From Eledone cirrhosa (lineage: Eukaryota): a stretch of DNA of 64,000 nucleotides. The translations under genes and the position numbers were made by a program. The stretch lies in the NCBI GenBank assembly GCA_964016885.1, contig OZ024742.1, positions 287,494,001 through 287,558,000 on the forward strand. The letters run 5' to 3'. The notes beneath the pieces were generated by a model. The model saw nothing but the letters and a program-made list of their open reading frames with translations, ran no database searches and was not told the origin of the DNA. How positions within the stretch are numbered: position 1 is the first letter of the stretch; every line of letters starts with the position of its first letter. Positions 1 through 64,000 of the stretch are shown here, in pieces.

Positions 1-59
1 TTCTTTGATGGAACAATAGCATGTAACGGAATGGCTTCGTAGTTTTTATAAGAAAGTAA

Positions 60-479
60 ATTTACTCATTTTTTAAAAATCTTTCAATAACTAAATCTCT
101 TCACGTCGATTGTAAATCTGATATCAAAATAATTACACGCGCAAGGAAATTCCTTGTGTTAAAATACTTCATCCTAAATAAAATAAAAATGGAGGAAGTT
201 TGATGTTTGTATGAATGGGTTTTAAATTTGAATTTTAGACAACTTTTTTTTGGACATTTTTTTTTTTTTGCAAAAACAAAATTTACAATGAGAGATCATC
301 ACAGATATAACGAACATTTACGCACAATGAATGGACATGAGTTAAATACGGTTTGCAAATATCTCATAAAATTGTTTAGTAAACTAGGTTTAGGAACTAC
401 TGTTGATACTAATCGTAGCATAGTTAACGTTTTAGATATCGCCATAAATTTACATCTTGCCAACAGAACGACTCCCTAA
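60..479 (+). pseudogene. Degenerate Penelope-like element RT fragment
   Basis: Peptide KYLIKLFSKLGLGTTVDTNRSIVNVLDIAINL resembles KNLSSFFSNLGFSITIDSNLTRANFLDVTLDL of the PLE ORF at 49051-50952. Upstream SDIKIITRARKFL and FDVCM resemble EQVIILHARKTFL and FDVSMG. Confidence 0.6.
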
Positions 480-1031
480 TCTGTCACGAAAACTGGCATT
501 ACAAGTGCAATACCTCCCCAATGCGCGAAATTGTACGCAGATAATGTGGCTGACGAGGTAAGGATGCAGTTATCTGTTCGTCTTATATAACTGTGGGCAT
601 TTCCGGCTCACATACATGCATTTATATGTCTTTCAACTCTCAGTATATCTATCTTTATAAGTGAGAAGTAATAGTGATTCAAAATTTCATATTCAATTAT
701 ATATATTTATAAACTGGAAGTGAGGAGAAAGGAAAAAGGGGGGAACAAAGCAAAAAGTAAATTTAAAAAGATAAGAACGGAATGGGAACAAACTCTATTC
801 TTTTGGCAGGATGAGGTATCTCGGCTGTGCCCCACGGACAGGATGGCTTAAGAATTGCTGCGGAGAACAGCCAGCGATATCTGATTCATTAACAATTTCA
901 CTTCACAGGGCTTCTTTCTCAGGCGAGATGCCCACTTCTTGATTTGGGGGAAGAAGACAACTAACCTGGGACCAAGGAAACTGGAGGTCTCGATCTCCGC
1001 CTACCATGTATGTATGTATGTATGTATGTAT

Positions 1032-1400
1032 GGAGAAAGAAAACTCTGATATAACACCTGCAACCCTGATGGTATCCAATGATGTTGACTTGTTCTTCTT
1101 TTTGGTAAATATCATCTTGGTTAAGAGAGTGGGGCTGGTTTTGTGCATTGCCTTTGCTCACTATAAAAGCTTCACGGCACAGGCATTGCTTTATATCTGG
1201 AGATCTCTCTGCACTTGTCGTCACATGGTACCATGGGCCCAGCACTATGTGTCAATAATTGTCACAAGTGTAGTGTTTGTACCAGAGTTTTCAAGTCACT
1301 GGCTGGACTAAAAAGTCACACTCGTTCAGCGCATCGGTAGGGGTTCTGCTACATGGATATAAAGTAGTGGCTGTACTCGAAAACGAGTTGGCAGCCACCA
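1032..1400 (+). mobile_element. Bipartite RTE-derived non-autonomous retroelement, subfamily A (5'-truncated)
   Basis: Near-identical to copies at 11151-11759(-) and 23585-23970(-). Ends in hairpin GTGGCTG-TACTCG-AAAA-CGAGTTG-GCAGCCAC followed by (ATGT)n, and is preceded by (TATG)n. Confidence 0.85.
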
Positions 1401-1472
1401 TGTATGTATGTATGTATGTATGTATGTATGTATGTATGTATGTATGTATGTATGTATGTATGTATGTATGTA

Positions 1473-1600
1473 TGCACAGTCTTTCCTCACTTTAAAAAAT
1501 ATCTTCACGCACAGGCATTGCACGATAGAATTAATTAATAATTATTAATATATTATTAGTATATCGTGCAATGGCCATACTCGAGGGGCCAGCCATCATC
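1473..1600 (+). mobile_element. Bipartite RTE-derived element, subfamily B 3' end
   Basis: Matches the 3' part of 31100-31631. Contains the inverted repeat CATTGCACGATA...TATCGTGCAATG and has an (ATGT)n tail. Confidence 0.8.
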
Positions 1601-1735
1601 ATGTATGTATGTATGTATGTATGTATGCGCGCGCATGTGTGTGTGCATGCGAAAAGTAAATGGATGAACACAGGGAAACGATTCAGTACAGTGAAGATAT
1701 ACATTAGTTCAGTGCTTGATATACTAGGAAAAGTG

Positions 1736-1771
1736 TCTTAATGTTTCGGGCATGAGTATTTCATCAGAAGA
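1736..1771 (-). ncRNA. Degenerate minimal hammerhead-like motif (PLE terminus relic)
   Basis: Minus strand reads TCTT-CTGATGA-aatactcatgccc-GAAAC-att-AAGA. Core boxes and stem I are present, but stem II pairs poorly. Confidence 0.35.
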
Positions 1772-2715
1772 TGAATAAGATATAAAAGAAGAAATAGAAA
1801 GATAGACGAGGGTAAGGAGAAGAAAATGAAAACAAATCTTTCGGAGAGAAAGCAGGTGTGTGCTTAGTAATTTATTTTGGGAGTGCTGGTCAGAATGTAT
1901 CTTAGATATAAACGAAGATTTGAAAACTGGATAATCATTGTGTATTTTGACTGGACATGTGTGTGTGTGTGCATGTGCGTGCATGTGTATCTGTATGTGT
2001 GTGTGTATGTGTGTGTGTGTGCATGTGCGTGCATGTGTATCTGTATGTGTGTGTGTATGTGTGTGTGTGTGTTTGTTTGTTTGTACAAACTTGTGAAAGT
2101 ATGTGCGTCAGACTGTGACAAAGCTAACGTTGTTGTTGGTACTATAGTGGTGTAAGTGTGCATGTACTGATGAACGCAGGGAGTGACCAGTTGGGTAGAT
2201 GTGTAGGCCTTCACATGTATTTATATGTATATTCACACAGACATATGTGAGCGTTGTTTACGTATGTATGTGTACTACTGCGCATGTAGGCGCACACACA
2301 TGTAGAAGTCGTAGGATGTTGAAAGGAAAAGAAGGCCGTGGTATGCATGTACGTCACCTTTTCTCATGTCGTGGGTTTGGCCGTAAGATGCAAAGCATTA
2401 AGTAACACTACGACAATACAGCTCCAGACCGCTGAAATGTTAAGTGAGAAGTCACTGCGTACATGGAGGGGAATAGTGTAAGGATACCGTGTGAGGGCCA
2501 TTTGCTATAGTCGGCGCCCTCGTTCCGGCAATGAGTGCCAAGAAAACAGCCGCACGCACAGGAGACGCATGCATTCCAACACTCTCAAGCGAGAGCCATA
2601 AAATGTTGTATGTACGTGCATGTGCATGCATATACGCATGCATATGCACACGCGATATGCACGCACATGCATCTAAAGGTTTAAGGGAAGTGATAATGGA
2701 GGGGATGGTGTAGAC

Positions 2716-3033
2716 CAGTGGCCTCAAACCTTTTTTATACCACGGACCGGCTTCATGTCGGACAATCTTTCCTCGGACCGGCAGTTGGACATATGTGTTA
2801 TTTAAGTGCATTTCGATAATGAGAGCAATAATAAAAAGAGCAATTTATTAAAGGGAAGAAAAAGTGCATTGAGTATATGAATATTGAATATTTAAACAAA
2901 TCTTTTAAAATTAAAGTCCAATATTCAATTTATCTATTATATAATTTTAAACAAGTTAATCATTTCCTTGCGGCACGCTAGCAAATGATCCACGAACGGG
3001 TAAGGCGTGCGGCCTGATGGTTGGGGATCTCTG
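2716..3033. mobile_element. hAT (Charlie/MER1-like) MITE
   Basis: Imperfect TIRs CAGTGGCCTCAAACC...GGTTGGGGATCTCTG, internal GGACCGG motifs, and an 8-bp TSD GTGTAGAC/GTGTAGAT (2708-2715, 3034-3041). Confidence 0.8.
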
Positions 3034-3258
3034 GTGTAGATGATGTTTAGAGTCACTGCATATGGAGATAGACCGCGTAGAATATATAGAAATCTCAAAC
3101 ACAGAAAATAATTGCCACCTTAAAGGTACGAAGTTCGACTTTTCGTAGCGGCACCTGGCTATTTTCTCCCGTCTATAGGGATATTTTACTTGATTTTATA
3201 AGCTATTATTTATAGCAATCGACTGCGGTTGAGATTTCTACAATTTCTAAGATTATAA

Positions 3259-3430
3259 TATGTATTTGTATAAAGACATGGGTGTGCATACATCCATACG
3301 TATGTATTTGTATAAAGACATGGGTGTGCATACATCCATACGTATGTATTTGTATAAAGACATGGGTGAGCATGCATCCATACGTATGTATTTGTATAAA
3401 GACATGGGTGAGCATGCATCCATACGTATG
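3259..3430. repeat. 42-bp minisatellite, about 4 copies
   Basis: Unit TATGTATTTGTATAAAGACATGGGTG(T/A)GCAT(A/G)CATCCATACG. Confidence 0.9.
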
Positions 3431-3464
3431 TGTATGTATGCCCAAACTGCATGTATATACATGT

Positions 3465-3565
3465 ATTCTCGTCGGGCTCGTATCTGCGGGTCAGCCAACT
3501 TAGTTCTGATAGCAGTGAGTAGGGATGTGGTCCGGGGGTCAAGCACGCCGGTTGACCTAGAACTA
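3465..3565 (-). pseudogene. CRE-clade non-LTR retrotransposon endonuclease fragment
   Basis: Translates STGVLDPRTTSLLTAIRTKLA. Shares GATAGCAGTGAGTAGGGAT with the longer fragment at 33640-33855. Confidence 0.55.
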
Positions 3566-3599
3566 TACAATAACAACACATATACACAGATATACATAT

Positions 3600-4135
3600 A
3601 TATATACATATACACATACACAAATATGAAGACACTCATACATAAACACACACACACTCAAACACGCACACTCACACACATATATACATGCACAAACTAA
3701 CACAGACATGCACATGTAGTTACATACACAATACCCGTTCTATTCACATGCTTACCTTTTATATAACAGATATATACACACACGGAGAGATTCATACACA
3801 AACACACACAGACACATACATTCATATACACATATGAAGACACTCATACGCAAAGAGACACACATTCAAATACGTACACACAGACACATATATACATGCA
3901 CAAATGAACACAGCTGCACATATAGTTATATACACAATACCCGTTCTATTCATATGCATACCTTTTATACAACAAATATATACACACATGGAGAGATTCA
4001 AACATAAACATACACACACTCAAACACGTACACACAGACACATACATACATGCACAAACTACCACAGATGCACATGTAGTTACATACACAATACCCGCTC
4101 TATTCACATACAGACCTTTTATACAACAGATATAC
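3600..4135. repeat. Degenerate 150-200 bp tandem repeat (about 3 units) built on CA/TA microsatellite
   Basis: ACACAATACCCG(T/C)TCTATTCA recurs near 3726, 3932 and 4086 with shared flanks. Confidence 0.75.
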
Positions 4136-4619
4136 AAGCTATTTGCTAAACAACATGACACAAATTACATTGCCACTGTCTGAATTATTTCTATTACTTT
4201 TCGCCAACGCAGAACATCGCTAGTTTAAACAGTACAAAGGGTGGATTTCCGTTGACAAATGAAATATTTTTAAGCCTACCCATTTAGCCTATTTTTTAGT
4301 GAAAAATGCGAGAAATTTAATCTTAAAAAGAAAATCAGAACTGTAGGATAGCATTATACTTCAAAGTAATGAAAGCTAAACGCCAGAACAAACCTAGTAA
4401 AAGGAAAAGAACGAGGAAAGTAGCAACGAGACATCTAATGACTAATTTACTTTTTTTGCTGTCATGTCCATAGACTGATGGTAAAAGGATAACGAGTCCT
4501 TTATGTAAATATTCCTTTGTTATCCTTCTTCTGTAACCAAATCAGAGGGAGGGAGGGAGAGAGAGAGAGAGACGGAGGGAGAGAGAAAGAAAGAAAGAAA
4601 GAACTAGGAGAAATTATCC

Positions 4620-4740
4620 TAGTATTTGACCAGTACTTCATTAATAGATACATGAAAGAATGAAAAGTAAAGTTGACCTCGGCGAGATTTGAACTCAGAA
4701 AGATCACCAGAACACATACTGCCAAGGTTTGCCAATCCAT
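4620..4740 (-). mobile_element. tRNA-derived SINE family 1 fragment
   Basis: GAATGAAAAGTAAAGTTGACCTCGGCGAGATTTGAACTCAGAA matches the copies at 19.7k, 32.4k, 54.1k and 56.4k. B-box-like GAGTTCAAAT lies on the sense strand. Confidence 0.75.
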
Positions 4741-5535
4741 TGCCTGCAGCTATGAAACCTTGTATGTGTAGCGAATACATCAAACCATACTTGTTAATTC
4801 TCTTGGCATGCTGATGGCGTGTGGTTATGCACTCTATAGTTTAAAAGTGATTACCTTATTTAAAAGTTTGCGGTTTAAAATGTGCGAGTTATATCATTGA
4901 CATATGCCAGCAATGAAATGTCGTTATTATACACCTTGTTATTAAAAGTGTATTTATGAAAAATAGATATATTGTTTACAGTGTCAAATTCAAACTTTAA
5001 ATTATAGAATTTGCTGAAGGGATCAACTATGCAACATCTAGGAAATTTGGCGTCGTTGGTAGCAGCATTAAGCTATATAGAAAAAAAAAGCTCAATTGCA
5101 CATTACAGCCCCAACCCTGGAATACACAAATATATAAACCCCACACGAGACAGACCCTCGTAACAGCATTGGGTACTTTAACCAGCGAATCGCCTGTAAC
5201 TATAGTTACACACATACCTACGATATATATATATATAATTGTTGATAATTATATATTTAAGAAAATATAAAAGTCAACATGGCGAAAAGTACAGGAGAAT
5301 AATAAAATGCAATGATGATATATATTAGTTTAACATTTGATATAGTATCAAACGAGAATCAACATTTCTGATTTTAGTCTTTCATCGGAAGATAGAATGA
5401 GTGACAGAAGAAAAGATATTTTACAGAGAAGAAATAGAAAGATATGCGAGAATAAAAAAAATGAAAAGATTAGATAAGAAGAAAGTACCTGTAAGTTAGG
5501 CAGTGACTTGGGATGACCCCTGCTTAGTGTGTGTG

Positions 5536-5624
<89 letters not shown>

Positions 5625-5759
5625 GTGTAGATGTCTGTATGTGCGTATATTCACAGGTGCACATCTGAGCTAGGTCAACTATACATACGTACATACACGT
5701 ATGCGTATTCATGTAAACATACACAAATAAAAGCACTCTTTGTGTGGTGCAAATACACA

Positions 5760-5808
<49 letters not shown>

Positions 5809-5844
5809 ACACACACACATATATATATATATACATGCACGCAC

Positions 5845-7680
5845 ACATGATGGCTGCAAACTCGTGTTCGAGCATTGCCATCGTCTGATAAAATGCTAAA
5901 AAGTGTGAAGCACGAATGAGGCTCTTTAAACCAGCCAAAGACATGCACTCTCTGGCACACATATGGCAACTGTAGGCTCCTCTGGGACATTCCACTGCTT
6001 GCTTCTGTGTGTTTTCATATGTCTTTTAAGACCTCCCATGCTTGCACATTCCTTACCACATTCCTTACACCTTTTTAGATCATAATCTACATGAGGTCTA
6101 CTGATATGACTTTGTTCATGTCTAATCATACCAGATTTGCTCAGGCACACTCGACCATAGTGCTGGCAAACCAGACATTGCTCAACAGCAGGCAGTTCAA
6201 AACAGTCTCTTTTCCCCATCTTCCTTTTCAGTGTTAGGTGTTCTCTTCGACGAGTTTCAAAGTGTTCACTTCCTGACTTAATCAAACGTCTCCACTTCAC
6301 ACGCTCCTCAGCCATTTTATCCCATTCGTCAGATGAAATTCCAGCGCAAGTCCCGGTAACGCATTTTTTATTTGTGTGCCGGTCGCCTTTCTTCGCATAG
6401 TTCACCGTAGAGAAGTTAATTTGGAATACGATCATCAGACATCCAGACCACGTGACCGCACCACCTCAACCGGTGCCTAAAGATCATGCTCTCTATGCTC
6501 ATGCACCTGCTCCGTTCGAGAACTTCCAAATAACTGACGAACAATTTCTATCGCACCTAAAGTATCTTATGAAGAGATTGTTGGTGAAACCGTTCCAGTT
6601 CCTTGAGGTGCTTTCTGTATGTGACCCACGTTTCACAACTTTGGAGGGCAACCAAGCTTTTCCAAAATTTGCCACATCGCAGTTCGATTGACGGTGTGAA
6701 AGGCCTTTGTCAAGTCAACAAAAACATGGTAAAGGTTCATACATTGTTCGATACACTTTTCTTGCAGCTGCCGAGCAGAAAAGATCATATCCACTGTTCC
6801 TCTTTCGTTTCTGAATCCACAATCTATCCATCAAAATTCGACACATGACTTTACCAACTACTGAAAGAAGTGATATGCCACGATAATTGCCACATTTGTC
6901 TTTCCCACCTCTTTCTTTATGGAGAATCACCATGAGCGCATCCTTCCAATCTTGTGGGACACTCTCATCTTCCCACACCTTTTTCATAAGGTCAGTCAGG
7001 CGCTGCGTGAATTTTTCAACACCGCACTTCAAAACCTCTGCACTCAGACCATCCACAATTCAACTTATGCACAGCAGAATTCACCTCTGCAAGAGAAGGT
7101 ACATTAGCCATCTCATGCTTCACTGGTTCAATAGGAATGGAGCAAATGAAATCATCATCAATCTGGGATGGCTGGTACAAGAGCTCATCGAAGTGATCTC
7201 TCCATCTGTCGAGTATGTCTTTTTGGATCGCGCAGTGACTGCTTGCTATCTTTCGATCTCAAAGGTGTCACTGGTGAGCTGAAAGGGCCATACACTTCTC
7301 TGAGTAGAGTGTGCAGCAGTTTCACATTTTTGCCATTAGATGCTGCTTGAACTTCATCTGCTTTGTTGCCTCACCAGTAATTTTGCATGGTCCTGGGTTT
7401 CACCTGCACCTTCTTTACCTGTCTCCTTTACCTGACAAAATTGTCAACAACAGAACTTAAAGAACTGCATCGAGTGCCTTTTGTTTTCTGTCCAGCAGAG
7501 CCTTGACCTCCTGGTCATTCTCATCAAACCAGTCCTTGAATTTTCTTGTGACAAAGTCAAGGACCTCTGCTGAAACATCATAGACCGAGCTCCTGAAGTC
7601 ATTCAAGTTGTTCGCACAATCAATGCTTTCAAGCCTGCGACGCACCTCTTCCTTGACACCTTTATCTTTTGGTACCACGA
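5845..7680 (-). mobile_element. Decayed, internally deleted RTE-clade LINE (partial ORF with RT N-terminus and three C2H2 fingers)
   Basis: KDWFDEND, DGLSAEVLK, VPQDWKDA...CGNYRGISLLSVVGKV and C-terminal CxxC-x12-H fingers are visible. It has a 3' hairpin and a microsatellite tail, plus stops and frameshifts. No YADD segment is seen. Confidence 0.9.
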
Positions 7681-7681
7681 G

Positions 7682-10668
7682 CCTTTTTGCTGAGAACGCG
7701 AACCACTATGTGCATCCATGTTCGTTTGTGAATGAAGTCAGGAAACGCCAGAGAGGTTCTCTGAGGGCGGCAGTCGACCTCAGCGTAAAGCTCCCAAACC
7801 GCCACTTGTTCATCAAGGACCTCCTGTCTGGAAGAGGCTTCCTCGTGGATACAGGAGCCTCCGTTAGTATTTGGCCGGTCCTTTGCCCTAAGGATACCCC
7901 GTGGAGTCATCCGTTACTTTGCAGGCTGTTAACCACTCGCCTATAAAGACGTACGGACAAATCTCGCTTCCTCTCAAATTCCAAAATCTTCGTAGGGATT
8001 TTAAATGGATTTTTACGGTCGCTGACTTGCCATACCCAATCTTAGCAGCGGATTTCCTTCACAATTTCTCCTTGACTGTGGATGTCCGAGGCCAACGTCT
8101 GGTGGATGACATCACCGGTTTCTCAATTCGTGGCCGAAAAGCCAATGCTCCAACGATCAGCCCAATATTCTTCATCGCTGCCGCTGGAGACGCCTACCAT
8201 TCGTTGTTAGGATCCTTCCCGGAGCTCACCGATGGAAATTTTCGAGTTACTGAGCCAACTCACTCAACCGAACATTTTATTTCCACAACCGGTGCTCCAG
8301 TATTTTCACGTCCACGTCGTTTACCGGCGGACAAGTTAAAGGCAACACGGTCTGAGTTCGACCATATGTTGCAGCTGGGCATTATTCGCCCATCTACGAG
8401 TCCTTGGGCGTTACATATGGTGCCCAAGACTTCTGGCGACTGGAGACCCACTGGGGATTATAGGAGGTTAAACGCGATGACCGTCCCGGATAGATATCCG
8501 ATTCCCTATCCCCAGGATTTCGCATCTTCGTTGCAGGGTTGTAAGATTTTCTCCAAACTCGATTTAGTGCGAGCTTACCACCAAATTCCGGCGAGGAAGG
8601 AAGACATTCCGAAAACAGCTATTGCGACTCCTTTCGGATCCTTCAAGTTTTTGACCATGCCTTTCGGACTCAGCAATGCCGCTAGCACTTTTCAGCGGTT
8701 CATAGACGAGGTCACTCGTGGTCTGGACTTCGTTTATGCATATATAGATGATCTTCTCGTCGCTAGTTCCTCTCCAGAAGAGCATATGCGTCACCTGAAC
8801 CTTTTATTTCGTCGACTCCAGGATTACCGCGTTCGAGTGAATCCCGAAAAGTGTGTTTTCGGATCCGCTTCACTGAATTTTTTAGGTCACATCATCGAAG
8901 CTGAGGGTATTCAACCCCTTCCGTAGCGAGTTAAGGCTATACAGGATTTACCTCCGCCTACTACACTTCACCAGTTGCGTCACTTCCTAGACCTAATTAA
9001 TTTTTATAGACGTTTCGTTCCTCAATGTGCAAAATTACTGTTTTCCCTTACCGAGATTTTGAAAAATCGTCGTAAGAAGAATGAGGATATTTCCTTGACA
9101 CAAGGACAATTCGAAGATTTCCAGACTGCCAAGACAGCACTTGCTAATTCATCTTTGCTAGCCCACCCAGTACCAGAGGCCAAGATTTCGTTTTGTGTCG
9201 ATGCATCTGATACCGCTGTGGCAGCATTTTTACAACAGTATAACGCTAAAAACCAACAACCTTTGGCATTTTTCTCCAGGAAGCTGAAACCAGCTGAAAT
9301 CAGCAGAAACTCGTTACAGCACGTTGGTCGGGAGTTATTAGCCATATATCTGTCGTTGAAATATTTTTCTCATATTCTTGAGGGAAGAAATTTTACGGTT
9401 TTCACTGACCACAAACCTCTGACCTTCACTTTGAGGGATACAGCCGATAAATATTCGCCCAGAGGGACAAGGCACCTTGGTTTCATTTTGCAATTTACAA
9501 ATGATATACAGCACATTGCTGGCTCACTAAATACAGCTGCAGACGCCTTATCACGCTTGCCAAGCAGCTCGATTTCGTCATCCCAGGAGATAGATTTAAG
9601 TCGTTTGGCAGCAGACCAACCTGCACTCGAATCGTTGCGAATTTGCGACTTGCAACCTGAAATATCTGCCCTTGTCGACTACCGACAGGCAGATCCTCTG
9701 CGACGTATCTACGGATTCACCACGACCTTATGTTCCGAGACTCACCGCCGAATTGTGTTCCTTGCTTTGCACAGCATTTCTCACCCAGGATCTTCAGCCA
9801 CAGTAAAGCTCATAACGGCTAGATTTTTCTGGCTAATTATGAGCGAGAAATTACTGCCTGGTGCCGTTCTTGCATACAGTGTCAAAAATCTAAAGTCCAC
9901 AGACACATCCGGACTCCACTTGGTACTTTCAGTACTCCGGATGCTCGTTTTCAACACCGATATCGTTGGACCTTGGCCATTCAGTAGTTGATATTCTTAC
10001 CTTTTGACCTGCATTAGGACATTACCGCCGAGACGATAGCGCGTGCCCTGGTATCAGGGTGGATTGCCCGCTATGGAGTGCCAACCACAATTACCACAGA
10101 CCGTGGTAGGCAATTTGAATCTCATCTTTTCTCAGAGCTGACAAAATTTATTGCCGCTCAACGCATTCGGACCACAGCTTATCATCCTGCTTCGAACGGA
10201 ATGGTGGAACGTTTTCACCGCCAATTAAAGACCGCTCTTCGCGCCTATCCAGACTCTCTACGTTGGAGCGAGTACCTTCCTATTGTGTTATTAGGAATTC
10301 GGTCATCAATAAAGGAGGACCTTGGGTTCTCCCCGGCCGAATTATTGTATGGTGCTCCTCTAGCGTTGCCTGGGCAAATGCTTGCCCCTGTTGATCTTGC
10401 TTTTCAAGATCCTCTTTCCTACGTATCTCGTTTGCGTTCCTATTTTCAGGACTTACCGCCTATGGATACTAGGAAACAAACTATTAAAACTGCAGTCCCG
10501 AGGGATATTGCCTCGTGGACACACGTCTTTGTCAGAAACGACGCGGTTAGTCCACCCCTCACACAACTCTGGACACACCGTGTGTTAACACGTACTGACA
10601 AACATTTTACAGTAGACATTAGGGGATCCAGAGAGACAATTTCGGTGGATAGACTAAAAAGGGCATAC
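7682..10668 (+). mobile_element. Ty3/Gypsy LTR retrotransposon internal region (gag end-PR-RT-RH-IN), pseudogenised, no LTRs visible
   Basis: FLVDTGASVS protease, [37 protein letters not shown] RNase H and [28 protein letters not shown] integrase motifs, in Gypsy order with stops and frameshifts. Confidence 0.95.
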
Positions 10669-10738
10669 ACTTCCGCACGCACACATAGATACCTACATTC
10701 ATACATACATACACATACATACATACACACACACACAT

Positions 10739-10863
<125 letters not shown>

Positions 10864-11150
10864 TAGGTATGTGTCTGTGCATTTGGGAATGTATAAATAA
10901 GAGCATACATAAGTTCGTGTTTGTGGTATTTGGGCGTGTCTGTTTTTTAATAAATTGCCCGCATTTGTGTTCACATATTTGTACATGCATACTTCCCCAC
11001 CAAACTATCAGCTAGTCTGCTCATGTGACAAAAGTTTTTCACTTCCTTGTATGATTATACGCATACATACAGACATATATACATACATACATATATACAT
11101 ATATACATACATATATACATACACACATATTTACTTACATATATACTTAC

Positions 11151-11759
11151 ATGGTGGCTGCCAACTCGTTTTCGAGTACGGCCACTACTTTATATCCATG
11201 TAGGAGAACTCCTACCGATGCGCTGAACGAGTGTGACTTTTTAGTCCAGCCAGCGACTTGAAAACTGGCACAATCACTACACTTGTGACAATTATTGACA
11301 CATAGTGTTGGGCCCATGGTACCACGTGATGACAAGTGCAGAGAGATCTCCAGATATAAAGCAATGCCTGTGCCGTGAAGCTTTTATAGTGAGCAAAGGC
11401 AATGCACAAAGCCAGTCCCACTCTCTTAACCAAGATGATATTTACCAAAAAGAAGAACAAGTCAACATCATTGGATACCATCAGGGTTGCAGGTGTTATA
11501 TCAGAGTTTTCCTTCTCCTAGAATTCTGCCTTGACAAAGGCTAAGGAGTCATCTCTCCCGGTGATTTTAGATGGCCATTGACTCTTAAGAGCTCCTTTGC
11601 CCTTTTGACAGGTTTTGTTTTTAGTCCTGTAGGATGTCCAAAGTCACCCTCCTCACCAAGAAACCTTGGTGGGGTTGCCAGTTTAGTCGCCAACGACCCG
11701 ACCATGAGACAGGTTGTACTGGGATACATGTTACCAGTAGCACCAACTGGTGACCTGAT
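11151..11759 (-). mobile_element. Bipartite RTE-derived non-autonomous element, subfamily A (longest copy, about 610 bp)
   Basis: The 5' half is shared with 31100-31500. The 3' half is shared with 1032-1400 and 23585-23970. Flanked by TACA-type repeats. Confidence 0.85.
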
Positions 11760-12154
11760 ATACTTACATACATGCATATATACATACATACATACAAACA
11801 TACATACATATATACATCCATACGTATATAATACATATACTTACATTTGTAGATATGTGCGCACACACATGTTTATATGTTTGTAATATTAATTTTAATA
11901 CGATTGCTAATACAAAAATTGCTAATAGCAAAACGTGGTATTGGATGTCTCTTACATTCAGTTTAGCAAAGACGTTTCTCTATAACGAGAGTTGGTTTCT
12001 ACTGCCGCAACGAAAGCAACCCCTCTACTCCGCCTGGTTAAGCAATATTCTGATGCACATGTATTTGTTAGCGGGTACAGGTGGAGGCGTTTTACCAGCA
12101 GTAGCTATCGTCAGATAGTACAAACACTTATTCTACATCATATCCACCCGTCTT

Positions 12155-12432
12155 CATTTCTTTGTGGTTAGAATGTCTCAGGAAAGAATAGCTGGACAGA
12201 TTGTACAGGCAAAACCAACCGGCAGGAGACCCAAGAAAGATGGTAGGATAACATCCATGAGTTCGGTTGGTCACGCTTAGTGATCCAGGCGGATCAGTTG
12301 GAAACGGTTGCTGACAGGGCCCGCTAGAAAGAAGAAGAAGAAGAAGAAGAAGAAGAAGAAGAAGAAGAAGAAGAAGAAGAAGAAGAAGAAGAAGAAGAAG
12401 AAGAAGAAGAAGAAGAAGAAGAAGAAGAAGAA
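12155..12432 (+). mobile_element. 3' end of a second RTE-like LINE family with (GAA)n tail
   Basis: Decayed RMSQERIA..QAKPTGRRP..DNIHE.GWSRL peptide followed by a long (GAA)n. Homologous copies lie at 30414-30700(-) and 35240-35520(-). Confidence 0.75.
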
Positions 12433-12932
12433 ATATATTTTTAAATCACACTACTGCAATGTGTCAACTTACGTCCTCAACACCAAACACTTTCAAACAG
12501 CCTCAATTATTCGAACTCGTCATTGTTATGCCATTTCCAGACTGACTGCATTCTGCAGCAAATATACTTCACCCCATCCAGTGTAAGACAATATAAGTGG
12601 GGATTGAAAACATCATACTTTGTTCACATCTGTAAAACAACTGAAACCCATAAACGCCAAATCATCACGTCATCGACTTAAGGTTATGCTTGTAGCAGGG
12701 CAAGCAAAGAACACTGTCTACAACACTTGGAAGAAACCATCCATCATATTTTGGCAAAGGCTTCATTACTTTATGTCCCAGGTTGCAGCTCAACTTTCTG
12801 TTCCCTAGTGAAGAGACATTTCAATCAATTTTATGAAATCCTTCTTCCCACCACTCTTCAACTAAACTTGGTCTGTTCGTAGTACATCTGCAGAAATAAA
12901 CTCTCCATATTTGCTGCCCGCTTTGCTCCCTG

Positions 12933-13054
12933 TTTACGTGACAGTGGTGTGTAGCTGGTGGTGAGATTAGAAAGATATTTAGCATGTACTGCGTACAGTA
13001 CATGCTAAATATCTTTCTAATCTCACCACCAGCTACACACTACTGTCACGTAAA
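12933..13054. repeat. Near-perfect 122-bp palindrome (59-bp arms, 4-nt loop)
   Basis: TTTACGTGACAGT...GCATGTACTG-cgta-CAGTACATGC...ACTGTCACGTAAA, with one G:T mismatch. Confidence 0.95.
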
Positions 13055-13620
13055 AGAAAAACACTCCTTCAATTTCTCCAACCTTTAAACAGGGTACTTT
13101 AGATCAACAACTATCCTTATCAAATTCTTCAATCTTTTTAGAAATAAACTACAATGTCTTACACCGATAATGGTAACACTTATGATCTTACCAACTACCA
13201 ACCCATTCCTTTTACTTCCAACGTCCAAAAGTTGATAGAGGAAATCATAAACAATCCCAGCCTTCATAAACACGAATCTCATTTCATTATTCGTGATGAA
13301 TATTACAGTTTCCGTAGATCTTGATTTAAGATCGTCTTTCAATTTTAGATCATATACTAGTGGTATCTCGACCTTGAAAACTTCAGCGAAATTTGTGATT
13401 CATTTGATACCATAAAAAATGTCGTCTGTGCTTGGCACGAGGACCTCATAGCTAAGTTGCCTGCCTATGTATAACATCCGTTTCTGGTCTGTTAGATCAG
13501 ATGTTATTGAACAAAGCGAAGCATTGCAGCATGTGTCGACGTCTCAAACTTCAACTTAAGTTTTACCAACCTACCAACTCTGGTATACTTCAATATCAGG
13601 TTATGTCTACTGCACTCTTT
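13055..13620 (+). pseudogene. Old LINE RT fragment (CR1/L2/Jockey-like)
   Basis: Decayed GN..DLTNYQPIPFTSNVQKLIEEIIN and WHEDLIAKL, resembling NYRPISLTS..K..E and VWH..L..KL. Confidence 0.55.
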
Positions 13621-15074
13621 CTTTCTCTGCACGTTAAAAGATTTGTGCTATCGCTTTTAATAACACATATTAGAGAGGAAGATAATGTAAAGTGTTTAAC
13701 GCGAGTCCTTAGAAGCTGAAATGATGTCTTACAGACATCAAATTATAAATATTTAAACTGAACATCAAACACATTAATCTCATCAATATCGGAGGGGGGT
13801 CTAGAAGAGTAAATGGGTGCTGTATCGCTTCCTTTGCTCATGCTACGGTAAACAAGTTGCTGAGGTAGAATATATATTTTAAACACGAAAAGCCAATACT
13901 TTGCAGAGGTGTCGTAGAGTCATTCGAACCACCGTTTGTATATCGCTGAAATTAAATTCATCTCACCGATATAAACATTTTTTCTTTTTCACTACTATCC
14001 TCCATGTCCTGGACTGCTGGAATAAACTGCAATTATACACTCCGATTGATTACTCCCACACCCAGGAAAAGTGGGGGTGAACAACAAGGTCTATTTCGAT
14101 AAGATTTGTACTTGGAACAATCTACATAAATAATATAATGTATTCTTTTTCGCATATTTCTTTTTTTACCATCTTTAACACATTTTACGTATCATAAAAT
14201 ATGAATTATATTTTATTGCACATATTATATGTATGAATGGCATTTATATTTAATTTCTTTCTCATTTCTCCTGAAATTGTATATTCCATGAGGATTTGCT
14301 GTTTTGGTTGAGATATTAAATATCAGTAGTGTGGTTAATTATTTCATGAATCTCAGTATACATATAATTAATAGGTCCAGTGTTTAGCATTGAATATTGC
14401 TGCATTAACTTTAAGGAGATATAAATCACCAGCCTGGTTAAGAATTTTGGAAATGCGGCAGGTTTTATATGGCATGTTATATCAATGTCTTGCTCATGGA
14501 CACAAGGAAAACACAGATGAAGGATTATAAGTTTACACACAATTTTCAATATACATTTGAGAAGCCGGATGTTTTATGTTGATTCTATAGAGGAGTTCCG
14601 GGTTTATTTACACGGCTTTCTTTTCACCACACGAAAGCAACCATTCTTTTGCTTGTTGTTGATCAAAAAGAATTCTAATTTATAAAAATATAAAATAAAC
14701 CATCACTGATTGAAACAAAATTTATTCTTTCACCACTGAGTCCAGAATGAAACACTAAAAGTTCTAAAATCAAACAGCAGTAAATTTATGATGGCATTCA
14801 AGATGGCCACTGCGCCAGGTTATTTCATTCATAACTCCCAGATATCGTTATCCTTTTACCAATTATTAATGTAATATGATATTGTATGCTAAAACAGCGT
14901 CAATAAATCCATTTATGATGTTTGAGATAGCAACCCCACGCTACGCTATTTAGTGGGTTATTTCATAATCTAACTGAACTATCTTGAGCAGGTAAAATTT
15001 CACAGTAGATATATAAATTGTATTAATGGTTTTGTGAACTTGTGTTGTTCAGCATGGTTTAATAGTTTCTGTTG

Positions 15075-15470
15075 TTAACTTCGGTTGTTCTGTAGGAGTG
15101 TGAGAGCTAGACTCTTATATCTGACATAGATAGAAGAATCCAGGCATTCGAGCACTTCAGAAGGCTGCTATTCATTCCGTCCGAAAAACACAAAACAAAC
15201 AGTTTTTTAGGCAACAAATCAACGAATACATTGACAGACAAGCAAAAAAAAAAAAAAAAAGGAAACTTACCTAGTACGGCTACGTACCTTGCCACAACTC
15301 ATTGTCTAAAACCCTCCTTCGGGGCACAGTTGAGGGCGGGCAAGGAGGTGGCAGACAAAGAAAATCTTGGTCCGACAATATCAAAGAATGGACAGGTCAC
15401 AACATCGCAACCCTTTTACGTACGACGAAGAATAGAGACAAGTAGCGACGGCTGACTATGAAAGTATCTA
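15075..15470 (+). pseudogene. RTE LINE C-terminal fragment
   Basis: GCES*TL.SDIDRRIQAFE..RRLL.I..EKHKTN and GRQRKSW.DNIKEWTG are typical post-RT RTE motifs. Confidence 0.7.
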
Positions 15471-16748
15471 GAGTGGTATCCAATGACAGGCTGCACCAGT
15501 TGCAGGCGTCTGAGCGATTGATTGGGTGTCATTTCCCAACGAATAATTAAGAAGTAAAGTAAAAATAAATAATAAAATAGATGAATTTCAGTGTTTCGTT
15601 TATAGTAAACCTATATTGCCAAATCAAATTAGCGCAAAACCTGCAGAAAATGTATGAGAAAGTATCCAAGGAAGCAAGGAATATAGTAACAACGTCAGTG
15701 TCTGTGGAAACATTGATATACAAAGCGTCGACAAGAACAATGTAAGTAATTCTACTTAAAAGTCCATAAGCCTAAAAGAGATTGTGAATCTTCGGAGACC
15801 CGGAAATACGAACAGAGATCAGCTCAGCAATCATTTAACTGCGATAATTGTGCCTTTTGTAGAATAGAAGATATTTATAATGACAAAACGGAAGATTCCA
15901 TCCTCAACTTTTTCACAAAATATGACTGACAAAGTGAAATACATCAAGTCTTGCATGATTTTCTATGCTTTACCCAAGCAGGAAAACCATGATCTTGAAA
16001 GAAAAGGATACACGAAACAGCTGCAGAATTGATCAAGAACGATATCACATTTCTGGATCATGAGACATTTTTCTCCTTAATACACGTCTCGGGCCACTTA
16101 AGCTGTTTCTTGAGAAGCTATTTACAATAAAAAATGCAAAGCTCACGACAATTGAACAATTGCGAAGTCAACAGTCAGCCAGACGCTGAATAATCATTGC
16201 TTCACTTTGACTTGGTTTAGATGTTCAACTCCCTCATAATGTTACATTGAGATTCATTGTTTCAACCTGTTGCTCAATATTGTCGAGTAAAACTTTTTGA
16301 GGGTACGTAATAAGTTTTATTGAGGATGACACATTGGTTGAAGTTAATACAACATTCACTGTCTGTTTGACAAGAAATGTATTCGAATTTAGACAATATC
16401 TTGGAGACAGTTTATCCAGTGAAGTATGATGGCTTTTGTATTCGAATTTTATAAGGTTTTCTTCATCTTTAATCAGATTAACTATCGTGACATCAAAAAC
16501 CTGCAAGAATTGGTTGCTTCGGCAAATCCCATACATAAACATAAATACGGATACACAAACACATTCAAACGCATACAGACACACACATACACATATACAT
16601 ACATACACATAAACACACGTACATACACATAAACGCACGTACATACACACAGATTCCCACACACGCACACACAGATTCATCCTACACACACACACAGACG
16701 CGCGCGCGCACACACACACAAACACACGTATACGCACACAGATTCACC

Positions 16749-16834
<86 letters not shown>

Positions 16835-17619
16835 GAAGCTCTGGCGTTATGGCATCACCAGTGTCGGCATAAGTCGGTCAAATGTTGTTCCATTTATTTA
16901 GGAACTAAACGTTAACAGGAAATATTTACCGTCTCTCTGATTGCGTGACGAAATGATTCAATGCTAGTTTTCGCTTGAAAACAACACAGAATAGACACTG
17001 GAGACATAGAAGCGAATACTAACCGATTTTTTTCTTCTTTTTATCTTTCTTTCATTGCATGTCCAAATACAGATATGTGTCAATGTTATTGTCATAGTAT
17101 TATCACCATTACCTCGATATTCAACTCATGTATAAAGATTAATTACATCGAAATGAAGACTATACAAACACACAAGTCTACATAGTAAACATGTTGTACG
17201 TAGTTATAGAAAATGTGCATGAGCGTGTGAGTGTGTGTGTGTATGTGTGAGTGTATGCGTGTGTGTGAGTGTGTGTGCGTATGTGTGTGAGAGTGAGTGT
17301 GTGTGTGTGTGTGAGTGTGAGTGTGCGTGTGATGTCACAAATAGTATTTAAAATAGCTCACCTGTTATTTCTAAAGTTAGTTGTACGGTTTTGAATAAAT
17401 ACATTTTGACAGTATAATAAACAAGAAAGACAAAATGATTAAAAGCTATACATTCTGTTCGCTTTTTTCGCGAATGGTTTAAAATATTTTTATTTATTAA
17501 AAATACGCGATTTGAATCTCGTGAATTTGCTTTACACGCCGCGTTCACGAACGCATCTTCGTGTAAAAAGCGAACACACTTAAAATATTTTTTAATGGTT
17601 TGGTCATAAAGCAGAGGTT

Positions 17620-17766
17620 ATGTCTGAGGCTGAGGCAGTCCCCGAAACCGATGATATCGACCTGCTAGACAAATATCTTGAGCAGTTGCAAGTTGATGGT
17701 TGCAGGAGCAATATTTCCAGATGGTTAACGTTTTGGGAAGAAGAGAGTAATTACTGTGAGGTCTGA
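17620..17766 (+). CDS. Candidate first coding exon or short ORF of an unknown host gene
   Basis: Non-repetitive ORF MSEAEAVPETDDIDLLDKYLEQLQVDG... downstream of a CpG-rich stretch, with possible GT donors near 17755-17761. No homology recognised. Confidence 0.2.
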   Translation: MSEAEAVPETDDIDLLDKYLEQLQVDGCRSNISRWLTFWEEESNYCEV

Positions 17767-17894
17767 GTGTGAACACGATATGGGTGGTAAAATCTAAAAG
17801 CTATGAGTGAGTCGGGAGAACCTGATGCGATGTGATACTACAGTGGACTATACACTTTGGTACAAAGGCTACTGAGTATGTGGGACCTCAGTCG

Positions 17895-18195
17895 GTTCCG
17901 ACGACGAGTGTTCCAGTTGATTCGAACCACCAAATAGCTTGTTAGTGAAATTAACGTGCAAGTGGCTAAGCATTTGACTGAAAAATACATCCGTAACGTA
18001 GTTGTCAGAGAGATTTAGTATGACATAGGGTATGACAAAACAAGTACATTGAATTACAAGTACATCTGATTTGTGCCAGCCACATGTACTGGAACAACGT
18101 GAAATAAAATGTCTGGCTCAAGGATACCATGCACCACTGGGAATTGAACTTATGTCTTTGTGGTCATGAGCCGAACACCATAACCACTAAGCCAC
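17895..18195 (-). mobile_element. tRNA-derived SINE family 2, degraded
   Basis: Reverse complement begins TGTGGCTTAGTGGTTATGGTGTTCGGCTCATGACC...TTCAATTCCCAG...CCTTGAGCCAGACATTTTATTTCACGTTG, like 33895-34135. Confidence 0.7.
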
Positions 18196-18396
18196 AAAAC
18201 AGAATAAAGAGTAGTGGGAAGAAACAGCATGTCTGTGAGTCAGAATTTAGAGTATGTGGTGACAAACTTCATGTCAATCAGTCTGTGCGTGGCCCTTTCT
18301 TGGGTGCTATCTAGAATGTCTGTATGTGAAGCAGCAGCGATGGTGAAGTGACTTGAAAGTGCTTCTTGCGTGCTTCTTATGTATTGGGATGTATGG

Positions 18397-18489
18397 TTTG
18401 TATGTGTAGCGAGTGTGTCTTTGTATGTGTAGCGAGTGTGTCTTTGTATGTGTAGCGAGTGTGTCTTTGTATGTGTAGCGAGTGTGTCT
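18397..18489. repeat. 23-bp minisatellite x4
   Basis: Unit TTTGTATGTGTAGCGAGTGTGTC. Confidence 0.9.
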
Positions 18490-19599
18490 GTTGAAGAAGA
18501 TGATCTTATAGGAGAACGTTTTCAACGTCTCTGTTCATGGAATCAATGGAGGTTTGGCATAAGGTGTCTATCTTCTATATGAATGGTATCATCTTGGTTT
18601 CATGAGAATTAAAAAATTAGCAATTTGGAAACCAAAGGAAAGAAAAATTAATATATTTTTCTAATTCTATTTTTTGAAAAGTATCATTGATGAATTTTGG
18701 AGGAAAATACATAGAGCTTAAGTGACAATATTTTGAAAAAAATATCATATCTGGCTTTTCAATCATACATAGATAAAAAATAAAACTGGAAATGTAGCGT
18801 TAATGTGGCATAACGAATTAATTAAGAAAAGAATACATCTAGCTTTTTAGGAACTTCCTTAATTGTCAATTAACATTTATCAGCCCACATTATAATCAAT
18901 TCATGGGGGATTGTCTATAGATTGTTTATTGTGTATATTTAATTTAAATATGGACAGAGAGAAAGTCAAAAGAAAATGTGTAAAAATCCCTAGCCATTTC
19001 TGATATTTTATTTTTAAAATGTCCACGATTAAATGTAATGTATACGAATCTAACCAGCATTTTATTCCCTCGATTTGACTCCCACTTTAATTTGATATAA
19101 TGAGTTAAATTCCTTTGTCTGGAATTGTAATCAAAATATAACATTTTGATCTGAAAATAATATATACAGGCATGTTGTTGTAAAAGGAAAAATTTAATAT
19201 AATTGAGCTTCTTCATTATAAGATATGTTACAATGTATGGTATAAACATAAATGTTTACTTAAACAGTCCAATAAGCTATATGTCAATTATTATGTGTTA
19301 TATATTAAATATATATTCAGAAATAACCATAGAGTAAATTCGATGTTATTCTTTTTTCAAACATGTGCCAAAAAAGGTTCCAGTTTAAGTATTTTTAAAG
19401 TTATTTATATTAGTTATTGTTAAACATGATCAGAAATATAACATCGATATCTTGAAAACATCGATAGGAATGTGAATAATTTGTATGATAAATCTTTTAG
19501 TTAAGTAAAAAAAGGAGCTGATTATCAGATCAGCCCAAGAAAATTGTTTCCATTGGTCTTTTAATTGCTGATACTATCTGCCGGTCACAACTTTTCCGG

Positions 19600-19830
19600 T
19601 GATAGTAGGCGTCAGGATTTGAACTCAGAACATACAGAACCCGAATAGATAACGTAAAGCATCCCGCCCGACTCTTAAAAAATTTCTCCAGCCCATAGAC
19701 GATGGACTGGTATTTTATTTATCAACCGCCAAAGGATGAAAGGCAAAGTTTACCTCGGCGAAATTTGAACACAGTGAACTAGATCAAATACCGAGGCATT
19801 TAATCCAACACGCCAAGTACTCAGCCGCCC
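19600..19830 (-). mobile_element. SINE family 1, two adjacent degraded copies
   Basis: GGATTTGAACTCAGAAC and GGATGAAAGGCAAAGTTTACCTCGGCGAAATTTGAAC motifs. Confidence 0.7.
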
Positions 19831-20648
19831 ACTATTTAGTTAAGTATATGTTTTAAAATACTTTAAATGATTCTTCAAATTATTATTACGCTAAGTGCTA
19901 ATGCTTATTTTTGAACTCTTTAATTATTAATTTGCTCCAGAGTAGAAAATGTATATATTTTAAATCAATTATCTCAAATAGAATGGTAAATTGAGAATGG
20001 TTAGGAACAGATTTATAACGCAGTGAAAAAAGATAATGTTACATAATGTTTTGATCAAGTTTTGCTGTTTCACGAATCTATTTCAATATTAGAATCACAA
20101 GTGTTCATGTGTATCCTTATACAGGTATTTCTCCAAAGATGATTTCTATGAAGTTTTGTTCAGAGTAAAGAAATGTTAATATCTCCAGAAAGTCCTGACG
20201 GAAGTGTGACGTAATGTTATCTGGTAAATAGTTTTTTGGGGAACTCGTTATTTTTTTCACACCATCGATATGTTTTGTCTAGAGAAATATTGCACTTGAA
20301 AGCGATCGTAAAATTGAACGACCGATATTTATATATTGTTACCAATAAAAGATAATATTTATAATGCAAAAGCCCCTATAGTACTTTAATATCATAGCTT
20401 TGCTCGTTTTATAGCTGTTATTTCACTTATGGCAGTAGACAGCGAAGCCACAAAAGAAGTAAAACGTGTTAATTCGATAAACTTTTGAGCCATGCAAACT
20501 ATACTACTTCAGGCATGAGTATTTTCATGAGACATTTTTATTATCCAGAGACGTATTTTCTATTCCTACCAAAAATCAACAAATAAATCTGTCATCTCGA
20601 CTCTATAAATGAATGCATTGCCCTCCTTTCCTCGTGCCAACAACTACA

Positions 20649-21660
20649 TACAAGGGTCGGCTGAAAGGTTCATAGGCTGACGAAAATACTCTCATGGAAT
20701 GGGACCAAATGTGGTTTATTTTTCCAACATAGTGCCCCTTGTGCTTCACACACATCTTCCATCGGTGTTTCAGTGATTGGATCCGATTGATGAAGAAGCT
20801 TTCATTTTGTTGGTAAAAAACGTCATCAATAGCAGACATGACGTCATCATCACTACGATACTGGTTCTGAGCCAAGAGGTTTTTCGTGTTGGGGAAAAGA
20901 GGATAGTCAAATGGGGCCAAAACAGGAGAATGGGGAGGGTGATCAACCAGTTCAAAACGACAGTCACGCACAGCAGCCATTGAAGCAAAGAACTTGTGTG
21001 CAGGAGGATTGTCCTGATGAAACAAGTCCCCATTCGTCAGTTTTCCTGGGCATTTGGTCTTGATAGCCTTTCTTAACTGCCTTGGGAAGTTGACATAGTA
21101 CTCTCCATTGATGGTATGGCCCTTTAGAAGATAGTCAATAAACAATGCATTCTGCATCACCCAAAACTGAGGCCATCAGCTTCGCTGCAGATGAAATAAC
21201 CTTGGCCTTCTTTGGAGCAGGCGAGGAGGGTTTTTCCACCGTATGGATTGTTTCTTTGTCTTTAGCTCAAAGTGACGAACCTAACACTCTCCCGGGTGAG
21301 GAAGCGTTCAATGAGACCAGCTGGATCTGCCTCAAACAATGTCAGATTTTCCCGTGATGTGATCAGCCTGGCGTGCTTTTGATTAGGTGTCAGAAAATAT
21401 GGCACCCACCGAACAGAAACTTTCGTCATGCAAAGTTCATTGAGCATAATCTCAACTCTCTCATGTGATATTCTATTTGATTGATAGTCAATTGCTTGTC
21501 ATCCATCACCATGTGGTGAACACGATCAATATTTTTTTTCGGTGGTAGCAGTTGCAGAACGTCCAAATCTTTGGTCATCTTAAAGATTGTCCTTTCCCTT
21601 CATAAATTCAGCTCCCCACTTTTGCAATGTTGACAATGCAATGGAAATTGATCGATACAA
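20649..21660 (-). mobile_element. Mariner (Tc1/mariner) transposase pseudogene
   Basis: KVSVRWVP..LT, IDYL.KGHTINGEYY, FHQDNPPAH and HPPHSPVLAPFDYPLF motifs. TA + CAAGGGTCGGCTGAAAGGTTCATAGGC at 20649 looks like a TIR. Confidence 0.9.
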
Positions 21661-22074
21661 TAACTACATTGTTTTCGTAAGTTTTTGGCTGGGAATGTAT
21701 TACAATTAATCCTATGCATGTGCTCCAAATGAATTTGTTGAGCAAATTGTAAACAACAGGATCGAAATCACTGGATATCGATATAAACCCTTATTATACA
21801 AACACACACACACATACATACACACATGCACACACACAAACACACACACACAGGCACACACACATTATATATATATACATTTGGGTGTGCAGATCACGCG
21901 ACTGTAATTTGTACGATTAACTTAGATAGGAATTATATCTAGGGATCCGGTTGTTACATAAAAGCTTTAGTAACCGGTTTAGAGAAAGCAGGAATTAACT
22001 ATTAGCTATTATAACAAATATATGCTGGGTGTGGCAAAAAGCATAAATAAACGACTAAAATTGTTTAGGTTTAG

Positions 22075-22330
22075 CTAATGGCGTCAAATCGTCAGCATCG
22101 ATAAAGCTGCTGATTAAAAATACCTCGGTATTTGTACCACCCTTTAATCCTGCGGTGGTTAACTTAGCTTTTCATCCTTTTCATTGATGTCGAAAATAAA
22201 GTATTAGTCCAGTACTGGGATCGATTCTTTCCCCATTTTTCTGGAAAAAATCGACTGTTTTTCCGACCTGGAGAGGGATGGGCTCTGCCAAGTTTAATAT
22301 GCCTAAGTCACGCCATTTGCCGAATAGTAA
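22075..22330 (+). mobile_element. SINE family 1 with extra 3' module
   Basis: The SINE body (TTTCATCCTTT..GTCGAAAATAAAGTA) is followed by GGGATGGGCTCTGCCAAGTTTAATATGCCTAAG, as at 23110-23400 and 32470-32725. Confidence 0.6.
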
Positions 22331-23109
22331 GATCATTTATAAATTGATTTCGTTTACAAAAACTACCCCAGGTAATCCAACCAGCCACCTCCCTGTAAAG
22401 AAGATATAAGAAATCGGATATGTTTCCGGTGTTTAGTTTCTTGTATGTCCCAGAACACTTGTTGCCTGATAGGCGGAAGTAGCCAAAGGGTGTAATCTCA
22501 ACACTATAATATATAATTACACTATTTAGAAGAGTTATAAGGATAGATTAATAGCCTTCCTTGTTCAAGTTCTTTTCGGTGTGGCCATTCATGGAAGACC
22601 CAACTGGGAGTGCTTTAAATCTATTGTCAATTGCAATTGATGTCAACAGCAGTTATAAGCTTGGCATCTAATACAGTTCGTAAGGCAGATGCCTTAATCT
22701 CGGCGATTTGCTCTACACTTTAGCTCATCGTCCAGCAAGAAAGTTCGACAAAGACTTGGGAAGACTGGATATCCAAACGAGTTCAATGAGCCCATCAATT
22801 GCAGGGGCGTAGCAATGGCTCTTGGAGTTCGGGAGGAACAAAGACACATTTGCAGAACCCACCTTAATTAACATGCATGATAAACCAAAGGAATTTTACA
22901 CCCCTTCCTACCTGTACTCATTATGCTACTCCACAGCATCAAGAATAATTCTGCTAAATATTTTTCATACAATACCGAAGAGATGAATGCTACGAGACTT
23001 ATCCCATATGTTCTTACCATATATTCCTTTGCTCAATACTATCGGCAATATATCTCTTCAGGTTTGAGAAACTGTATTCACCACACATTACATATAAGAT
23101 TATAAGACA

Positions 23110-23400
23110 CCGAACTGGCAGCAGCGTTAGAACGCCAGATAGACTTTTGCAGTATTTTTTTTAGGTTCCGTGCGCTCTGAGTTCACCTTTGCCTTTCATC
23201 TTTTCGAGCGAGGTCGATAGAAAAAAGTCTAGTCTAATACTGGGATCGATCCTTCCTCTATAACGCTTTCTCAGTTCCTTTCTCTCACTCTCTCTCCTCT
23301 TGAAAATGATGGGATTCGCCAGGTTTAAAATGCCCAAGATATGCCGTATGTCACAAGCAGGAGTTACAGTTCGTTCGTCAGAGTGACCTTCTCCTAGAGA
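23110..23400 (+). mobile_element. SINE family 1 with extra 3' module
   Basis: CGAACTGGCAGCAGCGTTAG head, CTTTGCCTTTCATC body and GGGATTCGCCAGGTTTAAAATGCCCAAG tail. Confidence 0.65.
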
Positions 23401-23584
23401 GATGTCTTAAAGAATACTAGAAGTCTCTCACATTCGTCCATCAATCTATACATCCATCCATCCATCAATCCATAAATACATCTATCCATCCACTCTATCC
23501 ATCCACCCATCCATTCATCTATCCATACATCCATCCATCCATACATACATGTATCAATCTATCCATCCATCCATCCATACATAC

Positions 23585-23970
23585 ATGGTGGCTGCCAACT
23601 CATTTTCGAGTACGGCCACTACTTTATATCCATGTAGGAGAACTCCTACCGATGCGCTGAACGAGTGTGACTTTTAGTCCAGCCAACGACTTGAAAAATC
23701 TGGTACAAACACTACACCTGTGACAATTACTGACACATAGTGCTGGGCCCATGATACCATGTGACGACAAGTGCAGAGAGATCTCCAGATATAAAGCAAT
23801 GCCTGTGTCGTGAAGCTTTTATAGTGAGCAAAGGCACTGCACAAAGCCAGTCCCACTCTCTTAACCAAGATGATATTTACCAAAAAGAAGAACAAGTCAA
23901 CATCATTGGATACCATCAGGGTTGCAGGTGTTATATCAGAGTTTTCCTTCTCCGAGAATTCTGCCTTGAC
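23585..23970 (-). mobile_element. Bipartite RTE-derived element, subfamily A
   Basis: Near-identical to 1032-1400. Flanked on both sides by (TACA)n/(ATCC)n. Confidence 0.85.
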
Positions 23971-25339
23971 ATACATACATACATACATACATACATACAT
24001 ACATACATACATACATACATACATACGTACATATAAGATCCAGTAACCTATTCGCTCTTATTTCGAACACTTTGTCAATTATAGGTCCTTTTTCTTTTTT
24101 CAAAGTTTGTGCAAAGTATCTCTTATGTCAGCAAGGAAATGTTTTATTGAAATTTACTCAATCAATTCTAAGAAAAAAAAAAGGTTCTACCAATGTTTGA
24201 TGAACAATTTAGCAGATCATAAAATATTTTTGCCACCGTGCAAATACCACAGTGGGAATCTTTAATAAGTATTTCATGTAAAGTAATGGGGGCACAGGAA
24301 ATAAGGCCGTGGTTGTAAATGTGATTTATGAGAGAACCGATTTCCCTGGTATCCTTTTTGTCGTAAACTTTCTGAATATCACAGGCACGTTTAATATACC
24401 ACTTATTGTTCGTATTGTTGAATTGTTTCTTTCTGGACCGATCACTTAACACACGCACACACACACACACAGACACACATACACACATACACACAGACAC
24501 ACAGACACAGACACACACACACTGACACAGACACAGACACATATATATATGTGTATGTATGTACATGCATACATATTTATATGCATATATAAATATATCC
24601 ATCCATCCGTACATACATACATACTTATATACACATATAAATCCCTCCATCTATCCATACATGCATTGCATACATACATACATACATACATACATACATA
24701 CATACATACATACATACATACATACATACATACATACATACATAAGCATATAATGTAAGTACTTGCAAGCTGCTCAGTATTTCGGGAAACATTGACACCA
24801 GGAAACCTACGTGTTAAACGTAGCAGCTACATCAACGCTTTTTACCCGGAAGAATTCGGAAGGCCAAGTTTGTAATGTAAGGTATGTCTTTTCTAAATTA
24901 TACATACTGTACATTATTAGCTTCACTGTGAACATTATACAAAGTCGTTACAGCAAAGGTTGTATCTTTCCTTGTGAACGCAGACATACCCAAATGGCTA
25001 TGAAGGTCGATTCACAATTATGGGCTCCAAGGATCGATAGTCACGTAGCATTCTTTGGTCAAGTGTCTTTATTATAGCCTCATATCGACCCCAGACTTAT
25101 GAATGAAATTGAGTTGATGGAATCTGTAGAATTGTATTTAGAGAAACTTTATTTTATTTTGTTATCTGTTATGCATAAACATATCATGTCAACTATATTT
25201 TACAAACAGAAGTTATACAATGATGGAAATATTTAAAAAAAAGATAAAAACAAAATTAAGTAATGAAAAAAGTGGTAAGGGTAAAGAAGGGTAGATCTGG
25301 TTGTATAGACAAGTAAATGAAAGGAATATAAATGCCATA

Positions 25340-25450
25340 AATGAGCAACGTGAAATAAAGTGTCTTGCTCAAGGACACAGTGTGCCGCCTAAATCGATTC
25401 AGGACCTTACGATCGAGAGCCAAATATCCGAACAACAAAGCCACGCGCCT
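25340..25450 (-). mobile_element. SINE family 2, 5' tRNA-like head
   Basis: Reverse complement reads AGGCGCGTGGCTTTGTTGTTCGG...CCTTGAGCAAGACACTTTATTTCACGTTGCTC. Confidence 0.75.
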
Positions 25451-25780
25451 TTACAAAGTTGATTGTATCTATTTATAATATATACAAACTCGGACTCCGC
25501 TAAACTGGCTTGTCTAATTAGCATAATAGTGCAACAATATTTGATTTATAGTGTAGTGTACAACACTGCGTTTTCTTTTAATAATTTGAAAATGTAAGAT
25601 ATAGGTATATTTGGGGAGGGCCATGTTCTAATATTGCCAATAATAATAATAAAACACACTCACTCTTTGGTTTGGTTTTCACTTCAATATATATTTTTAA
25701 TTTTATAAATAATTTAGCTGGCAATCAATATTTATCATTGATTGACCAACAGTTAAAAATATAAATATAAATATAATTTC

Positions 25781-25822
25781 TCAAAGTTCTTTCGTCACAC
25801 ATTTCTGTGACATCTTCAGTGA
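25781..25822 (-). ncRNA. Type I hammerhead ribozyme (minimal)
   Basis: TCA-CTGAAGA-t-GTCACA-gaaatg-TGTGAC-GAAAG-aa-CTT-TGA. Core boxes are intact, stem II has 6 bp, and the cleavage triplet is CUU. Confidence 0.6.
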
Positions 25823-26554
25823 TTATCGTTGTGTTTCCCCTCGTTGTGTTTCTATAAGATATACTTTATTTTTATTTCTCAGTGTACAAAAAGTAGCTAT
25901 TATTTCACTGATGAAAATGTAACTGGATGAGAAAATGATCAGAAGAAGCCCAGCTGTTGTTCTGTTCACGGAGTGTTACAACCTGTGGAGTAACTACTTT
26001 CGTTTTCACAGGAAGACTAACATTTTGTGGTTATAACAAAAAATAAAAATATATAGGTACCTTACTTTTCAAATGATCCCAATTGCTGTATAGCTCACTA
26101 TGAATTGTATATGTGTATGTATGAATGTGTGTGTATGTATGAATGTGTGTGTATGTGTGTGTATGTGTATGTATGTGTGTGTATGTATGCATTGGTATAT
26201 GTGTGTATGTGTGTGTATGTGTGTATGGATGTGTATGTGTATGTATGCGTATTATGCGTATGTGTGTGCATGAATGTTCATGCATGTGTCGGTATGTGTG
26301 CGTATATGTATGTATGTGTAGGTATGAGTGTGTGTGTGTGTATGTACGTATATGAGAGTATGTATGATGTGTATGTGTACGCATGCTCACACCAACACAT
26401 CATACATAGTGCCACATCACAGTATAATCACATTGGGTGGCAAGTTGATAATTAAGTGAGGATTTTCTGTTATGGTAATTACTTTATATCACTTCCTGCT
26501 CTGGAATTTCCTGGTGTGAAATATAGTGATGACCTAGTTTGGATGGTAAGGCAA

Positions 26555-26760
26555 ATTGGTTGGTGGTGGTGGTGGTGGTGGTGATGGTGATGGTGGTGGT
26601 GGTGGTGGTTGTGGTGGTGGTGGTGGTGGTGGTTGTGGTGGTGGTGGTGGTGGTGGTTGTGATGGTAGTGGTGGTGGTAATGATGGTGGTGGTGATGATG
26701 ATGGTAGTGGTGGTGATGGTTGTGGTGGTGGTGGCGATGGTGGTGGAGACGTTGACAGTG
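26555..26760. repeat. (GGT/GAT)n trinucleotide repeat
   Basis: Direct reading. Confidence 0.95.
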
Positions 26761-26883
26761 ACGATAATGATGATGACATCAACGATTATATGGTTATGAC
26801 TTTCACCTTCTGATATCAAATCCAGTCCAGGTCAATATGAAAACTAAACGACGAATTCTGGTTCTAGAAAAATTTCCGATTTT

Positions 26884-27246
26884 CCACCCACTCTCCGCTT
26901 ATCCCCCACCTCACTTATTCTACCACCAACCCCCTCTCCCCCCCCCACTTATTCCTCCTCCCGCTTGCCCCCCCCCCCCCGCTTATTTCAACCTCCACCC
27001 CCACTTATTCCTCCTCCACCCCCTCTTTTTCCACCTCCACACCCCACTTATTCCACCTCCCTCTCGCTTATTTCAACCTCCACCCCCGCTTATTCCACCC
27101 ACCCCACTTACTCAACCTCCACCCCCGATTATTCCACCTCCACCCCCGCTTATTCCACCTCCACCCCGCTTATTCCAACCCCTCCACTTATTCCAACCCC
27201 TCCACTTATTTCAACCCCCACCCCGCTTATTTCAACCTCCACCCCC
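26884..27246. repeat. C-rich minisatellite of about 18-21 bp (CACCCCCGCTTATTCCACCTC)
   Basis: Many imperfect units, G-tract rich on the minus strand. Confidence 0.85.
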
Positions 27247-27296
27247 AAATATAATATACATACCAACACATACATATGCCGTCTTCAGAAATAATT

Positions 27297-27441
27297 TTTT
27301 TCTGAAGACGGCATATGTATGTGTTGGTATGTATATTATATTTGATAATTTGTATAATTTTGTATAATTTTGTACATAGATCTGTTGAATATGCATACCA
27401 ATTCTAACACATATATGTCCTAGAAACGATCGTTAAATAAT
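27297..27441 (+). ncRNA. Type I hammerhead ribozyme with extended stem II, in an inverted-repeat PLE-like end
   Basis: CTGAAGA (27302), long stem II GGCATATGTATGTGTTGG/TAACACATATATGTCC, then GAAAC-GATC-GTT-AAATAAT. The inverted copy supplies ATTATTT-CTGAAGA, complementary to AAATAAT. Confidence 0.7.
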
Positions 27442-27498
27442 GAACTTTTTTTGTTTAATATAAGGAACTGTTTCATTGTTTTATTCATTATTTTTTTA

Positions 27499-27541
<43 letters not shown>

Positions 27542-27804
27542 TTGTGTGTTGGTAATATACCAACACACACACACACATATATGTACATATATATATATAT
27601 ATACACATGCGCGCGTGTGTGTGTTGGTAATATACGTAATACAATGATTTACACTCATGCTCATAAAGCAACATTTACAGACATACAACTGAGCAGTCAG
27701 GCAAATGGGGAGGCATACACATGCATATATCACTGAAACAAACAGACATTATATAAGGTATACGAGATCCCTTCAGAATTGGTCCTCCCCTATACACACA
27801 CACA

Positions 27805-28463
27805 AACTCACAGTTGGGTGCGGATGCATTCATGTATATGTGTGTGTCCGCATGTATCTGTGTGTTTCTAAATATATTGTTAATAACTCCCTCTGGTCGA
27901 GCAACCTTTGAAGTGTGGGGACTGTTGGAAAGATTCCATTACTCATACTTCTCGTCTCCTTCACCACCTCTTCTACGGCTTCGATATAAATACCCCCTCC
28001 GCCTCCGTGGTATTTTCTTCGGGGTTATAAGAGGCTTAGCTCTGTTTCTCGACCGTTATATCGCGTGACTATCTCCCCCTCCGCCTTTTGGGATTCTTTC
28101 TCACGTCGTGTAGACGCGTTCTTGAGACTAGTAAAATGAGGTATCCTCTTGATAAGTCGGCAGACCTCGCAAGGACTCTATATCTTTATGATGTATTGTT
28201 TTTGTTTATGCCACGAAACTACGTAGTCGAGGAATCTAGGAGCAGTTTAGGTATGATACATTTTATTACTAATTATATCTAAATGTTTCTTCTCTCTTCA
28301 TAATGTATTTTTAACTCTGATACTGGTTCAGTCTAGTTCAACCGGATTGGTCTGTCCCAGTCATTCATTGAGCAACATCGGTGAAGTTGGCACCCTTAAC
28401 TCACAGTTGGGTGCGGATGCATTCATGTATAGTGTGTGTCCGCATGTATCTGTGTGTTTCTAA

Positions 28464-28470
<7 letters not shown>
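27805..28470 (+). mobile_element. Non-coding HHR-bearing element with about 74-bp terminal direct repeats (unit 593 bp)
   Basis: Direct repeats at 27805-27878 and 28398-28470. Flanked by (CA)n and (TA)n. Confidence 0.75.
28144..28233 (+). ncRNA. Mutated type I hammerhead
   Basis: TCCTC-TTGATAA-GTCGGCA...TGCCAC-GAAAC-TACGTA-GTC-GAGGA. Stems and the GUC site are intact, but the core has two changes from CUGAUGA. Confidence 0.55.
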
Positions 28471-28503
<33 letters not shown>

Positions 28504-29084
28504 TGTGTGTGAGTGTGTGTGTGTACGTATGTATGTATATATATACAGAGAGAGAGGGGGGGTTTAAACAAGAGTCAACGTGTTCCAATAATTGATTGCT
28601 GTTGGGGTAACGGATCTGCTAAAAGACAACCCATCACTTGTCATTGTTGGTGGATGCACCAGTAAAAACGGTGAGCTTTCTCTGGACACATTTGAATTTT
28701 ATCTGAACACAGACAGAGGCATTAATAATATGGTAATATTTTGATGTCAGGTCAAAAGTATACTGTGTTGTGTGTGTCAGTAAATAATTATTTTCTAATA
28801 AAATATGATTTGGTTTTAAAGAGTGAAGTATTTTCATTTTTAGGAAAAGTCACTGGGAACAGTTAGATTTAATATTTTCACCACTGAAGTTTCGTATTAA
28901 AATGGCGATGAGATGTCAGTGTAGTGGTTTTTATTCTAGACTAAGTAAGATCGTTGTTCCTGTATTGTAACATTGTGAAATATTAGTTGAGACTTTGTTC
29001 CCAAATAAAAGACGATGAAAATAACTAAATTGATGAAAGATGCTGATTGACTGGAGAAATGTATAAACCTAAGACAGATTGAGT

Positions 29085-29400
29085 TTTTAGTTAGTTAGTT
29101 ATCCCAGGTAGGAGCTCAGCCTAACAAACTAAGCCCATTTTCCACATTTCTCTGTCCACCATTTCAGTTTCAGGATATATTCCATCCAGTATCCTCCTTC
29201 ACGTTGTCAATGTATGTGACATGACATTCATAATTATTCCCTCTCTGTAACTTGGGTCCCTCTCGACCAGCTTTAGCACTTCATTTTCAGGATACCGTAC
29301 ATAATGTTCAGATAGAAGAAGCCGACGTACTCTGATTTATTTATGTTTGCGAAGTTTCTACACAGGGTTTTGTGTGCCATGTGAGATTTAGACAACGGAT
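29085..29400 (-). pseudogene. Old RTE-like LINE 3' fragment with (AACT)n tail
   Basis: Minus strand gives TYIDNVKEDTG...MVDREMW, followed by a short AACT repeat. Confidence 0.45.
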
Positions 29401-30413
29401 AAAAGTACAATGCTCTATAATCAAATTAACAGACGAAGTAAAATTGACCTTGGTTTAGTGTATTTTGATATATAGTGTATAATATAAATGTGGTGTGGTA
29501 GCAAGGCGGGTATTATGGGTTGAAATTTAGTTGCACGGTTTCTCAATGAGAAAGAGAGAAACTCGTTGCTTTCTAACTGCACTAGAAATACCTTAACACA
29601 GAACTATAGACAAATAAAAAGTATAAACAATATGCAGACCTGCCAACCTCTAAAAACCCAAACTGGGAGTACCTTGAAAAAAGTGCCCCAAAACGGGGAG
29701 AAATGAGGCAGAATGGGGAGATTTTAGATAATGAAAGCTATACCCATTTTCACAAGAGAAGACATCTCTTAACCACTTCAAAGTGGGTAGGAGATTCCCC
29801 ATCAGACGGGGCGGGTTGACAGGTCTGAATATGGGTTTAAGCAAAAGACAGGAAAATTAAAGTGGAAAACTTCAGGCAAAATATTGCTCATGTACGAGAT
29901 TACTGTAAAACATTGGATAGAGATAGTTATTGTAAAAAATATAACAAATAAACTATATACTTAAGACTATTTAGATTAGATTTGAAAGTTTAGTGCAGCA
30001 GAGGTCATTTTATTAAGAACTAAAGAAGATATTTGTATCTGAGATATTGGAGGATATTGGTGAGCTGAAGAAAAACATCGAATGACAAATCGATAAACGT
30101 GATTAAGCCAGTCATATTTCTGTATGTTAAAACATATTAAAACGTAATTATTAGGAGTCATACTTATCTACCTCACAGCACGAACAGATAAAAGTACACA
30201 TAATCAAAAGGTGACTAGTTTATCTAGCAGATATTTTGTTTCCTCAATCCACTTGTATTACCTTATTTAGTAAATTTATATCTGCATATACACGGTACAG
30301 AGTTTAGCTGTGACATTTAATATACATCTTATTTGTGGCTAGGTTATCGTGCCCAACCAAACCTTTAACATTTCATGTTTGTTGTTGGTCATCCACAACA
30401 CAGATATCAAATT

Positions 30414-30468
30414 TCTTCTTCTTCTTCTTCTTCTTCTTCTTCTTCTTCTTCTTCTTCTTCTTCTTCTT

Positions 30469-30499
<31 letters not shown>

Positions 30500-30700
30500 A
30501 TGCTGGGGAGCGTCATGAGGGCAAAGTCTTCAAACACTCCTTTAAGCGGGTCCTATCAGAAGCACCCATTTCCAACTTATCCGGCTGGATCCCCAAGCGA
30601 GACCAGCCGAGCTTATGGATGTTATCCAACCGTCTTGCTCGGGGTCTACACCTGGGTCTCCTACCGGTTGGTTTTGCCCGTAAAATCTGTCCGTAACCAC
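30414..30700 (-). mobile_element. RTE-like LINE 3' end with (GAA)n tail
   Basis: Homologous to 12155-12432 (AKPTGRRPRCRPRARRLDNIHKLGWSRLGIQP). Confidence 0.8.
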
Positions 30701-31099
30701 ATGCCCATAGTATTGGAGTTGTGATCTGATATCAAATTTAAATGAAAAAAAAAAAAAAATAGGGCGGAAGTTAACACAATAATGTTCCTAGTTTTAACTT
30801 AGTGAAGCATGCACCTGTATCTTATCAATGAACAAACAAGGAGTGGTAAATTATCATATACTTGCTTTCTATTGAAGTTTTCCCTCCTGTCTTTCTCTCG
30901 TGCATATATTAATATTGCACTTACAGGATAGATTAGTGGATGATATTTAAGTATTTCAACACGAGTGAATGGGGGACGGTTGCTATGAACATGTGATATA
31001 CGGGTATACTGGATATATTCATGCATGTATGTATGTATGTATGTATGTATGTATGTATGTATGTATGTATGTATGTATGTATGTATGTATGTATGTATG

Positions 31100-31631
31100 T
31101 CGTGTCACTCTTGACTGCTGCTGGTAACATGTAACCCAGTACAACCTGTCGCATGGTCGGGTCGTCGGCGACTAAAACGGCAACCCCACCAAGTTTACTT
31201 GGTGAGGAGGGTGATTTTGGACATCCTGCAGGACTAAAACAAAACCTGACAAAGGGTGGAAGAACTCATAAGAATCAACGGCCATCCGAAAGTGTGTAAA
31301 TATGTATACACATGTACCGCGCGGTTAAACCACTGGGAGTGAAGGACCCCTAGCCTTTGTCAGGGCATTCTTCTAGGAGAAGGCAACTCAGGAAACTGGG
31401 ATAACTCCGATATAAAACCTGCGGCTCAGTAGTTACCGATGATGTTGATCTTTTCTTCTTTTCGGGTTATAGCTACTGTCGCTCAGAGAGTGGGATTGGC
31501 TCAGTGCGCAGTCTTTCCTCACTTTAAAAAATATCTTCACGCACAAGCATTGCACAATACCATTAATTGATAATTATTAATAATGGTATATCGTGCAATG
31601 GCCATACTCGATAACGAGGGAGCAGCCATCA
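31100..31631 (+). mobile_element. Bipartite RTE-derived element, subfamily B (near full length)
   Basis: The 5' part aligns with 11759-11400(-) and the 3' part with 1473-1600. Lies between (TATG)n tracts. Confidence 0.85.
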
Positions 31632-31710
31632 TGTATGTATGTATGTATATGAGTTGTGTTATACGTACAGGTATACGTACACAGGCATGTTTGTATGCAT
31701 TTAAATGTAT

Positions 31711-31776
<66 letters not shown>

Positions 31777-31780
<4 letters not shown>

Positions 31781-32196
31781 TATGTACACGTACATACATA
31801 TATGTATACCGACGTACAGTAGTATGTATATATATATATACATACATGCACACATATATATATGCACGTATGGATTCACCGAAAAGGTATACGTTGCTGA
31901 CGATAGCTAACAAGCTTGAAACTAGTACAGCGTTCCTTTGTCAGTGTTGAACAAACGAGCAACGGTGGTTGCTAGACACTACGGTTTAATACGGGATGTT
32001 TGTTTACAAACACACCGAGCATTATAATAAATGTTCGGTGAATCCATACGTGCATATATATATGTGTGCATGTATGTATATATATATATACATACTACTG
32101 TACGTCGGTATACATATATGTATGTACGTGTACATACTTATATTTAAGTAACAGCCGTACTAAGAGTGGGAAATGAAATATCGTTTCATTTTTTCC

Positions 32197-32200
<4 letters not shown>
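31777..32200 (+). mobile_element. Non-autonomous PLE-type element with inverted 5' repeat, in (TA)n
   Basis: 31777-31882 is the reverse complement of 32034-32140. It contains an HHR and belongs to the same family as 43054-43898. Confidence 0.85.
31891..31933 (+). ncRNA. Type I hammerhead ribozyme (minimal, palindromic stem III)
   Basis: ACGTTG-CTGACGA-t-AGCT-aaca-AGCT-t-GAAAC-TA-GTA-CAGCGT. Confidence 0.85.
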
Positions 32201-32268
<68 letters not shown>

Positions 32269-32304
32269 ATATATATATATGTATATATATATAACTGTTT
32301 CTAC

Positions 32305-32725
32305 TTTTGGCACAAGGCCAGCAATCACCCACTACATTACTGGTACTTTATTTTATCTACCCCGTAAGGATGAAAGGCAAAGTTAACCTCGGCTGGATTT
32401 GAACTCAGACCATAAAGGGCCGTAACTCTATGCATCAAAGCATGACGTCTGAGCCTCTACCGATAATGCTTTATGGTATTCGTTCCAGCTCTCTACGCTC
32501 TGAGTTCAAATCCCACCGAGGTCAACTTTGCCTTTCAAGGTCGATAAAAAAAGTACCAGTCGATTCTTCCTCAATATCTCTTTCTCTGTCACTTTCTATC
32601 TTTCTTTGAAAGAAATCTGCTGTACTTAGGCCAGGAGGGGGGGGTGGGCTCTACCAGGCTTTAAACAATGCCCAAGAAACGCCGTATGTCAATACGACGC
32701 GACTCTATCATGAGTTACAGGACCA
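32305..32725. mobile_element. Two SINE family 1 copies, head to head (- then +)
   Basis: GGATGAAAGGCAAAGTTAACCTCGG (about 32368) and CCGAGGTCAACTTTGCCTTTC (about 32516). The second copy carries the extra 3' module. Confidence 0.75.
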
Positions 32726-32941
32726 TATATATAAATCTTTCCCTGAGTTCAGTCTTTTTCGTAGCTATGGCAATGCGGCTGGACTACCGGTCGCTATATT
32801 TGATTTGCAAAGCTATCTAAACATATTGTTATAACTCTGGGGTATTATTCTCCATCGAGTGCTAAAGCTACATTCCGAATCTGCATTCATTAGCTTAGCC
32901 GCAGCCTAAAGCTTCGTTAATGGTGTACTAACATTTTTATG

Positions 32942-33026
<85 letters not shown>

Positions 33027-33035
33027 ATATATATG

Positions 33036-33076
<41 letters not shown>

Positions 33077-33639
33077 CTACACACATATATATAATAAAGT
33101 TACTCACGAAAAACAAAACAAAAACAACCAAGTGTGTGTGTTTGTGTGTATAATTATATATATATATATTTGCTTGCTAGTTTATCCATTTCTTTTATAA
33201 ATGACCTTCTTAATGAGTTAATAGTGTTTTAGTCAGTTTACTATATAGAAAAGCCTAATCCCCAGTGGGCACAATTACTCAGCAGACATAATGGAGTATA
33301 CTATCACAGGCGATATGAAAGGGAACTCCTTACTAATCGTCTACAGCGGTTATTTCACAGCCTTTTTCAACAGATGTCTATGTGTGTTTGTGTGTGTGTT
33401 AGTGTGTGTGTGTGGGGGGTGGGGTATGTATGTGTGTTTGTGTGTTTGGTTGGTTGTATGTGTGTGTGTTTGTGTATGAGACTATGTGTGTGTGTTTGTG
33501 TGTATTTGTGTGTGTTTGTGTGTGTGGATATCATGAACCTATACTTTTTTTTCATTGATACAAGCCCTTGCTGTGTGTGTGTGTGAGGGGGGGGGCGCTC
33601 TTTAACATGCAGAATCTCAGACGAAAGACGTCTCGTGAT

Positions 33640-33855
33640 CCCAGCGGTCAGAATGGAGAAAAAGTTACCCCGGATGATGGTGAGAAAGACGTATTGAAAT
33701 AGCCATTCCAACTGGTGAGGCACATTCGCGTCAGTGGCCAAAATCTGCTCCGATAGCAGTGAGTAGGGATCTAGTACGGAGACCAAAACCCCTGGAAATC
33801 TATACCGCTACAGGTTCAACGATAAATCTCTCGGAAAGGTGCCAATACTTCCACA
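33640..33855 (-). pseudogene. CRE-clade non-LTR retrotransposon restriction-like endonuclease C-terminus
   Basis: KYWHLSERFIVEPVAV*ISRGFGLRTRSLLTAIG...LEWLFQYVFLTIIRGNFFSIL resembles the CRE pattern KY..L...F.P.AVET.G..G.....FL.QR.S....RGNA.SIL. Confidence 0.65.
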
Positions 33856-33894
33856 ACTTGTCATGCAACGAAACCTGGGTCTGTCGTCGAATAT

Positions 33895-34135
33895 GGAGGT
33901 GCGTGGCCTAGTGGTAATGGTGTTGGACTTACGATCATAATGTCGTGGGTTCGATTCTTGGGCTGGGTTGCGTGTTGTGTTCTTGAGCAAAACACTTCAT
34001 TTCACGTTGTTCCAGTATACTCAGCTGAAAATAAATACCAGCAATAGCTGGGAGTTTATCCCTGCGATGGACTGGCGTCCTGTCCAGAGGTAAATCTTAT
34101 ACCCTCAGTCGCTTCACGCCATGAAACCGGGATAA
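33895..34135 (+). mobile_element. tRNA-derived SINE family 2
   Basis: GGAGGTGCGTGGCCTAGTGG (A box) ... GGTTCGATTC (B box) ... CCCTGCGATGGACTGGCGTCCTGTCCAG body. Confidence 0.85.
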
Positions 34136-35239
34136 GACAGACTTTTATTTAGACGTCGAATGTACTTGGTTGATTCTGAAGAAAGTATCGCTACATATTG
34201 CATCCCAAATGAGGGGCTTAACACCTTGGAACGGGAAGATCGTGATGCCATCTAGCCTTTTACCGTCCCCTCGGTCCAAACCCTACTGGTCCGAGCTTTG
34301 AAGGGAACCCAGTGGTGTCTCCAAGAAATGCTTAATGACCACAAATCTATTCAACTATTTTATAGTTAATCTTCATTGTGACAGCTTTACAAATATTTAA
34401 CATAGCCTCAAATGTTTCAGTATACAATATATATTGACATTCCCATACAAGTTTATTAATAAGTTTCTGTATGACGTCAAGTCTTTTCGTTAGATTACGG
34501 CAGTCGTTCGTTTCATTTATGCAGATGATGAGCAGACAATTTCAACATGAGTCACTTTAAGTCAACACACCTCCAGATATATTGTCAACTTCTCCCCCAT
34601 TAACCCTGCTAACAACTTCCTATTCTACACATGGAACACAATGCTGGTTGCAAGACGCAATTTATCACGTACGCTAAAACTGGAAGTTTATCATTATCAT
34701 TATCATCATCATCATCATCATCATTATTATTATCATTATCATTATTATTATTATCGTTCTCATTATTATTTTGTGCATTATCACTGCATTAACGAGCGCA
34801 TCTCTGTGCATTTTGGGTGTGTGCAGTGTGGTTTTTGGTAGTGTTGTTTCTATTGTATTGAGACTAACCTTCCTAATGTGTGTGGTGCCTAGTTGAGCTA
34901 TTTTTTATACGCGATATATTTTCTGTGTTTGGTTTTCCTAAATGTTCAAAGAATTTCCAAACGGTCTGGTGTTGTATATAGAATTCTCTTTACATACAAA
35001 GTTGTTCGTATAGCTAGCTAATTAATGTCAGCAGTGACGTTCACTGCCTCTGTCTAATACGTAAACAGTGAAACAGAGGATTAATACCAATGCAAACAGC
35101 TTTTGAATGTCGAATCAAATCCCTTCGATAACATCTACTAATCAACAAAGGTAGAAGCTGATCCCTGGAGCAAGTCTGTCAACAAAAGACAGATAACGTC
35201 ATGGTAGTTGAGGAGGAGATTTTTGAGAACTATTTCTTG

Positions 35240-35520
35240 AGTCTTCTTCTTCTTCTTCTTTTTCTTTTTCTTTTTCTTTTTCTTTTTCTTTTTCTTTTTC
35301 TTTTTCTTTCTCTTCATCTTCTTCTTCTTGAGAGGGTCCTGTCAGAAGTAGCTGTCACCAACTGATCCGGCTGGATCCCCAAGTGAGACAGCCAAGCTCA
35401 TGGATGTTATCCAACTATCTTGCTCGGGGTCTACCTCTGGATCTCTTGCAGATTGGATTTGCCCGTAAAATCTGTCCAGCAATTCTTTCCTGAGACATTC
35501 TGAACACATGCTCTGAATGA
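35240..35520 (-). mobile_element. RTE-like LINE 3' end with (GAA)/(GAAAAA) tail
   Basis: Homologous to 30414-30700. Confidence 0.75.
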
Positions 35521-35892
35521 TAACCAAAAATACACATCCATGAAATTTTTTACCTGCATTACTGCAACGAATCAGTATATGAAACATTGTGTTTATCAGC
35601 AGAAATTTATCCGTAGTTATATTGTTAGAAAGCTTCAAAGTGACAGTAATATAAATAACTAAAGTGTCAAAATTAAATATCGCCCCACTACAGCTGAGGT
35701 TAAAATAAGCTAGAACCTTATATATTTCTGCTTATGTTTATGAGCTGATGAAACTCATTTGCACACGGAGTGGTAGCCGGCCGGGTCCTTTCGCTATGCA
35801 TTTTTAAAGTTGTGACAAACGTCACACACCTGACATCAGCAACGATAGGGGGAAGTAATCGACAAAGCATCGTTTAGGTAGAATAATAGATA

Positions 35893-36052
35893 ACTTTCTT
35901 TTTATTTGCCACCAGGGCATCAAAGAGTGGGACAAGTACAATGGGGGGAGTTTACATAAAAAGGCGTCCTCACCAAGGAGGAGGCAATAACAAAATATAA
36001 AAATATAAAATATAAATTATAACAAAAATAAATTGAATAATAAAATCCTCAA
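35893..36052 (-). mobile_element. Tx1-like 3'-end-only insertion with 18-bp TSD
   Basis: Resembles the 3' UTR at 36304-36420. TAGGTAGAATAATAGATA is duplicated at 35875-35892 and 36053-36070. Confidence 0.7.
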
Positions 36053-36303
36053 TAGGTAGAATAATAGATAGCTAGCTAAATAGATATGTAGGTAGGAAGG
36101 AAGGTAGCTAGGTAGGAAGGTAGGTAGGAAAGTGGGTAGGTAAGTACATAGGTAGATAGGTAGGTAGGAAAGTGGGTAGCTAGGTATGATAATAGATAGT
36201 TAAACTGATAGAGAGATAGATATGTAGATAGGAAGGAAGGAAGGTGGGTAGGAGGGTAGGTAGGTAGATAGATAGGTGGGTAGGTAGAATAATAGAAAGA
36301 TAA

Positions 36304-39300
36304 ATTTCTTTATTAGCCAAAAGGGCACAAAAGAAGGGGACAAATACAAATGAGGAGTTTACATACAGGTATATGAAAATAAAACTATTAATAAAATAAC
36401 AAATAACAATTGAAATCCCCAATAGGGGGGGGGGCGTTACACAGAGGTTGTACACACCCCGAAAAAATGTACAACCCTGAACTCCAGGAGCACCAAGAGT
36501 GAGTACTCCCCTCCTCTCTTCCTCTTTTTCCTCAACCTGCAGGCTTATATAGAGAGAAGGTCCAACCACTCGGGCCATCTTTGCCACATTCACCCACCTT
36601 TTATAAAATTTGCTGGGGTACAGCACCTCTCTCTCCATCCTCATTCTTCTTCCAAAATGATATTTGAAAAAACGAATCAGTTGCTCGCCGGGGAGTAAGG
36701 TGTCTGACCTCAGCCCTGTTAACCTCGTCCACTATATAACCTCTTTCACCATAGCCATAACACATAGGAAAACCGCCTCTCACTCGTTTTTGAAGGAGGG
36801 TGGCGGTTTGATCATGGCAATGGATTCGGTGGTCAACTGGATTGGTCCCAGCCGCGACAATAGTCGTTCTACATAGATGCAAAGGTCGGTAACGCCCGGG
36901 CAGTGTACAAATGCGTGCGCGACGGTTTCCTCATCGCGCACGCATCTCGGACAGATCTTTTTCGAAGGGTCCCTGCCCGGGCGACGTGTCTGTAGAGCTT
37001 GATTCGAACTGGTAGAGCTCCTCGGTAGCACTGCCAGGCCAGGGACTTTTGGAAGTTGTCCATTGGTCCCGGGCGGAAGGTCCTACCGAACAGACTGGCT
37101 AGTTCGTCCTCCTCTACGCCTAGAGTTTCTCCAAGTACGTCGTCGCACTTGCTGCGGACCAACCCTCTATAGAATGTCGAAGTGGAGTCTCCACTGATCG
37201 CCGGGTCTGTTTGCCAGAGGACTGTGAGCGCCTGAGCACGTTCGATGTGCCAGTCGCCCATTGCCAGTCGCCCATTTTCCTCGGTCTTTGCTTGACCCAG
37301 GACTGCAGCTCGGTCAGCGAGATGAGTCGTGGGAAGGCTCGCCTCACGAACGGGGCCCACACCGGTTGTCCGGTGAGGAATCCGTGGAGGTGCCGCAGTC
37401 TGAGCGCGTGTTTGCGCATCGTCAGCGACGGCATCCCCAGCCCTCCGTTTGAAGGGTGTTGGCAGCAGATGGATCTTCTCACCAAAGGAGCCCGTTTCTT
37501 CTAAAGGAATTGGAAGAGCGCGCGTTCCATTTTGGAGAGCATTTTGGCTGGACAAGGCACGACGGTCAAGCGGTAGTAGATGACGGACGCTAAAAAAGTG
37601 TTCGCCATCTCCGCTCGACCTTTCAAGGATAGTTTGCAGTCGGCCCACTTCTGGGTGAGTGCAAACACCTTGGCCGTCACCTCGTTCTAGTTCTTCTCCA
37701 CCTGGAGGTCTGGACCAAACCAGACCCCGAGCAGCTTTACCGGTCCTTCCGTCCAGCGTCCGACGACGCCATCGGTTTGCCTCCACGTTCCGAGTTGCAA
37801 ACCGACGGATTTGTCCCGGTTCAGCTTCGCTCCTGTGAACCTTTTGTATTCCTCCAGTAAGGTGCCGATCTCCCCGATTTGCGAGGTGCTCGACACCATT
37901 ACTGTTACGTCGTCGGCGTAGGCCGACGCCGCTTTTCGAAGTCCCGGTTCCAGAGGGATGCCCTGTAATAGCTCCAACTTCAGCAGTAGTGGCTCGAGAG
38001 TCAGTACGTACAGAAGGGAGGAGAGAGAGCATCCCCGTCGGATGGGTCGCGTGATATGGAACGGATCCGAGAGGTAGCCGTTGACCTTGACCCTTGAGCA
38101 GATATTGCTGCTGTGTATTGCAGCAATCGAGCCCCTCAACACGGGTCTGAAGCCTGCCGCCTCGAGCACCGCATCCAGGTAACGATGGTCAACCCTATCG
38201 AAAGCCTTAGACTGATCCAAGTTGATCAGCGCCCCACCGAAGTTGATCAGGGCCCCATCCTACCCTCTCTATGATGTATTGCATGAGGTGGAGGTTGTCG
38301 TGTATGGACCTGGTTGGGATTGCGCATGTCTGCGCTTCTCCCACCAGGTTTTCGACGACAAGCGCCAGCCTCTTTGCCAACACCTTGGCCAAAATCTGTA
38401 ACTCTGTGTTTAGCAGGGTTATGGGCCGGAAGTTGCTTATGTCATCACCCTTATTCTCGCCCTTCCTGACTAACGTGACTACGCCCTTGGTCACAGAACT
38501 GGGAATTCTCCCGTTCTGATGCCAGTTGCAGTAGACCGCTTCCAGGAGACCGAAGAACAAGTCTGACATTGTTACGTAAAATTCGTAGGGTAGATCGTCG
38601 AGACCTGGAGATTTGCGTTTGCCGTATTGGCTCAGCGCGTCCCCTATCTCAGCGGCCGAAATCGGCCTTTCGCAGAACTTCGCCTCGCTGTCCGAGAGTC
38701 GCGGTAGGCCGTCGAGGTATGGACCGAAATCCAAAGCCTCTCCCGGCGCGCCGCCCTGCCCGAACAGTTGAGGAAAGTGCCGCTGAAAGGCCGCGCACAT
38801 CTGCTTCGGCTCACGTATCACGCGTCCGTTTTGGTCCTTCAAAGACTGAATCGTGGACTTGTTGCCACTTTTCGCCTCCGTCACTCGGGCCCAGTTAACA
38901 ACTTTGGCTTCCTCGTTTCCCAGAGCACGTATTTTGCTTCTGACAACGCAGCATTCATTCTTTGCGTCGAAGAACTGGTCCAAGGCCGTTCTCGTCGCTA
39001 ACACTGGCTACGTTGCCACTCGTAAGTGCCTCTTCTACTTTATCTACCAGTTCCTTTTCGGTTTTAGTTCTATCTAACACTAATTCTTTACTAAAACCTA
39101 TCGAGTCTAATCTAACTGCACTCTTGAGAGAGTACCACCAACTGTTGTTGACAATGGCCCCCTCAAGTGCTGCTTAACTAAAGTGCTAATCCGTCTACTG
39201 TAAGCTTTGTATGTCGGTAACGACAAGTTCAGCGTCCAGTAGCCGAGTCCCTGTCTATGGGTTTTGTCAAGGTTGACTAAGCAGGTCACTAATTTGTGAT

Positions 39301-42189
39301 CTGAATAGACAACCATGAACATTTGTGGACAGCTTAACATGTCCCTATCCTTCTTTCTAACTAGAACCCTATCTAGGTACGATCTAGATGTTCCGCTGCG
39401 ATTAGTCCACGTCCACAGTGGCACAGTCGGAAAATCTAGTCGATAACTATCAGCCAGGTCAAATCGGCCGATTCACTGTTTGAGGCTGTTACATCGGGAG
39501 ATGCTCCCACATAGTCCTAACGTGCATCTAGGATTCCATTTCAGTCCCCTACTAACAGCAGGGAGCGAGACGTTCCCAGAAAAGTCTCTAGACGTTTGAA
39601 GAAGTCTAGCCGTGGTGTCCCGGATTGGGCATATGCGGCCACCAGCCTGAAGGCTCCACCTTCACTACCGTCAACGTCTAGGACCACCAGTCGACTCCCC
39701 GGGTCCAGATGTACCGTCTGTGTTACGAGGTCCAGGTGTTTCCGCAGCAAAACGGCAACCCCACCCCCACCTCCCGGCTGATAGAGAGATGCGTAGATCT
39801 CAAAGTCGTCGAAGATGGGGGCCAGTTGTCGCTCGCTGTGGATCCTGGACTCGCAAATGGCTACTACATCCATACTGTGCGACCTGAGGTCGTTTAAGAG
39901 TTTGCCCTGTTTCCAGGGAATCCCCAGGCCGCGTACTCTCACACATCCAACTCTTATATTGGCCATGTTGGTGCTGAAAAGTTAAAAGAAGAGGAAAAGA
40001 AAGCACTCACCTCTTCGTCTCCTGGGGACCAGGCTGCACAATTTCCATGGGGGTGTTGGAGGGGTTGTTTGCTGGGGTGGTGGTGGCTGGTGGGGTGGGG
40101 AGGGGGTGTCTGGTGGGAGGGGGAGGGGGTGGGGAAACATTTTAACAGGACTCGATTGTAGGGTTTGACGCAGGGGTTACCTACGTCGTTAGGAATTTTT
40201 TCTTTTAACTGTTTATGTGTGTCCATGGAGGTCCTAATCATTTTAAGATTAGGATTCTCCGAAGAGTGTGTAAAAGTTTTCCCTTCGGTCTCCACCGAAG
40301 GGTTTTTATATATGGTGTCTGTTAAAGTTTTATTGTTAGTATTTATGTATGTGTAATATTTTTGTTGTGTTGTGTTGCTTTTTGTCTGTGGTTCTTGTGT
40401 GTGTTTACGTTTTGAAGTAGGTGTTTTGTTTTCAGGAGGGGGTGTTTTTGTTTGCGCTGTTTGCGTCGCTTGTGTTGGTGTTTGTGTGTTTGTTGCATTT
40501 TTGTCTGTGTTATGTCTTTTCTTTTTTCTTTTTACTAGTCGGAAAGGCTCTCCCTCATCGTCACCCAGTGACGATGATGAGGCCTCATCCGTGTTGTTGG
40601 GGAGGGGTACATTTTGGGGAGCTGTTAAGTGTGTGGGTGTTTCTGGAGTTGTTTTAGGTGGGGAGGGGTTGGGTGGGACTGTGTTTGTCGTTTGTTTTGT
40701 TGTCAGTATTTTTTATGTTGTTGTGGTGGTGGTGATGATTGTTGTGCTGGTGTTGCAGGTGTTGGGAGTAGTGCCTTTTTGGGGCTAGTTAGCCGAGGAC
40801 AGGAAGCTCTCAGGTGACCCCTGCTTAAGTAGTGGTAACATGAGGGCCGCCTACCCTCGACCGAAATGTTTATCTATATAAGCCCATCCAGCAGCACACG
40901 TTCCGGGATCCTAGCTATTCGTTCTGGTGTCATTTGGACCAGAACTTCCAGGCTAGTTCCGCTGAACAGGTCGCCGGAGGACTTACCTACCGATATTATA
41001 TAGTCTTTTTCGAGGATTAAAAATCCACATAGTACCCACCAAATATCAATATTTGGTGTGATACTTTGGATTTTTATTTTCTGTGTTCTTTTCCCCATGT
41101 AAGTGGGGAAAAAGGTGAACAGGTGTGACACAATTGGTGACACAGAATATTCCTGTGCCGTCAATTGGTCTTTCATTAGAATGGATAAACTCCCGTAGAG
41201 TCTACCCTTCTGAATAAAAGCAATGTCTTTTAAGGCATTTTTTAAAGCCAACTCAATTTCGCCTTGTGAAAGTTGAGTCGGTTTCGGGTTTTGTTTGAGA
41301 CTGTCCTGAAAATCACAGTTTTCAAGGCAGCTTCTCTTCGCAAATCTGGGGGAGAGTTTATGGAGAATGATCCGTTCTCCCCAAAAGTTACATATTGTCT
41401 GACGTTATACAAAAACTCATTTGCATTTGAAATATCTACCGGAGTGTAGCCTACCGCTTTCTTTACTGTTTGCGCAAACGATACTTTGTCGTTTACTTCC
41501 TTGTTGCAGTTATTGATCTGGTTGTTGTTATTATTGTTCTTGTTGTTGATGTTGTTCTCGTTTTTTCCGTTGTTGGTGTTGTTGTTCTTCTTCTTCTTCT
41601 TGGTTGTGGTTTTGTTGTCGTTGTTGTTCTTCTTGTTCTCGTTGTCACTGTTGTTGTTGATGGCGTTGTTTGGGTTTGTGCCATTCACAGTGTTCGTGTT
41701 GATGGTGCTGGTGTTGTTGTCGGGGTGTGTTTTAAACATATCGATGTGTTTCAATGAGGCGGTGCGAGCTGCCTGTTGGCTTGACACTTTTGCCGTCCCT
41801 CCACCACCTCTGTCTAATTGTTGGCTGACGGTTTTGTTGTTGTTGTTGTTTTTGTTGCTGTTGTTGTTGTTGGTGATAGCAGCAGGCAGGCAGCCTTCAT
41901 CTGCTACTAGTACTGTGGAAGGTGAGATTAACAGCCCACCTCCACAATTCTCTGATGTATTTTTCGTGAAGATGAGGTCAAAGAATTTGGCCATTTTGGC
42001 TATATTCAAAATTCCGGTAGAAATTTTGTGGGATTTCTCCGTTTTCCGCCCTGATGGGCTTATGGGGTTGCTACCACCTACAAAGTGTAGCATGGCAGCT
42101 TATCGCACAAAATGGTGTAAGAATGTAGATTCAGTTCATGCAATTTCCAATGAAATTAAAACATTTACTCACCAGCGCATTTTCCACGT
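36304..42189 (-). mobile_element. Full-length Tx1/L1-clade non-LTR retrotransposon (ORF1 + APE-RT ORF2, frameshifted)
   Basis: ORF1 has a degenerate knuckle RPSCYHYLSRGHLRASCP. ORF2 starts at 39966 with APE motifs (VRGL, YLDRV, SDHK), then KSPGLDDLP.EFY, FRPITLLN, DQSKAFDRVDH and YADD. The 15-bp TSD ATAATAGAAAGATAA lies at 36289-36303 and 42190-42204. Confidence 0.93.
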
Positions 42190-42967
42190 ATAATAGAAAG
42201 ATAACTAGCAAGTTAGCTAGATAGATAGATGTGTAGGTGGGTAGGTAGGTAGGAAGGAAGGAAGGAAGGAAGGAAGGAAGGAAGGAAGGAAGGAAGGAAG
42301 GAAGGAAGGAAGGAAGGAAGGAAGGAAGGAAGGAAGGAAGGGAGGTAAGTAGGTAGAATAATAGATAGGTAAACTGATAGATAGATAGATATGTAGGTAG
42401 GTAGATAGGTAGGTAGATAGGTAGGAAGGTAGGTAGATAGTTAGGTAAAATAATAGATAAATAGACATGGACTGTCTGATAGACGGGTGGTTAGACACAC
42501 TGATGAAAAGCGACTAAGTCAGGTATGGTGTATCTAATTAACTACCCTATAGAAAGAACAGGACAAACGACTAATCCATTACTAGTGAGAAATCGTGTGA
42601 TGGAATTATCATACTAACACCCAAACCTGCGAGCCTTTTGTTGTTTAACCAGTACCGGAAGATAGTGTGATAGCTATAGTGAAGCGGAAGTTGAAAATGA
42701 TTGAAGAGAGAAGGTGAGAGTTAAAAGTGGTGTGTGAAGCAAGGAAGAGAAGTGAAGTGAAAGAGAATTGATAATAAAATCACAGACAGAGAAAGAGAGG
42801 TGTGTTTGAGGGTAGGGTAAACATAAAAGAAAAACGAAAGAGAGAGAGAGAGAGACAGAGAGAAGGGGCAGAAGTGAGCTCTGCGTGCGCGCGCGCGTGT
42901 CTGTGTGCATGTGTGATTCTCTCTTACTCTCTCAATCACTCTCTTGCTAATACACACACACACACAC

Positions 42968-43055
<88 letters not shown>

Positions 43056-43252
43056 GTACATACATATATGTATACAGACGTACAGTAGTATGTATATACA
43101 TACATACATGCACACATATACATACATATATGTACGTATGGGTTTACCGAATATTTATTATAATGCCCGGTTTGTTTGTAAACAAACAGCGCGAATTAAG
43201 CCGTACAGTGTTCAGCAACCATCGTTGCCCTTTTGTTCAACACTGACAAAGA

Positions 43253-43295
43253 ACGATGAACTAGTTTCTAGCTTATTAGCTGTCATCAGCACCGT
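43253..43295 (-). ncRNA. Type I hammerhead ribozyme
   Basis: ACGGTG-CTGATGA-c-AGCT-aata-AGCT-a-GAAAC-TA-GTT-CATCGT. Confidence 0.85.
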
Positions 43296-43583
43296 ATACC
43301 TTCCTGTCAATCGATTGAACGTTTGAAAGTATATACTTTCCTTATGCATATTAACGGCTGAGCAGCCTAATTTGCATATCGAGTGAGTTAGTCGGCCGGG
43401 CGTACCGAAAACGATAAATGGAAAAAAGGAAATTTAATTTCTCACTCTTAGTACGGCTGTTACTTAAATATAAGTATGTATACGTACATATATATATGTA
43501 TACAGACGTACAATAGTATGTATATACATACATACATGCACACATATACATACATATACGTTCAATCGATTGACAGGAAGGAT

Positions 43584-43626
43584 ACGGTGCTGATGACAGC
43601 TAATAAGCTAGAAAATAGTTCATCGT
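43584..43626 (+). ncRNA. Type I hammerhead, stem III point mutant
   Basis: Same as 43253-43295 but with GAAAATAGTT. Confidence 0.7.
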
Positions 43627-44145
43627 TCCTTTGTCAGTGTTGAACAAAAGGCCAACGATGGTTGCCGAACACTGTATGGCTAATAATTCGGGCTGTTTGT
43701 TTACAAACAAACCGAACATTATAATAAATGTTCGGTAAACTCATACGTACATATATGTATCTATATGTGTGTATGTATGTATGTATGTATATACATACTA
43801 CTGTACGTCTGTATACATATATGTATGTACGTATACATACTTTTATTTAAGTATCAGCCGTACTAAGAGTGAGAAATGAAATTTCATTTTTTCCATTTAT
43901 ATATATATATATATACATATATATATTATAAAGAATCGGGAACCGACGGCTGAGCTCTTGCCGTTTCAACAGCTAGTTCCAGCCGTTGTAACAGGAAGAG
44001 ATCAGTCGTCGGGTCGCGACTCGTTATATTTAACCCCAATTTACAACCCCAAGAATCGAGTACTCTGTTGATTAATGGTCTTACCATCCTCCGGTTGCAA
44101 CGTTTTTCGAAATATTTACTTCTGCGTTCACAGATTGGTTTTTTT

Positions 44146-44196
44146 AGTTTCAGAAGATCCCGTTAAGGGTGAAAGCAGCGATTCTTTGCTTAAACT
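44146..44196 (+). ncRNA. Hammerhead-fold motif with non-canonical core CAGAAGA
   Basis: AGTTT-CAGAAGA-t-CCC-gttaa-GGG-t-GAAA-GCA-gcgattctt-TGC-TT-AAACT. A paralog lies at 60745-60795. Confidence 0.55.
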
Positions 44197-44236
44197 TTAA
44201 TCTGTTATTTTAATATATATATATATATATATATAT

Positions 44237-44927
44237 AAAGTTAGTCCTTGATCAGTGATCTTCCAACCATCATTGGTATTTCATCGCTTTAAAGACCATA
44301 TACCTCCAGTTGGTGCGAGCAACGGCTAAAAATAGTCGTTGGGACACGTAAATAAAGGGGACACGAGAGTGTAAACAAACAAAGATGGTGAAGCAACGAA
44401 AAGTAAGGAAGAAGGAGTCAAGTCCCAAATTTCCATGAATATAAATTCGGTGAAATCGTGAACGAGAGAGAATAAAGACCATCAAACCTGGTTTGAATGT
44501 GAGCAAGGAAGGAATTCCGTACAGGTCTAACGGGAGGAAGAAGGGATCTAGTCTGTGAATTCGGTGAACGTAAGTTCTGTGAAATCGTAGACGAGAGAGA
44601 AAAAAAGCGACCTGCCTGACCAAGGGTGCGAAAGAAAAGAATTACGCACAGGTCAAACGGGAAGAAGGAGGAGGAGGAGAGGTAGTAACAGTGAATGAGT
44701 GAGTGAAGGGTGAGGAAGAGGCTAACAGAGAGAGTGACTGCTAGAGAGGGTAATGATACAGAGAAAGAGGAAGCAGTAAGAACGAAATAGACGGGTCACA
44801 GCGGGGAAAAAAATGTGTAAATATGAGAATAAACGTGCTACGTGGTTGCTAATGGGTTACATATGAATAAAGTTAGTCCTTCATCAGTGATCTTCCAACC
44901 ATCATTGGTATTTCATCGCTTTAAAGA

Positions 44928-44983
<56 letters not shown>

Positions 44984-45105
44984 GGTAATGATACAGAGAA
45001 AGAGGAAGCAGTAAGAACGAAATAGACGGGTCACAGCGGGGAAAAAAATGTGTAAATATGAGAATAAACGTGCTACGTGGTTGCTAATGGGTTACATATG
45101 AATAT
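44237..45105. mobile_element. Non-coding element with permuted direct repeats in (TA)n
   Basis: 44237-44302 recurs at 44868-44931, and 44748-44870 recurs at 44981-45104. A half HHR box (TCA-CTGATGA) lies on the minus strand at about 44882. Confidence 0.65.
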
Positions 45106-45144
45106 ATATATACATAAATATATATATATACATAAATATATATA

Positions 45145-45180
<36 letters not shown>

Positions 45181-45484
45181 TGTATATATGTATGTATATA
45201 TGTATGTATATATGTATGTATATATGTATATATATGTATATGTTATAGTTATTATTGGATGGTGAGTACACTTTAATTTATTCTTTTAATTGATCTGTAT
45301 TCACCTTTCCATTCGTAGACAATATGTTCATCACTCTGGTGGTTTTTTATCCCCATGATTAAACACATATCTCTGTGTACTTCTCTCTATATGTTGATTT
45401 ATAAAGAGCCCGGAATCTATTCCTTGAGCTTATTAAAATTATAGGGGATTTAAAATGAGCCTTTAACTCGTTTTTTTTTTAATT

Positions 45485-45543
<59 letters not shown>

Positions 45544-45547
<4 letters not shown>

Positions 45548-46173
45548 AAATGAGATTAATATCTCCACAGGTACTAAGTACCCACGGAAATATATAGGGT
45601 GTCTATAATACAGTTGTTGTTCAATGGTATTAATTAGAGACACCAGAACTATAAAATTGAAATGAGCTGAACAAGTAAATTTTAAACATTCTTTTAAAAT
45701 AAATGAAAATACAATTTAAATATTCACCTATCCAAATTGCTTTTACCGACCGTTTCGCCTCACAAAAGATTGGGAATCCAAAGGACTTCCAATGGAAAGA
45801 TCGGCTCTTCAGAAAGCTATTTCCATTACATACGATTTAAAATCCCATAGCAAGCAAATACACCGCTAACTGCCAGCTAGTGAAAGATCGAGTGGGCCGT
45901 TAAAAATTGACCTACACGTGAACTGGACATCTAGTGAAAGCAGGTATATTATAGACTTGTTGTATGCCACTTCTAAAAATAGCAGCTAGGTACAACGTTT
46001 TTTTCTCTACACATAGGAGAATAAACATAAAATGAGATTAATATCTCCACAGGTACTAAGTACCCACGGAAATATATAGGGTGTATATAATACAGTTGTT
46101 GTTCAATGGTATTAATTAGAGATACCAGAACTATAAAATTGAGATGAGCTGAACAAGTAAATTTTAAACATTC

Positions 46174-46180
<7 letters not shown>
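45544..46180 (-). mobile_element. Retrozyme-like element: about 480-bp unit with about 155-bp terminal direct repeat and internal HHR
   Basis: ACATAAAATGAGATTAATATCTCC...CATTCTTTTAA occurs at about 45543-45697 and about 46025-46179. (TA)n on both flanks. Confidence 0.8.
45739..45817 (-). ncRNA. Type I hammerhead ribozyme
   Basis: GCTTT-CTGAAGA-GCC...(ATTGGAA/TCCCAAT)...GGC-GAAAC-ggtcg-GTA-AAAGC. Confidence 0.8.
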
Positions 46181-46207
<27 letters not shown>

Positions 46208-46290
46208 CGTTATTCCGGGTTGAATCGGAGGTAACCACAGTAAGTAAGGTACTCAATACATAGCAGAGTATAACAGTTTTAATATAGATG

Positions 46291-46341
46291 AGATTCTACA
46301 GGACTAGAACTGTTTCATTCATTAGAAATCATCAGGAATCT
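46291..46341 (-). ncRNA. Type I hammerhead ribozyme at a PLE relic terminus
   Basis: AGATTC-CTGATGA-tTTCtaatGAAt-GAAAC-AG-ttctagtc-CT-GTA-GAATCT. Confidence 0.7.
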
Positions 46342-46869
46342 GGGTATCAAAAAATAAATATGGTATTTATAGGTCTCTACAAGTGGTAGGAGAGGGTGGG
46401 GAGTGGGATGGGTGCAGGTCATTGGTTGATAGAGAAGGGAATTCATTAAAAGCTAATTCTACATAGCTATAGTTAATTTATATTTATTTATGTTTTTAGA
46501 GTAACAAAGGCAGACAGAATTCTATAAACAGGTTCCGGATGGCATACCATTCCTTGTCAATAAGTTTCTCTTAAGCTAGCAGATGTCTATAAAATCAGTG
46601 GGGGGTCATTCATGCTCGATAGAATTAAAGAAAAGGGAGATTCTTTAAAAGCTAAAGTCATTAAGGTTCTACTAAGTGACAAAGGTCTAGGGAATTCTGC
46701 AGACAGATTCAAAATACTGAGTGCATATCTTACTATTATCTTCGAACTTCTCTTAAACTAATCAACAATATGCCAAATCAACAGACACATTCACAAAAAA
46801 CCAAAAAAACCCAAAAAAACAAAAAAACAGAAAAACAAAAAAAACCGCACCTAAAAAACAAAAAAACAC

Positions 46870-47063
46870 ACATACTCACTCACACACTTACGCGCAACCA
46901 TAAACACACACATAAACACATATACACACATAAAAACACACACACATATATAAAAAATATATAAATATATACAAATATATATTCATGTACACACACATAC
47001 ATACACACGTACATACATACATACATATATAAAAAATACATATACACATATACATACGCACAC

Positions 47064-47140
<77 letters not shown>

Positions 47141-47201
47141 TATACACATATATATATACACACATACACACACACACACATACATACATATATATATATA
47201 C

Positions 47202-47236
<35 letters not shown>

Positions 47237-47437
47237 CATACATATATATACAAATATATATATATATATATATACATACACATATACATACATATATATA
47301 TATACACACACACACAGATACACACACACATACACATACATACACACATACACACATATATACACAAATAAATACACTCACACGCATACATACAAACACG
47401 AGTATACATATGTATAAATATCTATACACACACACAT

Positions 47438-47482
<45 letters not shown>

Positions 47483-47517
47483 CATATACACACATACATA
47501 CACACATATATATACAC

Positions 47518-47568
<51 letters not shown>

Positions 47569-47661
47569 TACATACACACACACACATATATATACATATA
47601 TATATATCTCTATATACACACATACAAATACATATATATATATATATATACATATATATAC

Positions 47662-47699
<38 letters not shown>

Positions 47700-47855
47700 C
47701 CATACATACACAAACATACACATGCATACACAGACCTATACATAAATATACACATATATATACAGAGATATAACGCACATATACACACACATATATACAT
47801 ACACACATATATATATATATATATAAAAATATATATATATATATACACACGCATG

Positions 47856-47928
<73 letters not shown>

Positions 47929-47996
47929 GCGCGCATACACACATACACACACCCACACACAAAATATATATACACACACACATTCTCTCTCTCATG

Positions 47997-48039
<43 letters not shown>

Positions 48040-48079
48040 ATATACACAGACACATACAAATACATACATACATACACAT

Positions 48080-48128
<49 letters not shown>

Positions 48129-48341
48129 TATACATATATATATACACACACATGCATATACATATACACATACATATACACACACATACATACACACACA
48201 CACACACATATATGTACAAATACACTCACAAATACACACACATACACACATATATACATATACATACACACAAACACATACATATACACATATATATATA
48301 TAAATACACGCACACATATACACACATACGCACACGCACAC

Positions 48342-48388
<47 letters not shown>

Positions 48389-48474
48389 AATATATACACA
48401 CACATATATACAAACATACATATACATACATATATATATATATACATATATATATACATATACATATACATACA

Positions 48475-48524
<50 letters not shown>

Positions 48525-48664
48525 TATACATATATATACATATACACACATACATACATACATACATACATATACACAAACACATACAAACATATACCTA
48601 CATAAATATACACACATAAAACACGTATTCACACAAACATATATATATACACATATATATATAT

Positions 48665-48743
<79 letters not shown>

Positions 48744-48880
48744 TATATACACACACATATATATATACATATACATATATATATATATATACACACATAC
48801 ACATATATATATATATATATACACACAACTCATACACAAATACACATATACAAACAAATATATACACATACAAGTAAATA
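46870..48880. repeat. 2-kb compound (TA)n/(CA)n microsatellite
   Basis: Direct reading. It is the source of many spurious ORFs. Confidence 0.97.
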
Positions 48881-49050
48881 GGTACTCAATAAATATACGC
48901 ATATACACAGGCACATAAAGACACCTCTACAGGCAGAAAAAGTAGATACAAAAGAGGTACTCACATGACCATAGTGGCCGTATTTCAGGTTGAGGAGGGG
49001 TGGGGGTAGGGTGGGGAGGAGGTATAGGGGCCAATAGGGGGAGGTCGTTT

Positions 49051-51132
49051 TTAGCCATCGGGCTTTAACACTGGCTTAAAGTGTTTGAATGTTGCAAAGT
49101 TCTTGTGCATGCAGTTCGGGCAGTGTTCAGAGAGTTTGTTCAGTAGCGGGCCCTTGGCGAATAAAATTTCGTAGCTCTCTGAAATACAAAGGTCGCAGCC
49201 CTTGTGTCCTCCGTCGTAAGAGCGCGCTTTCTGGAGTATTTTCCAATTAAGCGTGAAGGGGGTGGAGTTCCTTTTGAGGTCCCAAACGTAGGAGGCGAGT
49301 GTTGTTTGGTTTGATTTATCCGGAGTTCTGAAGGAGTGGGTATGGGCATACCAGCGGGTCTTAAAGGTGTTGGAGGTCATGCCGATGTAAGTTTTTTTGC
49401 AATCCTCGGTGCCCGAGATGACATCGCATTTGTATACGATGTCGTTTGTGAGGCATTTGTTTTCTAGTGGGCATGTTTCCTTATTTAGGCAATTACATAG
49501 AGCCCCAGTCCGGGGATTGGTTTCGGAGGTGGTTGGCTTATTTAGTTTAGAGTTGTGGTTGGCTATATTCCTAGCTAGGTTAGGTGTGGTGGAGTAAGAC
49601 AGTCTTATAGTGTTCTTATTAAAGATGGTGTAGTACCTATGTTGTATGGGGAAGTGTAATTTCAGTAAAGTGAAGAAAATCCTAGCTATCGGAGTAGATA
49701 CCTCTCTATTGAAGGGAGGGTTGTACCAGCTAATCTGCCTATGTCTATTCCTCCTCTGCAATTTTGCGGTGGTTTCTAGGTAAGTTATCTTATCTTTAAA
49801 TCCGCTACGGGCTAGGGCGTCATTGTAGTAGGTGGCAGATGCATTAAAAATATCTTTGTTGGCGGAGAGGCCAGATATTCTAATAGAGACGCTTTTTACT
49901 AGGTTATCAGTAATGTTTTGGGGGTGGTTTGAATTAACATTAATATATTTAAGGGACTCGTTAGGTTTGTGGTACGGGTAATAGAGGGAAGTATCTAGGT
50001 CGAGAGTGACGTCTAAGAAGTTGGCCCTAGTCAAATTAGAATCTATAGTTATACTAAATCCTAGATTAGAGAAGAAAGAGCTTAAGTTTTTCCGAAACCC
50101 ATCGGTGGTTCTGGGGCTAACCTTATGCAGGGCGAAGAGGCCGTCGTCTCGGTATAAACCTCCAGTAAGGCCGGTAAAGAGGTTCTTCAGGTTATGTAGG
50201 ATGTACAGGCCCACAAGGTCGCTAATTTCAGCCGAGTCACTCGCCCCCATGCTAACGTCAAATGGGGTCTGAGATTTCTTGTTCATCCAGTAAGATCCAT
50301 CGTGGTATAGAAAGGTCTTACGAGCGTGGAGGATAATAACTTGCTCGGCATCGGTAATGGTGGTAAAATTCCTGGCAAAGTTAATTGCGTCCTTCAGGAG
50401 GGGCTCCGAGATAGAGGCATAGTAGTTTTCTATGTCGAGTTGCAGGAAGCGAGTGTGGTGTTTATCGGGTAATTCTTGGAACCATGATATTGCCTCAGAT
50501 GTTCTACTCCAGAGTGGAAGTGGTGAGGTCGCCCGCAATAATGGTAGAACTCTATCCAGGATCTTCTTACTGATAGAGCCGATGTCAGAACGAGTGGGGT
50601 TGATAAGTCTGACTGATGGTTTGTTGAGGAAGTTTCCCTTATGGTCCTTCAGGGTAAAGTGCGGGGTCTTTACCCTTAAAGGTTCGGTTCGGTCATGTAA
50701 TTTAAGGGACTTGGCGATTTCTTTTCCGGCCGCGTTTGTCTCAGTCAGCGCCCTCTCTATTACCTTTTTGTAGGTGGTCGTGATGGTATTTTTTGCCAGC
50801 TTATTGTAGGTCTGTGGGTCTACCTCATAAACGTTTTTGGTTTTATCGGAGGAGACATAAAGATTAGGGGATTTTTTTATATTCCGTAATTCGGCATTTA
50901 AGTAGGCCTGGAATGGTGTGGTGGCTCTACGGAATTTAATATCCTTGATCATCTTGAAGAGGTCTTCCTCAAATGGTTGGAGTAGGCTGTTGGTGGGTGG
51001 TGTCTTATTTGTTTTGAAGCCGAACTTCTCATCATTGGTAGATGCTACATCAGGGTTGTCGAGGAAGAAGGCCCTCCATCTAATTCGCTTGATGAACTCG
51101 TCGGTACGTCTGATGAGTGTTTTTAAGTATAG
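49051..51132 (-). CDS. Penelope-like element ORF: RT + Cys linker + GIY-YIG endonuclease (probably Hydra clade), 5'-truncated
   Basis: SDKT, DIENYY, FDVSMGASDSAEISDLVG, GLYRDDGL, FLDV, CNCx5C and IVY..TYIG.T..FKTRW..H motifs. The frame stays open about 60 codons upstream of the ATG at 50952 (LYLKTLIRRTDEFIKRIRWRAFF). Confidence 0.95.
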   Translation of the reverse strand, partial: LYLKTLIRRTDEFIKRIRWRAFFLDNPDVASTNDEKFGFKTNKTPPTNSLLQPFEEDLFKMIKDIKFRRATTPFQAYLNAELRNIKKSPNLYVSSDKTKNVYEVDPQTYNKLAKNTITTTYKKVIERALTETNAAGKEIAKSLKLHDRTEPLRVKTPHFTLKDHKGNFLNKPSVRLINPTRSDIGSISKKILDRVLPLLRATSPLPLWSRTSEAISWFQELPDKHHTRFLQLDIENYYASISEPLLKDAINFARNFTTITDAEQVIILHARKTFLYHDGSYWMNKKSQTPFDVSMGASDSAEISDLVGLYILHNLKNLFTGLTGGLYRDDGLFALHKVSPRTTDGFRKNLSSFFSNLGFSITIDSNLTRANFLDVTLDLDTSLYYPYHKPNESLKYINVNSNHPQNITDNLVKSVSIRISGLSANKDIFNASATYYNDALARSGFKDKITYLETTAKLQRRNRHRQISWYNPPFNREVSTPIARIFFTLLKLHFPIQHRYYTIFNKNTIRLSYSTTPNLARNIANHNSKLNKPTTSETNPRTGALCNCLNKETCPLENKCLTNDIVYKCDVISGTEDCKKTYIGMTSNTFKTRWYAHTHSFRTPDKSNQTTLASYVWDLKRNSTPFTLNWKILQKARSYDGGHKGCDLCISESYEILFAKGPLLNKLSEHCPNCMHKNFATFKHFKPVLKPDG

Positions 51133-51550
51133 TTAGATGCGGAAGTAAAAGAGGTAAGGGAGTGTAATAATTAAAGGAAAGTATCAATCTCGATATATTT
51201 ATAAAAATGTAACAATAAATTAGAAAGAAAAATATATTAAAGAAAAGAAGACAAAAAAAGGGGGTACATACATACACAGACACGCATATCTCACAAAAGA
51301 AACGCAAAAATATACATGCTTATATACACATCCATACGTTCAGTACATACATACACACACACACACACACACATACTTACACTCACGCATATTGACCTGT
51401 TTGCATGCACACGCATAAAAATGAGTAAGTAAAAAGGGGGGGGGGGGAGAAGAAAAAAGGAACAAAACATAAAACCTAGATGTCAAAACACGGATATAAA
51501 GACACATACACATACGCATAATATATACATACACACACACACACATATAT

Positions 51551-51595
<45 letters not shown>

Positions 51596-52011
51596 CACGC
51601 ACGCGCGCGCACATACGTAGTCGCTCATGTATATATATAGAAAGTATACACACATTAAGGCGTTCAGCCATATTGATACAGGGTGTAAAAAACTTGTGGA
51701 TAAGTAAGTACAAATATAAAATTGTAAGATTGGCTGCGCAAAAATAAAAAAATAAAAATAAAAATGAAAAATATATCTGAATTGGAAAACACAAATGACA
51801 AGTGTGATCAGTTAGTGAAGGAAAAAAGGAAGTAAAAAAAGGGGAAGTAAAAAATGGAAAGTGAATCGGAGAATAAAGGGGGGGGGGGTTATTGGTGGAT
51901 GTGAAGTAAAAATAAAAAAAAAAATAAGAATAAAAATAAATGAAATTATTGACAAGGATAAAAATGAAAGTAAGTCAGAAAGGGTAATTAAAAAGAGAGA
52001 ATAATAAGAGT

Positions 52012-52425
52012 TTATGGAGGATAAGTATCTGAAAGTGTGTTAAGTTTATATGAGCTGGAAAGCAGGTGTGATTTCATGTGTGGGCAACTGGTGAAAATTT
52101 CCGTCTTTGTGTTCAGGCAGGTCTTTGGTGATTTTAGATTTTGCAATATCCAATATTTTTCATTTATGCAGAGCGTGCATTTTCTTGTTCCTCTAGCATA
52201 TTTTTTAGATTGGTTCAAAATTGACCAATCTAATTTATATTGGATGCCTTGGTCTTTCAAATCCCAAATTCTGCTAGCCAGAGCTGTTGTAAATCTTTTT
52301 TCTGGATGTCGAAAAGATGCGACATGTGAGTAATAACGCGTTTTGAATTTGTCTTGCGTCATACCCACATATCGTTCACTGGTGGCTGGATGGTTGTTGC
52401 TGATGGTTGTCACTTTAGCCGCATA
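52012..52425 (-). pseudogene. GIY-YIG endonuclease C-terminal fragment of PLE family B
   Basis: IYAAKV...YVGMTQDKFKTRYYSH..SFR....T.LAS.IWDLK..CTLCINEK..LN...CPH, homologous to but diverged from the 49051 ORF. Confidence 0.9.
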
Positions 52426-52532
52426 TATCCACAAGTTTTTTACACCCTGTATCAATATGGCTGAACGCCTTAATGTGTGTATACTTTCTATATATATACA
52501 TGAGCGACTACGTATGTGCGCGCGCGTGCGTG

Positions 52533-52603
<71 letters not shown>

Positions 52604-53353
52604 ATATATGTGTGTGTGTGTGTATGTATATATTATGCGTATGTGTATGTGTCTTTATATCCGTGTTTTGACATCTAGGTTTTATGTTTTGTTACTTTTT
52701 TCTTCCCCCCCCTTTTTACTTACTCATTTTTATGCGTGTGCATGCAAACAGGTCAATATGCGTGAGTGTAAGTATGTGTGTGTGTGTATGTGTGTATGTA
52801 TGTACTGAACGTATGGATGTGTAAGTGTGCATGTGTATATAAGGATGTATATTTTTTCGTTTCTTTTGTGAGATATGCGTGTCTGTGTATGTATGTACCC
52901 CCATTTTTGTCTTCTTTTCTTTAATATATTTTTCTTTCTAATTTATTGTTACATTTTTATAAATATATCGAGATTGATACTTTCCTTTAATTATTACACT
53001 CCCTTACCTCTTTTACTTCCGCATCTAAGCGTACGTGTATGTAGGTGTGTTTATGCGCGCGCCTTCATATTCATATTCTTATGATGTATCTATTCTGTCT
53101 GTAGATTACAGACATACAGATACATTTGCCCTAAATTTTATATTTACGCACACTTTTTCACTATACGTATACACATGTGCATACACATATATGCACATCT
53201 GTGAGCGTATATACATACATATACACACACCTAACTATATTTCTTGATAGATTTTTATATATTTCAATTTCTAATTCATTTGTCTATATCCTTTTTTTTT
53301 TTTTTTTTTTGATTTTCTTGATGAGACTTTCCAAGTATTTACCCATGTTTTAT

Positions 53354-53431
53354 ATTGCCTCGTCTGACGAACGAATGAAGACGTTTCTTTCGTATTCGCC
53401 TCATTCGGGAAACCTCTGGTAATGAGGTAAT
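53354..53431 (+). ncRNA. Type I hammerhead ribozyme in PLE pLTR
   Basis: ATTGCCTCGT-CTGACGA-a-CGAATGA...TCATTCG-g-GAAA-CC-tct-GG-TA-ATGAGGTAAT, with a 10-bp stem I. Confidence 0.85.
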
Positions 53432-53623
53432 TATATTGTATTGATTTTTATACATTATATATATATATATACTAATTTAAGTTATCATAACATGTATGAA
53501 GATTATGTTTCTCAGTAGAAAAACTCTGGATATTTGCCCAGAGCATCGATAATTGATTACTTAGATCGATTTTAGTCTCGGTTTACGAACTTTGAAACGT
53601 TACCGTAAAGAAAATAAGAACTT

Positions 53624-53658
<35 letters not shown>

Positions 53659-53659
53659 A

Positions 53660-53696
53660 AGCATATGTTGGAATTAGGACTTCTGTTTTCAATGAG

Positions 53697-53732
<36 letters not shown>

Positions 53733-53840
53733 CTCATTGAAAGAATATATTGGAATTAGGGCTTCTTTTTTCAATGAGCTGTGTATATATATATATATAC
53801 AGCTCATTGAAAACAGAAGCCCTAATTCCAATATATTCTT
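53660..53840. repeat. Short inverted/direct repeat cluster around (TA)n
   Basis: TTGGAATTAGG(A/G)CTTCT.TTTTCAATGAGCTG occurs twice forward, and CAGCTCATTGAAA twice as the reverse complement. Confidence 0.8.
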
Positions 53841-54034
53841 TTTAATGTTGCACAATTACATTTGTCTCTATCTCGCCTTTTCAGTTGCAACACATTGGCT
53901 TGTAGCAAATGTTATCTTATTTGTAAATAATCGAAAGACCAAACGTTTTCCCTTGTGTCCATTTGCTACTGTCTCATATACATTGGAGACAGTTGTATCG
54001 ATCTTAAAGCACTGAAACCAATGAACAACAATAA

Positions 54035-54255
54035 TAATGGTTTCTGATTTAGGCACAAGGCCAACAATTTGGGGGGGGGGATAGAAAAGTCGATTAAATC
54101 GACCCCAATGCATTATTATAATGCTGGTGCATTATTTTATCGATCTCGTAAGGATGAAAGGTAAAGCTAACCTCGGCGGGATTTGAACTCAGATCATAAA
54201 GGGAAGTAACTATGCTAGAAAGCATGGCGTCCAACCCTCTACCGATACTGCCAAT
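54035..54255 (-). mobile_element. SINE family 1
   Basis: Reverse complement of the 56362-56578 type. Confidence 0.85.
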
Positions 54256-54479
54256 TCACAATTAATGATATTAATAATAATAATAATAAAGATAATGGTA
54301 ACAAAAATACAAAAAGTAAAAAAAAAGGCATTTCTAAAAAAACTGATAAATAATCAGGAAGTCAAGTAGCAAAGCGGTAGAATCGGCAGGAAGTAATGAC
54401 GACAATTGAATAGAGACGGATTAAGAAAGAACAAAGAAGCTTTCGGCATAAAACGTCGTCAAGGAAGCGTTTCTATTTA

Positions 54480-54727
54480 TTTCTACACTCTTTCATTCTG
54501 TCTTTTTCTTTCTTTCCATCTCTCTCCCCATCTCTCTCTCTTTCTCCCCCTCTCTCCCTCCCCCTCTGTCTCTCCTTCAATCTCTCTCCCTTGCTCTTCC
54601 TGATGCCCTTTCTCTCTCTCTCTTCCTCTCTCTCACTCTCTCTTTCTCCCTCTCTCTCTCCCTTTCTCTCCCCTCTCCCTTTCTCCCCCTCTCTCTTTCT
54701 CCTCTTCCTGGTGTCTTTCTCTCTCTC

Positions 54728-54775
<48 letters not shown>

Positions 54776-55020
54776 CCCCCTCTTCTTGGTGTTCTTTTCT
54801 TTCCACCTCTTTCTCCCCTCCTCTCCTCCTCTCTCCCTCTCTCTCCCCTCTCTTCCAGAAGACTTTTTCTTTCCATCTCTCCCCCCTCTCTCCCCCTCTT
54901 CCTGGTGTCTTTTTCTTTCCATCTCTCCCCCTCTCCCCCCTCTTTCTGGTGTATTTTTCTTTCCATCTCCACCCTCTCTCTCTCCCTCTTCCTGGTGTCC
55001 TTTTCACCTCCCCTATATTT
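54480..55020. repeat. Polypyrimidine/(CT)-rich tract
   Basis: Direct reading. Confidence 0.9.
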
Positions 55021-55158
55021 TTATCTTCTTGAGTCCTTTATTTGTTTGTTTCTTTCTTTCTTTATCTTCCCTCGAAAGAAAAAAACAGGATTATAGTCTC
55101 CGTTGTTCGTGCTTTGCAGCTTTGTCACACACAAGGTGTGTTTCTGTTTTCATCTATG

Positions 55159-55193
<35 letters not shown>

Positions 55194-55264
55194 ACATCCA
55201 CACACACATATATGCATATATATATATATATATTACACACACACACATAAATATATATATATAC

Positions 55265-55380
<116 letters not shown>

Positions 55381-55809
55381 TTCAACCTACGCATCTATCT
55401 CCTACCGACCTGTTTCTATATAAATCATGTTTGATATAACATCAAAACTAAACTCAAAATTATGATCGAACCAACTGCAGAATCATTGCCACAGTTTTAA
55501 ACAATATTTAAGTTCCATCTATAAATTATACAAGTGACGAGAGGGTATTCTATGCTCAACCGTGACACGAGAATTCAAATAGGAGGTAAGTCAAACGCGG
55601 AACGTGTGAACCTTGTATTTGTGTATGTTTGAAGGTTCCTAGTATAAATGGTTAGTAAGTTGGCGGCAAAATCATAATGTATGTGTGTGTATATATATAT
55701 TATTTAATATAGAAATAGCTTCCACATGACAAGGTGCGAACTCCACTGCAACAGTCTTATCTAACAAACCGCATACACACGCACGCACGCACACGCACGC
55801 ACACGCACG

Positions 55810-55944
<135 letters not shown>

Positions 55945-56022
55945 TCTTCTATGTACTGAGTACCTTACTAACTGTGGTTAACCCCGATAAAAAGCATTTT
56001 CGTATCAAACTTCGTATCAAAC

Positions 56023-56058
<36 letters not shown>

Positions 56059-56142
56059 GGGTAATATTAAATATTATCATATTACAGCTATGATAATAGC
56101 TCAATGTAAAATAACTAGTATATTACAGAGCCGAAATACTTT

Positions 56143-57503
56143 ATAAATAACAATCAAAGAGTGTTTAAAACATTTAATCACTTACGATTGTTTCATCCTA
56201 GCACAAGGCCGACTTCATCGGACTAGATAATAAAGGTTAAAACACAAATATAATATCAGAAGTTTGTCATAAAAACATTAGGAGGATACATAATATGCTG
56301 CTATAGAAAGGTTAAGTATAGTGCAAGACATATATCATAATTATTAAATAAACAAGGGTTATGGATTGGCAGTATCGGTAGAGAGTCGGACACCATGCTT
56401 TGCAGCATAGAGTTACGGCCCTTTATAATCTGAGTTCAAATCCCGCCGAGGTTAAATTTGCCTTTCATCCTTACGGGGTCGATAAAATAAAGTACCAGTC
56501 ACGCACTGGGGTCGATTTAATCGACTTTTCCCTCCCCCAAAATTGCTGGCCTTGTGCCTCTATAAGAAACCATAATTATTAAATAGACATGTTTCATAAG
56601 CATTATAAAATATATTTTTAATAATCGATATAAAAAGATCGACTACGTAATTCAGTCATAAAAATATACTATTATTTTTCAAATAATGCACTGGGATAAT
56701 TGCTGGCCTTGTGCCAAAAGTAGAAACAATTATTTTTCAAATCATTCAAAATAAAGATCAAATATAGGTTGAAGTGTTATTATTATTAATCAAACCATTC
56801 AAAAGAATTAATGTTGAGTAAAAAAAGAATTAATGTTGAGTAAATATAATCAGTAAAGTAAAAATCCAATATAGATGTAAGTATTATCAACGGAAAAACA
56901 CCACGTATTTGAATAGAGGGGAGAAAGTCATGCATGCTTAAGCATAAATAACTCCATCTTAACATAGAGTTTATTTTGCTAAGTATACTTATTCGAGATT
57001 ATTACCTATGAACGTTTTATATATATTATTAAAAATATCTTTTGGAGATGTATTTTTATATTTTAAAATTTATTTTTGAACTGCACACGTGCTCTTATTA
57101 ACTTTATAAACCTTTGTAATGCTTATGATATATGTTTATTTACTAATTAGGATATATGTCTTGCACTATACTTAACCTTTCTATAGCATCATGTTTCTCT
57201 ATAGTAGCATGTTTTTTGTTTGTTTTTTTAATGCTTTTAGCGGTCCTAATTTTATTTTATTGCATTTATATGCTCATATTTTCCATATGCTTCTTCCGCC
57301 TTTGCTATCTTTTCTTATATAAATGTTGATACTTATGCTTATGCCCCATATTATGTATCCTCCTAATGTTCTTATGACAAACTTCTGATATTGTATTTGT
57401 GTTTTAACCTTTATTATATACTCCGAATACGTCGGCCTAGTGCTAGGATGAAACGATCGTAAGTGATTAAATGTTTTAAACACTCTTTGATTGTTATTTG
57501 TAA
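56143..57503. mobile_element. Decayed PLE-type element with inverted arms, each bearing a degenerate HHR
   Basis: 56143-56350 is inverted to 57130-57190 plus 57345-57503. HHR relics lie at 56180-56224(-) and 57420-57464(+) with GAAAC-GATC-GTA. A SINE is nested inside. Confidence 0.7.
56362..56578 (+). mobile_element. SINE family 1, near complete
   Basis: TGGCAGTATCGG head, GAGTTCAAATCCC B box and CCTTTCATCCTTACGGGGTCGATAAAATAAAGTACCAG body. Confidence 0.88.
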
Positions 57504-57860
57504 ATTATATATATAATAAAATAACGAAGATCGTACTCCGGTCAGCGTCTAGCTCACTCATTGAATCTGCCGAATTGCAGTAATGCAGCTGCAATCAGCT
57601 GTTCAGAGTGCACACTTTTAGTTAATAGCAGATACGGTGGGTGTGTTTTGGTAGAGATACAAGTAAATATCTCAACTCCTGGAGGATATCGTTTCTATGT
57701 AATATAACTTCACAAATGCAGATATTACATCCACAATGTTCAGAAAACCACGCAATATCAGTGGATATTTACTTAATCGGGCTATTACACGTCTTCAGTA
57801 GGTGGCCCAAGTCACATGATAGGTCCATGCAGTGTGTATTAGCCATTACTACTGGATACG

Positions 57861-57896
<36 letters not shown>

Positions 57897-57908
57897 TTAT
57901 CTATCTAT

Positions 57909-60540
57909 GGTAGATAGTGTAGAAGAGGCAATTAGAAGTGGCAACGTAGCCAGCGTGCTAGCAACGAGAACGGCCATGGACCAGTTCTTCGACGCAAAGC
58001 ACGAGGGCTGCATTGTCAGAAGCAAAATACGTGCTCTGGGAAACGAGGGAGCCAAAGTTGTTAGCTGGGCCTGAGTGACGGAGGCAAAAAGTGGCAACAA
58101 GTCCACGATTCAGTCTTTAAAGGACCAAAACGGACGCGTGATACGTGAGCCGAAGCAGGTGTGTGCGGACTTTCAGCGGCACTTTGCTCAACTGTTCGGG
58201 AAGAGCGGCGCGCCGGGAGGGGCTATGGATTTCGGTCCATACCTCGACGGCCTACCGCGACTCTCGGACAGCGAGACAAAGTTCTGCGAAAAGCCGATTT
58301 CAGCCGCTGAGATAGGGGACGCGCTGAGCCAATGCGGCAAACGCAAATCTCCAGGTCTCGACGGTCTACCCTACGAATTTTACGTAGCAATGCCGGACTT
58401 ATTCTCCGGTCTCCTGGAAGCGGTCTACTGCAACTGGCAACAGAATGGGAGAATTCCCAGTTCTGTAACCGGGGGCGTGGTCACACTAGTCAGGAAGGAC
58501 GAGAATAAGGGGGATGACATAGGCAACTTCCGGCCCATAACTCTGCTAAACACAGAGTTACAGATTTTGGCCAAGGTGTTGGCAAAGAGGCTGGCGCTTG
58601 TCGTGGGTAACCTGGTGGGAGATGCGCAGATGTGCTATCCCGTCCAGGTCCATCCACGACAACCTCCACCTCATGCGATACATCATAGAGAGGGTTGGGA
58701 ACGAACCCGGCTTTGGTGGGGCCCTGATCAACTTGGATCAATCTAAGGCATTCGATAGGGTCGACCATGGTTACCTGGATGCGGTGCTAGCGGCGGCAGG
58801 CTTCGAACCCGTTTTCAGGGGCTGGATCAATGCCATGCACAGCAGCCGCATCTGCTCTCGGAGCCGTTCGAAATCGCGCGGTCCATCCGACAGGGGTGCC
58901 CTCTCTCCTCCCTTCTGTATGTAATGACTCTAGAGCCACTGCTGCGGAAGTTGGAGTTGTTGCAGGGCACCCCTTTGGAACTGGGATTGCGGAAAGCGGT
59001 GTCAGCCTACGCCGATGACGTAACAGTAATGGTGTCGACGGCCTCGGAAATCGGGGCGATCGGCACCTTACTGGAGGAGTACGAAAGGTTTACAGGAACT
59101 AAGCTGAACCGGGACAAGTCGATCGGTCTGCAACTCGGCACGTGGAGGGGCAGATCGATGCCTTCAGATGGCGTCGTCGGATGCTGGACGGAAGGACCGG
59201 TAAAGCTGCTCGGGGTCTGGTTTGGTCCGGACCTCCAGGTGGAGAAGAACTGGAACGAAGTGACGGCCAAGGTGTTTGCACTCACCCAGAAGTGGGCCGA
59301 GTGCAAACTATCCTTGAAAGGTCGAGCGGAGGTGGCGAACACTTTTATAGCGTCCGCCATCTACTACCGCTTGACCGTCGTGCCTTGTCCAGCCAAAACG
59401 CTCTCCAAAATGGAGCGCGCGCTCTTCCAATTCCTTTGGAAGAGGCGGGCTCCTTTGGTGAGAAGATCCATCTGCTGCCAACACCCTTCTAACGGAGGGC
59501 TGGGGATGCTGTGGTTGACGATGCGCAAACACGCGCTCAGGCTGCGGCATCTCTACGTATTCCTCACCGGACAACCGGTGTGGGCCCCGTTCATGAGGCG
59601 AGCCTTCCCACGACTTGTCTCGCTGACCGAGCTGCAGTCCTGGGTCAAGCAAAGACCGAGGAAAATGGGCGACTGACACATCGAATGTGCTCAGGCGCTC
59701 ACAGCCCTCTGGCAGGCGGACCCGGCGATCAGCGGAGACTCAACTTCGTCATTCTATAGAGTGTTGATCCGCAGCAAGTGCGACGACGCGCTCGGTGAAT
59801 CTCTAGGCGTAGACGAAGATGAACTGGCCTGTCTGTTCGGTAGGACCTTCCGCCCGGGACCGATGGACAACTTCCAAAAGATCTGTCCGAGGTGCGTGCG
59901 TAACGAAGAAACCGTCGCGCACGCATTAATACACTGCCCGGGCGTCACTGACCTGTGGGGCTATGTAGAACGACTATTGTCGCGGGTGGGACCAATCCGG
60001 TTGACCACCGAGTCCATTGTCATGATCAAACCGCCACCCTCCTTCAAAAACGAAGGAGAGGCGGTTTTCCTTTGTGTGATAGCTATGGCGAAAGAGGTTG
60101 TATGGTGGACAAGGTTGAAAGGGCTGAGGTCAGACACCTTTCTCTCCGGCCAACAACTGATTCTTTTTTTCAAATACCACTTTTGAAGAAGAATCAGGAT
60201 GGAGAGAGAGGTGCTGTACCCCAGCAAGTTTTATGAAAGGTGGGTGAAAGTGGCGAGAATGGCCCGAGTGAATGGGCCTTCTCTCTATATCAGCCTGTAG
60301 GCTGAGGAAAAAGAGGAGGAGAGGAAAGGAGTACAAACTCTTCGTACTCCTGGAGATGAGGGTTGCACATTTTTTTTCGGGGGTATGTGTTACTCATATG
60401 AACTGTCTCCTCCTATTAGGGAAAATCGACTAATTTTTAAATTACATTTGTGATAATAATTTACACGTTTTTATTGTATGTAAACTTCCCCCTTTGTATT
60501 TGTCCCCTTCTTTTGTGCCCCTGTGGCTAATAAAGAAACA
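57909..60540 (+). mobile_element. 5'-truncated copy of the Tx1-like element
   Basis: Highly similar to 36304-39050 in reverse (KSPGLDGLPYEFY, YADD). Flanked by (TATC)n and ends AATAAAGAAA. Confidence 0.93.
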
Positions 60541-60553
60541 TATCTATCTTTCT

Positions 60554-60613
<60 letters not shown>

Positions 60614-60744
60614 CGTATTATATTCGTTTTTTCCCGTTCTTTGCCATGGAATGTTTCCACGAACCAAAGTATCGTCTTCCTGTCTTCCTCCGGTTGCAAC
60701 GTTTTTTGAAATATTCACTTCTGCGTTCACAGATTGACTTTGTC

Positions 60745-60795
60745 AGTTTAAGAAGATCCCGTTAAGGGTGAAAGCAGCGATTCTTTGCTTAAACT
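60745..60795 (+). ncRNA. Hammerhead-fold motif, core AAGAAGA (degenerate paralog of 44146-44196)
   Basis: Stems are identical to the 44.1-kb copy. About 130 bp of homologous context, inside (TA)n. Confidence 0.45.
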
Positions 60796-60837
60796 TTAAT
60801 CTGTTATTTAAATAAATATATATATATATATTTATTA

Positions 60838-60971
<134 letters not shown>

Positions 60972-61106
60972 GGGTAGACCAAAAGCGTTCATAAGCCCAT
61001 CGGGTGGCTTGTGCCCGTAATTTATATATATATATATATATATATATACGGGATAACAAATTATTGTTATAGGTAGTCCACTTATATATATATATTTATA
61101 TATATG

Positions 61107-61139
<33 letters not shown>

Positions 61140-61352
61140 AAATTACAGGCACAAGCCATCCGACGTGCTTATAAACGCTTTCGGTCTCCCAATTCATTCA
61201 CAGGGTATGGGTCGACCAATAGGTATGATAAATAACAAAAGATACAGCATAGTGGCAATGATTGCGAAGCGAACTTCTCAATCATTCGGTCGTGCTGCAT
61301 TTATATTATATATATTTATATTTTCTATAATGCATTTAAAGATTTATGGCTT

Positions 61353-61435
<83 letters not shown>

Positions 61436-61847
61436 GCATGTGTGTGTGTGAGAGTGTGTATACAATATTTTTATTTTTGTGTATATATACACAAAAAAAT
61501 AATGTGTGTATGTGGTGTATGTGTGTGTGTAAATAAGAAGTTAATATTGTGAGTGTGCAGATTATATTTTTATATCTGTGAATATAAATATATACATACA
61601 CACACACAGACATGTGTGTGTGTATGTATATAATAAATGATATGATATGATATACGCAGAAATGTGTGTGTGTGCATAATATCATTATATCGTTATATCG
61701 AGTCTGAACGAAGAAACGTTTTTGATCAAAGCAAGTGACAAGTGTTGTTTTCTTTTATCCTTATTACTCATACAGACATAAATGAATGCGGACAGCACAC
61801 ATCTATAGACCTATAATGTTCACACCCAGAGAAAGAAAGACTCACAC

Positions 61848-63090
<1,243 letters not shown>

Positions 63091-63420
63091 ATACAAGGAA
63101 GAAGTACATCAACAGATGTAAGTATTAGGCAAAGATAATGAGGTATAAATGTTTTAATAGTAATGCAAAACAATAAAAGATCTGTGAACTTCCTGCTTCA
63201 TAGTTTCACGTCTCTCCTTTTCTTCTAACTCTCACTATATGTTGTCATAACTATACGTACGCACATATACCTATGTATTTGCGTATATACATATATACAT
63301 GCACACACACACACGGGCGCATATATTCATAAAAAATGTGTATATGTGTGTTTAATAGCATGTATATATATATATATATATATATGCATGCATAAATATA
63401 TGCACACATACATGCGAGTG

Positions 63421-63573
<153 letters not shown>

Positions 63574-63740
63574 GTGTGTGTATTATATATTATATATATA
63601 CATGCATATCCACAAAGATAGATAGAAAGATAACAGACATTTAGATGGATCAAAGATAGATAGATGAATATATCTACGTCTATATTTTCGTCAATACTTC
63701 CGCACTTGAAGTAAAAATGGCCATGTGTGTGCATTTGTGC

Positions 63741-63790
<50 letters not shown>

Positions 63791-63792
63791 TG

Positions 63793-63860
<68 letters not shown>

Positions 63861-64000
63861 TTTGTGTGTGTGTGTGTGTGTACGAGTACGTGTACGTGTA
63901 TATGTAAGCAATCCTGCATATGCAATGTGTATAAGTATTGTTAACACGTATCAGAAAATAGATTTTAAAAAAGATATGTAAAAAGACGGAAATCGTACGC

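Follow-up and report, generated by a model that had tools for sequence, protein, structure and literature searches.

The stretch of Eledone cirrhosa DNA that was analysed (64,000 nt, hereafter the window; positions 287,494,001 to 287,558,000 of contig OZ024742.1, assembly GCA_964016885.1) carries two head-to-head arms at 31777–32202, flanked by (TA)n tracts, with a single hammerhead motif in the right arm (Table 1). The left arm is an exact inverted copy (107 nt, or 110 nt when three TA bases are counted) of a segment of the right arm, i.e., the inverted copy that the initial annotation had placed 5′ of the element is real, at 107 rather than 106 bp. When the insertion was inspected for a target site duplication, both outer ends were found to run into (TA)n, and the (TA)n flanks reported earlier were recovered. 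The right arm is 98.7% identical to a unit of a head-to-tail array with a period of 422 bp (locus L009), and many of the best genomic matches to the window copy (98–100% identical) are such arrays. The element is consequently not the ca. 320-bp entity initially proposed: the repeating unit measures 422 bp, and unit positions 276–378 (103 nt) are missing from the window copy. Read from this layout, the window locus is a non-LTR retrozyme copy: a tandem hammerhead repeat with a unit of 422 bp has been inserted there as two arms, truncated at the 5′ end. Since it holds a single ribozyme (with no head-to-tail ribozyme pair) and lacks these 103 nt, it is predicted to be an ordinary dead-end copy.

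Table 1. Features of the retrozyme insertion, its ribozyme and related elements in the window (positions are those of the window; a dot denotes no strand).
Feature	Position	Strand
Left target flank, (TA)n tract	31717..31778	.
Left arm, inverted and 5′-truncated, approximately unit positions 107–213, stops at the fixed short end	31777..31883	-	
Right arm, 319 nt, spanning unit positions 379 to 275 via the ribozyme, stops at the fixed long end	31884..32202	+	
Type I hammerhead, whole motif	31884..31938	+	
Distal helix	31884-87/31935-38	+	
Helix I	31891-31896/31928-31933	+	
Core, CUGACGA and GAAA	31897-31903 and 31918-31921	+	
Helix II with basal U.U and 6-nt loop 2	31904-31917	+	
Helix III, ACTAGT palindrome	31921-31926	+	
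Predicted cut, after GUA	after A31927		
Segment in common with the left arm: hairpins and internal purine-pyrimidine tract	32034..32140	+	
'Tail' between the two fixed ends, 54–62 nt (borders blurred by TA microhomology), with a predicted hairpin ahead of the long end	32141..32202	+	
Right target flank, (TA)n tract	32200..32293	.	
Separate subfamily B insertion, 521-nt arm with one ribozyme, short end	43037..43557	-	
Other arm of this subfamily B insertion, 343 nt, long end; its ribozyme is decayed and lacks C15.2	43558..43900	+	
Hydra-type Penelope-like element, 5′-truncated and ending in (TA)n, with an open frame of 693 aa and a hammerhead-like core at 46335	46208..51132	-	

Elsewhere in the window lie a Gypsy-type LTR retrotransposon whose RT, RNase H and integrase frames are interrupted by stops (7892–10740, + strand), two RT-bearing LINE-like copies in inverted orientation that are 88–95% complementary (36462–39004 and 57955–60375), a partial mariner-type transposase (20603–21175, − strand) and a C2H2 zinc-finger frame that is part of a multi-copy stretch (5926–6465, − strand).

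The hammerhead with its ACTAGT palindrome was correctly recognised in the initial annotation (31891–31933) but is not the textbook minimal form that was claimed. Its layout is that of a canonical-type type I hammerhead (a helix I of 6 bp accompanied by a distal helix, and a loop 2 of 6 nt), with 14 nt between the core halves. Canonical type I motifs have been described with a 6-bp helix I, a 4-bp helix II and a short palindromic helix III, whereas the minimal form of Penelope-like elements (PLEs) has a short helix I, a helix II of 7–8 bp, an extra base after A9 and a G10.1–C11.1 pair (Cervera and de la Pena 2014, PMC4209133). The motif found here and those minimal PLE hammerheads are both type I, with palindromic positions 15.2–16.2 and predicted activity as dimers; unlike the latter, the present motif has canonical helix sizes and a U.U. 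More specifically, helix II of the window copy comprises just three standard pairs, with U.U replacing G10.1–C11.1, and across loci this position was U.U in 82, C.A in 29, G–C in 19 and C–G in one, U.U being the state of subfamily A, C.A that of B and G–C that of C. Nothing in the window matched Rfam at gathering level, and the window copy was unmatched by the Rfam hammerhead models at E ≤ 10; the subfamily C homologue matched HH9 (E 1e-8, 37.7 bits), under the gathering score of 52.

As read from the sequence, helix III would form one pair at most in a monomer, closing a palindromic tetraloop. Axolotl retrozymes offer a precedent for both peculiarities, i.e., a weak palindromic, 1-bp helix III as in HHR_Amex1 and a basal helix II U.U as in HHR_Amex2, and good cleavage was described for them only as dimers (PMC7229834). 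On this precedent, and given the palindromic helix III, dimer dependence is predicted here too, so that an inactive monomer would not speak against the ribozyme. Of 55 loci retrieved with a motif that lies outside the ribozyme, only 9 contain a ribozyme pair in head-to-tail order. Counting against the predicted cleavage, 8 of 9 Xenopus dimers are reported to have failed to cleave in vitro (bioRxiv 10.64898/2026.07.22.740005). An intron around the ribozyme was considered and rejected: the GT donor-like site is confined to subfamily A, the acceptor-like bases are paired in the distal helix, and no GT..AG joint was listed in the contigs considered. Contigs of four runs did not distinguish an RNA from a DNA origin.

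The ribozyme core plus palindrome pattern has 40,322 exact matches in the 3.0-Gb genome (vs. 2 for the reversed control), and a motif outside the ribozyme has 22,940 (vs. 16 for its control). Next to the 422-bp unit, related subfamilies show periods of ca. 429 bp (B, to which the 43-kb copies belong), 466–469 bp (C and D) and 484–502 bp (E), and one array reaches ca. 30 units. The unit RNA is predicted to be strongly self-paired (fold z of –7.7 as a linear molecule), the circular unit folding at –146.9 vs. –100.5 ± 4.8 and, when the internal tract is left out, at –104.3 vs. –74.9 ± 5.0. No frame of at least 150 aa lies across 31777–32202, and the 182-aa frame that runs across the 43-kb copy is unmatched in Pfam. 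The unit contains neither LTR-type nor coding content and, since no RT or GIY-YIG frame is present in it, it is not an autonomous PLE, in support of the non-autonomous hammerhead element initially proposed. By every sequence feature tested, the element belongs to a known class, the metazoan non-LTR retrozymes.

The way in which copies end was analysed in 141 non-redundant loci, most of which had been chosen by ribozyme-containing queries and 55 of which had been picked by a motif outside the ribozyme. These contained 78 head-to-head two-armed insertions, and in 52 of them both ends lay at one of two fixed sites, termed short and long: 50 combined a short with a long end, two had two long ends, and none had two short ends. 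The remaining ones had one fixed and one other end (16), neither end fixed (7) or ran past the fetched edge (3). After one duplicate was dropped, the short-plus-long combination was present in 49 of 51 readable insertions (p-value of 6e-13), and the 23 of 78 insertions with at least one end at neither fixed site count against the rule. According to anchors, the short and long ends are 57–74 nt apart, and each usually leads into (TA)n: among the 55 loci obtained with the non-ribozyme motif, this tract followed 30 of 34 long ends and 25 of 33 short ends, compared with 3 of 23 ends located elsewhere. Multimers in both arms are frequent, the 5′ breakpoints of the two being unrelated. A hairpin ahead of the long end was predicted in all subfamilies sampled and beat shuffled sequences only in C and D2 (1/200 and 4/200 shuffles, respectively), that of the window copy not being significant (49/200).

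Penelope elements have been described with an inverted 5′-truncated arm and with a tail at one of their ends (PMC8557442; PMC3846280). For the anole Penelope, the tail is bordered by two RT start sites within the element, and both strands are cut and extended (PMC11167929). The coding Penelope elements of the Eledone genome end in the same manner: short and long ends were paired in 8 of 9 two-armed Hydra-type insertions and in 4 of 4 distinct readable Neptune-type insertions (of eight Neptune-type rows in total, four representing one insertion and one being cut off), as well as in locus L116. This pairing of a short with a long end represents the 'tail' footprint of Penelope elements, common to the retrozyme and to the coding Hydra and Neptune elements of the genome. 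We therefore consider Penelope mobilisation of the retrozyme highly probable and, only slightly less firmly, take the window locus to be a 5′-truncated two-armed retrozyme copy that a Penelope-like RT and endonuclease likely put into (TA)n. At several loci (L080, L116, L122, L323 and L327), Penelope-type families and the retrozyme were often seen to abut in one (TA)n tract, the new end serving as the next target.

A candidate for the helper class is exemplified by the Hydra-type element at 46208–51132. Its 693-aa frame contains RWR, DKT, CxCX5C and GIY-YIG motifs, which agree with the Hydra motif list in section 11 of PMC8557442, and has no Pfam match. The family is young, with 150 scored relatives being 95–100% identical and several carrying 758-aa frames, and a 1.7-kb purine-pyrimidine tract in the 3′ region travels with the element. 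Neptune-type families are also present, solo ends bearing this footprint occur frequently for both Hydra and Neptune elements, and the genome's own Penelope tails measure ca. 60–70 nt. Neither retrozyme tails nor units aligned with the ends of the sampled Penelope families better than shuffles did (best 5/200 among 25 tail tests; 14–98 of 200 and 90–247 of 300 shuffles in the other comparisons); likewise, in the families sampled (GIY-YIG loci and the Hydra family), no pLTR similarity to an autonomous partner exceeded shuffles. The footprint thus points to Penelope-like elements as the candidate helper class, a particular helper not being identified by sequence.

Further Penelope-like material was noted alongside. 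The window contains a two-armed piece of a second Penelope-like family (51450–52700), with a GIY-YIG-like frame at 52012–52632, and a hammerhead-like core at 25819 (− strand) that also occurs at other loci and is probably the end of another Penelope family. Two Neptune-type families (L091–L130 and L182–L201) carry hammerhead-like motifs with a U3–A8 core and a palindromic ACCGGT helix III, one of them with the basal U.U and 14-nt spacing seen in the retrozyme.

From covariation with the 43-kb copies, the initial annotation had argued for selection on ribozyme function. Across six subfamily units, core columns were invariant in 11 of 11 cases vs. 111 of 267 other columns (p-value of 9e-5), although this is circular for subfamilies C, D and E, which were first found with the core pattern. 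A C/D tail motif has 10,061 matches, and the places listed for it coincide by eye nearly all with the 9,621 core matches, indicating that the C/D family keeps the core. Among 13 recurrent variants, 93% of cells pair, as opposed to 28–49% when the partners are slid. Double changes occur in 7 of 16 pairs (helices I and II), with a covariation score exceeding all 500 shuffles; the rows are related, and the number of double-change pairs as such (7) is not above the shuffled 6.1 (188/500). A single deep split accounts for most of these double changes, and one more belongs to C/D. The data support selection for the ribozyme fold in the mobile lineage, presumably during replication.

The differences in stem I, N7 and H17 from the 43-kb copies are as claimed, but the stem I change amounts to one U.G/G.U wobble swap. 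Among the fetched loci picked outside the ribozyme, this pair was U.G in 26, A–U in 10, G.U in 5, U.U in 4 and something else in 2; since it also occurs as U.U, a mismatch is tolerated and the pair argues only weakly for selection. Conservation of the core in the 43-kb copies was likewise partly borne out, as the 43.6-kb copy has kept the 11 core bases while C15.2 and the palindrome are gone from it. Of the 77 units in the sample obtained with the non-ribozyme motif, 66 retain every core base, and in that sample recurrent variants affected 0 of 11 core vs. 63 of 287 other columns, which is not significant (p-value of 0.13). Rare core substitutions were fewer than elsewhere in 55 loci (0.015 vs. 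0.031; p-value of 0.046), a deficit that was gone in 112 loci (0.018 vs. 0.021; p-value of 0.64). Inserted copies hence lose the core at about the background rate and decay near-neutrally, and there is no sign of selection at the window locus. Scars of RNA editing were also looked for in subfamilies A and B and are unsupported, as A>G changes did not differ significantly from T>C changes in 55 loci (31/3196 vs. 18/3170; p-value of 0.086) or in 112 loci (42 vs. 41; p-value of 0.91), and a G>A excess seen at first was gone on retest.

A cycle can be proposed in which tandem arrays would be transcribed, and in which neighbouring ribozymes would pair via the ACUAGU palindrome and release 422-nt units, to be ligated into circles. 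A Penelope protein would then cut both (TA)n strands and start cDNA synthesis at two internal sites ca. 60 nt apart, both cDNAs extending past the ribozyme to their respective stopping points and then becoming joined in head-to-head orientation. Cut linear units were rejected as the usual template, as the 5′ ends are evenly spread over the unit and show no pile-up at the cut site (9 of 174 near it vs. 5.9 expected), and as arms cross cut sites: 147 of 174 cross at least one (a number inflated by most loci having been chosen with ribozyme-containing queries) and 35 of 174 at least two. At polymorphic sites, the arms of one insertion match each other in 91.6% of cases, compared with 72.2% for different loci; locus-private alleles were found in both arms in only 5 of 139 cases, and arm agreement does not establish a single template molecule. 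Separately, L221 (G000:C1:19313900-19317800) was seen to contain four units in which two variants alternate (15 substitutions at lag 1, 2 at lag 2), which fits a dimeric template.

The most serious competitor, to which we attach a smaller but substantial probability, is Penelope insertion from an uncut read-through transcript of an array, in which case no circle would be copied and the ribozyme would persist as a passenger or owing to a role in another step. Arms that cross the cut site fit such a transcript equally well, the alternation in L221 is expected from a mixed source array as much as from a dimer circle, and for the anole element uncut RNA was the dominant substrate (PMC11167929). 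That ribozyme mutants had no effect on in vitro insertion by an anole Penelope counts against the proposed cycle. On the other hand, the 6 + 5 units of L252 show zero substitutions within either arm, one array extends to ca. 30 units, and the invariance of the core over ca. 40% divergence argues that cutting matters. A circular rather than an uncut multimeric template is on balance mildly favoured, and the full proposal, in which a Penelope enzyme, starting at two fixed sites, worked from either side of a single DNA break to copy a small RNA circle produced by the ribozyme, stands in our estimation at about even chances.

It is unlikely that the copies are broken-off pseudo-LTR ends of autonomous Penelope elements, arrayed later by unequal crossing over. 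The solo Hydra and Neptune ends bearing this footprint would suit such an origin, and local tandem amplification is favoured in bioRxiv 10.64898/2026.07.22.740005; however, the sequence upstream of the ribozyme in arrays is the next unit, the frame listings of 90 loci and the surroundings of 40 GIY-YIG loci show no reading frame joined to the unit, and the multimeric arms with their unrelated 5′ breakpoints are difficult to reconcile with it. A fold-back or MITE-like DNA element, or a palindrome born from a microsatellite, with a hammerhead by chance, is very improbable: inverted arms, TA flanks and an internal purine-pyrimidine tract do recall such elements, but the arms vary in length, the outer fixed ends are unequal and do not constitute terminal inverted repeats, and chance is contradicted by the 40,322 vs. 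2 pattern matches and by the collapse of pairing when partners are slid. Less plausible still is a host-domesticated ribozyme under selection at the window locus. The window core is intact, and the halved rate of rare core substitutions in one sample would be compatible with domestication; yet that deficit vanished in the larger sample, and with 100% identity to other copies over 167 nt the copy is too young to show selection. Insertion of a retrozyme by a Penelope-like machinery remains the reading preferred here.

Like the metazoan non-LTR retrozymes (Cervera and de la Pena 2020, PMC7229834; review PMC7761336), the present elements are tandem non-coding units (of 150–450 bp in those accounts, the largest subfamily period here passing 450 bp); each unit holds a single type I hammerhead of canonical type (6-bp helix I, 4-bp helix II, loop–loop motif and short palindromic helix III), and its RNA is highly self-paired. 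Circular RNA and cleavage have been demonstrated for the former, whereas here they are predictions from the sequence. Conversely, two-armed insertions in (TA)n with one short and one long fixed end are what is found here, and the word 'inverted' is absent from the main text of PMC7229834. That paper and the review name Penelope elements as candidate mobilisers of retrozymes, and Li, Clavereau and Pollet (bioRxiv 10.64898/2026.07.22.740005) proposed retrozymes of similar unit sizes to be non-autonomous Penelope derivatives, calling the mechanism open. The evidence in that preprint consists of co-occurrence and pLTR similarity in vertebrates, with 'tail' absent from the sections considered, whereas the evidence here is the insertion footprint, pLTR similarity not being found. 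With EN+ Penelope-like elements of the Hydra and Neptune clades (Craig et al. 2021, PMC8557442; PMC3846280; PMC11167929), the retrozyme has in common the inverted 5′-truncated arm, a tail at one end, (TA)n targeting and a hammerhead near the ends; unlike them, it has no reading frame and is repeated as a whole unit, and its tail of 57–74 nt exceeds the 30–40 bp in print for Penelope, which counts against the assignment. A short-plus-long footprint for retrozymes was not found in print (supplements, which lay outside the literature search, may list related elements), and the word 'ribozyme' is absent from the sections considered of a 2026 octopus repeat annotation (PMC13282606).

In the literature considered, the return of animal retrozymes into DNA has been proposed, not demonstrated. 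The rule of one short and one long end, common to the retrozyme and to coding Penelope elements of the same genome, constitutes direct structural evidence for the Penelope link, and the footprint supplies exact candidate start sites. Together with the young and intact Hydra family, these mapped sites make the presumed retrozyme cycle directly reconstitutable. If the proposed cycle is true, a non-coding circular RNA parasite would have placed more than 40,000 ribozymes in the genome of a single animal.

What the first reader, a model, noticed from the sequence alone, without database searches (positions are those of the whole stretch)
45544..46180. 1.3-unit permuted element (about 480-nt monomer) with an intact HHR: footprint of a circular or multimeric RNA template
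Seen: a about 155-bp terminal direct repeat around a non-coding unit with one canonical HHR (CUGAAGA/GAAAC/GUA) outside the repeat, inserted cleanly in (TA)n. Inference: such terminal redundancy is expected if RT copies a circular or tandem RNA more than once, as proposed for retrozymes. The alternative is a tandem pLTR of a truncated PLE.
Basis: partly seen in the sequence, partly recalled or inferred. Interest (0 to 1): 0.75.

Follow-up and report, generated by a model that had tools for sequence, protein, structure and literature searches.

The report
Penelope-copied hammerhead retrozyme family
This 636-base insert is one of hundreds of copies of a non-coding 482-base repeat carrying a hammerhead (predicted self-cutting) RNA motif, and the copies end at two fixed sites next to TA repeats, so a Penelope-type jumping-gene enzyme likely copied them, probably from a small RNA circle, which makes this a new family of a known kind of element.

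Summary
The structure is real: 636 nt (45544-46179, minus strand), a 482-nt non-coding unit plus a 154-nt direct repeat (151/154 identical), with one type I hammerhead (HHR). 'Intact' and 'cleanly' need trimming. This copy has a private stem III change, and its 5' (TA)14 is the 3' flank of a young Hydra-type Penelope element (PLE). The family has at least 530 HHR-bearing units. Ends are not freely permuted: 302 of 352 arms end at two fixed sites 105 nt apart, mostly against (TA)n, while 5' ends scatter. Of 65 head-to-head pairs with both ends at those sites, 62 use one of each (20 further pairs unclassifiable). That is the published PLE 'tail' footprint. No arm runs into a PLE ORF, so it is a closed non-autonomous unit. 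Arms read through the HHR cut site, reach at most about 2 units, and their repeats share rare variants, so one unit is read more than once. A circle is likely, but re-priming on linear RNA is not excluded, and no RNA run was available. Verdict: a new family of animal non-LTR retrozyme / non-autonomous PLE. The scan already reported this two-armed pattern for other families in this genome.

The parts
45544..46179 (-). Whole insertion, 636 nt = 482-nt unit + 154 nt; 5'-truncated single arm ending at site B
46026..46179 (-). Upstream copy of the direct repeat (unit positions 1-154)
   Evidence: 151/154 identical to the downstream copy
45544..45697 (-). Downstream copy of the direct repeat; carries site A (about 45650), the tail and site B (about 45545, the end used here)
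45739..45817 (-). Type I hammerhead: 5-bp stem I, CUGAAGA, 3-bp stem II base with a 43-nt insert holding an 8-bp hairpin, GAAA, short near-palindromic stem III (family ACC-GUC-GGU; this copy ACG-GUC-GGU), GUA cut predicted after 45744
45545..45649 (-). 105-nt 'tail' between the two fixed 3' ends (A = unit 48, B = unit 153)
   Evidence: tail concept from PMC11167929 and PMC8557442
45559..45593 (-). Conserved 16-bp hairpin just upstream of site B, topped by GUAY-UKA-GUAC, a motif shared with the tail of the neighbouring PLE and other TA-targeted repeats; likely RT recognition signal (inferred). Second copy at 46041-46075
45487..45543 (.). (TA)n target at the 3' end
46180..46207 (.). (TA)14 at the 5' end, shared with the 3' end of the neighbouring PLE
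46208..51140 (-). Neighbour, not part of the unit: young 5'-truncated Hydra-type PLE (ORF 51132-49051, 693 of 758 aa open frame; microsatellite-rich 3' UTR; pLTR with its own HHR near 46297-46341 and two fixed ends 67 nt apart). Candidate type of mobiliser

Best explanation
This is one 5'-truncated copy of a dispersed non-coding family with a 482-nt hammerhead-bearing unit whose copies end at two fixed sites against (TA)n, and it was likely inserted by target-primed reverse transcription by a Hydra-type Penelope enzyme, probably reading a ligated RNA circle. Steps: (1, inferred) a copy with two hammerheads is transcribed, cut at both GUA sites and ligated by a host ligase. (2, inferred) The PLE protein binds the hairpin region and cuts both strands of a (TA)n tract. 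(3, shown as a footprint) cDNA starts at site A or site B, and in two-armed insertions almost always one arm at each. (4, shown) cDNA runs back across the hammerhead cut site and stops at scattered points, median about 340 nt and at most about 2 units; passing one unit creates the direct repeat. (5) The window copy began at B and stopped after 636 nt. With one hammerhead and a weakened stem III it is predicted to be unable to release a monomer by itself.
For: Fixed 3' ends: 189 arms at A, 113 at B, 50 elsewhere, of 352 deduplicated arms in 246 loci. In the set picked only on the HHR motif: 65 A, 23 B, 17 other of 105. 175/189 A ends and 108/113 B ends abut (TA)n, against 109/352 5' ends. Head-to-head pairs: 62 AB, 2 AA, 1 BB, 20 unclassified of 85 (p 1e-15 against one half). 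This matches two internal RT start sites that define the PLE tail, cutting of both strands and a predicted dimer (PMC11167929), and the inverted 5' copy with a tail at one end plus (TA)n targeting by Hydra PLEs (PMC8557442). The neighbouring coding PLE shows the same two-end pattern and shares the GTAYTKAGTAC motif between its ends. 249/302 A/B arms pass the first HHR cut by more than 15 nt and 26 pass a second; 7/312 spanning segments have a deletion at the joint. Direct repeats share 68 rare variants (62 pairs) against 17 in closest-relative controls (60 pairs), and no difference is consistently upstream versus downstream. HHR pairs: 92.3% of cells paired, 32 cells changed on both sides, 0/500 shuffles as high, slid controls 26-52%. 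Three sampled young coding PLE families are present with near-identical copies.
Against: No RNA evidence was obtainable for expression, cleavage or a circle. No arm exceeds about 2 units (0 of 352 at or above 964 nt), whereas published retrozymes often form multimers (PMC7229834). Frangieh et al. found uncleaved RNA to be the main template in vitro and saw no reads ending at the HHR site (PMC11167929). The best-matching other copy is closer than an insertion's own repeat in 50 of 62 cases (94.7% vs 92.2% mean); a best-of-many effect can explain this, but it gives no positive support. No A-to-G editing excess on the sense strand (16.9 vs 16.6 per 1000). The exact mobilising PLE was not found: the unit profile found no homologous PLE end in 90 loci of three families. 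A 78-nt array made from the neighbour PLE's end has joints between a priming site and the region just upstream of the HHR, which suggests tandems can arise here without an HHR-defined circle.
Confidence: 0.55

Rival explanations
1. Same PLE-driven two-site priming, but the template is linear uncleaved read-through RNA from 1.3-2-unit copies, and length is regenerated by template jumping or re-priming; the hammerhead cuts rarely and no circle is needed.
For: Uncleaved RNA is the dominant PAc substrate and HHR mutants still insert (PMC11167929). No arm exceeds about 2 units. 13 5' ends fall at unit 347-354, just upstream of the HHR and about 30 nt after a conserved ATATTT, a possible transcription start (weak). 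The 78-nt array joints look like run-off and re-priming.
Against: Linear copying alone can only shorten copies, yet 67/302 arms are 500 nt or longer across subfamilies about 15% apart. 12 arms exceed what a transcript from unit 350 could template. The HHR joint is nearly scar-free and repeats share rare variants. HHR helices were kept by compensatory change.
Confidence: 0.33
2. The copies are 5'-truncated tandem pLTRs of a coding PLE.
For: Fixed 3' ends, tail, inversions and (TA)n targets are those of PLEs. 27 of 246 loci have a PLE ORF fragment nearby.
Against: Long arms wrap into the next unit instead of entering an ORF (67/302 at or above 500 nt). Same-strand ORF hits within 900 nt are separated by microsatellite or are mid-ORF junctions (L018, L106, L296). 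No similarity to the ends of three sampled coding families. Only part of the family was sampled, and descent from an extinct PLE by internal deletion stays possible.
Confidence: 0.07
3. The 154-nt repeat is a DNA-level local duplication of a monomeric SINE-like insert, or a satellite remnant.
For: None specific; (TA)n tracts are unstable.
Against: 62 direct-repeat pairs show the same in-register wrap with different 5' breakpoints and fixed 3' ends, and copies are dispersed over many chromosomes.
Confidence: 0.03

Closest known systems
Animal non-LTR retrozymes (Cervera and de la Pena 2020, PMC7229834, passages read; Li, Clavereau and Pollet 2026, bioRxiv 10.64898/2026.07.22.740005, parts 1-3 of 5 read)
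   Same: Non-coding, low-GC unit of a few hundred nt with one type I HHR per unit, head-to-tail, many dispersed copies, proposed PLE mobilisation through circular RNA.
   Different: Here no arm exceeds about 2 units and most are under one unit; the unit (482 nt) is at the long end; HHR stem II has a 43-nt insert. Fixed priming sites and the one-A-one-B rule were not described for retrozymes in the text I read. No homologous parent pLTR was found, unlike 24 of 57 Xenopus families. Expression is untested.
EN+ Penelope-like elements, Hydra clade (Craig et al. 2021, PMC8557442, passages and section 11 read) and PAc (Frangieh et al. 2024, PMC11167929, parts 1-2 of 4 read)
   Same: Partial tandem (pLTR), 5' truncation, inverted 5' copy, tail at one end, (TA)n target, HHR upstream of two RT start sites.
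   Different: No ORF. The tail is 105 nt rather than 30-40. The ends sit at AUUUUAU(A) sequences resembling the target, whereas PAc starts at non-homologous AC-rich sites.
PLE hammerheads with short palindromic helix III (Cervera and de la Pena 2014, PMC4209133, passages read)
   Same: Type I, 5-bp helix I, short near-palindromic helix III suited to dimeric folding; that paper already proposed circles as templates for more-than-unit copies.
   Different: Oversized helix II insert; the first helix II pair alternates between G-C and U.U across subfamilies.
Non-autonomous Chlamys elements such as MRC1 (PMC8557442, passage read)
   Same: Non-coding PLE derivatives that form pLTRs and head-to-tail insertions.
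   Different: Those share 3' sequence with their autonomous partners, and most Chlamys lack canonical HHRs.

Membership tests
Animal non-LTR retrozyme | Type I hammerhead in each unit | tested here: met
   core columns 93-97% conserved apart from the variable position 7
Animal non-LTR retrozyme | Non-coding, low-GC monomer of a few hundred nt | tested here: met
   six frames closed; 34% GC, period 442-495
Animal non-LTR retrozyme | Tandem copies with at least two complete HHRs (dimer to multimer) | tested here: inconclusive
   12 of 352 arms carry two intact-core HHRs and none carries three; the window copy has one. About 250 loci were sampled out of more than 500 units.
Animal non-LTR retrozyme | Self-cleavage of the RNA | not testable with these tools
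   The window copy's minimum-energy fold lacks the core; forcing it costs 5.8 kcal/mol against 3.2 for family copy L095
Animal non-LTR retrozyme | Expressed as linear and circular monomer RNA | not testable with these tools
   no RNA holder listed
Penelope-like element insertion anatomy | Partial tandem with 5' truncation and fixed 3' ends | tested here: met
   302 of 352 arms end at A or B; 5' ends spread over the unit
Penelope-like element insertion anatomy | Inverted 5'-truncated copy with a tail at one end only | tested here: met
   85 head-to-head pairs against 3 convergent; 62 of 65 classifiable pairs are AB
Penelope-like element insertion anatomy | (TA)n target (Hydra, Naiad) | tested here: met
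   283 of 302 A/B ends abut (TA)n
Autonomous PLE | RT plus GIY-YIG ORF within the element | tested here: not met
Non-autonomous derivative of a named PLE family | Sequence homology with the ends of an autonomous partner | tested here: inconclusive
   No alignment to three sampled families; only an 11-nt hairpin motif is shared. Other families were not sampled.
Hydra-clade PLE (neighbour at 46208-51140) | RWK, DKT, CxCX5C linker, CxxC and CxH in a C-terminal EN, HHR, (TA)n target | tested here: met
   RWR, DKT, CNCLNKETC, CDLC, CPNCMH read from the ORF against the text of PMC8557442 section 11; no tree built; Pfam gave only a sub-threshold GIY-YIG hit

The most novel reading that the evidence does not exclude
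Each two-armed insertion is made by a Penelope RT dimer loaded on one hammerhead-cut, ligated 480-nt RNA circle, one subunit starting at site A and the other at site B on the two ends of a cut (TA)n tract. The 62-of-65 rule, the rare variants shared between arms and the small pile of 5' ends at the cut site would then be a genomic record of circle-templated retrotransposition and of hammerhead cleavage in vivo, steered by a GUAY-UKA-GUAC hairpin shared across PLE families.
Probability: 0.35. Interest if true: 0.62.

Novelty: new member of a known kind. Interest (0 to 1): 0.38.

Why it matters
How PLEs regenerate their more-than-unit copies, and how animal retrozymes are mobilised, are open questions; circles were proposed in 2014 and 2020, but the papers read here do not show reverse transcription from one. 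This family gives a short, ORF-free substrate with two mapped start sites, a candidate 11-nt recognition hairpin and young coding PLEs in the same genome, so circle and linear templates can be compared directly in vitro. The class itself is published, and the scan has found the same pattern in several other families of this genome, some with long arrays that test the circle idea better.

Tried and rejected
Rfam scans: no hammerhead family matched the element; the whole-window listing showed mostly microsatellite noise, and 130 lower rows were not displayed. RNA evidence: no RNA holder listed. The three coded contig runs laid on the region could not show an empty site and serve only as support for the family base at 45751. 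A-to-G editing scars, a lead from an earlier scan note: none in this family. The earlier 467-nt family is unrelated to this unit. First arm mapping with an unrotated profile dropped short segments and was redone. 5' ends at the HHR cut: 13 at unit 434-440 against 4.9 expected (p 0.002), but windows at 347-354 (13) and 382-393 (12) are as high, so this is kept as a weak hint. Within-insertion identity against best other copy did not discriminate. Parent PLE search: three coding families sampled, none homologous. 3' transduction by the neighbour PLE: the unit profile had no hit in 40 loci of that family, 30 of which do not reliably reach its 3' end. Alignment A1 holds one non-homologous row (L194), which was left in the counts. 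The 952-nt arm L207 is two insertions of different subfamilies (68% alike) and is not counted as the longest. A promoter was not established.

Full report
Observation. On the minus strand the insert spans 46179 to 45544: a 482-nt unit followed by its first 154 nt again (151/154 identical), between (TA)n tracts. It is non-coding. Unit positions below count from 46179. A type I hammerhead lies at unit 363-441 with all core bases and a GUA cut site after unit 436 (window 45744). Rfam did not recognise it, probably because stem II carries a 43-nt insert (inference). The fold is supported by the family: in 54 aligned sequences 92.3% of paired cells are standard pairs, 5 pairs change on both sides (32 cells, 0/500 shuffles as high; 71/500 for the pair count) and slid controls give 26-52% (related sequences can beat shuffles, so this is support, not proof). 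The window copy differs from the family at one stem III base, G for C at 45751, so it is core-intact but weakened.

Family. A DNA search of the 3.0-Gb own genome scored 40 of 2629 candidates and returned 58 matches at 80-100% identity. Exact patterns gave 110, 129, 261 and 530 matches, with 0 in each reversed control. I held 274 loci of the family; a profile search gave 401 arms, 352 after removing duplicates and arms at locus edges, in 246 loci.

Ends. 189 arms end at site A (unit 35-55, mode 48), 113 at site B (145-156) and 50 elsewhere, many at apparent later insertions or internal deletions. In the 105 arms from loci picked only on the hammerhead motif the split is 65, 23 and 17. 283 of 302 A/B ends abut (TA)n, against 109 of 352 5' ends. 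5' ends scatter over the unit. There are 85 head-to-head pairs and 3 convergent ones; 62 pairs are A plus B, 2 are AA, 1 is BB and 20 have an unclassified end. Craig et al. describe partial tandems, an inverted 5'-truncated copy and a 30-40 bp tail often at one end only (PMC8557442). Frangieh et al. show that the tail lies between two internal RT start sites, that both strands are cut and extended, and that the protein is predicted to be a dimer (PMC11167929). The family therefore carries the PLE insertion footprint, with a 105-nt tail.

Autonomy. 67 of 302 A/B arms are 500 nt or longer and wrap into the next unit; none reaches 964 nt and the longest single arm is 947 nt. PLE ORF fragments occur in 27 of 246 loci, but same-strand ones within 900 nt are behind microsatellite or joined mid-ORF. 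The unit is a closed, non-autonomous element in the sample examined.

Mobiliser. Directly upstream, across (TA)14, ends a young coding PLE (ORF 51132-49051; full frames 758 aa; top 150 matches 96-100% identical). Its protein has the motifs listed for the Hydra clade. It has its own hammerhead, two fixed ends 67 nt apart and inverted arms that use one of each in several loci. It does not align to the unit, but both carry GTAYTKAGTAC between their two ends, as does at least one more TA-targeted family (272 matches in the loci held against 2 and 2 for controls; the count is inflated by how the loci were chosen). A second coding family (window remnant 52012-52632) lies in loci that share a hammerhead of the same build, with a long stem II, ACC-NNN-GGU stem III and GUA (22 matches in 25 loci). 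No sampled family is the sequence parent. I infer a Hydra-type partner, not a named one.

Template. 249 of 302 arms pass the first hammerhead cut site by more than 15 nt and 26 pass a second; 7 of 312 spanning segments have a deletion there, insertions not counted. A cut linear monomer cannot be the main template unless the enzyme jumps without a scar. Direct repeats within an arm differ at 622 of 9069 sites, with no consistent upstream-versus-downstream difference, and share 68 rare variants against 17 in closest-relative controls; inverted arms differ at 605 of 10413 sites and share 45. Since linear copying only shortens copies, some step must read one unit twice (inference). A ligated circle, proposed for PLEs in 2014 (PMC4209133) and shown to accumulate for coral, mussel and axolotl retrozymes (PMC7229834), is the simplest source; 12 of 352 arms have the two hammerheads needed to release a monomer. 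Against it: no arm beyond about 2 units, uncleaved RNA as the main substrate in vitro, no editing trace, an uninformative best-relative comparison, and a 78-nt array whose joints suggest re-priming. 13 5' ends at the cut site against 4.9 expected are a weak hint of cleavage in vivo, because two other windows are as high.

Comparison and verdict. It works like a non-autonomous PLE and fits the sequence-level definition of an animal non-LTR retrozyme, a class recently argued to derive from PLEs (bioRxiv 10.64898/2026.07.22.740005); cleavage and circular expression are untested. Five paper searches did not list a description of this family or a count of the one-A-one-B rule, but the library lacks most subscription papers and I saw no supplements. 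Earlier scan notes report the same two-armed, two-site pattern for 310-, 422-, 467- and 520-600-nt families in this genome; none matched this unit by sequence. My reading of the ends was formed before those notes. New member of a known kind; interest 0.38.

Noticed in passing
G000:C28 from about 30,497,100 (L318-L324); also C1:350,200,389 (L317): A satellite of 77-78-nt units, each the hammerhead-to-site-A piece of the neighbour PLE's end (1524 junction matches in the genome, all on one strand; listed ones span over 30 kb with a repeat near 9.2 kb). It starts as one arm of a two-armed insertion in (TA)n.
   Followed up: partly
window 46208-51140 (-): Young Hydra-type PLE family whose 3' UTR carries about 2 kb of degenerate (TA/TG)n as part of the element. 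Depth of its last 140 nt is roughly tenfold that of the rest of the pLTR in the laid contigs, with 5' ends just upstream of the hammerhead and a TATAAATA about 35 nt further up, a possible transcription start.
   Followed up: partly
window 51476-52632 (-): Remnant of a second young PLE family, broken by an inverted duplication; loci of its relatives hold a hammerhead with a long stem II and ACC-UCU-GGU stem III.
   Followed up: partly
flanks of L004, L014, L019, L028, L064 and others: A further abundant TA-targeted repeat ending about 57 nt after GTATTGAGTAC, with a palindromic upstream part; several other type I hammerhead families also lie in the flanks.
   Followed up: no
window 44742-44869 and 44977-45104: 128-nt direct repeat (99%) around a (TA)25 tract, spacing 235.
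   Followed up: no
window 7584-10740 (+); 36869-41404 and 58075-60186; 20603-21175: A broken Gypsy-like pol, two copies of a LINE-like element and a mariner-like transposase fragment, judged by eye from the ORF list; labels recalled, not tested.
   Followed up: no
window 55953 (+): Short diverged copy of the neighbour PLE's tail with the GTACTGAGTAC motif between (TA)n tracts.
   Followed up: no
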